35,852 nucleotides of DNA, from positions 1-35,852 of the forward strand of contig DAVT01000079.1 in the NCBI GenBank assembly GCA_002505685.1. The letters run 5' to 3'. The position numbers and the translations under genes were made by a program. The DNA comes from Euryarchaeota archaeon UBA501 (GTDB lineage: Archaea > Thermoplasmatota > Poseidoniia > Poseidoniales > Thalassarchaeaceae). Positions 1 through 35,852 of the stretch are shown one piece after another; position 1 is the stretch's first letter; each line of letters starts with the position of its first letter. The notes below the pieces were generated by a model. The model was given only the letters and a program-made list of their open reading frames with translations. It searched no databases and was not told the origin of the DNA.

Positions 1-66
1 GGAAGAGGCGATTGGTCGGCAACTCCAGCGAGTGAGTTACTAGGGTTTTGAAGGCCGCACTATTGT

Positions 67-1809
67 TTAGACTCGCCGTCGCAATTTTTCCATCAGCGCA
101 TCTGCTTCACCCAGTGCACTGAGTGTATCTTCCAACCGCCCTTCTGAGAAGGCGGCATCGGCATCTCCTACCGCTTTTTCACAAGCACCGCGCTCTCCAT
201 CGATGGCCTTGATACCTACAGCCTCCAACTTTTTGCGCAGGCTTGACCATTCATCTTGGACATAAGTCAACAATTCATTGGCATCCCCACTGGCTACATC
301 CAGTGCATCCAAATCCGAAGTCAGACGATCGAGTAAGGCGGCAGCATGAGACCAAGACTTCCGTTTGGCAGCGGCAGCCACATCTTTGAGACGCTCTTCC
401 CATGCCTCCGAATCCACATGCCCTTCCCAGCGTTTCTTGATATTCTTCTTTTGACGCAGGGCGCGTTGTACATCACCCATAGCTTCTCGCTCTTTTCTGA
501 CTTCGCGTACAATACCATCAGAGACACCACGAGCAAGGCTGAATTCACCTTCCTCAAGATGCAACTTGGCATTCTCCAGGCGCTCGTTCCACAGTTTGAG
601 GTCAATGCCCTCACTTTCTTCCATGATTTGGACCGCTGCTTCGTAGGCCTCTTGAGCCCCTTCGCTCGCTTCACCCAAGTTGGATACGTGGTCTGGAATC
701 GTACTTGCGATTTCCAAGGCGAGAACACAGTCTTCCTTGGCTAGGGCTTCTTTGGCTTGAAGAAGCAAGTCATGCAATTGTTGGTGTTGACTACCTTCAA
801 GTGAGGCGATCATCTTGCTTGCATTGGCTATTTCTTCTTCAGCAGCCTTCCAATGTTCGATGATGTTCAATGCGAGTTTTTTTGCTCGCCTGTACAACAT
901 TTCAGCCTCGCGCAAACTGCCCAAATCTCGCTCTCGGTCTCCCGCATCCATGCTTCGTTGCGGCTTTTTCGCAGTCGGAGCAATCTCGGCAGCCTGCTCT
1001 ACAGAATCTGCACAAACTTGTCGAATCTCAGTAATATCTTCAGCTAGGGCTAGAGTCCGTTCAATGTCCTCTTCTGCCTGAGAAAGGATGCTGAATCCAA
1101 GTTCAGGGTCCTTGTAGCCTACATCTGAGGCGTTGCGACATAAACTGGAGGCTTGGTCCAAACTCACACCGTTGGCCTGATGATTCAGAATACGAACTTC
1201 CAATGCATCGAGTGCACGACCAAACCGCTTTCTCTCTGCACGGTCCAAATCTCCACCGAACAAGTCCATGGCAACCAATACGCCGGCGCCCCCGAGAACC
1301 AAACAGGCCGCAACCATCGAATTTTCATCCAAATTTGATGATAGCATAATCGCTCCACCAATGGTTAGCCCACCCAATGTCATGATGCCTCGAAATCTCT
1401 GAGCATCTAAACTACCACGAAGATATTCACGAGACGAAAGAAGACAAACCGCTGCAACGATAAACATCAGGAAATGACCAATTTGGACGAATCCTTCAGT
1501 GCTGAGGAAATCCACACCCAACACAGCGATTGCCGGCCAAGAAAGGCTGCCTGCAGCCCCCAAGCGACCCCTTGCGCGAGCATCGGGTTCAACTAAATCC
1601 TGCAACAAAAGTGCCGCAGCAAGTAATAGACCAACGGCACCCAATCTATCGAAGACTGAAATCCCCTGATTGTTGAGGGCCGGCCACATGTACCAAGCAG
1701 CGCTGGCAATGGTCACCAACGCACAACCCAGTGCAAGACCTGAGACCTTTCCTTTTTGCAAAGCAATCTCAGAATCGACTCGAGCAGAGGGTGAATCGAG
1801 GTTGTCCAT
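67..1809 (-). CDS. Membrane protein of unknown function: about 5 N-terminal hydrophobic helices followed by a charged alpha-helical C-terminal region of about 390 aa
   Basis: 580-aa ORF. Residues ~20-190 contain hydrophobic runs (GLALGCALVTIASAAWYMW, AVGLLLAAALLL, FLMFIVAAVCLL, LTIGGAIML, ACLVLGGAGVLVAM). The rest is E/A/L/K/R-rich with recurring helical-hairpin-like units (QAKEALAKEDCVLALEIA, ENAKLHLEEGEFSLARGV, AAFSEGRLEDTLSALGEA). It lies 41 nt downstream of the surface-protein gene on the same strand. Confidence 0.65.
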   Translation of the reverse strand: MDNLDSPSARVDSEIALQKGKVSGLALGCALVTIASAAWYMWPALNNQGISVFDRLGAVGLLLAAALLLQDLVEPDARARGRLGAAGSLSWPAIAVLGVDFLSTEGFVQIGHFLMFIVAAVCLLSSREYLRGSLDAQRFRGIMTLGGLTIGGAIMLSSNLDENSMVAACLVLGGAGVLVAMDLFGGDLDRAERKRFGRALDALEVRILNHQANGVSLDQASSLCRNASDVGYKDPELGFSILSQAEEDIERTLALAEDITEIRQVCADSVEQAAEIAPTAKKPQRSMDAGDRERDLGSLREAEMLYRRAKKLALNIIEHWKAAEEEIANASKMIASLEGSQHQQLHDLLLQAKEALAKEDCVLALEIASTIPDHVSNLGEASEGAQEAYEAAVQIMEESEGIDLKLWNERLENAKLHLEEGEFSLARGVSDGIVREVRKEREAMGDVQRALRQKKNIKKRWEGHVDSEAWEERLKDVAAAAKRKSWSHAAALLDRLTSDLDALDVASGDANELLTYVQDEWSSLRKKLEAVGIKAIDGERGACEKAVGDADAAFSEGRLEDTLSALGEADALMEKLRRRV

Positions 1810-1850
1810 CGCCTACGGCGATGAAGTCACCCTCTATGATAGATGCCCTA

Positions 1851-4058
1851 TCACGAGTCATCATTTTCCGGTTGCCTCTTGAGTCTCCAAAGTGCGACCA
1901 AACCAATCAAGGGTGGCAGAATAAGCAACATCCACATCAAGGGTGTCATTTCAGAATGAATCGACAACCCTGTATCAAATTCTTCGCTTGAATTGTCGAC
2001 AAACTCGATTCGTATGATGACGTCTCCCGAAGCCCATTCAGTCACGGAAAGTCGGTGTGTCATCGTACCAGGTCCATCGACAGTCGCTTCCACCGCAATC
2101 AATTCCGAAGTACAATCTTGAATGTAGCAAAGACGGAACTGAGTTTCTCCTTGTCCAGAATTTACCAAGGTGATATCGAGTGCACCAGGCTCACCGGGTC
2201 CTCCCGTGCCCAACTTTACAACTTCAGTCACTTGCAAAAATTCTCCAACAGGCGGTTCAACATCAAAGAGCATTGAATGAGTTCCAGTATTACCTGATGA
2301 GTCTGTTGCATTGACTACCAATACGTGCCGTCCCATTGGTAATGATGGCAATGTGAATGACTGGACTTCCGTCCAAGTAGTGCCCACATCTAATGGTTCA
2401 TCATTCAATTCGACAGACCATGTCAATTGTTCAATCGCATCAATATCATCCCAAGACTCTTCCAAACTAACCTCCACGTTTGGGCCCCCTTCGATGGGGC
2501 GATTGAGATCGCCGTAGAAATTCCCATCAATGCTTAGAGCCGGACGAGGTTTTGGCTCAGTTCTGTCGGTCACAACGAGGTCCCATGTTTGGGTGGCGAC
2601 GTTCCCTGCAGCATCCGTCAATTGTATTCCTAGATTGTATACAGTGAGGGGTTTGGCCATATGGCGTTCTTCGATTGTAAGGTGTTGTCCATTGACGTGT
2701 GGACCTTGAACAAACATGTCATCCCATGCATGGTTGCCAATGCCCAATTGCACCCATCCATTGCTTTTGTTGGATGTCCAACGAATGTCGACAGGAGGAG
2801 CGGAATCGTCCCCGGCTTGAACTGAACCAGAGAGCACAGCCCCTGAGGGGATGGAAAGAGTCTGTTGCCCGATATCCAAATCTACTGGATTTTCATCATC
2901 CACATGCAAATATTGCATCTGCATATTTCGGGTCGGTTGAATTCCATCAAGGTAGAGTTCCAGACTTTGATTTCCCATCAAACCCTGAGGATCCGTACAC
3001 TCAAGCGTGAGGTTCAGCCAAGTACTGATTTCTAGATTAAGGAACATTGAATCAATGGTGATGTTGGTTGAATTCTCATCCAACAAAATAGTGCTTCCTT
3101 CTCTCAATATGAATCTGCTCTGAGGGGATACAATCGATGAATCTGAGCAAGTAGATTCGATTGTCGTAGGTTGTCCGTATGGGATCCAAGGCAGTTGTCG
3201 ATCTTGAGCAGACCAAGACACAATTGGAGCCACATTTGTGCCCAAAGCGACGGTTACGTTACCGCTGACGCCAATTTCTCCACGGTGTATGACAAAGTCA
3301 TCGGGCAATCCAGTGATGTAATCACTTTGAGGTGAATAACGAATTTCGTGAGGAGAAGGTAGGGTAATTCGAAGATCTGTACTATCGGATAAATTCCCCG
3401 TAATTGGAACCCATAGCAGACGAGTAGAGCGCCCATCAGCCTGACCGGAGATATTTGCATATGTGCTCCAGCCCCATGATTCATTGTCAAAATATGCAGA
3501 TATGTTCGGTTCCCCGATCATGTCGATTTTGTCGTAAGCACAACATCCAATTCCCGTGTTGTTGGAAATCCATTCAGAAAATAGTTGAACATCATCACCG
3601 AATTCACTCGCCAATTGGTGGTTGATACCCAAATGGGAGTTCGGCAATTCGGGATGGCCGAGTGTATTTGGGATTACAATCGAAGAAGACCAAGTTGCGT
3701 TCAGTATCGCAGATTGTTCAATTGGACCTAACAGATTGAGGTGAGCTCCCCCCGAAATACTTCGCGGGTCCTGTATTGTTTGATTCAAGAAGGACGTGAC
3801 ATTTGTGCTTTGGTTGAACAATAGCAGATTTTCCTGAGGGACCCCATCGACAACTTTCACTAAACTCCAATTTCCTTCGGGCAAGTGAATGTCAATCGGT
3901 TGGTTTGGGTCGATTGGGGTTAAGTTGCCCGAATCATCCCACAAAAGAACCGGTCCAGGGGCTTGTTCACTCCACAAGTGAATCGAATTCTCTTCGGCCC
4001 CAATGGTGGGCAATGGCGCCAATAACAACAATGCGACGATTAGAACCGCCTTGCGCAC
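1851..4058 (-). CDS. Secreted, C-terminally membrane-anchored surface (glyco)protein with Ig-like/PKD-like modules
   Basis: 735-aa ORF with a GTG start 5 nt after GAGGTGA. N-terminal signal peptide MRKAVLIVALLLLAPLPTIGAEE. C-terminal TM LMWMLLILPPLIGLVALW followed by RLKRQPENDDS. I counted 19 N-x-S/T sequons by eye. Two ...TDxxGN... beta-sandwich endings (LTDAAGNVATQTWDLVVTD, NATDSSGNTGTHSMLFDVE). Confidence 0.8.
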   Translation of the reverse strand: MRKAVLIVALLLLAPLPTIGAEENSIHLWSEQAPGPVLLWDDSGNLTPIDPNQPIDIHLPEGNWSLVKVVDGVPQENLLLFNQSTNVTSFLNQTIQDPRSISGGAHLNLLGPIEQSAILNATWSSSIVIPNTLGHPELPNSHLGINHQLASEFGDDVQLFSEWISNNTGIGCCAYDKIDMIGEPNISAYFDNESWGWSTYANISGQADGRSTRLLWVPITGNLSDSTDLRITLPSPHEIRYSPQSDYITGLPDDFVIHRGEIGVSGNVTVALGTNVAPIVSWSAQDRQLPWIPYGQPTTIESTCSDSSIVSPQSRFILREGSTILLDENSTNITIDSMFLNLEISTWLNLTLECTDPQGLMGNQSLELYLDGIQPTRNMQMQYLHVDDENPVDLDIGQQTLSIPSGAVLSGSVQAGDDSAPPVDIRWTSNKSNGWVQLGIGNHAWDDMFVQGPHVNGQHLTIEERHMAKPLTVYNLGIQLTDAAGNVATQTWDLVVTDRTEPKPRPALSIDGNFYGDLNRPIEGGPNVEVSLEESWDDIDAIEQLTWSVELNDEPLDVGTTWTEVQSFTLPSLPMGRHVLVVNATDSSGNTGTHSMLFDVEPPVGEFLQVTEVVKLGTGGPGEPGALDITLVNSGQGETQFRLCYIQDCTSELIAVEATVDGPGTMTHRLSVTEWASGDVIIRIEFVDNSSEEFDTGLSIHSEMTPLMWMLLILPPLIGLVALWRLKRQPENDDS

Positions 4059-4067
4059 AATATCACC

Positions 4068-5054
4068 TCAAACGCGTGAACCATCATCGAAAATGATGGT
4101 CGAGCCCTCGTTATCCATCATGAGCGGAATCACCCTGTGTGTGACTTCGATTTTGGATTGCATTTCTGGGGTACCTTGGAATAAGAAAAATCCACCTCCA
4201 CCAGCTCCCAGCAACTTGCCACCGGTTGTACCTAAATTCATCACACTCGAATACAATTCATCTAGAGCATCCCCTGTAATTCCATCTACCAACGTTCGCT
4301 TGATTTGCCAAGATGCATCCAATAGTGATCCCACAGCAGCATGGTTGCCATCCTCAAGAGCGGTCCTGACCTCAATCGCCTGTTGTCGTAGTGCATCCAA
4401 ATCAGCTCGCTTCTTTCCAGAAGAAGCAGATTGTTTGGCCAAGATATCACTTGCCTTTCTCGTAATTCCAGTGTACACTAGGAAATAGTTCGAGGCCAAG
4501 GCCTCCTCATTGATTCCGATGGGTGTTACGATGACGGTATCATCGGGCAAGAAAGCGATTTGGTTCGATCCACCGAATGCCGCTGCATACTGATCTTGTC
4601 GACCGATTGGCTGGCCAAGAATATCAATTTCAATCCTGCAAGCTTCTTCTGCCAATTGTGCCGCATCAGGTGTTCGACCAGCGTAGGTATGCAATGCGTT
4701 CAACAGACCTACGGTTAACGCAGAAGAGGACCCCAATCCAGTGCCGCGTGATGGGATGTCTGCAATCGTCGTAATCTCAACGCTATGGGTTACACCGGTC
4801 ATCCGCATCGCTTCGCGAACCAGTTCGTGTTCAAGATCTTCAAAGTCTTCGACAATTTCAGTTTTGGAATAACCCACTCGGACACTATTGTCAAATCGCT
4901 TATTGACGGTGACATGAATGTGTTTGGCAAGCGCCATTGAGGTCACCAAGCCCCCGTTTTCACTGTCTGAGTAATAGGCAGGAAGGTCAGTTCCACCCCC
5001 ACAAAACGAGACGCGAACCGGGGTCCGACTGATAATCATCAATTCGCGGACCAC
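4068..5054 (-). CDS. GHMP-family sugar kinase (COG2605 / HddA-like, D-glycero-D-manno-heptose-7-P kinase-like)
   Basis: 328-aa ORF. N-terminal motif SRTPVRVSFCGGGTDLPAYY and GHMP motif 2 PSRGTGLGSSSALTVGLLNAL. C-terminal GGKLLGAGGGGFFLF. The track start at 5054 is GTG. The ATG at 5039 (MIISRTPVRV...) is an equally plausible start. Confidence 0.85.
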   Translation of the reverse strand: MVRELMIISRTPVRVSFCGGGTDLPAYYSDSENGGLVTSMALAKHIHVTVNKRFDNSVRVGYSKTEIVEDFEDLEHELVREAMRMTGVTHSVEITTIADIPSRGTGLGSSSALTVGLLNALHTYAGRTPDAAQLAEEACRIEIDILGQPIGRQDQYAAAFGGSNQIAFLPDDTVIVTPIGINEEALASNYFLVYTGITRKASDILAKQSASSGKKRADLDALRQQAIEVRTALEDGNHAAVGSLLDASWQIKRTLVDGITGDALDELYSSVMNLGTTGGKLLGAGGGGFFLFQGTPEMQSKIEVTHRVIPLMMDNEGSTIIFDDGSRV

Positions 5055-5145
5055 CCATTCCCCCTTGAAGCCCTCGGCTTCCGATTCCTATGGAATCGAC
5101 CTTGTTTGATGACCCCAATGAATAAGTTCGTGTGTCTGTCAAGGG

Positions 5146-6096
5146 GTGCCGGCGGACAGGATGGATAGCGACCTCATTACCATGGATGACCTGACAAATG
5201 AAGAGATTATTTCTCTACTTGATGATGCAGAAAGATTGCTCCCTGTGGCTGAAGGGACGGAATATCTTCCACTTCTTCAGGGCAAGTTATTGGCGAATAT
5301 GTTCTTCGAACCAAGCACCCGAACTCGAATGTCGTTTGAGACCGCAATGAAGCGACTAGGGGGCGATGTTGTCAACTTAGGGGACGTGAACTCATCCTCG
5401 GCTGTCAAAGGTGAAACACTGTACGATACCATGCGCATGGTCGACGGTTACTGCGACATTGCGGCACTCCGACATCCACGCCAAGGGGCAGCCCAGTATG
5501 CGGCGGATGCTTGCGACATCCCCATCATGAATGGAGGGGATGGGGCCGGGCACCATCCCACACAAACGCTACTCGATCTGTTTACCATTCGACAAGCACA
5601 CGGTCGCTTAGAGGGATTGAAAGTCGCACTTGTTGGAGATTTGCGATATGGCCGAACTGTACACAGCCTTTCTCATGCCCTAGCCAGATTTGATTGTGAA
5701 TTGGTATTCATCTCACCAGCCCAACTTTCGATGCCCGCAGAAATCGTCTCAGATTTGGGGCATTCTGGAGCGAAAATTACCGAAACTGAGGACTTGTATG
5801 GGGCCATACCAGATGCCGATGTCATCTACATGACGCGCATTCAGAAGGAGCGCTTCCCAGACGAGGATGAGTATGCAAAGGTTGCTGGAATCTACAAATT
5901 GACAGCAGCAGACCTTGCCGGAGCCAAAGGCGAGATGATTGTCATGCACCCACTTCCGCGAGTTACTGAGATTTCTCCGGATGTTGATGCAAGCCGACAT
6001 GCTCGTTACTTTGAGCAAGCCTTCAATGGTGTTGTAGCCAGAATGGCGCTGATGTGCAAATTGTTGGGCGTCGATGTCCCAAGAGGTGATGCTTGA
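5146..6096 (+). CDS. pyrB: Aspartate carbamoyltransferase catalytic subunit
   Basis: Motifs FFEPSTRTRMSFE, HPTQTLLDLFTI and MHPLPRV. Directly followed by pyrI. The track start is GTG 5146; the ATG at 5161 (MDSDLITMDDL) is the alternative. Confidence 0.95.
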   Translation: MPADRMDSDLITMDDLTNEEIISLLDDAERLLPVAEGTEYLPLLQGKLLANMFFEPSTRTRMSFETAMKRLGGDVVNLGDVNSSSAVKGETLYDTMRMVDGYCDIAALRHPRQGAAQYAADACDIPIMNGGDGAGHHPTQTLLDLFTIRQAHGRLEGLKVALVGDLRYGRTVHSLSHALARFDCELVFISPAQLSMPAEIVSDLGHSGAKITETEDLYGAIPDADVIYMTRIQKERFPDEDEYAKVAGIYKLTAADLAGAKGEMIVMHPLPRVTEISPDVDASRHARYFEQAFNGVVARMALMCKLLGVDVPRGDA

Positions 6097-6569
6097 TGTC
6101 TGCTGGAGAAATGCGTCGAGTAACTGCAATCAATAACGGTACAGTGATTGATCACATTCCAGCAGGTTCAGCCCTAGTTGTATTGCAAATGCTTGGGATT
6201 TCAGATGACCGTGCCTCTCCGATTAGCCTAGTGATGAATGTCCCCTCATCAAAACATGGCCGTAAGGACATCATCAAGGTAGAAGACCGTGAACTAACAC
6301 AAGATGAACTTGACCGTTTGGCACTAATTGCTCCGAAAGCAAGCGTCGCCATCATTCGTTCATACGCAGTCGCTGAAAAGCGCGAAGTCACGATAGGAAC
6401 TGAGTTGGTTAATGTAGCAAGTTGCACATTCTCAAATTGTATTACCATCAATCCTAGAGAGCCACAAGACCACCGATTGAATGTCGTGAAGACCGACCCA
6501 CTAGAATTACGTTGTAGATACTGTGGCCGGCCACAAGTCATGAGTGAATTGATTGGCAACCTGATTTAG
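6096..6569 (+). CDS. pyrI: Aspartate carbamoyltransferase regulatory subunit
   Basis: INNGTVIDHIP N-domain. C-terminal Zn site C-x4-C ... C-x2-C (CTFSNC ... CRYCG). ATG 6096 overlaps the pyrB TGA by one nt (TGATG). The track's 6093 start is TTG. Confidence 0.93.
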   Translation: MSAGEMRRVTAINNGTVIDHIPAGSALVVLQMLGISDDRASPISLVMNVPSSKHGRKDIIKVEDRELTQDELDRLALIAPKASVAIIRSYAVAEKREVTIGTELVNVASCTFSNCITINPREPQDHRLNVVKTDPLELRCRYCGRPQVMSELIGNLI

Positions 6570-6571
6570 GT

Positions 6572-7582
6572 TTAGATTTCAGCCAACCACTGCTGGAATG
6601 TACAAGATTGACAAACGGCCTGGCTGGAAGGTGCCCCACATTTTTCACACTCAGTAGCTTCCCCCGGTTTCCACGATGCAGGAGGGTTTTCGGTCGAAGC
6701 CCACAACTCCCGAATAGCGTCCATTGAATGGACTAGGCCGTGCATTGTACCTGGATTCGAGGCTTCCATTTCGGCAAGGTAAGCTCGATGCTTCTGTCTT
6801 AGGGCACCAGTAGCATGTGGGCAATCATCGTGATGAATCGGTAATTTCGCCCCAATTGCATAGGCATGGATTTCCCTTTCTGGAATCCATCTGAGTGGCA
6901 CAATTCTAGGGGGTAACCCCACTATCGGAAAAGTGGTGTGCGGGGCCAATCTGATGATTCTCTCCATTTCTCCCTTGCCCAGATTCATCAATACAGATTG
7001 AGCCGTGTCATCCAAATTGTGCCCCAAAGCCATCCACTTGGCTCCAACCCTTTCTGCAAGAGCATTCAGACCTTGTCGCCGGAATACACCACAGTACGAA
7101 CAAGGCTTCATTCCTCTAGCTGCTTTGTGGTTTCCTGCCATCAAAGGCATCGAATTGACCACATTATCCATCCGCTCAAAACCGAGTTCAGGATAAGTTA
7201 TACTTTCAAATCTCAAGCCATGGGATTGGGCCAATTCACGAGCGCATTCCATCGATGGAGACCGATAGCCATCAATTCCTTCATCCACACAACCACACAC
7301 CAATTCGACATCACGCCTCGCTCCAACAATTTTGATCATCATGTCCAATAGCACAGCGGAATCTTTTCCGCCAGAAATACAAACCAAAATCACCGCAGGC
7401 TGCCCGGATTCATCACGCGCGTCAGAGGGTAAATTCAGTTGATTCCGAAGAGACTTGGACACACGCTTGCGAATGGATTTAGCCAAATGGGCTTGACAAA
7501 GATGCTGTCCACTATAGATTTGGTGAATTACTGCAGGATGGCTACATCGACTGCACGATTGCACATCTAACGAGAGGGACAC
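6572..7582 (-). CDS. PP-loop ATPase, TtuA/NcsA(Ncs6)-type tRNA 2-thiouridine synthetase
   Basis: 336-aa ORF. PP-loop CISGGKDSAVLL. Candidate Fe-S ligands KPCSYCG plus HHDDCPH. N-terminal (CSRCSHP...LCQAH) and C-terminal (CEKCGAP...CQSC) zinc fingers. GTG start. Confidence 0.85.
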   Translation of the reverse strand: MSLSLDVQSCSRCSHPAVIHQIYSGQHLCQAHLAKSIRKRVSKSLRNQLNLPSDARDESGQPAVILVCISGGKDSAVLLDMMIKIVGARRDVELVCGCVDEGIDGYRSPSMECARELAQSHGLRFESITYPELGFERMDNVVNSMPLMAGNHKAARGMKPCSYCGVFRRQGLNALAERVGAKWMALGHNLDDTAQSVLMNLGKGEMERIIRLAPHTTFPIVGLPPRIVPLRWIPEREIHAYAIGAKLPIHHDDCPHATGALRQKHRAYLAEMEASNPGTMHGLVHSMDAIRELWASTENPPASWKPGEATECEKCGAPSSQAVCQSCTFQQWLAEI

Positions 7583-7788
7583 GGTGCCGCGAAGGGGTTC
7601 ATCTCTTCAAATCGATTGTTCGTTATGGATAAATTATTCAATTGATTTTTTGAAATTTCAATTGGAATCTTAAACATATTTTTTCTAGTATTTTTCCAAT
7701 CTTCCGACACCCAATTGTGGGCACTTTTTGGGAACAGTTACTGCGAAATACCCATTTTTCAGTTGGCGAATCAAATTTACTACTCAAA

Positions 7789-7806
7789 CGGCCCCCTTAG
7801 GGGCCG
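7789..7806 (+). other. GC hairpin (7-bp stem CGGCCCC/GGGGCCG, 4-nt loop) inside an AT-rich divergent intergenic region
   Basis: Read directly: cggcccc-ctta-ggggccg. It lies about 55 nt upstream of the Roadblock ATG at 7862. Function unknown. Confidence 0.3.
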
Positions 7807-7861
7807 CCATGGGGCAAGTTCTTGAAGTCGTATTGAACCTCGATGACTTTTGAGGACGACC

Positions 7862-8167
7862 ATGTTGACACGTTTGCTCTCCAATATCGATGGTGTCAAG
7901 GCCTGTCTATTGTCGAGAGATGGCGAAATCGTAGAAGGTAGTGGAGAAGGGAATATCACCCTCTTCCATGAAGCCATGAAGATGGTATCTGAACTGAAAT
8001 TCGGCTCTCTGGAAGAGATGTGGTTTGAGGGCAACATAACAACAGTAGTAACCACGATTCGAGGTGGTTCAAGTCTGTGGCTGACAAGTGAAAAATTACC
8101 AGTTGGCCGATTAAGCCATGAGGCTCGGACTTTGCGACCAATAATCGAAGATTTGATTGAGGTGTAA
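7862..8167 (+). CDS. Roadblock/LC7 (MglB-like) domain protein
   Basis: 101 aa from ATG 7862, with GAGGA 5 nt upstream. The track's 7850 start is TTG. Family-typical pattern: LLSNIDGVKACLLSRDGEIVEGSG ... MWFEGNITTVVTTIRGGSSLWLTSEKLPVGRLSHEARTLRPIIEDL. Confidence 0.8.
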   Translation: MLTRLLSNIDGVKACLLSRDGEIVEGSGEGNITLFHEAMKMVSELKFGSLEEMWFEGNITTVVTTIRGGSSLWLTSEKLPVGRLSHEARTLRPIIEDLIEV

Positions 8168-8170
8168 TAA

Positions 8171-11100
8171 TTGTTTAATCTACCACCAGGAAATACCGTT
8201 GACTCGGAAGCTGACTTGAGCGTAGGGCAAAATCAAATGCCCTTTGAAACGGGAGTCATATCTCACTACAAACCTAGGGCGAAAACCGCTTGTGCACACC
8301 GTTTGGTTTACGGTGGAAGGGTCGTGGGTTGGCTTGCTGAGTCTGATGCAAAGCAAACCTTTGTCACAGGAGAAGGCGGGCGTGTTCGCTTGCTTGAATT
8401 ATCGGATGCACACGAATTGAGTGCAAGAGGATCGACATGGAGTGTGAATCAATTTACTGAGGTGGCACGCCGAATTCCAGAGGCCTTTTCAGATCCCTCC
8501 GACGTCGCCTCTCTTCTTGCCCAAGGAGCAGCTGCGCTTCCCATCGATACCACAGACCTCGCTCTATTGGTGGACCGCCTCGTTGAATCAGATGAGGTCA
8601 TTGGAGCTTTGGCGTTTGAGGACGGAGTCGTAATCCATTCTAGTGGAAATTTACCATCCACACCGGAGGATTTGGCCACATTAGGGCAAGAACACCTCCG
8701 GGGAATAGCTGCGAAATTCGATCAACAAGAGTCCCTATCAGCCAATCTACGCCTTGAAGGGGGACAATTGATGCTAACAGAAGCAGGTCAAGCATCTGTT
8801 GCGATTTGGTGTAGCCATGGTTCGGATGCCCATGCGGCACTCGCGAACGCCGCCAGCCTCGTTGGTTCAATCGATGATGAGCAAATGACTGAATTCGAAG
8901 ATCTGCCTGAAGGATTCGTTACCAAAGAGTCCAAGTCGGGTATCGATCAACTGATTTCTCATTTGAGGGCAGCCCATGAAGACCAATTGACAGGGTACAT
9001 AAAGTCAGTCTCTGAGTCGGATGAGCCAGTATATGTGGTACTTGTGAATGGGGTGCCCAGCGGAATTCGGGGGTCGTCAGAGTCATCCCTTTCTGATGCT
9101 ATTCATGCGATGACAACTTCCTCTCGTCGATTGTTAACCCACCGTCTTGAACGGCGGGCAAGACTAGGTTTGGTGGGTTCCACAGTGGAAGATTTCTCAT
9201 TGGCCCACCTCACAGATGCAATTGCAAACTGTCGGACTCGTTCCGATGACCGAAAAAAGTTGATTTCCGGGCGATTGGATGCTCTGTTCGGTTTTGATTT
9301 AGGTTTGGAATCCATGGAATCCGGCCGTTCTACATGGAAGATGTTGGAGACTGGTTCGCCCACAGCGACGTTGATGCCGGTTTCCAGTTCAAAAGTTCTA
9401 ACACCTGCTGGAGGGGAACTCAAAAAACGCCTTGAGCAACTTGAGCACACTCAGATTTCCCTTGAACGAGAAAAGGGCCGTCTAGAGCGTGAACTCGAGG
9501 AAGCACGCGCTTCCAGAGACGATGCTCGAGAACAAATGCATGATTTGGAAGCCTCATTGACAGAAGCCAGAGATGAGCGAAGTGAACTTCACCGGGAAAT
9601 AGATGATATGACCAGCAAAGTTCGCACTGCAGAAGCAGGCATGGATGAAGCGAGTGCACTATCCAATCGTCTCACCAAACGAGTTTCTGAACTTGAACAC
9701 ATGGTGGAGAAAAGAGCCGAAGAATTGGCGAGTGCATTAGGAGAGTTCGATTCAAGAGAAGCTTTGCTTGGAGATTTGCGAGAATTGACTACTCAGGAAG
9801 CCACCGTCAAATCCGAATTGAGTTCCGCTGAAACCCGTTTGGATGAAATTCGTAAAGCCATTGATCACGATGAACGATTACAGCGAGTGCTTACAGAGCA
9901 AGTGAATGCACAACGTGACCGACACCGAACAGGTCAAGGAGAACTAGATGAGGTAGAGCGTCGAATAGAGAATCAGCGAGCAGAATTGGCAGATTTGGAG
10001 GCAGAAGGTCACGCACATCGCCGATTGATGGAAGAGGAGAGGGGGCGAATTCTTGATTCTGAGAGAAAATCGACAATCATGCAATCCGAATTAAGGGAAA
10101 TGATGGAAGAGCGTCGATTGTTGCTACGAGAATTGGGCGATCTCGATGCTAGAAAAGCACAATCTGAAACAGAACTTAGGATGTTGTTAGAACAGGCAGA
10201 AGATATTCAAGAGGCCCACGAAATGGCACTACTTGATCTACAAGAGGCGGATAGAATTCGTGCAAGATTGGCTGAAGAACCACTGGCACAAGCCTTGCTA
10301 GGAGACGAACGTGGGCTTTCGAGTTTAGAACCAGTCTTGGATCGAATGGCCAATGCCAGAAGCCGAGGATATAGTATCGTTCTGTTAGATCGAGCGGTTG
10401 AGCGAGCCTTGTCTATCATTCAACACAGTGTTGATGAGGTTGCCAAAACCCCCCGACATTTACTATCTCTTGAAGTCATGGAGCTGTTGGAGAGACAGGC
10501 TCCAGAGACAGCCTCAACAGTTCGTGGTTTGACACGCTGGTCTGTTCAATCTAGATTAGAACATCAACTCGCTGAAACAGTACAACACGTCGTCATTGAT
10601 TTGGAAGGCCTACTCGATGAATACGAAAGATCAGTGACCATGTTGGCTCAATTGCAGGAAGTCTTGCGGGGTCTCGTTGATTTAGGCCTCCCCTCAGAAG
10701 ATATCAAGCCACTTGAGCGGTTTAGCCACATGCCTGAAGCACTACCATACATTTCCGTAGAAGCACGCAGATTGATTCAGCGTTCCTTGGATGAAATTTA
10801 CCTAGATGCAGATCGAAGAACTGCAGGGGATGCAGTAGGTTTGGCAGAAACAGTAGAAGTTCTAGAATCTCTACTCCGCAGACTCGACGTGGCAGGTCTA
10901 ACCGGGGAAGAACCTTCGGGGGCATTATGGTCATTCCAGCGATCTGGAAGCCTGCCTTTCGAAATCGATGGATTGGCTCGTCACGAACGCCCTGAAATCA
11001 ATAGCGAAGCAGTCCGGCACATGAATCCAGTAGAGGATGTCGCTGATGCGAGCCCAATGTCCTCAGAGATTATCGCGCCAAGCGCTCCTGCTGCGGCTCC

Positions 11101-11401
11101 AACTCCGGAAGCCAGTTCGGCACCTGCTTCAAATTCAACTTGGCAACCGATTGAGCCAGCTTCTGAAACCGATGGGGTGGATATTTCAGCAAGAATTTCT
11201 GCGGGTTTAACTCCCGCAGATGTTACTGGTAATCCAGATGAATCCGCCCTTATGTCAGATATCGATGTAGCACTTTCTGAGGTAGATTCCGCGGCTAGAA
11301 CCAGAGAAGATACCGAGAATGGAGTTGCTCCCCCAGCCGATCCTGTGCGACGCGACGCTCTAGATGACTTGGAGCGCGAATTGTCGGACTTGGACATGTA
11401 G
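8171..11401 (+). CDS. Large cytoplasmic scaffold-like protein: internal Roadblock-like domain, PATAN/DUF4388-like region, ~290-aa coiled coil, helical domain, acidic P/A/S-rich tail
   Basis: 1076-aa ORF. The TTG start at 8171 is preceded by GAGGTG (8159-8164), which overlaps the last codons of the Roadblock gene. The alternative ATG is at 8237. See findings for domain coordinates. I saw no hydrophobic TM segment and no Walker A motif. Confidence 0.8.
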   Translation: MFNLPPGNTVDSEADLSVGQNQMPFETGVISHYKPRAKTACAHRLVYGGRVVGWLAESDAKQTFVTGEGGRVRLLELSDAHELSARGSTWSVNQFTEVARRIPEAFSDPSDVASLLAQGAAALPIDTTDLALLVDRLVESDEVIGALAFEDGVVIHSSGNLPSTPEDLATLGQEHLRGIAAKFDQQESLSANLRLEGGQLMLTEAGQASVAIWCSHGSDAHAALANAASLVGSIDDEQMTEFEDLPEGFVTKESKSGIDQLISHLRAAHEDQLTGYIKSVSESDEPVYVVLVNGVPSGIRGSSESSLSDAIHAMTTSSRRLLTHRLERRARLGLVGSTVEDFSLAHLTDAIANCRTRSDDRKKLISGRLDALFGFDLGLESMESGRSTWKMLETGSPTATLMPVSSSKVLTPAGGELKKRLEQLEHTQISLEREKGRLERELEEARASRDDAREQMHDLEASLTEARDERSELHREIDDMTSKVRTAEAGMDEASALSNRLTKRVSELEHMVEKRAEELASALGEFDSREALLGDLRELTTQEATVKSELSSAETRLDEIRKAIDHDERLQRVLTEQVNAQRDRHRTGQGELDEVERRIENQRAELADLEAEGHAHRRLMEEERGRILDSERKSTIMQSELREMMEERRLLLRELGDLDARKAQSETELRMLLEQAEDIQEAHEMALLDLQEADRIRARLAEEPLAQALLGDERGLSSLEPVLDRMANARSRGYSIVLLDRAVERALSIIQHSVDEVAKTPRHLLSLEVMELLERQAPETASTVRGLTRWSVQSRLEHQLAETVQHVVIDLEGLLDEYERSVTMLAQLQEVLRGLVDLGLPSEDIKPLERFSHMPEALPYISVEARRLIQRSLDEIYLDADRRTAGDAVGLAETVEVLESLLRRLDVAGLTGEEPSGALWSFQRSGSLPFEIDGLARHERPEINSEAVRHMNPVEDVADASPMSSEIIAPSAPAAAPTPEASSAPASNSTWQPIEPASETDGVDISARISAGLTPADVTGNPDESALMSDIDVALSEVDSAARTREDTENGVAPPADPVRRDALDDLERELSDLDM

Positions 11402-11409
11402 GTGAACAC

Positions 11410-11670
11410 ATGGAGAAAGAGGGAACTGAAACCCTCATGGGTCGTATAGAAACTCATGGAGACAAGTTTCCTTGGTACCTTGAAAAAGCCAGTTTCTTGC
11501 TAACTATCGGAGCCGCAATTCTTGTTGGACAATGGATGTGGTTGGAATCAGGATGGAGCGACCAATTACTGTGGCCTGCTACGGTTTGTGTGATGCCTCT
11601 AACGGCCATAATCACAGCAGAAATCATCTCGCGTGTAATTCAAAGATTCCATATTGCCCAGAGCAATTAA
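11410..11670 (+). CDS. Small 2-TM membrane protein
   Basis: 86-aa ORF. The ATG is 8 nt after the upstream stop in the context TAGGTGAACACATG, where the stop is fused to an SD. Two hydrophobic helices (ASFLLTIGAAILVGQWMWL; LLWPATVCVMPLTAIITAEII). Confidence 0.55.
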   Translation: MEKEGTETLMGRIETHGDKFPWYLEKASFLLTIGAAILVGQWMWLESGWSDQLLWPATVCVMPLTAIITAEIISRVIQRFHIAQSN

Positions 11671-12915
11671 TCACGGATTTGTTTTGACCTTGCTCAGTGC
11701 TGATTCAATCAAACCGGATACTCTTTGCCAAGGTACAATGTATCTCAATCCAGCAACAAATGTCAGGAATAGCATTGCTGAAATGACCTTTCCATAGGTT
11801 AGGCGAAGTTCCAGTGATTCCTTGACTTGTCCACTCCATTGCCCAGATCCAGTCCAACTGACAACATCGATAATCAAATCATCAAACTTCAACGCAAGCA
11901 TTGTGACAAATGCAACTGAAAAGATGACAACTACCGTATGCTGCATGTGGGTATTGAGGATACTTTGGAATTGCCTTACATACTCTGGATCTTTTTTGCA
12001 AGATTCTGGCAATCTGAATGCATATTCAAGGAAACGAATTGTGGCCTGAGCGGTTTCAGAAAATACCATCAGCAGTACTGCAACCAACAGGAGTTCCCAA
12101 ACTTGACTTGAGATCAAACCTCCTAGAGTGTCAGCCTCCCCAATCTGGGTGGGCAATGGGTTCAGGCCAGGTGAATGCGGATCCGATACACTGGCAAGTT
12201 GACTTACTACCCCTTCATAGGAAAGCAGAGCATAGATTCCGAGATAGACGAGCATGTAGGCCATTGACCAATTGACCATTCTCTTTGAGAGACCCCAAAT
12301 TCCCATCAATCCAAACAATACCGGAGCGAGGAACAACAGGACAATCAGTAACTGAATGTATACAGATAATGGCCAAACCAAATGATTGGCATGATTCATC
12401 GAATCATCTGCATTTCCAAATGGTAAGTATAAATCAAAACTCATAATCATTCCAAATGTCCAAGTTAGAAGGAACATTCCTGCCAAGAATAGAATCATCG
12501 ATCCAAGGAGGCCAAGAGTGATTTTTCGACGTCTTGCAGGAGGCTGGAAATTCAGTGCAACCCAAGCCCCAGCAATCGCCATACTGAGTAGAATTGGGAC
12601 AAAATAGCGTCCATCTCCTTCGTTGCCCTGCCCTGTTACCCAATCTGGTAAGGGAAGACCATCCAAACCTCCACCATCGGTCAATGTGTCTTCTATTTGA
12701 TCGAGCGTTAGGGTGTGATCAAGAGCAGGGCACCAAGCTCCAGTGCTTGCATAATCCGGGTGGCAGTGACCAAACACACGTGTCATCGTTAGGAACAACC
12801 AAATCAATGCCAATGTAGCCACAAGTTGAAGACAAACAACACGCCATTCTTTGCGCAAAACACGCAAATGTAGACTGGTCATCCCTTCCTCTTGTTGTGC
12901 TACATCATCTGCCAT
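11671..12915 (-). CDS. Polytopic membrane protein (about 8 TM), last gene of the DUF4350-like/DUF58 run
   Basis: 414-aa ORF. The ATG is preceded by TAGGGAGGTGAGAATATG, i.e. the DUF58 stop plus an SD. Many hydrophobic helices (VVCLQLVATLALIWLFL, VPILLSMAIAGAWVAL, LGLLGSMILFLAGMFLL, VYIQLLIVLLFLAPVLFGLMGIWGL, etc.). Confidence 0.75.
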   Translation of the reverse strand: MADDVAQQEEGMTSLHLRVLRKEWRVVCLQLVATLALIWLFLTMTRVFGHCHPDYASTGAWCPALDHTLTLDQIEDTLTDGGGLDGLPLPDWVTGQGNEGDGRYFVPILLSMAIAGAWVALNFQPPARRRKITLGLLGSMILFLAGMFLLTWTFGMIMSFDLYLPFGNADDSMNHANHLVWPLSVYIQLLIVLLFLAPVLFGLMGIWGLSKRMVNWSMAYMLVYLGIYALLSYEGVVSQLASVSDPHSPGLNPLPTQIGEADTLGGLISSQVWELLLVAVLLMVFSETAQATIRFLEYAFRLPESCKKDPEYVRQFQSILNTHMQHTVVVIFSVAFVTMLALKFDDLIIDVVSWTGSGQWSGQVKESLELRLTYGKVISAMLFLTFVAGLRYIVPWQRVSGLIESALSKVKTNP

Positions 12916-12927
12916 ATTCTCACCTCC

Positions 12928-14178
12928 CTACATCTTCACCTGCAACAATGCTTGACTCAATTCAACATCAGGCATCCAATCAATGACGCGAGCACCATAA
13001 CCGGCAACCGCAGAAAGCCGATTTTGCCGCTCAAGCTTCATGACTTCGTATGACATTCTAGGGATTCGGCTTACCAATCTCTCATAGTCTATACTAGATG
13101 GGCTAAGGATAACCACTTCATGCCCCCTTCCAGCCAAATCTCGGATCGCGTGAGGTACAGTCCCATCACCTTCTAGACTTGAGATTACGAATACGGGGCT
13201 CCCTCGGCTAAATCTTGGTGCCAATGAATTGGTTACTGCTTGTAGTGGCATATCTCCCTTTGGCGCAACCCCTGCCAAACTGGATAGGACCTTGAAGTAC
13301 TGTTTATCTCCACCGTCCGCAGGTAAATATGACAACTTATCATCGTATACTGCAAGTGCCACAGAATCTCTCCGCTTGATGAAGTAGGAAGCCAAACTCG
13401 CTGCTGCCACAGTCCCCATTTCCAGTGGATTCTTCAGTACAGTTCCAATTCGGCTGATGTCTCTAGAATCGAGTAATATGAACACATCCGTAACCGCATC
13501 CCTACACTTTTCATTGACCATCATAACTCCAGTTCGAGCAAATGCCTTCCAATTGATAATCTTGAATGGATCACCGGGTACGTATTCTCTTAGTGAATAG
13601 AATTCAGAACCGGGCCCCGGAGTTCTCAGTGTCATTGCTCCAGTGTACATCTTTGGCGTCCGACTTCGAATCATTGCTTCTTCAATTTCACGTACTTGTG
13701 GGAATACGATTAGCCCCGAGCGGTGGTCAATATACATCTCTTGGCTGAAGAGGTTGAATGTGTTGCGATAGCGAACCGAGACGGGTCCAAATGAATAATG
13801 GCCACGAAGAGGGCAACGCAAAACATAGCGAATCCTTGTTGTTTCACCGGGTCCAAGGTTGACTCGCATGTAATTGAGTCCACTACGCAATTTCATTTCG
13901 TGTGGTACGTTATCGAAAATCTCCAATTGTTGTGTACGTCTGAATGAACTATTGGTAATTGCCAATTCAACGTACAAATCGTCTCCTTTGTACAAATTGT
14001 CAGCAGACAATGTACGGACGACCTCCAACTGACCATGTCCAACAACCCATGAATTGATAGCAAGGAAGGCAATGAACATCAAGCCAAGGATCATCAATTG
14101 GAAGTTGGCGATCATCATTCCAATCAAGACCAAAGAGATACCAGAGGTCATGAGTAGAGCTGCCTTACGTGTCCACAT
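12928..14178 (-). CDS. DUF58 family protein (vWA-like, normally MoxR-associated)
   Basis: 416-aa ORF. N-terminal double TM, then the signature EFYSLREYVPGDPFKIINWKAFARTG followed by VFILLDSRD. The ATG is preceded by TAAGGAGGTGAGAGAATATG. Confidence 0.85.
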   Translation of the reverse strand: MWTRKAALLMTSGISLVLIGMMIANFQLMILGLMFIAFLAINSWVVGHGQLEVVRTLSADNLYKGDDLYVELAITNSSFRRTQQLEIFDNVPHEMKLRSGLNYMRVNLGPGETTRIRYVLRCPLRGHYSFGPVSVRYRNTFNLFSQEMYIDHRSGLIVFPQVREIEEAMIRSRTPKMYTGAMTLRTPGPGSEFYSLREYVPGDPFKIINWKAFARTGVMMVNEKCRDAVTDVFILLDSRDISRIGTVLKNPLEMGTVAAASLASYFIKRRDSVALAVYDDKLSYLPADGGDKQYFKVLSSLAGVAPKGDMPLQAVTNSLAPRFSRGSPVFVISSLEGDGTVPHAIRDLAGRGHEVVILSPSSIDYERLVSRIPRMSYEVMKLERQNRLSAVAGYGARVIDWMPDVELSQALLQVKM

Positions 14179-14192
14179 ATTCTCTCACCTCC

Positions 14193-15851
14193 TTACTTCC
14201 GTCCCCACATTTTGACTCGTTTGACAACGGCCACAAGTTGCTCCAAGCTGTAATTTCGATCTTCAAATACGAATTTAACCAGTACGGGGTCACTAATCAT
14301 CTTCTGCAATTCACGGGCAGGTAGAGCATCAAACTCATCTCGAGTCAGTGAATTCAAATTCCTAACTCTAGACAATAATACTTGTTTTACTTTATTTGGA
14401 CGTTGATAATATCCATATCGCCTAGCATCTCCAAATCCATAGTAGATGATGCTGAAAACGTGCCGCCATGGTTCAGGATCTACCTTCTTGATGATGACGG
14501 CCTCGAATGTGATAAATAGAGCCAAAAACAGGAAGAGCATTGCCATCCAATCATTCGTGAAGTACACCAAAATGTAGTAAATCAGACTGTAGGTATCACT
14601 GAGGGCATTGGTTTGCTGATGTCGACTTTCGTCAAAGATAACTTGCTTACCCTGAGCAGAAGTTCCATTGTCAGCATCGTTTGCAAGAAGAGATTCTGCG
14701 ATGATGTCAAGGACCCAACGACGATTGTCATTGCTGGGCATTACATTACCATTGAGTGCCCCATACCTTTCCGCATTGGTATTCTCCCAATCATAAATGG
14801 CATTCATCAGGGCTGAACCATCACTGACGAAAATAGCGCGACCCATTGGTGTGCCACCAGGTTCCTCTTCGCAATCGCGGTTGTCACACACCTTAATCGC
14901 CATAGTGAATGGGCCTGCCTCATCACTTTCGATTCCTCCACCCTCAAATCCAACATCTCCTTCGCCATCATCATTCGTGTCGAGATAAGAGTCCTGACTG
15001 GAACGTCCCCAAGCGTATATGTTGTCGCTAGGCTCTTCCGCATCTTCCTTGTCAAATGCTGATGGGGTATTCAGTAGGACGTTGTAATTCGTACTGAAGT
15101 TCCAGAATTGGGTGCCCTCTGAATCGGTTTCTATGTGGTGGGCACATAGACCGGCTTCAGAGAAAGTAGGTACGGTCCCATCGGGTGCCCCAGCGATTCG
15201 GTCAAGACGATCGATGACTCCATCATTGTCAGAATCTCCAAAGCATGGATGTTGAATGGAACGGTCTAATCCGGTGTAGTCGTATGGATTGGAAGAGTTC
15301 ATCCACACATATTCGTAACCCAATTCGCGTGCCCAAGCATCTTCATCATACAATTGATGTCCACTATATCCTAAGCCGAAAACATCTGCTAGACTAGCGG
15401 CATATCCAAAATCATCCATCACCAGCAAAGTTCCTCCAGCAGCAAAGTACTCGATGATTGCATTGATTTCGGTAGCAGTGTATCCCTCACTTTCACTCCA
15501 TTGAACCACACTTGCATCTCCCGTAAAACGGGGCAAAGAAATGGTATCCTGTTCAACACCAGTGACAATGAAAACGGTATCTTCAGGGTTTTCTATTTCA
15601 CCCAGCAGAACTGGGCTTGAAATCATGCTTGTGGTATCCACGCCCATGTTTTTCAAATCAGCACGGAATGCGGACAAATCATCCCAATCATCATCGTAAG
15701 CTGAGAGGTGTGGGTCACTGTCGACTAGGTATGAACTAACAATACTCAGCAACAACAGAGCAAGCACAGAATAGAACGCCAACATCAAACCGACTCTACG
15801 CGTTTTCCGCGATTTCAGCACAGTTTTGATGTCCACTGAGCCAATTTTCAT
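14193..15851 (-). CDS. DUF4350/GldG-like bitopic membrane protein with a large acidic ectodomain
   Basis: 552-aa ORF. N-terminal TM (GLMLAFYSVLALLLLSIVSS). The block VFIVTGVEQ...AIIEYFAAGGTLLVMDDFGY is typical of the DUF4350 class-I-amidotransferase-like fold. Second TM near aa 430-455, then a ~95-aa basic cytoplasmic tail. The family call rests on my memory of the motif plus the adjacent DUF58. Confidence 0.65.
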   Translation of the reverse strand: MKIGSVDIKTVLKSRKTRRVGLMLAFYSVLALLLLSIVSSYLVDSDPHLSAYDDDWDDLSAFRADLKNMGVDTTSMISSPVLLGEIENPEDTVFIVTGVEQDTISLPRFTGDASVVQWSESEGYTATEINAIIEYFAAGGTLLVMDDFGYAASLADVFGLGYSGHQLYDEDAWARELGYEYVWMNSSNPYDYTGLDRSIQHPCFGDSDNDGVIDRLDRIAGAPDGTVPTFSEAGLCAHHIETDSEGTQFWNFSTNYNVLLNTPSAFDKEDAEEPSDNIYAWGRSSQDSYLDTNDDGEGDVGFEGGGIESDEAGPFTMAIKVCDNRDCEEEPGGTPMGRAIFVSDGSALMNAIYDWENTNAERYGALNGNVMPSNDNRRWVLDIIAESLLANDADNGTSAQGKQVIFDESRHQQTNALSDTYSLIYYILVYFTNDWMAMLFLFLALFITFEAVIIKKVDPEPWRHVFSIIYYGFGDARRYGYYQRPNKVKQVLLSRVRNLNSLTRDEFDALPARELQKMISDPVLVKFVFEDRNYSLEQLVAVVKRVKMWGRK

Positions 15852-15957
15852 GCTGACAAGCTCCCCACATCCATAGGATGTGCAGCGGCGAGACGCTGAA
15901 CCAAGCCTTAAGACGGTTTGGGGGCGATGGGAGAGACAGTATCAGCCGAATTTTACA

Positions 15958-16200
15958 TCAACGACTCAAATGAACATCCTCGTCAATCGTGGCCACTTCT
16001 TCTGTTGGTATGACCAAATGCTCACCGAATGTTGGCCATGGTAGCAGGCTAGGGTCCAATCCCTCATCTAAATCCAACAATAATCCAAGCACTTCCCCCC
16101 CCACATCATCGATAAACAAGTCGACAATGATGCCGAGGAGGTCTCCGCGACTATCCACGACTCTTCTACCAGATAGTTCTGTAGAGAATGCTGCTGGCAT
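15958..16200 (-). CDS. Small PRC-barrel domain protein
   Basis: LSGRRVVDSRGDLLGIIVDLFIDDVGGEVLGLLLDL matches the PRC-barrel pattern. I prefer ATG 16200 (80 aa) because it follows TGAGGTGAATGTA, where the TGA is the cdc48 stop. The track's longer 16224 start would overlap cdc48. Confidence 0.72.
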   Translation of the reverse strand: MPAAFSTELSGRRVVDSRGDLLGIIVDLFIDDVGGEVLGLLLDLDEGLDPSLLPWPTFGEHLVIPTEEVATIDEDVHLSR

Positions 16201-16210
16201 TACATTCACC

Positions 16211-18436
16211 TCATACACTTTCAATGCCCATCAAGGTATCCGTCTTGCGACGGATGCTCTCAAGGCCACTGGTTAACATTGCTTCCAACTTTGAATAGTA
16301 CTCAATCATGTCAGGCGTGATGGTTGGACGCACGCGATCTATGGCCTGCTCGAAGTGTTTCTTTGATACAGATTTCTTCTCAGCCCGCATGGCAATCAGT
16401 GCAGCCTCTCGACACACCGCTTCGACATCGGCGCCGGTGAAATTCTGCATATTCTCTGCCAGACTATCCAAGTTGAATTTGCCCAATGGCATATCTTTAG
16501 CATGAATCTGGATGATTTTCCTTAGGCTTGCTTGGTCGGGTGGCGGAATGTGCATGACTCGCTCAAATCGACCACTCCTGAGTAAAGCGGGGTCAATCAT
16601 TTCTGGTCGGTTGGTTGCTGCAATCACAATGACGCCTTCCATCGATTCAATGCCATCCATGCTAGAGAGCATTTGATTTACCACACGGTTAGATACATCG
16701 CTACCTTCGCCTGAGTTTGAAGTTCTTGCGCCAGCAATTGACTCAAACTCATCTAGGAAAATGATACTTGGACTGGCTTGTTTTGCTTTCTTGAACACTT
16801 CTCTGATAGCTTTCTCGGATTCACCAACCCATTTGGAAATTAATTCAGGTCCTTTGACTGTGATAAAATTGGCCTTTGCTTCGTTGGCAATCGCTTTCGC
16901 AATTAGTGTCTTTCCAGTGCCTGGTGCTCCAAATAGTACAATTCCTCGAGGGGGTTTAATTCCAAAGTGTTCGAATCTATCAGGCATTGTCAGTGGCCAC
17001 TCAACACTCTCTTTGAGTCGTTCTTTCACTTCATCAAGACCACCAACATCAGCCCAAGAAACTTCAGGAACTTCAACATAAATTTCTCGAAGAGCACTTG
17101 GTTCAATATCTCTGATGGCCAGTTTGAAATCTCCCATTTGGACTTCCATCTTCTCGAGGACTTCAGGTGGGATTTCGTCTTGGTCTAAATCAATATCAGG
17201 AAGGTAACGACGCAGAGCTTTCATCGCTGCTTCTCGGGTTAGACTCATGATATCTGCCCCCACGAATCCATATGAATTTTCCAAAATCCAATCCATATCA
17301 AAATCATCCGAAATAGGCATACCTCGTGTGTGGATATTGACTATCTCTCGACGTCCATTCTTATCTGGTACACCAATCTCCAACTCACGGTCAAATCGCC
17401 CTGGTCGTCTCAACGCTTGGTCAATGGCATCGGGCCGATTTGTAGCTCCGATGACAACGACATTGTCTCGACCCTGCATTCCATCCATCAATGTCAATAG
17501 TTGAGCGACGACTCGTCGTTCAACTTCCCCGGAAACATCTTCACGCTTGGGTGCGATTGAATCCAACTCATCGACGAATATAATCGCAGGAGAATTTGAG
17601 GCAGCATCATCAAAAATTTCACGCAACTGTTTCTCGGATTCACCATAATACTTAGAGATAATTTCGGGACCGTTGATGCTGGTGAAATGTGCATTTGTTT
17701 CATTGGCAACAGCCTTCGCAATCATGGTCTTACCCGTTCCGGGGGGGCCGTGTAACAACACACCTTTCGGTGGATCGATTCCAAGTCTGCGGAAGAGAAT
17801 AGGGTGCTTCAATGGCAATTCTATCATTTCACGAACCTTGAGAAGTTGGTCCCCCAACCCCCCAATATCTTCGTACATTATCGAAGAAACCTCTCCGGGT
17901 TCTTCATCCTCAACCATTTCTTCCTTGATGACGATTTCAGTGTCGGGCAGAACTCGAACAATGCCTTTGGGTTTGGTAGAGACAATCGCGAAGGGTAATG
18001 CTTCAGCAAATAGAGTCATTCCGGGGATAAATATGCGGTCACCAGCGACAACTGGTCGCTTGTTGAGACCTCGACGTGCGAATCCCTCAATTCCTGAACC
18101 AAACTTCACCTTCTGCTGCTTGGCCATAACTGGACTTAGAACGAGTCTTTCGCACTCCTTAGTTTCGACTTTTTTGATGGTAACACGGTCACCCAAACTA
18201 ACGCCCGCATTCTTGCGAATGATACCGTCGATTCGAATGACTCCAAGGTTCGCGTCTTCGGGTCTGCATCTCCATACGATGGCCGCGGTATTACGCTCCC
18301 CTGCAATTTCGATAACATCCCCGGGTTTTAGCCCCAAATCGTTGTCAAAGGGCACTCTTGCTCGGCCGTGACCCACATCACTTGGGATTGCTTTCGCTAC
18401 ACGTAGGGATAGTGTCTTGTCTTCTTCATCAGCCAT
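16211..18436 (-). CDS. cdc48: Cdc48/VAT/p97-type AAA+ ATPase (N domain + D1 + D2)
   Basis: 741 aa. N domain [18 protein letters not shown]...GDVIEIAG. D1 has Walker A GPPGTGKT and Walker [10 protein letters not shown]2 has Walker A GAPGTGKT and Walker [19 protein letters not shown] lies upstream of the ATG. Confidence 0.95.
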
Positions 18437-18579
18437 GTCATCGCCTCCAGAGCAAGGGGTGCATTCCCTTCCCCTCCTAAAACCTGTTCAATTCTAATTC
18501 TGGTTGGACCGCAGTCTGGGAGGTTCTGTTCAACCGCCGAGAGGCGAGCATTGATGATGGGGGTGTCACTCGACGGGAT

Positions 18580-20208
18580 ATGGCGCACGTGCTCTCAACA
18601 GGTCTAGAATTCCTTGACCAAAGCAATCCAAATGGCAACCCTTGTGTGAAGGGATACAACATCATCAATGGCGAACTAAAATTGGCCAGCGATGGTTCTA
18701 CCTTCAAATCGATGAACCCCGCTTGGTTGGACGACTGTTTGGGTGAATTCCCTCTGTCGACTGAAGCCGATGTTCACGAAGCGCTGAAGGCAGCCAAAGA
18801 GGCGTTCCCGGGTTGGGCCGCTACTCCTGCTCCAACCCGCGGACAAATCATCGGAAATATGGGTCGCCTACTCATGGAACACAAGGATGACTTGGTTCGA
18901 TTACAAGCACGCGAAATCGGAAAGACATTGAAAGAATGTGGTGGCGAAATTCAAGAGGCCGTTGACACCTGTTTGTTCTTCCAATCTGAAGGACGACGTC
19001 TGTACGGACAAACGGTGAATTCCGAATTACCCGACAAGGAACTGTTCACCTATCGTAGGCCACTGGGTGTTTGTGGAATCATTAACGCTTGCAACTTCCC
19101 ATCGGCAGTTCCATTCTGGAAAATGATTCCAGCAATCATGTGTGGGAATACCTGTGTGTGGAAATCACCCCAAGATTCACCACTATTGTCGTTTGCTCTA
19201 GCGCGAATAATGCATGAGTCAGGGTTACCAAATGGTGTCATCAACCTCGTTCATGGCAAAGGTAGTGGTGCAGGGCAACACTTGGTCAATGCTGTAGACA
19301 AGGGAATGGTCAACAAGATTTCATTCACTGGCAGCACCGCCGTCGGAAAAATGATCGGCGAAGTTTGTGGACGCAATCTGGTCTCCGCAAGTCTAGAACT
19401 GGGCGGGAAGAATCCATTGGTTATCATGCCCAGCGCAAACCTCGACAATGCGGTTGAAGGTGCCTATTGGGCAGGATTTGGAACTGCTGGACAGCGATGT
19501 ACAAGCCTAGGAAATCTAATCATTCACGAGGACATTTATGATGAATTCATGACCAAATTGATGACCAAGGTTGAGAGTACTACAATTGGGGATTCATTGC
19601 GAAATGATGGCGTTCTTTACGGTTCTATGCTATCTGAAAAATATGCTGAGGATTTCCTTGAAGGCGTCGAAATGTGCGTCTCAAGTGGTGCCACTAAGAT
19701 ATTCGGAGAAGGCCGTATTTCCAATGACAACAAACCGTCAGGATTCCTAGGCAATCCCTCCGAGGGTGTATACATGTGGCCCCACGTTTTCGTTGATGTC
19801 ACCGAAGATATGCAATGCTTCCATGAAGAAATATTTGGGCCCGCAATTACTGTCGTGAAGGCCAAAGATTTCGACCATGCACTACACCTAGCAAACGCCT
19901 CACCCTATGGATTATCCAGTGCAATATACACAAATGATCGCCTCGAGGCCTATCGGTTCAAGACAGGTATCAAAGCTGGAATGACTGGCATCAACAATTC
20001 AACTACAGGTGCAGAAGCACATCTGCCATTTGGTGGTGTAAAAGGATCGGGCAATGGAACTAGAGAATCAGGAATTTGGGTCATTGAAGCCTATTCATAT
20101 TGGCATGCTGTAAATGATGAATTGAGCGGAAAATTACAGTTAGCACAAATGGACGTCGATGAAATTGAAATCGAAGAAGCTGAAGTTGATTGGGGATCCT
20201 TGGCCTGA
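18580..20208 (+). CDS. NAD(P)-dependent aldehyde dehydrogenase family protein
   Basis: 542 aa. Catalytic Glu context SLELGGKNP, catalytic Cys context FGTAGQRCTS, and a GSTAVG cofactor motif. Substrate cannot be assigned from sequence alone. Confidence 0.9.
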   Translation: MAHVLSTGLEFLDQSNPNGNPCVKGYNIINGELKLASDGSTFKSMNPAWLDDCLGEFPLSTEADVHEALKAAKEAFPGWAATPAPTRGQIIGNMGRLLMEHKDDLVRLQAREIGKTLKECGGEIQEAVDTCLFFQSEGRRLYGQTVNSELPDKELFTYRRPLGVCGIINACNFPSAVPFWKMIPAIMCGNTCVWKSPQDSPLLSFALARIMHESGLPNGVINLVHGKGSGAGQHLVNAVDKGMVNKISFTGSTAVGKMIGEVCGRNLVSASLELGGKNPLVIMPSANLDNAVEGAYWAGFGTAGQRCTSLGNLIIHEDIYDEFMTKLMTKVESTTIGDSLRNDGVLYGSMLSEKYAEDFLEGVEMCVSSGATKIFGEGRISNDNKPSGFLGNPSEGVYMWPHVFVDVTEDMQCFHEEIFGPAITVVKAKDFDHALHLANASPYGLSSAIYTNDRLEAYRFKTGIKAGMTGINNSTTGAEAHLPFGGVKGSGNGTRESGIWVIEAYSYWHAVNDELSGKLQLAQMDVDEIEIEEAEVDWGSLA

Positions 20209-20219
20209 GGGAATAAGCA

Positions 20220-20774
20220 ATGGAGATTACGCGTGAAGCACTTCGGCTTGCCCTGTACATCACCGGGCCCTTGGTTTTAGCATCATACGTGTTCGGAATT
20301 TCACGAATGGAGAGCCCGATGGATTTGTGGGGTGGCATTCCTGAATCATGGCGTACACTCAATGTAACATGTATGTTCGTTTCAGCAACTGGTTTTCTCA
20401 TCATGTGGTGGTTTTTCCTGTATCGATGGGACGCTGCAGTCGTAGAAACAGTTCAGTGGCCATGGGGCGAAGGGGATAGCGGTGGTCATTCAAGACTGAT
20501 GCTTGCATTCTTGTTAGTCACAATCCCCTCAATGTTTTGGTTAGAATTGACTGCCCTCCACATTCGTATCGATGAAAGTTGGAGCCAATGGCTTGTGATT
20601 GGATGTTTGTGGCTGGTTTGTCTAGGCAACATTTTGCTTGGTTTATTTGCTTGGGGTGCATACAAACAAGAAGTCTCTTCCGATACGATTTGGCCAGTGG
20701 TCGGAGCCACTATGTTGGGTATTCAAGTGATCATCAATGATGGTATATTGTGGAATTTGAAGTATCCATGGTGA
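20220..20774 (+). CDS. Integral membrane protein (about 5 TM), unknown function
   Basis: 184-aa ORF starting 11 nt after the ALDH stop. W-rich hydrophobic helices (FLIMWWFFLY, LMLAFLLVTIPSMFWL, LVIGCLWLVCLGNILLGLFAW). Confidence 0.6.
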   Translation: MEITREALRLALYITGPLVLASYVFGISRMESPMDLWGGIPESWRTLNVTCMFVSATGFLIMWWFFLYRWDAAVVETVQWPWGEGDSGGHSRLMLAFLLVTIPSMFWLELTALHIRIDESWSQWLVIGCLWLVCLGNILLGLFAWGAYKQEVSSDTIWPVVGATMLGIQVIINDGILWNLKYPW

Positions 20775-20833
20775 AAGCACCTCAAAATTTTGCCAGATTA
20801 TGTGTTATAAGCCCCCTACGCGTGCGCACCAAC

Positions 20834-21346
20834 ATGAGTGGACAACTCAGTGATGATGGCAATTTTATGTGGAACGGAAATGAATGGGTTCCAGTCGAAC
20901 AAGCACCTGCACCAGTGGCAGCAACACCAGCAATGGCCGAGCCCGTAGCAGCAGCACCAGCAATGGCCGAACCAGTTGCAGCAGCGCCTGCCATGGCCGA
21001 GCCCGTAGCAGCAGCACCAGCAATGGCAGCATCTGGTGGAGATTGGCGAATTTTGATGGCCGAGAGTGGTTTGCAGATGTTCTTCATCAAGATTGGTTGT
21101 TTCTTGGTGAACTGTGTCACACTTTTCTTGGCAGTACCATGGACGACTACAATGTACTACACCAACTGGACAGAGCGAGTTGTACTTGGTGGTAGAAAAT
21201 TGAGGTTTACTGGAAGCGCTGGGGGATTTTTCATGGTCTGGCTCAAAACATTGGGACTTAGCATGATTACTCTCTCAATCTATTATTGGATTTGGGGTAG
21301 AAAGAACGTCGCTCGTTGGGTAGATTCAAACATCCAATGGGCATGA
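20834..21346 (+). CDS. Membrane protein with a small N-terminal W-x-G-x-x-W module, a tandem PAMAEPVAAA linker and a C-terminal 2-TM module (DUF898/YjgN-like unit?)
   Basis: I prefer ATG 20834 (MSGQLSDDGNFMWNGNEWVPVEQ), because the track start at 20750 overlaps the previous gene. TM helices FFIKIGCFLVNCVTLFLAV and FFMVWLKTLGLSMITLSIYYWIW. The DUF898 resemblance is a weak recollection. Confidence 0.55.
   Translation: MSGQLSDDGNFMWNGNEWVPVEQAPAPVAATPAMAEPVAAAPAMAEPVAAAPAMAEPVAAAPAMAASGGDWRILMAESGLQMFFIKIGCFLVNCVTLFLAVPWTTTMYYTNWTERVVLGGRKLRFTGSAGGFFMVWLKTLGLSMITLSIYYWIWGRKNVARWVDSNIQWA
20927..21030 (+). repeat. In-frame 30-bp tandem repeat, about 3.4 copies (ccagcaatggccgagcccgtagcagcagca)
   Basis: Read directly. 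Units lie at 20927-20956, 20957-20986 and 20987-21016, plus a partial fourth. Units 1 and 3 differ at only 2 positions. The repeat encodes (PAMAEPVAAA)n. Confidence 0.9.
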
Positions 21347-21396
21347 ACGAATTGACCCTTGGAATTTGAGCGCCCCGGCGGATGCACCTAGTTGCA

Positions 21397-22794
21397 TCAT
21401 GTTCTCCATTTGCCCAGTGCATCGCGGAGAGCATCTTCAGCCACTTGGTGCTCAAATCGATATCCAGTTTGCATTAACCTTGTTGGAATAACCCGTTGAC
21501 TTTCCGTTGTCAAAGCAACACCCATTTTTCCGTACAGGAACCAAATTGCGAAAGGAGGAGTGGGCATGAATGCAGGACGCCGGAGAACCCTGCCCAGGGC
21601 TTTGGCAAATGATTTCTGTTGCAATGGATCGGGTGAGGTGAGGTTGTATGCCCCTTCAGTGTCTGTTGACATCATAAGGTGATGTAATGCATAGATTTGA
21701 TCATCCATGGAAATCCAAGAAAACCATTGTCGACCAAAACCGATAGGGCCTCCTGCCCCCATTTTTGCTGGAAGTAGCATTTTCTGCAATGCTCCTCCAC
21801 AGGCATCGAGCACCACTCCTGTACGCGCATGAATGGTACGAATTCCAGCCTCTCGAGCGGGATTGGCAGCCGCTTCCCAAGCGAGGCAGGTTTGTGGAAG
21901 GAAACCAGTACCAGCCTCACTATCTTCATCGAGGATTTCATCCCCCCGGTCTCCATACCAACCAATCGCGCTGGAGATTAGAAACACGTCAGGTTTCAGT
22001 TTCAATCCAGCCAAAGAACGGGCGAGTAAATCCGTGCTTTCTGTACGACTTTTTTCGATGAGAATTTTTCTCGATTTTGTCCAACGACGATCTCCAATTC
22101 CTGCACCCCCTAGGTGAATGACGATATCAAAACCTTCCAATGATGAGATGTCTATTTCCTTAGAACTAGGATCCCATTGGATTTCGTTGCAATTTTCTTT
22201 TGGTGTTCGACGAACCAAACGCCAAACCTCGTGTCCACCCGTATCAAGGAATGCTACCAATTGTCGTCCAATCAGTCCGGATGAGCCGGCCACAAGGATT
22301 CGTTTTCGAGGTAGGTGGCGGAAATCAGAGTGTCGTTGCATATCTCGAATCAATCGCAATTCTCTGGCCCGGAACATTCTGTCCAGTCGGTTCCGCACAT
22401 TTCTAGAACCAAACATTCGACCGAGAAAACCCATTGGTAATTCATATTCTACTTCTTCCTGTACAATGGTAGTTTCACCATTCTCAATGAATCGATGTAC
22501 ATGATGCCATGAGCGAAAAGGACCTTTCCGCATGAAATCTTCGAACTTTTCAGGAGGTTCATATCCGACATGTTCCGCGACCCAAGTCATCTTCAATGGA
22601 CCCAAAGGAAATCTGAACACGCGTTGTGCCCCATCTTCTAGAGTTTCATCTGAGCGTACTTCTTCGGCTATTTCCCAAGGGGGCATCAACCTCCTAAAGG
22701 AGCCACGACGCTCAAACCAATCAAACACTACTTTTTGATCAGCTTCGACGGTGGTTTGATACTCAAATCGCATGTATTTGTCCCCTATCATCAA
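21397..22794 (-). CDS. SRPBCC (START/polyketide-cyclase-like) domain fused to a YfcH/TIGR01777-type SDR epimerase-like domain with a DUF1731-like C-terminus
   Basis: 465 aa. The N-terminal ~150 aa are SRPBCC-like (FEYQTTVEADQKVVFDWF...WHHVHRF). Then a Rossmann motif ILVAGSSGLIGRQLVAFL, and the C-terminus LLPAKMGAGGPIGFGRQWFSWISMDD...GYRFEH is typical of YfcH-like proteins. The start is probably ATG 22791 or 22773. Confidence 0.82.
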   Translation of the reverse strand: MMIGDKYMRFEYQTTVEADQKVVFDWFERRGSFRRLMPPWEIAEEVRSDETLEDGAQRVFRFPLGPLKMTWVAEHVGYEPPEKFEDFMRKGPFRSWHHVHRFIENGETTIVQEEVEYELPMGFLGRMFGSRNVRNRLDRMFRARELRLIRDMQRHSDFRHLPRKRILVAGSSGLIGRQLVAFLDTGGHEVWRLVRRTPKENCNEIQWDPSSKEIDISSLEGFDIVIHLGGAGIGDRRWTKSRKILIEKSRTESTDLLARSLAGLKLKPDVFLISSAIGWYGDRGDEILDEDSEAGTGFLPQTCLAWEAAANPAREAGIRTIHARTGVVLDACGGALQKMLLPAKMGAGGPIGFGRQWFSWISMDDQIYALHHLMMSTDTEGAYNLTSPDPLQQKSFAKALGRVLRRPAFMPTPPFAIWFLYGKMGVALTTESQRVIPTRLMQTGYRFEHQVAEDALRDALGKWRT

Positions 22795-22894
22795 AAGTAC
22801 TCAGTACTCTATACGGGGCGAATAAAATGTACCTATTATTCTAACTCCCTGAATACACCACATGTCCCCGGAAATTTAGTACGGAAATCTCATA

Positions 22895-24496
22895 ATGCGG
22901 GGGGCTACGGATTGCAACTGTATGGGGGGCGAGTCGACCTCGGATGTTCTGATTGTTGGGGCTGGCCCCGGCGGGCTTACTGCAGCAATGATGCTTGCAA
23001 AGGCAGGCGTGGGTGTGACGATTATTGAGAAATCAGATGGAGTCGGTGGCCGTACACGAGTTTTTGAGAAAGATGGTTACAAATTCGATAATGGGCCCAC
23101 ATTCTTCCACTATCCTGAGATTTCTGAGGAGATTTTTCAATCACTGGGAAGGGATGCTCATGAAGAATTGAATCTTATTCCACTAGAACCAAATTACCGT
23201 CTTGTATTCGGTTCAGGTGGAAGTTTGAACGTCACTTCGGACCTTGACAGTATGACTGAACAAATACGTGAATTGTGTGGAGACAAAAATGCGGATGGTT
23301 TTCAGGTATACATGGATGACAATCGTAGAAAATTGCAATTCTCTAGAAACTGCTTGAATTCACCATGGAAAGGTGCATCTGATCTCATCAGTCGTAGAGC
23401 ACTCCGTGTATCTCGAGTTCTACGGCCATGGCGTAGCGTGTCATCAGACTTGTCGAAGATATTCCCTGACAAGCGAATGCAAGTTGCCATGTCTTTTCAG
23501 ACCAAATATCTAGGGATGAGTCCTTTCCAAGCTCCGAGTTTGTTCACAATTCTTGCCTATCTAGAGTATGAGTATGGTGTATTCCATGCCAAGGGAGGGC
23601 TGGGTACGATTACCGAGCGCATGGCTGAAATTGCTCAAGAAATGGGTGTTGAGATTCGTTTGAATGAACCAGTTGAAGAATTCCTCTTTGAAGGGAAAAC
23701 GGTGGTAGGCGTGAAGACCAATCAAGGGACCTATCACGCAGATAGATACGTCATGAACGTCGACTTCGCGACAGGGATGAAGGGATTGATTCCCGACAAA
23801 TTGCGTAAGCGATGGTCGAATAAAAAACTCGACAAGAAATCATACTCATGCTCGACATTCATGTTGTATCTTGGTATTGACAAGTTGTATGATTTACCGC
23901 ATCACCAAATTTACGCCGCCAAGGATTACGAAGAAAATCTGCGCGAAATATCCAACAACGAGGTATCTTGGAACGACCCGTCGGTCTATGTTCAAAATGC
24001 CTGTATTACTGACCCATCAATGGCACCTGAGGGTCATTCAACAGTCTACGTATTGGTGCCTGTCAGCAACCAGCATCCAAGTATTCAATGGGATGAAATT
24101 AAGCATCAATATCGCGATGTTATAATCAAGCAAATGGAACATTTGGGCTATGAGAATTTGGAGAAGCACATCGTATCGGAAACCATTGTAACACCTGATG
24201 ATTGGGCATCACGAGATATCTTCAAAGGTGCAGTATTCAACCTCGCCCATGGTCTTGATCAGATGTTATGGCGGCGACCCCAAAATCGCTTTGAAGAATT
24301 GAAGCGATTGTATCTGGTTGGAGGGGGTACGCATCCAGGAAGTGGTTTGCCAACAATTCTTGAAAGTGGGCGCATCACTGCGAAACTCATCTGTGCGGAT
24401 ATGGGTATCATTCCCGATTGGGAGGGCCAAGAGACATGGTTCTCAGATTGGCCGAAGCCCAAGGAGATCCGTAAACTTGAATCTCAGTCCCACTGA
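22895..24496 (+). CDS. Phytoene desaturase-family (CrtI-like) FAD-dependent oxidoreductase
   Basis: Dinucleotide fold DVLIVGAGPGGLTAAMMLAKAG...EKSDGVGGR, then FDNGPTFF, and a C-terminal LYLVGGGTHPGSGLPTILESG. The alternative start is ATG 22922. The exact substrate (CrtI, CrtD or other) is not assignable. Confidence 0.82.
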   Translation: MRGATDCNCMGGESTSDVLIVGAGPGGLTAAMMLAKAGVGVTIIEKSDGVGGRTRVFEKDGYKFDNGPTFFHYPEISEEIFQSLGRDAHEELNLIPLEPNYRLVFGSGGSLNVTSDLDSMTEQIRELCGDKNADGFQVYMDDNRRKLQFSRNCLNSPWKGASDLISRRALRVSRVLRPWRSVSSDLSKIFPDKRMQVAMSFQTKYLGMSPFQAPSLFTILAYLEYEYGVFHAKGGLGTITERMAEIAQEMGVEIRLNEPVEEFLFEGKTVVGVKTNQGTYHADRYVMNVDFATGMKGLIPDKLRKRWSNKKLDKKSYSCSTFMLYLGIDKLYDLPHHQIYAAKDYEENLREISNNEVSWNDPSVYVQNACITDPSMAPEGHSTVYVLVPVSNQHPSIQWDEIKHQYRDVIIKQMEHLGYENLEKHIVSETIVTPDDWASRDIFKGAVFNLAHGLDQMLWRRPQNRFEELKRLYLVGGGTHPGSGLPTILESGRITAKLICADMGIIPDWEGQETWFSDWPKPKEIRKLESQSH

Positions 24497-26523
24497 ACTT
24501 GATCGGTTGAGAAATCGAATGTGCAACTTCCATTGCACGTATCATTGATGATTCCAGTCAGCAAAAACACCTCGACCATCTCATTGACTTGAACGATGGG
24601 TGCAATCTCATTGTGTGCTTTACCAGCGTCACCAATCGGAGGTGCTGCATTTGTTTCAGGCATTGCTTCGTAATCACCATCCCAATATACAATCGCTGAA
24701 CCACTGATGGGCCCATCCGCAATTTCGACTCCATATGGAATGTGCATAGAACCATTGAGAACAGGCATACCCACTGCTCTAGCTGAACGATCGGAAGAAA
24801 GTTCGGGAACCTGAGCGTCGTTTACCGAAATCGTAGACAAGACATTGAATGGTTGGATTTGGTCCCCATACCCGTTTTGTGCGAACCTCAGCCATGTTTC
24901 AGCATCTGTCGCATCCCACATTTGTTGACAAACGGCAATGAGAAGTGCTCGGTCATTCCGTTCGGGATAAGCCGTGGGAAGTTTGAACCCATCAGAGAAT
25001 CGTGCGTAGTTCGTGCTACGCTCAATGAATGTAGAGAATCCTGAACCGCCAACCCACAACGCTGCACGATCTATGTCTGGAGAGAACGCTGTGATACTGG
25101 CGCCGTAAATTCCACCCAGCGAATATCCCATGTAATGAACATCAGAGCTATTGACCAAATTTACATCGTTGTGGTATAGTTCAAGTTTGTCACTACAAAC
25201 ACCCTTGAACGTGCGTGCCAAAGCCATTTGGTTGACCAGCATTTGTTGAAGGCGGTCCGATTGATGCTCAAAGTATTCAGGGTTTCCAAGACCCTCGAAA
25301 ATGGTATCTAAATCCGAACCAGACCATCCGGAGATATCTGTGGCTACCATCGCAACCTCATACTCATCCATCCAACCAATGGCCCAATCAGAAACTGCAC
25401 CTCGTCCGTCTCCAAGGAATCCATGGCCAAACACAACCAAAGGCCCACTCTTATTTTTCTCAGCAAGAACAGAAGGAATCACGAGTGTAAATGGGATTTC
25501 TGCATTTTCGACGAATTGTGGAACCCCATTTGCATCAGTGCTAATCCGACTAGGTGGATTTTGCCATTCAAGATATTGAGGTACAGTGTATGTTCCTTTG
25601 ATTCTGCGGAAATCTAGTTCCGTATCATCCATCCAATCTGTTTCATTCTTTTCGATGGTACAGTCAATCCCGTCATCCCCCAACCTTTCCAACGCATCGG
25701 CTCGCATTGAAAGCATGGGGCCTACAATCGAATCAAGTGAGGCGGTGTGAAATTGCCAAGCGGCCTTGAGATTGGAAGTATTATGTCCAGCATCAGAAAT
25801 CGATGAAATCAAATCCGCCATTGAGCTCTGTCGTGATTCAACATCAGGCGCATTGGTTTCCAATCCATCCAAAATCGCTTGGAAAGCCACTGAAGCCGTG
25901 ACATTCAATCCTGAAATCCCAACTCCATATGCGGTATTGGGGTCCAATTGTACTATGGTTCTGATGAAAACAATTGTCGCGGTTTCGTCATCCGCTCTAG
26001 CATCAATTTCAACCCAATGCGGTACCTTTTCTCCGGAATCCAAGTTCAGCAGAATCGTCGAATGTCCATCTTCTAGTGAAAGACCAATGGAGTGTTGATC
26101 CGCCACTCCGGTCAAATCTGGAAGGGTGCTGAATGCGGTCATAATTTGAGTGGTTGGGCTCATCCCATCCAAGTAGTTGAGCGATTCAATCTGTACGCTT
26201 TCCCCGCGATCTGAAAGGGAACCCGATACTGGTAGAGTATTCTCAGCATAGTTGACTCGAAGACCCGTGACAGTGGAATTATCTTCGCGAAGGAAGGCAT
26301 CTGATGGGAAGGGAAGCATGCAGTGAATCGGATTCAGGTTGTCACAGCCGTTGGTTTGTGGAACAGAGACAATTGAAGGCAAAGGTGTAGCCACTGTTTC
26401 CTCTTCAATAACTTCAACATCTTCAGTTCCTATACAACCGGGTAGCATCAACATGAAAACAAGCACTAGGGCTACAAATCTTCTATCCATGGCACTCCGA
26501 AAGGCAGTGCCATTATCAAACAC
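24484..26523 (-). CDS. Secreted/lipid-anchored alpha/beta-hydrolase-fold protein (putative esterase/lipase-like)
   Basis: 679 aa. Signal peptide with RR and a lipobox-like LPGC (MDRRFVALVLVFMLMLPGCIG), so the internal ATG 26490 may be the true start; the track start at 26523 is GTG. Oxyanion-type VVFGHGF and nucleophile elbow GYSLGG. Confidence 0.7.
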   Translation of the reverse strand: MFDNGTAFRSAMDRRFVALVLVFMLMLPGCIGTEDVEVIEEETVATPLPSIVSVPQTNGCDNLNPIHCMLPFPSDAFLREDNSTVTGLRVNYAENTLPVSGSLSDRGESVQIESLNYLDGMSPTTQIMTAFSTLPDLTGVADQHSIGLSLEDGHSTILLNLDSGEKVPHWVEIDARADDETATIVFIRTIVQLDPNTAYGVGISGLNVTASVAFQAILDGLETNAPDVESRQSSMADLISSISDAGHNTSNLKAAWQFHTASLDSIVGPMLSMRADALERLGDDGIDCTIEKNETDWMDDTELDFRRIKGTYTVPQYLEWQNPPSRISTDANGVPQFVENAEIPFTLVIPSVLAEKNKSGPLVVFGHGFLGDGRGAVSDWAIGWMDEYEVAMVATDISGWSGSDLDTIFEGLGNPEYFEHQSDRLQQMLVNQMALARTFKGVCSDKLELYHNDVNLVNSSDVHYMGYSLGGIYGASITAFSPDIDRAALWVGGSGFSTFIERSTNYARFSDGFKLPTAYPERNDRALLIAVCQQMWDATDAETWLRFAQNGYGDQIQPFNVLSTISVNDAQVPELSSDRSARAVGMPVLNGSMHIPYGVEIADGPISGSAIVYWDGDYEAMPETNAAPPIGDAGKAHNEIAPIVQVNEMVEVFLLTGIINDTCNGSCTFDFSTDQVQWD

Positions 26524-26536
26524 TCCCTACATTTAA

Positions 26537-26635
26537 TCAGAGAATCAATGAACCACATTCGGGACACTTCATTCCTGGGAAAAATACCCCCGGCATGAAA
26601 CCACATTCTGTGCAAATTGACAACACTTCATCCAT
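26537..26635 (-). CDS. Unannotated 32-aa zinc-ribbon micro-protein (CxxC-x12-CxxC)
   Basis: Hand-translated from the minus strand: MDEVLSICTECGFMPGVFFPGMKCPECGSLIL*. It falls below the ORF-track length cutoff. It lies 13 nt upstream of the hydrolase ORF on the same strand. I saw no clear SD. Confidence 0.4.
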   Translation of the reverse strand: MDEVLSICTECGFMPGVFFPGMKCPECGSLIL

Positions 26636-26669
26636 AGGCATCGCACTGGGTGAGGATACTTGAACCCCT

Positions 26670-27587
26670 ATGGGGTTCACAGCGAAGTATATGGTGGGGA
26701 CTCTTTGGTCGGTCAATTGGGGCTGTTATGACATGGGGGACAAAATTCCGTTACCCATGAAGAAGGGCTTCGGTGCAACCGACCGCATCGATGCTTGGTG
26801 GAGGGGTCCTTCCGCCATGGCCTTCTACCTCGGCATCATGGTTGTATACTCAACTTGGCGAGGTTTCATGGAAGCAGATTTCTGGATTTTCGAGGACTTT
26901 GGGAGATCTGCAGGAACACAAACCATGGCCATAGAGAGCAATGGTAGCCATGTTTTGAGTCCCTTATTCAGTCCTCTTATCATTCCAGATGAACATAGTT
27001 GGATGCCAGAGGAAATTTGGTGGCTTTCACCCGCCATGTTCATCCTCATCTTCCCAGCAGGCTTCCGCGGAACTTGCTACTACTACCGAAAGGCATACTA
27101 TCGAGCTTTCTTCCAGCACCCTACTGCTTGTGCTGTCAGCAAACCTTGGAATGCATACAAAGGTGAAACAGGTTTGTTGGTCGTTCAAAATTTGCATCGG
27201 TACTTCATGTATGCAGCCTTAGCTTACCTTCCAATACTTTCCTACGACGTGTGGCTTTCAATCAATTTCCACGAAGGTGATGTTCACACCTACGGAATCA
27301 CTGTTGGTTCACTCGTATTGTTGGTCAACGTGATTATGCTAACCGGATACACGTTGGGTTGTCATGCCTTCCGTCATGTCATTGGAGGTGGTTCGAATGA
27401 TTGGACCTCGACCGGTTTGGCGCGTCTGAAGTACAAAATGTGGAAGTTCAGCACGAAGTTAAACGAGAAGCACAAGGATTGGGCTCTGTACTCCCTGTTT
27501 TGGGTGATGTTCACAGATTTCTACGTCTATGCATGTACAGATCCAATGTTTGGCTGGACCGATTATGTACTATGGGGGGGGCTCTGA
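26670..27587 (+). CDS. sdhC: Succinate dehydrogenase/fumarate reductase membrane anchor, single large cytochrome-b-type subunit (about 5 TM)
   Basis: Its position is immediately upstream of sdhA (TGA then ATG with no gap). Five hydrophobic helices with His candidates (LHRYF, CHAFRH). The start is uncertain, with Met codons at 26670, 26691, 26733 and 26757. Confidence 0.7.
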   Translation: MGFTAKYMVGTLWSVNWGCYDMGDKIPLPMKKGFGATDRIDAWWRGPSAMAFYLGIMVVYSTWRGFMEADFWIFEDFGRSAGTQTMAIESNGSHVLSPLFSPLIIPDEHSWMPEEIWWLSPAMFILIFPAGFRGTCYYYRKAYYRAFFQHPTACAVSKPWNAYKGETGLLVVQNLHRYFMYAALAYLPILSYDVWLSINFHEGDVHTYGITVGSLVLLVNVIMLTGYTLGCHAFRHVIGGGSNDWTSTGLARLKYKMWKFSTKLNEKHKDWALYSLFWVMFTDFYVYACTDPMFGWTDYVLWGGL

Positions 27588-29420
27588 ATGACTGAAGATT
27601 ACACAGTCCACGAATATGATGTCGTCATCATTGGCGCTGGCGGTGCAGGCCTTCGGGCAGCGATAGAAGCCACACGGCTAGGAGTCTCTGTCGCCGTCAT
27701 CTGCAAATCGATGCTCGGTAAGGCACACACCGTGATGGCCGAGGGAGGTGCCGCGGCAGCCCTTGCGAACAAAGACCCCCGCGATTCATGGCAAACTCAT
27801 TTCCGAGATACGATGAAAGGTGGAAAATATCTCAGTGATTGGCGCATGGCTGAGATTCATGCTAAGGAGAGTCCCGATCGGATTCGCGAACTCGAGCAAT
27901 GGGGGGCTATTTTTGATCGCACGCCTGAGGGTTTGACCAATCAGCGTAACTTTGGTGGACACACCTATCCCCGTTTGGCACACATCGGTGATGCGACAGG
28001 TCTTGAACTGATTCGAACTCTACAAGAGCGAGGTATTCACACCGGAATGGAAGTGTTCATGGAATATACTGTTCGACATTTATTCAAGACCGATGGAAGA
28101 GTATCTGGTTGCTTCGCCTACAACAGAGTCGATGGTTCACTACACGTATTCAAAGCCAAATCTACAGTTCTAGCTACTGGCGGTATTACCCGTTGTTGGT
28201 CTGTCTGTTCTGGTTCATGGGAATATACAGGTGAAGGTCACGCACTGGCCTATTGGGCAGGAGCAGAAATGGGTGACATGGAGTTTGTTCAATTCCATCC
28301 TACTGGTATGATTTGGCCTCCAAGCGTCCGAGGTATTCTAGTTACAGAAGGTGTCCGTGGTGAAGGCGGAATGCTAACCAATTCTGAAGGTAAGCGTTTC
28401 ATGTTCAACTACGTACCTGAAATGTACAGGGAAGAATTTGCAGATACCGAGGGTGAGGCAATGGAATGGGTTTCCTCCATCGTTGCCGATGAAACTCCGA
28501 CTGCCCGCAGGCCCCCTGAACTTCTTACTCGTGACGTGGTTGCTAAAGCTATCAACTCAGAAAGAGAGGCCGGGCGGGCAAGCGAGCATGGGGGTGCCTA
28601 CCTTGACATCTCGTGGCGGCCAGAGGAACAGGTCAAGAAGAAACTTCCAGGAATGTATCATCAATTCATGGAATTGGCAGCAGTAGACATTACAAAAGAA
28701 CCAATGGAGGTAGGTCCAACTGCACACTATGTGATGGGTGGTGTCAAAGTTCATCCCGAAACTCAGGAATCTACCGTCCCCGGATTATACGCAGCCGGAG
28801 AGGCAGCAACTGGTTTGCACGGGGCCAATCGACTTGGTGGCAACTCATTGTCGGATCTAATCACATTTGGTAAACGCGCTGGACAATACGCTGCTGAAAG
28901 TGCGAAAGAAATTGAATCATTTGAGCAAATCTCTGAATCTGAAATTGAGAAAATCATTGCTGAAACATTGGCTCCGCTTTCGCGTGAAGGTGGAGAAAAT
29001 CCTGCAAAGGTTGTCGAAGAATTACGCGACTTGATGCAGGAAAAAGTTGGAATTATTCGTCAAGGACATCAACTGGAAGAAGCGCTTGAAGAATTGGAAT
29101 CATTCAGAGAAAGAGAAGCCAGCACTTCACCCGGTGGAACCCGAATCTACAATCCAGGTTGGCACCAAGCACTTGAAATTGGCGCGATGATTGATATCAG
29201 CAAAATGTGCGCAATGGCAGCACTGGCACGGGAAGAGAGTCGAGGTGGGCACACCCGCTTGGATTATCCTACGCCGGACTATTCACACTGGGGGAAAATC
29301 AACAGCGTCATTATCATGAATGAATCCGGTGGAATGGACCTTACACATGTCAATTACCCTCCGATTCCAGATGAATTGAAACAACTGTTAGATGCAGATG
29401 ATCTACACGAGGAGGAGTGA
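27588..29420 (+). CDS. sdhA: Succinate dehydrogenase/fumarate reductase flavoprotein subunit
   Basis: YDVVIIGAGGAGLRAA, FVQFHPTG, GANRLGGNSL and ESRGGHTRLDYP. Confidence 0.95.
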   Translation: MTEDYTVHEYDVVIIGAGGAGLRAAIEATRLGVSVAVICKSMLGKAHTVMAEGGAAAALANKDPRDSWQTHFRDTMKGGKYLSDWRMAEIHAKESPDRIRELEQWGAIFDRTPEGLTNQRNFGGHTYPRLAHIGDATGLELIRTLQERGIHTGMEVFMEYTVRHLFKTDGRVSGCFAYNRVDGSLHVFKAKSTVLATGGITRCWSVCSGSWEYTGEGHALAYWAGAEMGDMEFVQFHPTGMIWPPSVRGILVTEGVRGEGGMLTNSEGKRFMFNYVPEMYREEFADTEGEAMEWVSSIVADETPTARRPPELLTRDVVAKAINSEREAGRASEHGGAYLDISWRPEEQVKKKLPGMYHQFMELAAVDITKEPMEVGPTAHYVMGGVKVHPETQESTVPGLYAAGEAATGLHGANRLGGNSLSDLITFGKRAGQYAAESAKEIESFEQISESEIEKIIAETLAPLSREGGENPAKVVEELRDLMQEKVGIIRQGHQLEEALEELESFREREASTSPGGTRIYNPGWHQALEIGAMIDISKMCAMAALAREESRGGHTRLDYPTPDYSHWGKINSVIIMNESGGMDLTHVNYPPIPDELKQLLDADDLHEEE

Positions 29421-29422
29421 AT

Positions 29423-30187
29423 ATGTCAGAAGATGTCACATTCAGAGTCTTCAGAGGAGAACCTGATGAAGATGATACTCCAACCGGTGAAATGGTTGAC
29501 TATACAGTTGAAATGGATGAGGGAATGGTCGTTCTAGACGTAATACATCGAATTCAAGCTGAACATGCTCCGGATTTGTCTTGCCGCTGGAATTGTAAGG
29601 CAGGTAAATGCGGTTCATGCAGTGCTGAGGTGAATGGTAAACCTCGATTGATGTGCATGACGAGGATGGAAGACATCATGGAAGAAACTCCGGAGAATAC
29701 ACCTGTGGTTGTCAAACCCATGCAAGCATTCCCATTGACGAAAGATTTGGTCACCGACGTTCAGTGGGCCTACGACCTCAACAAGACGATTCCAATGTTA
29801 GATGGTCCCGAAGAAATGGATTGGAGATTCGATCAAAAAGAAGCCGACAGGGTTCAAGAGTTCAGAGCATGTATCGAATGCATGTTGTGTGTCAATACAT
29901 GTCACGTAATGCGAGAGCACCAACTCTGGGATGAATTTGCAGGGCCTAGATTCTTTGTTCGTCTAGCCAACCTTGAGATGCACCCAATGGACCAAGATGA
30001 AACTCGCCTTGAGATGATTAAGGATGACTACGGACTTGGATATTGCAACATTACACGATGTTGTACAGAAGTATGTCCTGCCGGTATCAACATCACAGAT
30101 AATGCAATCATTCCTCTGAAGGAAAGATTGGTGACAGAATACTACGATCCAATTGCAATCATCGCCAAGAAATTGGGACTTCGATAA
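29423..30187 (+). CDS. sdhB: Succinate dehydrogenase/fumarate reductase iron-sulfur subunit
   Basis: [2Fe-2S] motif CRWNCKAGKCGSCSAEVNG...C. Cluster motifs CIECMLCVNTC and CNITRCCTEVCP. ATG 29423 follows GGAGGA (29411-29416). The track's 29417 start is GTG. Confidence 0.93.
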   Translation: MSEDVTFRVFRGEPDEDDTPTGEMVDYTVEMDEGMVVLDVIHRIQAEHAPDLSCRWNCKAGKCGSCSAEVNGKPRLMCMTRMEDIMEETPENTPVVVKPMQAFPLTKDLVTDVQWAYDLNKTIPMLDGPEEMDWRFDQKEADRVQEFRACIECMLCVNTCHVMREHQLWDEFAGPRFFVRLANLEMHPMDQDETRLEMIKDDYGLGYCNITRCCTEVCPAGINITDNAIIPLKERLVTEYYDPIAIIAKKLGLR

Positions 30188-30205
30188 TTGATTAATAATT
30201 CAATT

Positions 30206-30246
30206 AAAAAAAGCCCGCCAGAGGCACCGAAGCGCCTCTGACGGGC
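30206..30246 (-). terminator. Hairpin plus T7 (minus-strand sense) intrinsic-type terminator between convergent sdhB and the MC1 gene; possibly bidirectional
   Basis: Arms 30213-30225 (gcccgccagaggc) and 30234-30246 (gcctctgacgggc) pair at 12 of 13 positions, with an 8-nt loop. The A7 run at 30206-30212 reads as T7 right after the hairpin on the minus strand. The hairpin lies 47 nt downstream of the MC1 stop. Confidence 0.55.
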
Positions 30247-30293
30247 CTGTGTGTTATCTTGTGTTTACCAACTCTAGATTCTTCCGATTCCTA

Positions 30294-30563
30294 TCAAAGG
30301 TGGTCGACGCGTTGCTTCTTGACGTTGGCCTTCTTGATCTGGCCCTTCGCCTTCAGCCACTCCGGCGCAGATGCCGGAGGTGTCACCATTTCGGTCCAGC
30401 CCTTGAAGACGTGAACACGCTTGGTGCCACGCTCTCTCAGGTGGATGTCGGTTGCGCCACGAGTGGCTGCCTTCAAAGCCGCGCCACGAGGCTGGCGACT
30501 TGCGAAGACCTGGCTTGTGTCTTTTCCGCCCTTCATTAGGACGAAGTACTTCTTTTCTCCCAT
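30294..30563 (-). CDS. Archaeal chromatin protein MC1 family
   Basis: 89 aa: MGEKKYFVLMKGGKDTSQVFASRQPRGAALKAATRGATDIHLRERGTKRVHVFKGWTEMV...KKANVKKQRVDHL. It lines up with my memory of Methanosarcina MC1 (NFVL..VFTGKQPRQAALKAANRG..IRLRERGTKKVHVFKAW..FVKKERI). Strong SD: AGAGGTGAAACTCTATG. Confidence 0.82.
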   Translation of the reverse strand: MGEKKYFVLMKGGKDTSQVFASRQPRGAALKAATRGATDIHLRERGTKRVHVFKGWTEMVTPPASAPEWLKAKGQIKKANVKKQRVDHL

Positions 30564-31025
30564 AGAGTTTCACCTCTGGTCCTGACGCTCTTTGGGACCA
30601 CCTTAAGGATTACTCCCGATAAACGCTATACTGCGCCCCAAATTGCAGTTTTTACGATTTTTCGAGTCCCACAAGAAAATCAGGCGCAGCGCCTCGATTA
30701 TACGCCATTGGGCTTTCAAAATCCTCTATATTTCACATCCATCCAGTGATGGCTTAGCAGTGTACCGTTCGTGTTAATTTTGCGATTTATTTTTCCAATG
30801 AATGAATGTATTATCCACTCCAACTGATTCGAAAATTTCTTGGGAAAAAATTAGGGAAAATTAACCTGTACCATGACTCACGTACGCGTAGAGTAGTGGA
30901 TACGTTACAATGATTTAGTTTATCAGAAGTTCTCAATACAGTAAGAAAAGGCGGTTTCCTGAAATTAGATCCAATATTTCGAAACAGGGTCTAATGCAAA
31001 ATCAATAATCAATAATTAATTTTGA

Positions 31026-34000
31026 TTATTCTTCTTCCATAATGCTCAATATTTCAGCTTCTTGTGTATCCACATTCTCTTGTTCTGCCCGATAAATGTC
31101 GATTTGCTCTTGAGTCCATCCGGATCCCAACAATTCTTCATCACTCCATCCTACATTTTCTGTATCGGAAATACCAGCCATTTCTGCAAGACGTTCATCC
31201 GATTCCATTCGATCTTGGCCCGCCCAGGCCTCATCTGGCAACTGTTCGATTTCTTCGATGAATTCTTCTTTACTCCGTGAAAATAGCATGGTTGTGAAAA
31301 TTATGACTAATAGCAATATGGCCACGGTAGTACCGATTACAATTTCATAACTTTCATCCCCGCTTCCTTGTTGAGATGAGTTTTGTTCATCTAGTGGGTT
31401 TACATTTGCTTTCTGAGAATGGATAACCACAGATTCAGTCACAGAGAGTGACGTTTCGTCTAAACAGGCAAAGTATAGCGTGTGATTGGCAGCATCGGTT
31501 CCAGGTGGTGCCCAATCTAGCGTCCACAATCCATCTGTGGAAGGAATGAAAATTTGCGAATAGAGGGTGATGTCATCCTGATCTTTGAGCAGAACTGAAC
31601 ACTCCATGTTTTGGATTCCATCTGCATCGATGATTTCTACAATCAATGTCGAGGAATTTCCTGAAACAAATTCTCTTGGCATTCGGGTGAAATCTAATTC
31701 AGGTTTAGAACCTCGCAATTCAAAAATCAACGTTTCTGAAAGACCGGTAATTCCATCGATATCTCTGAGATTTACTTGTAATTCCACAGAACCTAGTGGC
31801 CACGTCAATAGATAATTTGGCTCTAGGTTGAGCCGGTAATAGTGTGTTTCTTGCCCAGTTCCCGGTGCACAGGATGTAGGCGGGGTTCCCAGTTCAAAGA
31901 ATATTGAACTCAACGAATTTGATAGAGGCCCATTCGGATCTAATCGCATACCTGCATTCTGCACGGGTCTTCCCCCTGCTACTCCAATCCAAATATCCAC
32001 ACCTTCTGCTCCACGATTAATTGAATCGACCGACAAGTCATCTACACACAGTGTAGGTGTCGAAATTTGAGGAGGTGACAAAAACACTGGCCGGGTCCAA
32101 GACCATTCCATTCCATCCCATTTCCCCCCACGAATCTGGGTGGAAATTTCAGCATCTCCTGGTTCTAATCCAGCCGGTGCAGTCACAATTTCCTCCTCAA
32201 GCAACTGCAAGCCTGCGCCTGGCCATAGAATACTCGAGTTCAAATCATATTCAATATCTGGATCATCAGGGTCGCTCACTACAATGAAAATCTGGTCTCC
32301 CCCCCCATCCAAATGATTTTGTTCGGAAATATGCAATTCAGCTATAGGCGGTAAATCAAATGGATTAAGACTACGATTTGACCATTCAACATCTCCTACA
32401 AGTAAAACAACTGAAACAGGTTGAAGGTCCCCTCCAGTTTCTGGTGTCCATGTGGTTTCGTAGCATGTTTTTTCGCCACTGAAACTCGATTGAACGGGAG
32501 GTGTCAATTCTACTCCATCGACGAGGATAGTCGGTCTCTCAGTTTCATTGTTGTGATCTGTATCAATTACACAAGCGGTCATCACATGTTCCTCGCCCCG
32601 TATCCACCCCTCTTGACCGAAAATGGGTTGGTTAAAACCTAGCCAAGGTTCGAGATCGGCATTAGAAACGTGTACTCCAAACCATGTGGCTCTGGCATCG
32701 ATGATTTGGAATGCAGAATCCCAATTGACTTCTGCAGTTTGGTTCTGTAAATCTACGATTACCCATTGTAAATCAACCCGAACAAGTGGAGCATCTACGG
32801 GAATTGAAATTCCAATTTTCCAAACGGTCCCATCGTTTTGAGGAGATGCTGAAATCGAAGTATTTGATGAATCGTTTGTGCCATTGTAGCGCCAAGAAAC
32901 TGTAGCAGAAGCGATTCCAAAATCGTCAGAAACATCGACTTGACAAATGATGATTCCACCTCTTGTTGCAGTCGTTGTATAACAAGTAGTATCTTCGATT
33001 ACAGGTGGACCATTGATACCAATTACGAGGCTTTTCAAATTATTATCCACAATTCTCTCGGGACTTAAATGCGCAGGAATCCACCGAATTAACAACTCGG
33101 AATCTCCGTCTCTAGTTGGGGTGACATTAACCGGCAAGACAAGTCGACTACCGACCTCATTTCCTCCAGGGACTACAACTGAGACATTTGCTAGTAGAAC
33201 GTAGTTCAATCTCTCCCGAATTTCCAAGTAACCATTTGCAACTCCAGGTGCCAGATTTTCCAACAAAACTTCAATCGTGCCATTCTCACCTTCTGACAAT
33301 CGGTTTGGTACCACGACTTCTGAAACATTGATGTCATGTAATCGATCACTATATGCTGCCATTTTTGGGTCTCCAATGACTGTACCCATCCATGAAAGTT
33401 GGACATTTGAAGCGGCATAACATTCCGAAATCGTAAATCCACTAGCATAGCAAGAGAGCAGTTGTTCTGGATTGGATACAGCAGTAAGGTATGGTTCGTA
33501 GACGTATCCCTTGACGCCTGAAACTCCATCATCAAGTAAATCTGACACCAAACTTTGGCCATAACTTGAGTTCATGACAAATGTTCGCCCACCTGTACTG
33601 ACTGCAGTTTCTGCAATACTACCATCCAACCACTCAAAGTGTGGCCGAATCGGATACAATTTGAGTGTATCAAAGAAAATCGAACCATTGTACGTACCAT
33701 CTGAAAATTCAGCCACTTGACGTACTGCCAATTCAGTAGCGTTCATTCCTGGGCGGAATCGGAGTTGTCTCGATTGCCAGTCATCGGAAAAACCTCGTTC
33801 TTGCGATCGATTAAGCGAAACAGAATTTCCATTTTGGTCATAGGCTTCAACTTCCAACCACCAATCTCCTTCAACCCATCCTTCTCGCATGGAATATCCA
33901 TCCATTATCCAGGCGTGTTCGGACAATTCTGAATCGATTTCGAATCGTTGTTCAACGTAAGCGATTGAGTTGTTGGTTGTGTTGAAACTTGGACATATCC

Positions 34001-35852
34001 AAACAATTTCATCATGTACGTCTGCGACTTCTTCGGGCGATAATGCAGTTTCCCAAATTTGAACTTCGTCAATCACGCCTGCGAAATGTGTGTTGCCGGC
34101 CCTGTTAACACCAAATTTGTAGATTTCAATGCTATTCACTGACCCGTTTGGCACACTCTGATTGAGAATCTCAACCCCATTCATGTAAAGTGTGATTGTA
34201 TCGTTTTCAAATGTGGCCACAAGGTGTTGCCAAGCGGTGGGATCCACAGTACCAAAACTGTACGAATTGTTGTGATACAATTCCCAATTACCTGGATTGC
34301 CTCCACTGGTTTGGAACTGGAACGAATCATCATCGCCAGCCACATCGTTCACTGCAATCACCGAAGAATGTCGTGATTGGCCGCTGTGATTTGCCTGAAC
34401 CCATATGCTAACTGTGAAGTCAGATACAGTATCTTCTACATCGACTCTTGCTTCATCATCAATTCCATCAAAGAACGCACAATTGCCCAAAACACAATTT
34501 CTCCACTGGGTACCATTGGTTCCAGAGAAATTGAGGTGTGCATTGCCAACGGAATCGTTGGCTTGATCACCACTGGATTCCTCAAAATCCCAGTAATGCA
34601 TCAATGCATTTTCTCTAACAGGGTAGCTACTCCCTCTAGTGAGAACATTGGTTGGAACGGTTTGCTTTGAGACCCCAGGGCCCTCCCATTTCAATTGCAG
34701 ACCCGCATGTCCACCATGCTCGAAAAATTCGGTTCGCAATTCATGCTCACCAGCCTCTAACCAAACTACACCCGAGCGTTCTCGCATCCCATGGTGGCCT
34801 TGGTTGTCGACAATTTCTACATCGTCAATCCACAATTTACCTCCATCATCACTACTGAGGTAGAAGGTCCAATTACCATCGCTGGGGATGTGGATGATAC
34901 CGGTATGCCGGGCACTCCAATAATCGAGAAAACGACTGTCCAAACCAGTCCATAGGCTGGTGGTTGCCGGCCAATCGATGTTTGGTTCATGGCGAACAAA
35001 ATCAGGTGTTCGGCCAGAGAGATTAACCATCGTGCTTACATTGTAACTGACTCCATTGTTGTCAAAGTACTCTGCGAGGAGACCATTTGTTGTAGATGCG
35101 TCACTTGCTCCACATGGAGCATCTTCCAACCGTCCTTCCATTGCCGCATTCCCATCGCGTTTGGTTTCGGTTTGCCGCGTCCACCACCACTGCTCCCCTG
35201 GTGATAGAGAGGGGCCTACACCATCCCAATGCCGGGAACCTGTTGCCCAACTCCCATCTGAAGTATCGTATCCTGAATTTGGCAACTCATTGTTCGCCCA
35301 TGCACCATCGTTGCTACCCCAAGATGCGTACATTGAAACATTCGACATACCACTCAAGAAGGTTGAGTTTTGGTTGAAGTGCACTGGGAATCCAATTTCA
35401 TTCAAGGATTCATTCGTCGTGTAAAGTAAATCGTTCCACCACTTGTATCCCGATCCATTTCTATTGGTTGCCAAATCCAAAACACTCAGTCCATGTTGCC
35501 CAAAGCTATTGCTTGCCTTGGTAATCAAGCCCAATGCCGTTTGAACATCGTATCCTGTTAACCTAGTTACTAGATAGTATCCTTGCTCATCTCGATCAAA
35601 GGCCTTCATCGTATTCCCTGCCGCCAATCCGTAGTTTGATTCAGCGTACATATCGCCAAAAATTGCTGACATGTATGTTCCATTGATTAGAGATAATTCA
35701 GAATCGAATGAAGCTCTGGAATTTTGCCCTCCATTCACCTTCAATGGAATACCTTTTGTCGTTACTAAGACATTGATTTCAGTCAAATTCCGTTGTGCAA
35801 TCATGTTCGAGATTGGTTCAGAAAAGAATTGTGTGAATTGATTGGAGTTGAT
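31026..35852 (-). CDS. Giant type-I membrane-anchored surface protein (5'-partial): TIGR03790-like domain interrupted by PA14 and LamG/ConA-like domains, Ig-like repeats, TM, acidic cytoplasmic tail
   Basis: 1592 aa from the first Met, but the frame stays open to the window edge (no stop in 35805-35852), so the N-terminus is missing. PA14 region: GLLAEYFDNNG...WSARHTGIIHIPSDGNWTFYLSSDDGGKLWIDD...GLQLKWEGPG. LamG region: LMHYWDFEE...DFTVSIWV...TLYMNGV...IDEVQIWETALSPEEV. TM IVIGTTVAILLLVIIFTTMLF (31281-31343), then an 84-aa acidic tail. Confidence 0.85.
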   Translation of the reverse strand: MNSNQFTQFFSEPISNMIAQRNLTEINVLVTTKGIPLKVNGGQNSRASFDSELSLINGTYMSAIFGDMYAESNYGLAAGNTMKAFDRDEQGYYLVTRLTGYDVQTALGLITKASNSFGQHGLSVLDLATNRNGSGYKWWNDLLYTTNESLNEIGFPVHFNQNSTFLSGMSNVSMYASWGSNDGAWANNELPNSGYDTSDGSWATGSRHWDGVGPSLSPGEQWWWTRQTETKRDGNAAMEGRLEDAPCGASDASTTNGLLAEYFDNNGVSYNVSTMVNLSGRTPDFVRHEPNIDWPATTSLWTGLDSRFLDYWSARHTGIIHIPSDGNWTFYLSSDDGGKLWIDDVEIVDNQGHHGMRERSGVVWLEAGEHELRTEFFEHGGHAGLQLKWEGPGVSKQTVPTNVLTRGSSYPVRENALMHYWDFEESSGDQANDSVGNAHLNFSGTNGTQWRNCVLGNCAFFDGIDDEARVDVEDTVSDFTVSIWVQANHSGQSRHSSVIAVNDVAGDDDSFQFQTSGGNPGNWELYHNNSYSFGTVDPTAWQHLVATFENDTITLYMNGVEILNQSVPNGSVNSIEIYKFGVNRAGNTHFAGVIDEVQIWETALSPEEVADVHDEIVWICPSFNTTNNSIAYVEQRFEIDSELSEHAWIMDGYSMREGWVEGDWWLEVEAYDQNGNSVSLNRSQERGFSDDWQSRQLRFRPGMNATELAVRQVAEFSDGTYNGSIFFDTLKLYPIRPHFEWLDGSIAETAVSTGGRTFVMNSSYGQSLVSDLLDDGVSGVKGYVYEPYLTAVSNPEQLLSCYASGFTISECYAASNVQLSWMGTVIGDPKMAAYSDRLHDINVSEVVVPNRLSEGENGTIEVLLENLAPGVANGYLEIRERLNYVLLANVSVVVPGGNEVGSRLVLPVNVTPTRDGDSELLIRWIPAHLSPERIVDNNLKSLVIGINGPPVIEDTTCYTTTATRGGIIICQVDVSDDFGIASATVSWRYNGTNDSSNTSISASPQNDGTVWKIGISIPVDAPLVRVDLQWVIVDLQNQTAEVNWDSAFQIIDARATWFGVHVSNADLEPWLGFNQPIFGQEGWIRGEEHVMTACVIDTDHNNETERPTILVDGVELTPPVQSSFSGEKTCYETTWTPETGGDLQPVSVVLLVGDVEWSNRSLNPFDLPPIAELHISEQNHLDGGGDQIFIVVSDPDDPDIEYDLNSSILWPGAGLQLLEEEIVTAPAGLEPGDAEISTQIRGGKWDGMEWSWTRPVFLSPPQISTPTLCVDDLSVDSINRGAEGVDIWIGVAGGRPVQNAGMRLDPNGPLSNSLSSIFFELGTPPTSCAPGTGQETHYYRLNLEPNYLLTWPLGSVELQVNLRDIDGITGLSETLIFELRGSKPELDFTRMPREFVSGNSSTLIVEIIDADGIQNMECSVLLKDQDDITLYSQIFIPSTDGLWTLDWAPPGTDAANHTLYFACLDETSLSVTESVVIHSQKANVNPLDEQNSSQQGSGDESYEIVIGTTVAILLLVIIFTTMLFSRSKEEFIEEIEQLPDEAWAGQDRMESDERLAEMAGISDTENVGWSDEELLGSGWTQEQIDIYRAEQENVDTQEAEILSIMEEE

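Follow-up and report, generated by a model that had tools for sequence, protein, structure and literature searches.

A Poseidoniales operon with two Roadblock modules, a coiled coil, a membrane hairpin and no linked GTPase: a candidate membrane-associated scaffold

Roadblock domains form homo- or heterodimeric platforms, and small GTPases are their usual partners (PMC10933270). The stretch of archaeal DNA analyzed here (the window, 35.9 kb) contains three adjacent genes, A, B and C, encoding a small Roadblock-type protein, a 1076-aa protein with a coiled coil and a small membrane protein, and it contains no GTPase. This raises the question of whether the three products belong to one system and, if so, what a Roadblock platform might do within it. 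A sequence-only reading had placed the Roadblock fold in A alone, had given B a receiver-like/PATAN domain and a long coiled coil, and had proposed a scaffold module that could serve polarity or the positioning of a division site or surface organelle.

Genes A (7862-8167; ATG to TAA; 101 aa), B (8171-11401; TTG to TAG; 1076 aa) and C (11410-11670; ATG to TAA; 86 aa) all lie on the forward strand, with intergenic gaps of 3-14 nt and conserved Shine-Dalgarno (SD) motifs embedded in the last codons or the stop of the upstream gene. At the A-B junction (8159-8173, forward strand), GAGGTG (8159-8164) forms the last two codons of A (Glu-Val) and is followed by TAATAA and the TTG at 8171; this pattern of GAGGTG, stop, 2-3 nt and start is kept in 27/28 orthologous junctions. 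The B-C junction (11399-11412, forward strand) reads TAGGTGAACACATG, in which the TAG overlaps GGTG 8 nt before the ATG of C, and in orthologs the stop likewise overlaps GGTG, 8-11 nt ahead of the ATG. Both junctions are as the sequence-only reading had described them, and their conservation across about 28 orthologous loci, judged by sequence comparison, is not chance. The start of B is ATG in every ortholog, with TTG at the same position only in the window; since residues 1-22 of B are conserved, TTG 8171 must be the real start. Similarly, a GAGG motif resembling an SD sequence (7852-7855, forward strand), 6 nt upstream of ATG 7862, is conserved in MGIIb loci and favors this start of A over an upstream TTG at 7850.

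Comparison of loci also revealed a near-invariant element upstream of A (7754-7841, forward strand), composed of CAGTTGG (7760-7766), a GC hairpin, GGCCCC/GGGGCC (7790-7805), and TTCTTGAA (7819-7826). It is almost unchanged in 25 MGIIb loci, while the identity of A across them is only 42-86%. In 31/36 loci its bipartite motif is found a single time, always just upstream of A, and it is unique in the window, where 0 matches are expected by chance. In MGIIa loci the element is present with a hairpin that has changed yet is still complementary. The element has no match in Rfam, and RNAalifold supports the hairpin only; it is probably the operon's promoter/operator together with a 5' leader hairpin. 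The conserved SD junctions and this locus-specific 5' element together support an operon with translational coupling.

The operon is kept in nearly all sampled Poseidoniales (marine Group II). Our neighborhood survey found A-B-C in 27 of the 28 loci with contig coverage of all three genes; they come from MGIIa, MGIIb and a divergent lineage with locally inserted genes, so the co-occurrence on which the sequence-only reading depended is borne out. In two loci (L032 and L033), the A-B-C order survives although a methyltransferase gene and an FG-GAP gene have been inserted locally. One lineage of 69% GC (L036) keeps B with the leader element directly upstream of it, and A and C are not detectable there; unless both lie somewhere else in that genome, B can persist in their absence. 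The locus belongs to the core genome, is syntenic across the order and is not mobile: the whole stretch between the GHMP kinase and CDC48 is collinear, and so are the flanking genes (PyrB/PyrI, TtuA, DUF58, DUF4350, CDC48 and Aldedh). Synteny alone is thus no proof that A, B and C are linked in function.

Gene A had been read as a Roadblock protein, and structure prediction upholds this where Pfam is blind to A. Searches of Pfam, NCBIfam and PDB sequences gave no match for A. Its AlphaFold (AF2) model (pLDDT 93.6) has the topology alpha-beta-beta-alpha-beta-beta-beta-alpha, and the best 50 Foldseek matches are all Roadblock proteins (probability 1.0, TM 0.6-0.84), led by LAMTOR2 (p14) and with MglB structures among the top matches. 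On the strength of this model, A is a diverged member of the Roadblock/LC7 fold; it belongs to the "full RB" type and retains the helix at its C terminus (H81-98). MGIIa orthologs of A match Robl_LC7 below threshold (E=7e-4 to 0.17), and one ortholog carries the JGI label "regulator of Ras-like GTPase activity." Protein identity across the MGIIb loci (42-86%) marks A as fast evolving.

The N-terminal domain of B (aa 1-125; 8171-8545, forward strand, as are all segments of B) aligns around a conserved start, MFxLPxG, and a motif, GHRLVxxGxVVGWLAE; it has no recognized fold and no family match, and AF2 confidence is low. The next segment (aa ~126-235; 8546-8875) is a second Roadblock/LC7 domain, which the sequence-only reading had overlooked. 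Three independent lines support it. In an AF2 model of the N-terminal part that is poor overall (pLDDT 40), residues 127-229 show Roadblock topology at pLDDT 57-70, and the best 50 Foldseek matches of this segment are all Roadblock proteins, with MglB structures among the top. The Pfam model Robl_LC7 matches 4/12 members of the B family below threshold, most strongly P0159 (aa 132-215, model positions 4-89 of 91, E=6e-4); its gathering score is reached by neither A nor B. Finally, a profile of the domain matches CvnB5 in the PDB (3leq; E=2.7e-5), collinear over 90 residues, followed by Asgard Roadblocks, Rv3364c and LAMTOR4. With this domain in B, the logic of the operon becomes one of two Roadblock modules rather than a Roadblock protein and its effector.

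The receiver-like/PATAN assignment fared less well. The middle alpha/beta domain of B (aa ~236-345; 8876-9205) resembles DUF4388/PATAN by eye only, and AF2 confidence is low. Neither DUF4388 nor Response_reg matched any of 12 diverse full-length B proteins or 10 isolated middle-domain slices, the latter even at E<=10, and the domain has no relative in the PDB. It is followed by a conserved helical linker (aa ~346-412; 9206-9406; motif RTRSExR...GFExGLE) and then by the coiled coil (aa 413-703; 9407-10279), identified by heptad and composition analysis as ~290 proline-free residues, with strong periodicity at 415-581 and 631-704 and a weaker, Gly-containing segment at about 585-630. The coiled coil that had given B its name is therefore present, although it makes up only about 27% of the protein.

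Beyond it lies a helical, highly conserved C-terminal domain (aa 704-935; 10280-10975) with the motifs EEPLAxALL, LLDRAVER, TPRxLLSxEVMxLLExQxPxTA, VRGLxRWSVQ and LDDIYLxADxRxAG; it has no recognized fold and no relative in Pfam or the PDB. The tail (aa 936-1076 and stop; 10976-11401) is acidic, of low complexity and rich in Pro/Ala/Ser, and it ends in a conserved amphipathic peptide, ALxxLExxLSxLD-hydrophobic. Residues 561-935 are 88-98% identical across MGIIb, on par with CDC48, and the C-terminal domain retains 48-61% identity in MGIIa and other lineages, in contrast to the fast evolution of A and C. By sequence identity, constraint in the system is thus strongest in the distal coiled coil and C-terminal domain of B, which the sequence-only reading had missed, and conservation on the level of CDC48 suggests a strongly constrained interface. 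In a collection of 1.84 billion proteins the B family makes up about 12 clusters; it covers MGIIa and MGIIb and has no detectable remote relatives; every named member is labeled "hypothetical protein."

Gene C encodes a two-TM hairpin with both ends cytoplasmic, as hydropathy peaks, ortholog alignment and charge agree: the loop lacks Lys or Arg in 18/18 orthologs, and the N-tail has 2-8. The cytoplasmic N terminus carries a conserved motif, TLxGRxETHGRxYP, and the outer loop is Trp-rich. The C profile also recovers the MGIIa orthologs, at E=1e-11 to 1e-16. Neither A nor B has TM segments, and the Walker A motif GxxxxGK[ST] occurs in none of the three proteins, as had been noted by eye for the soluble pair; among window ORFs of at least 80 aa it occurs only twice, both times in CDC48.

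Given these features, we propose, with a probability of roughly 40%, that A-B-C is a Poseidoniales-specific, cytoplasmic, membrane-associated scaffold whose subunits are co-transcribed and translationally coupled. Its most likely logic, by analogy with Ragulator or MglB-MglC, would be that of a membrane-tethered Roadblock pair on a coiled-coil scaffold. B would be the core, probably dimerized by its coiled coil to give a rod some 40 nm long, with the Roadblock domain in its N-terminal part and the main interaction or effector surface formed by the C-terminal domain and the distal coiled coil, both very highly conserved. A may dock on the B Roadblock domain, either as a 1:1 heterodimer like LAMTOR2/3 or as stacked homodimers like MglC-MglB, paralogs of <9% identity that bind each other in this way (PMC7949163); either pairing would build the dimeric platform that Roadblock domains always form. 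C would hold the assembly on the cytoplasmic side of the membrane via its conserved N-terminal peptide, and the platform would recruit or position a partner encoded outside the operon. A polarity role for the trio is speculation. In a mirror-tree comparison with 14 comparators, pairwise distances of A followed those of the B Roadblock domain most closely (raw r=0.91; partial Mantel r=0.56, p about 2e-4, in a test prone to false positives). The signal is not specific, as A also correlates with the B C-terminal domain and with a neighboring gene, D (r=0.48); C follows the N-terminal domain of B, not its C terminus. An hhalign comparison of A with the B Roadblock domain was not significant (E=0.021, probability 2%).

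Alternatively, the trio may be a classical MglB-type regulator with an unlinked GTPase, a switch of MglA/MglB style split across loci, in which A, with or without the B Roadblock domain, supplies GAP or GEF activity to a small Ras-like GTPase encoded elsewhere, B is its effector or localization scaffold, and C is the membrane anchor. We consider this possible and rather unlikely. It fits the usual partnership of Roadblock platforms with small GTPases, the resemblance of both Roadblock domains to MglB, CvnB and LAMTOR structures, and the JGI label on one A ortholog; MglA GTPases of archaeal group 4 also exist in Euryarchaeota, and in many cases an MglB homolog is not linked to its GTPase (PMC4316618). 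However, a search of 32 loci (484 kb in total) found no GTPase-like ORF (G1, G3 and G4 motifs in order) within 10 kb, and there is none anywhere in the window, so the reported lack of an MglA-like neighbor holds in 32/32 loci. That lack is less unusual than had been implied, because 328/749 prokaryotic MglB homologs are orphans (PMC4316618). The fast evolution of A is unlike that of a partner of a conserved GTPase, and some Roadblock proteins function independently of GTPases (PMC10933270). The literature we searched is silent on any MglA, Arf or Rag-like GTPase in Poseidoniales.

It is improbable that B is instead an intermediate-filament-like cytoskeletal protein, comparable to crescentin and other bacterial coiled-coil-rich proteins, with A and C helping to regulate or nucleate it and the Roadblock domains controlling assembly instead of serving as a platform for recruitment. 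The long proline-free heptad region, the very high conservation of coiled-coil residues 561-703 (unusual for a passive spacer), a faint match to the Pfam model Rod_CreS in one MGIIa fragment and the persistence of B alone in L036 speak for filaments, whereas the small share of coiled coil in B, the dominance of large globular regions at both termini, which suits a scaffold or tether better than an intermediate-filament-like rod, and the lack of homology to any known filament family speak against them. We give still less credence to mere adjacency, in which the genes act independently and their order reflects genome-wide Poseidoniales collinearity. The collinear flanking genes and the solitary B of L036 would fit, yet the short gaps with SD motifs inside the end of the upstream gene, a gene order that outlasts the insertions in L032 and L033, the Roadblock domains in both A and B, and the evolutionary rate of A, which tracks the B Roadblock domain, all argue for a linked system. 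An SMC/Rad50-like DNA-handling role for B, or an anti-phage defense role for the trio, is effectively refuted: NCBIfam SMC and Rad50 models match B aa 416-722 (E about 1e-10), but the similarity is confined to coiled-coil arms and scores 20-38 bits, where the cutoffs stand at 300-1087; the PADLOC matches to LmuB and PycTM do not rise above noise (E=0.0045 and 0.009, about 13 bits); and B lacks a Walker A motif or ABC ATPase head and sits in an order-wide core-genome context.

Among known systems, the proposed scaffold can be likened to MglB-MglC of Myxococcus xanthus, where two highly diverged Roadblock-fold proteins act together, as A and B would. Here, however, no locus has an MglA-family GTPase within 10 kb, one Roadblock module is part of a 1076-aa protein with a coiled coil, RomR, RomX and RomY are absent, and the host is an archaeon. 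Ragulator (LAMTOR1-5), with the C-terminal Roadblock domains of the Rags, is likewise a platform of Roadblock pairs with a small separate membrane anchor; its anchor is a lipidated extended protein rather than a two-TM hairpin, C has no homology to LAMTOR1, Rag GTPases are absent here, and Ragulator lacks the long coiled coil and conserved C-terminal domain. AglZ and FrzS, to which the sequence-only reading had pointed, share with B a cytoplasmic layout of an N-terminal regulatory globule followed by a long coiled coil, although B has a Roadblock domain and no detectable receiver or PATAN domain in place of their pseudo-receiver. AglZ and FrzS are also not known to have a large conserved C-terminal domain such as that of B.

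The closest sequence relative of the B Roadblock domain is CvnB of the Streptomyces conservons (PDB 3leq), which encode CvnA (sensor kinase-like), CvnB, CvnC (DUF742) and CvnD (GTPase) together (PMC4316618); CvnA, CvnC and CvnD are all absent here. Domains of the LC7 type (RBLC7) are without a C-terminal helix, and a partner helix can bind where it would sit, whereas A keeps this helix in its model and would therefore be a "full" Roadblock domain of the MglB/LAMTOR2 type. In dynein, the small LC7 Roadblock dimer stabilizes the dimer of a long, partly helical scaffold subunit (PMC10933270), and its seat on the intermediate chain offers a GTPase-independent precedent for a Roadblock protein on a scaffold.

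Genes A (ATG 7862 to TAA 8167, 101 aa), B (TTG 8171 to TAG 11401, 1076 aa) and C (ATG 11410 to TAA 11670, 86 aa) follow one another on the + strand, and both the open reading frames and the SD-fused junctions that a sequence-only reading had described proved to lie exactly where it had placed them. At the A-B junction, GAGGTG (8159-8164), which is complementary to the CACCUC of the archaeal 16S rRNA 3' tail, forms the last two codons of A and ends 6 nt before TTG 8171, while TAGGTGAACACATG (11399-11412) forms the B-C junction. Gene A has a motif of its own, a conserved GAGG 6 nt ahead of ATG 7862. Given that the pattern of GAG GTG, a stop codon, 2-3 nt and the start of B is kept in 27 of 28 orthologous loci, and that in the orthologs GGTG is overlapped by the stop codon of B 8-11 nt ahead of the ATG of C, we conclude that these junctions are not due to chance. 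The TTG start of B is peculiar to the window: the 27 orthologous loci that were examined all have ATG at the same position after the GAGGTG-stop junction. An in-frame stop directly upstream and the conservation of residues 1-22 identify TTG 8171 as the real start, and its use may weaken translation initiation in this genome, or it may be a sequence variant.

The operon is preceded by a near-invariant non-coding element (7754-7841, + strand; ~90 nt upstream of A), which is almost unchanged DNA across MGIIb, a marine Group II subgroup of the Poseidoniales. It is more conserved than the coding sequence of A, whose protein identity goes down to 42%. The element reads TTTTCAGTTGGCGAAT...AAACGGCCCC-NNN-GGGGCCG...GGGGCAAGTTCTTGAAGTCG, and its parts are CAGTTGG, a GC hairpin (7790-7805) with a kept stem and a variable loop, and TTCTTGAA. 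Of 36 loci, 31 have a single copy of the combination CAGTTGG-N(40-62)-TTCTTGAA, in every case immediately ahead of A; the window has no second copy (chance matches expected, 0), and the motif was not found in the divergent loci L032/L033. Copies lie at 6047-6113 in L001, 5266-5332 in L030, 8417-8483 in L031, and from about 8007 over roughly 70 nt in L036, where A is undetected and the element stands directly upstream of B. In MGIIa, the other subgroup, both boxes are kept, and the hairpin sequence is altered yet still complementary. No Rfam family matches the element, and RNAalifold supported only the hairpin, for which one compensatory pair was seen in an alignment that was misaligned in part. 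We therefore rejected a riboswitch-like structured RNA, and the element is most simply read as a dedicated promoter/operator with a leader hairpin, which would make A the first gene of the unit.

Protein A had no match in Pfam, NCBIfam or the PDB sequences, either as a single sequence or as a 31-member profile, and a search of A and each of the 31 MGIIb members of its family with Robl_LC7 (PF03259; Pfam gathering cutoff, 23 bits) gave nothing even at E<=1. An AlphaFold2 (AF2) model built on the 31-member alignment was nonetheless confident (pLDDT 93.6, pTM 0.85), with the topology alpha-beta-beta-alpha-beta-beta-beta-alpha, and its top 50 Foldseek matches in the PDB were all Roadblock proteins (probability 1.00, TM 0.6-0.84), including LAMTOR2/p14-MP1 (LAMTOR2/3), Asgard Roadblocks, MglB and a Streptomyces Roadblock. 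The A profile matches the ~113-aa proteins found at the position of A in MGIIa (E about 1e-6 to 1e-7); starting from their N-termini, these proteins also match Robl_LC7 below its cutoff (12-20 bits, E=7e-4 to 0.17). The model, the Foldseek result and these sub-threshold matches together make A a sequence-divergent yet genuine Roadblock-fold protein, and we regard its superfamily assignment as secure at the level of the predicted fold. Thus, the earlier identification of A as a Roadblock protein stands as to fold, while the Pfam cutoff is not reached and A itself has no sequence match. The modeled protein is of the "full" Roadblock type, with the C-terminal helix kept, unlike dynein LC7-type domains, which are without it (PMC10933270). 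The A family is confined to proteins of the Poseidoniales/Thalassarchaeaceae.

B had been described as a 1076-aa coiled-coil protein, which is true of aa 413-703, the rest of the protein being made up of six other regions. These begin with an N-terminal domain of no recognised fold (aa 1-125), an internal Roadblock domain (aa ~126-235) that the earlier reader overlooked, an alpha/beta middle domain (aa ~236-345) and a helical linker (aa ~346-412). The coiled coil that follows is proline-free, with strong heptads at 415-581 and 631-704 and a weaker, Gly-containing stretch between them, and it leads into a helical C-terminal domain (aa 704-935) and, after aa 935, an acidic, low-complexity tail with a conserved amphipathic peptide at its end.

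Three independent lines of evidence point to the internal Roadblock domain. An AF2 model of aa 1-420 from 9 sequences had an overall pLDDT of 40 and was usable only at 127-229 (pLDDT 57-70), where it takes up Roadblock topology, and the top 50 Foldseek matches of this N-terminal model were all Roadblock proteins. By sequence, Robl_LC7 was the Pfam family matched by most members of the B family (4/12), the best match being in P0159 (aa 132-215, model positions 4-89 of 91, E=6e-4, 19.9 bits versus the 23-bit cutoff), and a 12-sequence profile of the domain matched the crystal structure of Streptomyces CvnB5 in the PDB (E=2.7e-5), with Asgard Roadblocks, Rv3364c and LAMTOR4 as the next matches. 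We consider the domain secure at the levels of predicted fold and sequence. When A was aligned with each sub-domain of B by hhalign, none of the alignments was significant; the best was with the Roadblock domain (E=0.021, collinear).

The receiver-like or PATAN domain that the sequence-only reading had proposed for B is not supported, and neither is the polarity logic of that reading, whose interpretation thus holds in part. DUF4388 (PF14332) matched none of 12 full-length B-family proteins at E<=1 and none of 10 middle-domain slices searched separately at E<=10, Response_reg matched neither B nor 11 diverse relatives nor those slices, and no PDB relative of the middle domain was found; both identities were therefore rejected. 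By eye the middle segment looks DUF4388-like, which we treat as a lead and not as a result. A profile of the C-terminal domain likewise found no relative in the PDB.

A and B contain no TM-like segments. C has two hydrophobic segments, in agreement with its earlier description as a 2-TM protein, and its orthologs share the conserved motif TLxGRxETHGRxYP at the N-terminus, a loop rich in Trp and a second TM segment that is conserved. The loop has 0 Lys/Arg in all 18 orthologs and the N-tail has 2-8, which, by the positive-inside rule, indicates a hairpin with both termini predicted to lie in the cytoplasm.

As the earlier reading required, the trio is conserved in related genomes. It occurs in all 22 MGIIb loci whose contigs extend far enough, in three MGIIa loci (on indel-ridden long-read contigs) and in L032/L033, the divergent P0164 lineage, with a methyltransferase gene and an FG-GAP gene inserted around it. 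In those two loci the methyltransferase gene (8938-9618) lies between TtuA and A; the FG-GAP-repeat protein (13221-14567; 448 aa, with terminal hydrophobic segments) is encoded between B and a shortened C-like open reading frame, its gene overlapping the 3' end of B by 50 nt. The exception is L036 (69% GC), which at 7694-12294 retains the upstream element and a B of 38% identity with no detectable A or C, the ATG of B coming directly after a ~110-nt leader. In this lineage A and C are either dispensable or relocated.

Our scan of a genome collection, which used two N-terminal peptide patterns, returned only MGIIb genomes at identities of at least 74%; MGIIa and the more divergent lineages were reached by other searches. 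An exhaustive HMMER search with the N-terminal profile of B against 1.84 billion cluster representatives gave 54 proteins. Full-length matches to B, 1020-1089 aa long, fell into about 12 clusters at 50% identity and all had the same architecture; the search brought up no remote relatives of B in other domain contexts. Relatives of the B C-terminal domain annotated as Poseidoniaceae (MGIIa) were 50-61% identical. A word-indexed database search gave only fragments of B shorter than 440 aa because of frameshifted MGIIa contigs; full-length B proteins are in the collection. The MGIIa loci L029, L030 and L031 come from polished long-read assemblies rich in frameshifts, in which PyrB, CDC48, Aldedh and B are all in fragments, and counts of "short homologs" of B should be read with that in mind. 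Named database members are all called "hypothetical protein" except for one A ortholog with a JGI COG-style Roadblock label, and the literature we searched does not mention the operon. We conclude that the operon is real, order-wide and previously unannotated, and that it combines modules of a known kind in a new domain architecture.

Within MGIIb, aa 561-935 of B are 88-98% identical, compared with 88-97% for CDC48 and 85-92% for PyrB, and identity is 60-91% in the Roadblock domain of B, 42-83% in A and 37-58% in C. Set against the neighbouring genes, this gradient makes the distal coiled coil and C-terminal domain of B the constrained core and A and C a fast-evolving periphery.

The stop codons of C and the convergent gene D abut, 0 nt apart (11668-11673), and are 0-3 nt apart in orthologs. 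D encodes a 414-aa multi-TM protein with no family match and heads a conserved minus-strand cluster (11671-18436) of D, DUF58, a weak DUF4350 match and CDC48, to which a PRC-barrel protein is added in the orthologous loci where it was called. The identity of DUF58 is 92-99% within MGIIb, falling to 76-83% when divergent lineages are compared. DUF58 genes are usually accompanied by MoxR, and the D-to-CDC48 cluster has no MoxR ATPase. In several relatives, a gene of ~664 aa with a faint Pfam match to LVIVD repeats lies between PyrI and TtuA (L001 2951-4945, L004 4840-6828); in the window this gene is missing and PyrI abuts TtuA at 6569-6572, an indel in an otherwise collinear region. Elsewhere on the minus strand, a 1592-aa PA14 and Laminin_G_3 protein (31026-35804) and two further large open reading frames with no family or weak Ig-like matches (1851-4058 and 67-1809) are probably surface or adhesion proteins unrelated to the trio.

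We searched for a GTPase that might serve the Roadblock proteins. No open reading frame in the window has a GTPase Pfam domain, and none in the 484 kb of 32 loci (MGIIa, MGIIb and divergent lineages) has ordered G1+G3+G4 motifs. GxxxxGK[ST] is absent from A, B and C, and the window has P-loops nowhere but in CDC48, which carries two. The earlier observations that the soluble proteins A and B have no Walker A motif and that no GTPase adjoins them were thus borne out, and an MglA-like GTPase next to the trio in relatives, which would have counted against that reading, was looked for and found at none of the 32 loci. A Roadblock is termed "coupled" when an MglA-family GTPase lies within about four genes (PMC4316618), and no MglA/MglB-type arrangement of this sort occurs at the 32 loci. 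Orphans made up 328 of 749 MglB homologs, none of them characterised as of 2014 (PMC4316618).

Members of the Roadblock/LC7 superfamily pair by way of the beta-sheet edge and the alpha2 helices. Roadblock domains act as homo- or heterodimeric platforms, as in MglB2, LAMTOR2/3, LAMTOR4/5 and the Rag C-terminal domains (PMC10933270), and MglB and MglC, paralogs that have diverged, bind one another in the form of stacked homodimers (PMC7949163). We favor, tentatively and with a probability of about 0.4 for the model as a whole, a scaffold in which B would dimerise via its coiled coil, A would dock onto the Roadblock domain of B in a heterodimeric or a stacked-homodimer arrangement, C would anchor the complex to the membrane, and the highly conserved distal region of B would engage a conserved partner. 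In a mirror-tree analysis with 14 comparators, the distances of A tracked the Roadblock domain of B best (raw r=0.91; partial Mantel r=0.56, p about 2e-4), and those of C tracked the N-terminal domain of B (r=0.62). Since A also correlates with the C-domain of B and with gene D (partial r=0.48), the A-B signal is suggestive and not discriminating. The collinearity of the region from the GHMP kinase to CDC48 across the whole order makes synteny alone weak evidence for linkage; we judge it very improbable that A, B and C are merely adjacent.

Platforms of this kind usually, not always, bind small GTPases (PMC10933270), so the trio might instead be an MglB-type regulator of an unlinked GTPase. 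The literature searched is silent on a cognate small GTPase elsewhere in Poseidoniales genomes, and we consider this reading somewhat unlikely. That B, with its long coiled coil, is an intermediate-filament-like cytoskeletal protein seems to us quite unlikely. The coiled coil also drew matches from NCBIfam SMC/Rad50 models, at B aa 416-722 only and by generic arm similarity (20-38 bits versus cutoffs of 300-1087). Given these far sub-cutoff scores, and a B without Walker A or ABC ATPase head, we rejected an SMC/Rad50 identity; a known anti-phage defence system fell likewise, as PADLOC matches were at noise level and the locus belongs to the core genome and keeps its synteny throughout the order. 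SMC-like or defence roles are scarcely credible. Returning to the scaffold, a far more specific version of it would be a GTPase-free, order-specific cell-organising machine, a "Ragulator on a stalk" independent of eukaryotic and Asgard systems and with its own cis-regulatory leader: the A and B Roadblock platform, which the 2-TM protein would tether to the membrane, would occupy one end of a coiled-coil stalk ~40 nm long, whose distal domain, conserved at the level of CDC48, would position an essential envelope or division component. We think it unlikely that this version holds in full.

Marine Group II are among the most abundant planktonic archaea and are uncultured, and their cell biology is, to our knowledge, almost wholly undescribed. 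The operon is near-universal in the sampled members of the order, with a B core constrained as tightly as CDC48, and its two cryptic Roadblock domains offer a concrete, testable handle on a lineage-defining complex. In joining a Roadblock domain to a long coiled coil within one protein, accompanied by a second Roadblock protein as partner and by a membrane micro-protein, the operon shows a new architecture, which bears on the debate over the Roadblock functions that existed before small GTPases or apart from them. At this stage it falls short of a breakthrough: Roadblock proteins are often orphans, and the scaffold function is one that we infer.

Among known systems, the analogy to AglZ/FrzS fails, as B has no detectable receiver domain. 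The conservons supply, in CvnB, the nearest sequence relative of the B Roadblock domain, while CvnA, CvnC and CvnD are absent here. The trio resembles the MglB-MglC pair in logic and is not a member of that system, having no MglA GTPase and no RomR or RomX homologs. It belongs no more to Ragulator, and both of its Roadblock modules fall under the Pfam threshold. The trio has no LAMTOR1 homology and no Rag GTPase at its loci, and its likeness to Ragulator is an analogy. That likeness lies in the logic of Roadblock pairs joined to a separate membrane anchor, to which the two Roadblock modules and the 2-TM protein C of this operon would correspond.

Follow-up and report, generated by a model that had tools for sequence, protein, structure and literature searches.

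DUF58 and MoxR genes make up one of the most widespread uncharacterised gene pairs associated with the cell envelope, in both bacteria and archaea. Bacterial MoxR-DUF58 operons (Bat type, with MoxR of the MRP subfamily) are envelope-associated, and their DUF58 proteins carry a transmembrane (TM) hairpin and a vWA-like domain. In archaea, a secretion or membrane-remodelling complex has been predicted from the association of arCOG01314 (DUF4350) with a COG0714 MoxR and a vWA protein (arCOG02742/02747) (Makarova, Galperin and Koonin 2015, PMC5898192, section 3.2). We found no experimental test of this archaeal DUF4350-MoxR-vWA system, predicted in 2015, in the literature searched.

We analysed a stretch of DNA of 35,852 nt (the window) from Poseidoniales (Marine Group II), which are among the most abundant planktonic archaea of the surface ocean. 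It holds a trio of minus-strand genes for a DUF4350-like protein, a DUF58 protein and a polytopic membrane protein. The gene set itself is already covered by the published arCOG01314 prediction, a point missed in the preliminary description of this DNA.

The trio is a three-gene operon

The trio and its junctions were as follows.

14193-15851, minus strand, gene for the DUF4350-like (arCOG01314-like) protein, 552 aa
14179-14192, minus strand, 14-nt junction between the DUF4350-like and DUF58 genes, with the Shine-Dalgarno site GGAGGTGA at 14185-14192, 6 nt 5' of the DUF58 ATG
12928-14178, minus strand, gene for the DUF58 protein (Pfam PF01882), 416 aa
12916-12927, minus strand, 12-nt junction between the DUF58 and membrane protein genes, with the Shine-Dalgarno site GGAGGTGA at 12920-12927, 4 nt 5' of the ATG
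11671-12915, minus strand, gene for the polytopic membrane protein, 414 aa, about 8 TM segments

Coordinates and strand of the three reading frames were exactly those of the preliminary description. It had also pointed to nearly identical junctions, and both read as claimed: TAA-GGAGGTGAGAGAAT-ATG between the DUF4350-like and DUF58 genes and TAG-GGAGGTGAGAAT-ATG between the DUF58 and membrane protein genes. Their likeness is due to strong Shine-Dalgarno sites of operon-internal genes and not to a repeat, as a perfect GGAGGTGA, which we take to complement the 3' end of 16S rRNA, lies about 4-8 nt ahead of the ATG in each. Two of the three copies of GGAGGTGA in the window are these junctions; the count by itself is not significant, since 13 of 100 shuffled windows reached three matches as well. 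All three genes were transcribed in marine metatranscriptomes, where RNA contigs 12896-13054 and 12915-13075 bridge the DUF58/membrane gene junction. The trio at 11671-15851 is a three-gene operon.

The DUF58 signature was as clear as first described: the string REYVPGDPFKIINWKAFARTG was found in the protein, and Pfam DUF58 (PF01882) matched with E = 2.1e-20 and 73.3 bits against a cut-off of 23.4. In the protein, an N-terminal TM hairpin precedes a beta-sandwich (Ig-like) domain, after which comes a vWA-like alpha/beta domain bearing the REYVPGDPFKIINWK motif; the globular part is inferred to be cytoplasmic. Both structure predictions were poor. The AF2 model of DUF58 (pLDDT 54.5) gave a TM hairpin (4-46) and a beta-sandwich (51-150) with moderate confidence, followed by alternating beta and alpha elements. 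Constraint on this protein is very strong, with 75-99% identity across Poseidoniales and more than 160 invariant columns. In a 50%-identity library, identity of at least 65% was reached only by Poseidoniales-type sequences, and the next relatives reached at most 43%.

The DUF4350-like protein has an N-terminal signal-anchor TM segment (about residues 20-38), an acidic ectodomain (residues 45-425, pI 4.05), a second TM segment (about 427-445) and then a basic tail, conserved and about 100 aa long, in the cytoplasm. Invariant residues in the alignment are concentrated near the second TM segment and in the tail. The window protein itself scored below the Pfam cut-off for DUF4350 (PF14258; E = 0.0025, 18.6 bits against 30.4) and did not reach the ABC_transp_aux threshold, so that its assignment draws on family-level evidence. 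DUF4350 was matched by 42/42 aligned family members (best 9.8e-15) and ABC_transp_aux/GldG by 32 of the 42, and the orthologues bear the NCBI name 'DUF4350 domain-containing protein'. Relatives also include DUF4350-DUF58 fusions of about 730-758 aa (P0191, P0211, P0225, P0238, P0254 and P0266). Together with the profile alignments given below, these results place 14193-15851 in the DUF4350/GldG-like family, as had been proposed.

The membrane protein belongs to no described family and had no match in Pfam, NCBIfam or PADLOC. Of the eight TM segments first ascribed to it, seven passed the hydropathy threshold; the estimated total of about 8-9 agrees with the earlier figure, which is best taken as approximate.

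MoxR at the trio locus and in its relatives

No MoxR gene had been noted in the window, and profile and translated searches bore this out. None of the window ORFs of at least 150 aa matched AAA_3, the double-ring Cdc48 being the sole AAA+ protein. When a Poseidoniales MoxR was compared with all six frames by tblastn, no relic was detected and the only match was an antisense one of 26 aa (E = 0.008).

We collected 95 orthologous MoxR-less loci (type A), 80 from metagenomes (959 kb) and 15 others. MoxR was found near the trio in 0/95. A MoxR gene adjacent to the trio in close relatives, named at the outset as the sign of a local rearrangement, was thus not seen. The order DUF4350-like, DUF58, membrane protein was invariant (63/63 and 73/73 metagenome loci). 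The gap between the DUF4350-like and DUF58 genes was -16 to +16 nt in all 63 orthologous loci, and a homologue of the third gene lay directly 3' of DUF58 in all 73, where the tabulated gaps ran from -59 to +16 nt, most of them 1-16 nt. Contigs of closed size (1.9-2.1 Mb) from Poseidoniaceae and Poseidonia carried type A too. The missing MoxR gene is the one feature that would fit a decaying remnant, or an assembly error or deletion confined to this contig. Against such an origin stand the intact frames and strong ribosome-binding sites, the order-wide conservation of DUF58, the transcripts from all three genes and the same architecture in 95 independent loci from many assemblies. We rejected it on these grounds and consider it wholly improbable.

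The nearest DUF58 relatives outside type A (at most 47% identity) were represented by 76 loci whose flank covers the MoxR position. All 76 had the order DUF4350, MoxR, DUF58, polytopic membrane protein, with a MoxR matching Pfam AAA_3 (E = 2.7e-63). A paralogous cluster in Poseidoniales genomes (type B) accounted for 56 of them. Type-B loci with a family name were all Thalassarchaeaceae, and the label Poseidoniaceae occurred on 0/56. Type B is preceded by a gene for a 318-aa secreted protein that is absent from type A. In other Thermoplasmatota, a MacB/FtsX-type ABC transporter comes after the related cluster.

Each of the three trio genes appears to be homologous to its type-B counterpart, judging from sequence and profile comparisons. 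The DUF58 proteins of the two types shared 42% identity over their full length (E = 4e-120). The DUF4350-like protein of type A was aligned by hhalign with that of type B (99.9%, E = 1.5e-36, 461 columns) and of other Thermoplasmatota (100%, E = 4.8e-46; 461-490 columns for both comparisons). For the membrane protein, the match to the 311-aa type-B protein covered 131 colinear C-terminal columns (91.8%, E = 7e-7), and the type-B protein matched its equivalent in other Thermoplasmatota (97.9%, E = 3.6e-13). A polytopic membrane gene lay immediately 3' of DUF58 in every outgroup locus examined. By its position and by this match between hydrophobic-protein profiles, the third protein of the trio corresponds in position to the product of the fourth gene in the canonical cluster and is probably its homologue.

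The preliminary description had left a choice between a MoxR encoded elsewhere and a MoxR-independent variant. The first is borne out by the paralogous DUF4350-MoxR-DUF58-TM cluster of Poseidoniales genomes. MoxR is not missing from the lineage; Thalassarchaeaceae, at the least, have the complete type B elsewhere in their genomes. Both types were held by run X7 (organism-labelled, 1.45 Mb of contigs). In X7, a 17.2-kb contig matched type B at 99.97% (depth 47.1) and a 10.5-kb contig (depth 43.5) was colinear with the genes from cdc48 to the membrane gene, at spacings (517/517, 2294/2345 and 2622/2628 nt) that leave no room for a MoxR gene. X7 could be a low-complexity mixture and not one genome, though the depths match. 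The genome of the window itself would, to judge from its relatives, carry type B as well.

Candidate ATPases for the trio

The preliminary description had put forward Cdc48, encoded two genes upstream on the same strand, as a possible substitute for MoxR. The region 5' of the trio contained the following features.

15906-15918, minus strand, conserved non-coding motif AACCGTCTTAAGG in the 106-nt spacer 5' of the trio
15958 (stop) to 16200 (ATG), minus strand, small PRC-barrel gene (Pfam PRC)
16211-18436, minus strand, cdc48 (Pfam CDC48_N and two AAA domains)

At all testable type-A loci (47/47 metagenome loci), cdc48 and then the PRC-barrel gene lay upstream of the trio on the same strand, as expected if this double-ring AAA+ unfoldase served the trio. 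However, this synteny is not specific, because the whole neighbourhood is equally conserved, including a divergent aldehyde dehydrogenase gene and a convergent gene for a 1076-aa coiled-coil protein. The cdc48 gene is instead coupled to the PRC-barrel gene, which has GAGGTGA 6 nt ahead of its ATG, and RNA contig 16172-16429 bridges their junction. These two genes are a coupled pair of their own, always upstream of the trio, and are context only. Between the pair and the trio lies a spacer of 52-106 nt with a locus-specific motif. AACCGTCTTAAGG occurs once in the window when no mismatch is allowed. The same spacer contained it at 13 of 15 type-A loci, and 1.50 Mb of sequence from non-type-A loci gave 0 matches. 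We regard this motif as a candidate promoter or operator of the trio. A transcript running from cdc48 through to 11671 had also been envisaged, but no metatranscriptome RNA contig crossed the spacer. Cdc48 is a housekeeping unfoldase in archaea, and we know of no link between it and DUF58. The proposal that Cdc48 stands in for MoxR gains no specific support from these results and is very improbable.

The trio is a Poseidoniales-specific paralogue of the arCOG01314 cluster, conserved order-wide, that has lost its MoxR gene. In our preferred reading its products would make one membrane complex and use the MoxR of type B in trans. We give this account as a whole a probability of about 0.6. The DUF4350-like protein would display a GldG/GIFT-like acidic ectodomain outside the cell while its basic tail reaches the cytoplasm. 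DUF58 would sit on the inner face of the membrane, anchored by its TM hairpin, and act as a vWA-type adaptor, with the polytopic protein as the membrane core. We infer this topology, the complex and the adaptor function; the complex is backed by gene fusion and by the fixed adjacency of the genes, and the existence of fusion proteins argues for a direct functional link between DUF4350 and DUF58. In genomes with both clusters, type A would supply the single type-B MoxR with another adaptor and membrane module. This use in trans is a tentative part of the account, at somewhat less than even odds.

Its nearest competitor is a type A that became self-sufficient after duplication, in a structural or receptor-like role, MoxR having ancestrally been only an accessory assembly factor. 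Such a history fits an ancient loss of MoxR, fixed in 95/95 type-A loci, and the distribution of the two types, with type A in Poseidoniaceae and Poseidonia and all family-named type-B loci in Thalassarchaeaceae. It also fits the lack of the 318-aa secreted protein in type A, by which the modules have diverged in composition. On the other hand, DUF58 stands beside MoxR in 76/76 nearest relatives, the type-A DUF58 is very strongly constrained, and in RavA-ViaA, CbbQ-CbbO and NorQ-NorD the vWA protein that partners MoxR is an adaptor for the ATPase. We consider ATPase-independent function possible and only slightly less probable than use in trans. Should Poseidoniaceae have no MoxR at all, use in trans could not be the general mechanism. 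That Poseidoniaceae might have no MoxR gene, and that Marine Group II runs one DUF4350/DUF58/polytopic copy without any AAA+ partner, is a minority view for us; if true, MoxR would be accessory and not obligate in DUF58-type systems. The two paralogous modules of Poseidoniales in one genome, with and without the ATPase, offer a natural experiment on whether a vWA-like adaptor needs a dedicated MoxR.

Comparison with known systems

No trio protein, nor the PRC-barrel protein or the type-B MoxR, matched the PADLOC defence models. In the trio as in bacterial Bat-type operons, DUF58 combines a TM hairpin at its N terminus with a vWA-like domain. The trio differs from those operons in having neither MoxR nor BatA/BatB-type vWA or TPR proteins: its DUF58 gene is preceded by the DUF4350-like gene in a window without AAA_3, and DUF58 is accompanied by a DUF4350 protein and a polytopic protein of no described family. 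Kinship with GldG/ABC_transp_aux of the gliding-motility system (GldAFG) is distant and confined to the domain level of the ectodomain, and unlike that system the trio is adjoined by no ABC transporter in the window or at any type-A locus. In the DUF4350-DUF58 fusions the two modules follow each other as in the trio, again without an intervening ATPase, and the W-R-x-H-x-F motif after the second TM segment is shared as well. Each fusion, however, is one polypeptide, its ectodomain and tail are shorter, and identity is only about 30%.

The closest described system is the arCOG01314 complex. Like it, the trio has a DUF4350/GldG-like ectodomain protein anchored in the membrane, with a signal at the N terminus and a TM segment towards the C terminus, and homologous over its full length to proteins that match DUF4350. 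An Ig and vWA-like (DUF58) protein adjoins it across the 14-nt junction with its Shine-Dalgarno site (adjacent in 63/63 loci), and a further membrane protein is encoded in the operon. In contrast, MoxR in cis is absent from the window and from the 95 type-A loci and present at the 76/76 canonical loci. Type A also lacks an Ig-like or S-layer-like secreted component, where type B has its 318-aa protein, and the partner is polytopic, with about 8 TM segments, versus the 2- or 4-TM proteins listed in PMC5898192. The type-B and other Thermoplasmatota clusters fit the published description fully, MoxR included. The trio is no new kind of system but an incremental variation on a known one; type A set against type B provides a comparative handle on the MoxR-binding surface.

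Genes and junctions of the trio

The three minus-strand ORFs were recovered at exactly the coordinates of the preliminary description, and the DUF58 identity it had given to the middle protein was clear:

14193-15851, minus strand, DUF4350-like gene (552 aa)
12928-14178, minus strand, DUF58 gene (416 aa; Pfam DUF58, E = 2.1e-20)
11671-12915, minus strand, polytopic membrane protein gene (414 aa, about 8 TM)

Taken alone, the DUF4350-like protein matched Pfam DUF4350 at E = 0.0025, under the Pfam cut-off, and the third protein had zero matches in Pfam, NCBIfam and PADLOC. A defence-system reading of the trio was rejected, as PADLOC gave no match. The DUF4350-like protein showed an N-terminal anchor and an acidic ectodomain (pI 4.05), then a second TM followed by a basic tail that was conserved and contained most of the invariant residues, and DUF58 showed a TM hairpin, a beta-sandwich and an alpha/beta domain. 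The fold obtained for the DUF4350-like protein without an alignment was unusable (pLDDT 37.7) and that for DUF58 with a shallow alignment reached a pLDDT of 54.5, while PDB profile searches returned only noise apart from a faint IFT52/GIFT hint.

The genes were joined by the junctions TAA-GGAGGTGAGAGAAT-ATG and TAG-GGAGGTGAGAAT-ATG. The shared element GGAGGTGA, the complement of the 16S rRNA 3' end, occurred three times in the window, two of them at these junctions. The near identity of the junctions therefore reflects a strong Shine-Dalgarno site ahead of each of two genes inside the operon, and a repeat element was rejected as its explanation.

Absence of MoxR and conservation of the trio

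No MoxR was found among the window ORFs of at least 150 aa, where Cdc48 was the only AAA+ protein, and a six-frame search with Poseidoniales MoxR as query found no relic, the trio included, which bears out the earlier claim that the window holds no MoxR. One 26-aa stretch antisense to the membrane gene (12642-12719, plus strand) showed 50% identity (tblastn E = 0.008) with the Walker-A region in MoxR of type B, the paralogous cluster described below; it lacked the GK[ST] residues and was judged a chance match.

The window DUF58 had hundreds of relatives at 75-99% identity, and the close relatives with a name came from Candidatus Poseidoniales, Thalassarchaeaceae or Poseidoniaceae (Marine Group II archaea). 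In the 50%-identity representative library, only Poseidoniales-type sequences were at least 65% identical to it and all others were at most 43% identical. Clusters of the trio type (type A) had an identical gene order in every locus fetched: a divergent aldehyde dehydrogenase gene, cdc48, the PRC-barrel gene, the DUF4350-like, DUF58 and membrane protein genes and then, both convergent on the trio, a small ORF and a gene for a coiled-coil protein of 1060-1076 aa. The neighbouring features in the window were:

16211-18436, minus strand, cdc48, preceding the PRC-barrel gene
15958-16224, minus strand, PRC-barrel gene (80 aa)
15906-15918, minus strand, motif AACCGTCTTAAGG in the PRC-barrel/trio spacer
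11410-11670, plus strand, two-TM protein (86 aa)
8171-11401, plus strand, coiled-coil protein (1076 aa; only weak SMC/Rad50-like coiled-coil matches)

Scanning metagenome contigs gave 80 further type-A loci, with the DUF4350-like gene directly 5' of DUF58 (63/63), the membrane gene directly 3' of it (73/73) and cdc48 upstream (47/47). The flanks of these 80 loci contained no MoxR within 959 kb. Type A was present in Poseidoniaceae and Poseidonia too; clusters P0112 and P0114, with members on contigs of 2.0-2.1 Mb, include sequences bearing these labels. An adjoining MoxR gene in close relatives, named beforehand as the sign of a local rearrangement, was not seen in type-A loci, and the initial observation of a MoxR-less trio was confirmed. 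Since the type-A loci share both the lack of MoxR and the gene order, the MoxR-less state is fixed and old, and not a rearrangement of the window contig.

The 1076-aa coiled-coil and 86-aa two-TM proteins convergent on the trio were kept in most type-A loci. Compared with loci L001-L005, the window had an extra gene block (20220-27587) between the aldehyde dehydrogenase and succinate dehydrogenase genes, encoding a 184-aa membrane protein, an epimerase fusion, an amine oxidase, a 679-aa protein, a 305-aa protein and a DUF898-like protein with a tandem PAMAEPVAAA repeat (20750-21346).

A paralogous cluster with MoxR

We scanned species-representative genomes with an alignment of distant DUF58 relatives and obtained 80 loci, four of type A and 76 others. 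All 76 showed the order DUF4350-like, MoxR, DUF58 wherever the flank reached, with MoxR identified by Pfam AAA_3 (E = 2.7e-63) and AAA_lid_2, and a polytopic membrane protein stood directly 3' of DUF58 in every outgroup locus examined. Poseidoniales accounted for 56 of the 76 (type B) and other Thermoplasmatota for the remainder. Type-B loci with a named family were all from Thalassarchaeaceae (MGIIb); no Poseidoniaceae-labelled type-B locus was seen among the 56 Poseidoniales loci. The type-B cluster was highly conserved and was found on contigs of about 1.6 Mb. The Walker A of its MoxR, ED[YF]PG[LT]AK[TS], was conserved in all 70 MoxRs of MoxR-bearing clusters and is thus regarded as normal for the family, so the reading that its unusual form marks an inactive ATPase was rejected.

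The type-B cluster was preceded by the gene of an acidic protein of 318 aa (6184-7143 in L019; 3187-4143 in L087-L106), which was conserved and had an N-terminal signal, a C-terminal TM and zero Pfam matches; it may correspond to the secreted Ig-like protein in the 2015 model cited below. Xanthine-dehydrogenase-like genes lay farther upstream, and type A had no equivalent of the 318-aa protein. At loci from other Thermoplasmatota (L063, L064 at 12372-15663, L067, L071, L072, L074, L077-L080 and L082), a pair of MacB/FtsX-type permeases plus an ABC ATPase came after the DUF4350-MoxR-DUF58-TM genes, an arrangement that echoes the GldG/ABC_transp_aux relation of the DUF4350-like ectodomain. A complete Poseidoniales type-B locus occurred within a MAG labelled Neomarinimicrobiota (L047, JBJKZL010000002.1), and two near-identical MoxRs (P0288 and P0365) were labelled Gammaproteobacteria and Deltaproteobacteria; these labels are probably binning or labelling errors.

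Types A and B were 42% identical in DUF58 over the full length. The type-A DUF4350-like protein gave full-length profile-profile alignments with type B (E = 1.5e-36) and with other Thermoplasmatota (E = 4.8e-46), and the aligned DUF4350-like members matched DUF4350 in 42/42 cases and ABC_transp_aux in 32/42. These alignments and family matches upheld the DUF4350/GldG assignment of the 14193-15851 protein, which had been set as a test. The membrane proteins of types A and B matched with 91.8% probability (E = 7e-7) over 131 colinear C-terminal columns, and that of type B matched its Thermoplasmatota equivalent with 97.9%. By profile match and position, the third gene of the trio would be a divergent equivalent of the type-B membrane gene, the weakest of the three links.

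About a dozen relatives were DUF4350-DUF58 fusions of 730-758 aa, which tie the two proteins independently and fit a topology in which the globular part of DUF58 and the tail of DUF4350 both face the cytoplasm. The examples P0191, P0211, P0225, P0238, P0254 and P0266 came from Ala-rich organisms, and their hosts are probably high-GC. In NJ trees of DUF58, types A and B came out as sister groups, whereas trees of the DUF4350-like protein were unresolved. The duplication into the two types would be older than the divergence of the two families of Poseidoniales. Judged by sequence comparison, the trio is the MoxR-bearing cluster minus MoxR.

Among the 90%-cluster representatives and the few members listed, no contig and no NCBI locus-tag prefix was common to both types, a result uninformative either way. 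Searching sequencing runs with the type-B locus identified X7, a run that carries a single-organism label and has contigs totalling 1.45 Mb. Its type-B locus was on a 17.2-kb contig (99.97% identity, depth 47.1), and a 10.5-kb contig (depth 43.5; closest fetched locus about 81% identical) was colinear with the window in cdc48, in the part of the DUF4350-like gene that encodes the conserved tail, and in the membrane gene. The spacings on this contig and in the window matched (517/517, 2294/2345 and 2622/2628 nt), leaving no room for a MoxR gene. These two contigs are good, if indirect, evidence for the two clusters occurring together in a single genome. The full paralogue in Poseidoniales relatives and the two types in X7 speak for the earlier proposal that MoxR is encoded elsewhere; a truly MoxR-independent mode of type A is possible.

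Upstream region, Cdc48 and proposed working

Small metatranscriptome contigs covered cdc48 and all three trio genes and bridged the DUF58/membrane-gene and cdc48/PRC junctions; among those found, none crossed the PRC-barrel/trio spacer. The spacer motif AACCGTCTTAAGG was at the same position in 13 of 15 type-A loci, with 0 matches in 1.5 Mb of other loci, and is a candidate promoter or operator of the trio's own. The cdc48 gene was Shine-Dalgarno-coupled to the PRC-barrel gene (8 nt between, containing GAGGTGA). Small PRC-barrel proteins have recently been implicated in archaeal cell division; the short protein as query gave 12 matches, and the cdc48 and PRC-barrel pair was kept in all type-A loci.

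In the preliminary description, Cdc48 possibly served the trio. Because cdc48 is coupled to the PRC-barrel gene and its synteny with the trio was no stronger than that of unrelated neighbours, this part of the interpretation is without specific support. The interpretation as a whole is partly supported: in this lineage MoxR is encoded at another site, within a complete paralogous cluster. The motif-bearing spacer with no RNA contig across it likewise stands against Cdc48 taking over the role of MoxR.

The trio products would form a membrane complex of three proteins that connects a GldG/GIFT-like domain outside the cell with a vWA-type adaptor in the cytoplasm. In type B, remodelling or assembly of the complex would fall to the MoxR encoded next to it. 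We slightly favour the use of type-B MoxR in trans by type A (probability about 0.4-0.45) over an ATPase-independent function of type A, a tentative and less probable reading; replacement by Cdc48 would rank far behind both. The gene set matches the system of arCOG01314 (DUF4350), COG0714 MoxR and vWA, a predicted archaeal secretion or membrane-remodelling complex for which TON_1832 is the named representative (Makarova, Galperin and Koonin 2015, PMC5898192). What is known is a predicted but uncharacterised system already described, and what is new is its MoxR-less, order-wide paralogue.

Follow-up and report, generated by a model that had tools for sequence, protein, structure and literature searches.

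A single frame on the minus strand of the window (the whole 35,852-nt stretch of DNA that was analysed, derived from a Poseidoniales (MGII) archaeon) extends over positions 31026-35852, is open at the 5' window edge and encodes a giant surface protein (Table 1). The gene, referred to here as the split gene on account of its interrupted TIGR03790 domain, is among the largest of Poseidoniales. Recovery of the missing 5' end, proposed in an earlier note on this DNA, was accomplished with P0002, a near-identical full-length copy with two differences in 1608 aa that is located on an 87-kb contig of a different assembly. P0002 supplied ~101 additional residues comprising the signal peptide and positions 2-49 of the TIGR03790 model, and the same upstream part was found on the window's own contig past a run of N. 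Conserved and present in single copy, this type I surface glycoprotein of ~1700 aa is seen here as its Poseidoniales (Marine Group II) orthologue, in which a signal peptide, a TIGR03790 head, a ~680-aa stalk, one transmembrane helix and an acidic Trp-bearing cytoplasmic tail follow in that order. The observed number of N-x-S/T sequons was 39, relative to the 16.7 ± 3.7 expected, and an alignment of 34 orthologues revealed that the tail Trp is nearly invariant. The earlier note had placed the domains on a stalk of >1590 aa; a stalk is present, but 1592-1608 aa corresponds to the entire frame in the window. In aa 825-1500, where that note proposed Ig-like repeats, no Pfam or PDB match and no internal BLAST repeat was found. 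In the relatives P0145 and P0131 a CARDB domain directly follows TIGR03790. The split-gene sequence was present in many DNA metagenome runs, and no RNA run containing it was detected among the sequencing runs searched.

Table 1. Features of the split TIGR03790 gene, listed from the 5' window edge to the stop codon.
Feature	Position (nt)	Strand	Residues (window frame)	Remarks
TIGR03790 N piece	35307..35852	-	1-182	HMM 50-227; gene runs on upstream of the window
VLVTTKGIPLKV motif	35736-35771	-	28-39	N piece
YYLVTRLTGY motif	35550-35579	-		N piece
YASWGSNDG motif	35304..35330	-		most conserved family loop; insert starts right behind
First insert segment	35088..35306	-	183-255	Trp-rich; three predicted beta strands
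PA14 domain	34617..35087	-	256-412	SSDDGG 'DD' motif; Pfam PF07691
LamG / concanavalin-A-like domain	34008..34607	-	416-615	Pfam PF13385
Third beta module	33639..34007	-	616-738	ends ...NGSIFFDTLKLYPI; evolutionarily older insert
TIGR03790 C piece	33381..33638	-	739-824	HMM 232-316; motifs AETAVSTGGRTF, GQS..D, GYVYEPY, GDP
GVKGYVYEPY motif	33489-33518	-		C piece
GDPKMAAY motif	33351-33374	-		
Stalk	31341..33380	-		~680 aa; acidic; 13 N-x-S/T sequons; several V.D.D motifs; no family match
Single transmembrane helix	31281..31340	-		VIGTTVAILLLVIIFTTMLF; hydropathy maximum
Acidic cytoplasmic tail	31026..31280	-		~26% D+E; two GW[ST].E[EQ] motifs, then stop codon

The NCBIfam TIGR03790 model comprises 316 positions and has a curated cut-off of 67 bits. 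The whole window protein scored 101.8 bits (E 5.1e-29), the first 49 model positions being absent from the window. Each piece also matched by itself, the N piece with E 2.8e-13 (aa 8-182, HMM 50-227) and the C piece with E 9.4e-17 (aa 734-821, HMM 232-316). In full-length orthologues HMM positions 2-229 and 231-316 are covered, and the N pieces alone score 66-91 bits. Since the two pieces lie at adjoining model positions, ~550 residues are placed between HMM positions 227 and 232 and the domain is not contiguous. Of the 66 columns at least 85% conserved among 120 diverse TIGR03790 members, 62 are kept here and four are non-consensus (V129, T247, S871, S910, C912 region). The family motifs N..S..S, TTKG.P, VTRL, SWGSND, VST..R, GQS..D, GYVYEP and GDP are all retained, and the Y, S, W, G, S, N and D of YASWGSNDG are each 94-100% conserved in the family. 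The N and C pieces constitute one TIGR03790 domain with ~550 residues inserted in the surface loop after the invariant SWGSND, in contrast to the 0-15 residues found there in typical members. The protein further differs from minimal members (340-430 aa) in being five times longer and membrane-anchored. The earlier note had suspected this nesting and had named hmmscan with TIGR03790 as the means of deciding it; the nesting is real and conserved across the order Poseidoniales, and every motif quoted in that note was found in its place.

The inserted PA14 domain matched PF07691 with 66.8 bits (E 2.3e-18, aa 309-400; gathering score 24 bits), and the LamG domain matched Laminin_G_3 (PF13385) with 80.1 bits (E 2.4e-22, aa 474-610, HMM 14-151 of 151; gathering score 27.6 bits). 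By sequence, the closest solved structures were the PA14 domains of RsgI-type sensors (6qdi, E 5e-26; 6qe7 also matched) and the arabinan-binding domain 4 of AbnA (5hon, E 8e-7). Foldseek searches with the head model retrieved 6qe7 and 6x8a for PA14 and 5hon (TMt 0.73) for LamG. These closest relatives bind plant polysaccharides. The similarity is at the level of the module only, in an entirely different context, and ligand specificity is not transferable. The SSDDGG motif (D397, D398, G399) is invariant in 34 orthologues and represents a putative Ca2+-dependent glycan-binding DD loop. No Pfam or NCBIfam match was obtained for the third module (aa 616-738), which is all-beta in the predicted structure. 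Both the PA14 and LamG domains and the further beta-rich module that had been read from the letters alone were therefore corroborated, the former two by Pfam and PDB matches and the last by the model, and the split architecture with three nested modules is real. The description of the inserts as carbohydrate-binding holds as a statement of type; by homology only, PA14, LamG and the third module are probably of this kind.

In TIGR03790 proteins the N and C parts are separated at a single loop, directly behind SWGSND, by gaps that fall into length classes of 0-15, ~140, ~175, 358 and ~530 aa. Other lineages carry inserts of ~80-360 aa in the same loop. In the model of the uninterrupted homologue P0343, residues 244-246 of this loop are the sole low-confidence stretch within the core. 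A clade with 99% support unites the forms with the big insert and those with the 175-aa insert, the ~140-aa forms being in separate clades, and the loop has received inserts independently at least twice. The ~140-aa insert, which other Thermoplasmatota-type relatives with long multi-domain architectures carry as their only insert, aligned with the third module at an HHalign probability of 98.1% (E 9e-14). The forms with the 175-aa insert contain the first segment and the third module and are devoid of PA14 and LamG, which lie upstream of the third module and are confined to the Poseidoniales clade. These comparisons of sequences show that the insert grew in steps, the third module being the older and PA14 and LamG having been acquired later.

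In a Foldseek search with the 901-aa head model, matches to PA14 and LamG dominated and no signal was obtained for the core; an uninterrupted homologue was therefore modelled instead. P0343 (370 aa) was predicted to form a single compact domain (pLDDT 90, pTM 0.90). The best matches in the PDB were to gingipain K (6i9a and 4rbm, E 3.4e-5, probability 1.0, TMq 0.45), followed by separase and the Craspase CHAT, the clan CD matches ranging from E 3.4e-5 to 5e-3 with probabilities of 0.87-1.0. The likeness is moderate (TM 0.35-0.45, rmsd ~8 Å (8.4 Å)) and pertains to the homologue, not to the Poseidoniales protein itself. In this model, which applies to the uninterrupted homologue, the TIGR03790 core folds into two alpha/beta lobes that form one compact domain, its nearest solved folds being clan CD peptidases, among them gingipains K and R (Peptidase C25), separase and CHAT/Craspase. 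As in gingipain-type enzymes, two alpha/beta subdomains are followed in relatives by an Ig-like or CARDB-type module. The secondary-structure order in the model of the Poseidoniales protein is the same as in that of the single-domain homologue, suggesting that the N and C pieces pack together in the same manner.

The resemblance to clan CD stops short of the catalytic residues. Across the 120 TIGR03790 members, no column with 85% conservation or more is occupied by His or Cys; lacking the classical His/Cys dyad, the domain could be a pseudo-enzyme devoid of catalysis. The spacing of D...W...S in P0343 (188, 239, 270) may parallel the Kgp triad Asp388-His444-Cys477. Pfam PF01364 (C25) matched neither this protein nor 28 core homologues, no Pfam family matched the TIGR03790 core, and PDB sequence and profile searches with the core gave no meaningful match. 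TIGR03790 was compared by HHalign with 11 archaeal Peptidase_C25 domains, either complete or as their C-terminal halves; none of the local, global and low-MAC modes gave a significant result (probability 0.4%), and homology to Peptidase C25 is for that reason not claimed. The only stretch aligned paired YIVTTKG.P with YVLL.GDaD.P and VTRL with VGR; in the archaeal C25 set an H-G and a C are invariant. Copies of Peptidase_C25 are absent from Poseidoniales genomes, in contrast to up to 20 or more in other Thermoplasmatota. The earlier note had expected the nested modules to yield a functional handle on TIGR03790; a handle was obtained, a clan CD-like fold without the His/Cys dyad, although of another kind than anticipated.

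Considered together, the domains point to a glycan-directed surface enzyme or adhesin. The account that we regard as reasonably probable is a membrane-anchored surface glycoprotein whose lectin-type modules present glycans to a TIGR03790 pocket, which cleaves, modifies or binds them. The family-wide invariant polar residues would line a pocket at the C-terminal ends of the beta strands, the position of the active site in clan CD enzymes. The candidate residues (full-length numbering) are D227, S278, S281, N282, D283, T850, S853, T854, R857, Q867, S868, D872 and E887; that they form one pocket with the insert above it is suggested only by sequence order and secondary structure. The lectin-type modules, carried on the loop beside the pocket, could keep glycans or glycoproteins from algae or particles in contact with it, and the head might then cleave or modify the polymer at the cell surface, or at the least bind it firmly there, in what would be a heterotroph living on high-molecular-weight organic matter. 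A PA14 module inserted in a catalytic domain is known from enzymes such as GH3 beta-glucosidases. Here too an alpha/beta domain accommodates PA14 in one of its loops, beside conserved residues, and by analogy this placement points to a possible role in shaping or gating substrate access. Unlike those enzymes, the TIGR03790 host is not a known glycoside hydrolase, and three modules are nested rather than one, gained in at least two steps.

A more specific version, which must be considered rather unlikely, holds that TIGR03790 is an unrecognised enzyme family of clan CD fold, with His/Cys replaced by Ser/Thr/Asp chemistry at S853-T854, the SWGSND loop and D227, and that Poseidoniales have turned it into the catalytic head of a lectin-guided surface hydrolase. 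The three glycan-binding modules would then have been stacked step by step into the loop between the former 'His' and 'Cys' positions, feeding algal glycopolymers to the site. If so, the protein would be a major tool of the most abundant surface-ocean archaea against high-molecular-weight organic matter.

The chief alternative is that the protein is purely an adhesin, the TIGR03790 core being a dead pseudo-peptidase scaffold that presents the modules on the stalk for attachment to particles, algae or cells. The lack of a conserved His or Cys is consistent with such a role, as are PA14 and LamG, which are classic adhesin and lectin modules, the long glycosylated stalk with its membrane anchor, and the loss of the gene in streamlined genera with genomes of 1.3-1.5 Mb. 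The archaellin genes of these archaea have been proposed to mediate adhesion (PMC6461757), and the split gene partially co-occurs with them: 31 genomes contain both, 7 the split gene alone, 6 archaellin alone and 17 neither. This association is, however, confounded by phylogeny, the counts by genus being 8, 3, 1 and 4. Against a scaffold, the core keeps ~20 polar residues at 92% conservation or more from archaea to distant bacteria, in proteins only ~30% identical, exceeding what a scaffold needs. Moreover, uninterrupted TIGR03790 proteins are widespread in bacteria, with >596 loci devoid of any lectin module, indicating that the core has a function of its own. These proteins are often small and lipoprotein-like or T9SS- or dockerin-tagged, and the domains fused to TIGR03790, namely dockerin, T9SS sorting domain and beta-helix, are those commonly seen in secreted enzymes. 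The adhesin explanation is possible, if somewhat doubtful.

The split gene was detected in 38 of 61 Poseidoniales genomes representing all three families, as a single copy in one frame of ~1700-1900 aa, and its >400 homologues all contain PA14 and LamG. A large, sequon-rich, broadly conserved single-copy protein with a C-terminal anchor could be the main S-layer-like envelope glycoprotein, its domains structural rather than ligand-directed. Entire genera (g4-g7 and g9) lack the gene in genomes 91-97% complete, which shows that it is not an essential envelope component, and the head consists of modules resembling those of enzymes and lectins, not of lattice-forming domains; this explanation is improbable and was rejected. 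That the split is an artefact, either an assembly chimera or two TIGR03790 remnants no longer forming one domain, is scarcely credible and was rejected on the conservation data: the window ends within the gene, a run of N lies just past it and the source genome is a 64%-complete MAG, but 38 independent genomes and hundreds of metagenome contigs show the same layout in a single open frame, as does the near-identical copy from the other assembly, and the pieces join at adjoining model positions with the family invariants retained in both.

Poseidoniales are the most abundant archaea of surface seawater and are still uncultured. To our knowledge, their encounter with and degradation of polymers have been deduced from gene lists only. 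The results provide the first structural and evolutionary handles for the uncharacterised TIGR03790 family, which comprises hundreds of bacterial and archaeal loci: a predicted fold relationship to clan CD, candidate active-site residues and a hot-spot loop repeatedly grafted with binding modules, by which function becomes directly testable. New here are the fold likeness of the core, the insertion loop used at least twice and the order of module acquisition. No paper mentioning TIGR03790, or dealing with Poseidoniales together with PA14, was found in a literature search, and the MGII genomics papers examined, including PMC6461757, do not mention the split protein. The annotation of orthologues at NCBI and JGI already reads 'TIGR03790 family protein'.

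No operon partner of the split gene was found in the window or on the 87-kb contig, where the neighbours are housekeeping genes (MC1, succinate dehydrogenase, Macro, arginase, and peptidases M14 and M17). Across 80 bacterial and archaeal TIGR03790 loci, no neighbouring family recurred in more than 9 of them; DegT and GT2 were recurrent beside TIGR03790 within Fimbriimonadaceae only.

A hidden Markov model of NCBIfam family TIGR03790 matched the whole protein with an E-value of 5.1e-29 and a score of 101.8 bits (curated cut-off 67). Scanned alone, the N piece (aa 8-182, numbered in the window frame) matched model positions 50-227 (E 2.8e-13) and the C piece (aa 734-821) positions 232-316 (E 9.4e-17). 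Since both pieces abut in the 316-position model (227 and 232), approximately 550 residues are interposed between nearly adjacent positions. The proposal of an earlier note that PA14, LamG and a third beta-rich module are nested in a TIGR03790-like domain was thereby borne out, both flanking pieces being matched rather than one, and every motif it quoted was located where it had placed it. The insert contained Pfam matches to PA14 and Laminin_G_3, followed by a third module (aa 616-738) without a match in Pfam or NCBIfam that is all-beta in the predicted structure. In the window protein YASWGSNDG precedes the insert and FEWLDGSIAETAVSTGGRTF follows it; uninterrupted members have GY.SWGSNDG, 10-20 variable residues and W.PGAIAET.VSTSARTF. 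Public annotation already covers the family assignment and both the PA14 and the LamG domain. No description was found of the nesting or its origin in steps, of the loop as an insertion hot spot or of the relationship in fold, and the literature searched contained no mention of TIGR03790.

The minus-strand frame 31026-35852 is open at the 5' end and encodes 1608 residues inside the window, which comprises the first 35,852 of the 46,346 bases of a contig from a 1.5-Mb MAG (64% complete). The gene is cut off at the window's end by a run of N that comes next in the contig. The missing 5' end, which the earlier note expected on a neighbouring contig, was recovered from the same contig past this run, where the frame resumes with a signal peptide and the domain start VRSRLALALVLLLALQSWSAVS...YSDVAVIINNQSEES. 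The start codon is GTG in the window's own genome and the first residue is M in P0002, a full-length copy of 1709 aa on an 87-kb marine metagenome contig that differs at 2 of the 1608 residues. Sequons of the N-x-S/T type numbered 39 compared with 16.7 ± 3.7 in shuffled sequences, and nearly all were outside the tail. The signal peptide, the C-terminal transmembrane helix and tail, and the sequon excess therefore indicate a type I surface protein, probably heavily N-glycosylated, that bears the TIGR03790 head distally. The tail motifs, which may be a docking site for a cytoplasmic partner, read GWSDEE and GWTQEQ; similar motifs, EGWTLEE and EGWSDEQW, were observed in the distant orthologue P0084.

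Features of the giant gene and its downstream region (aa, residues of the window frame)
Feature	Position	Strand	Remarks
5' end of gene	35853-36479 of own-genome contig C106 (locus L002)		N run ~405 nt; corresponding P0002 stretch ~93 nt
PA14	aa 309-400, within insert		Pfam, E 2.3e-18
Laminin_G_3	aa 474-610, within insert		Pfam, E 2.4e-22
Transmembrane helix, single	aa 1505-1524		C-terminal
Tail, 84 residues	31029-31280	minus	~26% Asp+Glu; two GW[ST].E[EQ] motifs
Small basic protein, 89 aa	30294-30563	minus	Downstream of giant gene; counterpart on 87-kb contig matches Pfam MC1 (archaeal chromatin protein)
Strong GC-rich hairpin, 17 bp, with T-run	30211-30248	minus	After gene for 89-aa basic protein

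The TIGR03790 core was without a Pfam family and without a PDB sequence relative in single-sequence and profile searches. The Poseidoniales head was modelled (aa 40-940, pLDDT 82.8, pTM 0.60), and its Foldseek matches all derived from PA14 and LamG (RsgI 6qe7, the MpIBP PA14 domain 6x8a, AbnA domain 4 5hon and trans-sialidase lectin domains); therefore, P0343, an uninterrupted homologue of 370 aa, was modelled instead, with 28 short members in the alignment. The whole chain was placed confidently as one unit (pLDDT 90.0, pTM 0.90), the only internal stretch of low confidence being residues 244-246, the insertion loop directly after SWGSND (238-243). In the C-terminal lobe, strands preceding the loop alternate with strands following it (E184-188, E217-221, E233-238 / E259-267, E296-300, E340-344), and the elements of the C piece follow one another in the same way in the Poseidoniales model (E801-814, H829-837, E841-846, helices and a terminal strand). 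An independent C-piece domain of 85 residues and three strands is not plausible, and the models suggest that the N and C pieces very likely pack as one domain.

The best PDB matches to P0343 were the gingipain K structures 6i9a (E 3.4e-5, probability 1.0, TMq 0.45) and 4rbm (E 7.9e-5, probability 1.0, TMq 0.43), followed by separase protease domains (5fby, 5fc3, 9hn0, 5mz6 and 5u1s) and Craspase's CHAT protease (8d9f). These enzymes all belong to clan CD; the remaining matches had probabilities below 0.5 and TM below 0.2. Thus, with this homologue as query, the predicted TIGR03790 core appears to be of the fold type of clan CD peptidases, the similarity being moderate. Membership in a clan CD peptidase family was nevertheless rejected, since HHalign against archaeal Peptidase_C25 was not significant (probability 0.4%, E 0.14) and no His or Cys was among the 66 columns at least 85% conserved in 120 diverse TIGR03790 members. 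When 11 archaeal Peptidase_C25 domains were aligned, their invariant H-G and C were kept. The conserved columns include, in full-length numbering, N64, S67, S70, R81, E100, T133, K134, R198, D227, Y276, S278, W279, G280, S281, N282, D283, T850, S853, T854, R857, Q867, S868, D872, E887 and W922. The spacing D188...W239...S270 in P0343 may parallel the Asp-His-Cys spacing of gingipain K; were these residues equivalent, the insert would be placed at the edge of the active-site cleft, between what were once the 'His' loop and the 'Cys' strand.

We lean, with modest confidence, towards a glycan- or glycoprotein-directed surface enzyme in which the nested lectin modules would serve as substrate-capturing lids. 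The degree and kind of core conservation argue for an enzyme, as do the small stand-alone members, which number in the hundreds and occur in Ignavibacteriota, Bacteroidota, Acidobacteriota, Armatimonadota, Planctomycetota, Gammaproteobacteria and Thermoplasmata, the tandem paralogues frequent among bacterial genes (79 loci, within L016-L095, with 115 family members), and the fusions to dockerin, T9SS sorting domains, NosD-like beta-helices, NHL propellers and CARDB, a repertoire typical of secreted degradative enzymes. Glycan targeting is suggested by the nearest solved PA14 and LamG relatives, which bind polysaccharides, and by a PA14 DD motif invariant among orthologues. The lost clan CD dyad counts against an enzyme and is also expected of a pseudo-enzyme adhesin; a pure adhesin seems to us less likely. 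PA14 domains inserted into enzymes are already known; the finding would gain greatly in importance if the core turned out to be a new type of catalyst with the clan CD fold.

With the N piece as query, an exhaustive phmmer search returned 692 relatives, in each of which the N-to-C gap was measured. A gap of 0-15 aa was found in most members, minimal proteins of 340-470 aa among them; many proteins of 800-1500 aa, one labelled Thermoplasmatota archaeon, had gaps of ~130-150 aa; two had ~175 aa; gaps of 80, 161 and 358 aa occurred in one protein each; and the Poseidoniales clade had 490-530 aa. PA14 and LamG were missing from both 175-aa forms, which did contain the insert's first segment and its third module. 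A profile of the ~140-aa insert matched the Poseidoniales third module with an HHalign probability of 98.1% (E 9e-14). A maximum-likelihood core-domain tree united the big-insert forms with the 175-aa forms in one clade (SH-aLRT 99) and distributed the ~140-aa forms over other clades, among uninterrupted members. On the well-supported branches of this sequence tree an insert is required to have been gained at least twice, and the 80-, 161- and 358-aa inserts are separate events, the loop thus being an insertion hot spot. The most economical history has two steps, an early beta module in the loop and later, in the Poseidoniales lineage, PA14 and LamG upstream. Because one of the 175-aa proteins was weakly placed (support 83), it could instead have lost PA14 and LamG secondarily.

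More than 400 homologues of 1650-1970 aa all contained PA14 and LamG; those with a named source were from Poseidoniales, Poseidoniaceae or Thalassarchaeaceae, and several were already annotated 'TIGR03790 family protein'. The orthologues P0060 and P0061 (~1965 aa) have an extra GLEYA domain (PF10528) beside PA14 and LamG, and the lectin array is therefore still variable within Poseidoniales. The family was present in 38 of 61 genomes spread across the order, one copy per genome, and in all three families. The N part (HMM 2-229) was essentially always ~1.9-2.3 kb from the C part (HMM ~231-316) in one frame of 1700-1900 codons, the deviations being broken contigs. Within Thalassarchaeaceae five genera lacked the gene, four with genomes of 1.3-1.5 Mb (91-97% completeness). 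The archaellum operon has been proposed as an adhesion mediator in Poseidoniales (PMC6461757). Of the 61 genomes, 31 had both the gene and archaellin, 7 had the gene alone, 6 archaellin alone and 17 neither; the corresponding genus counts are 8, 3, 1 and 4, so that taking phylogeny into account leaves a weak association.

None of the 10 Poseidoniales genomes sampled contained Peptidase_C25, nor did one other genome from their class; in some Thermoplasmatota families it is massively expanded, with 20-24 matches per 1.2-2.1-Mb genome (loci L004-L015). No neighbour was conserved across phyla in the bacterial TIGR03790 loci; a DegT aminotransferase and a GT2 glycosyltransferase recurred beside the gene only in Fimbriimonadaceae. 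TIGR03790 fusions to type I dockerin and right-handed, NosD-like beta-helix domains were found in P0166, P0177, P0161, P0197 and P0264, one of these fusion proteins, of 1858 aa, having NHL propellers, Big_7 and a peptidoglycan-binding domain.
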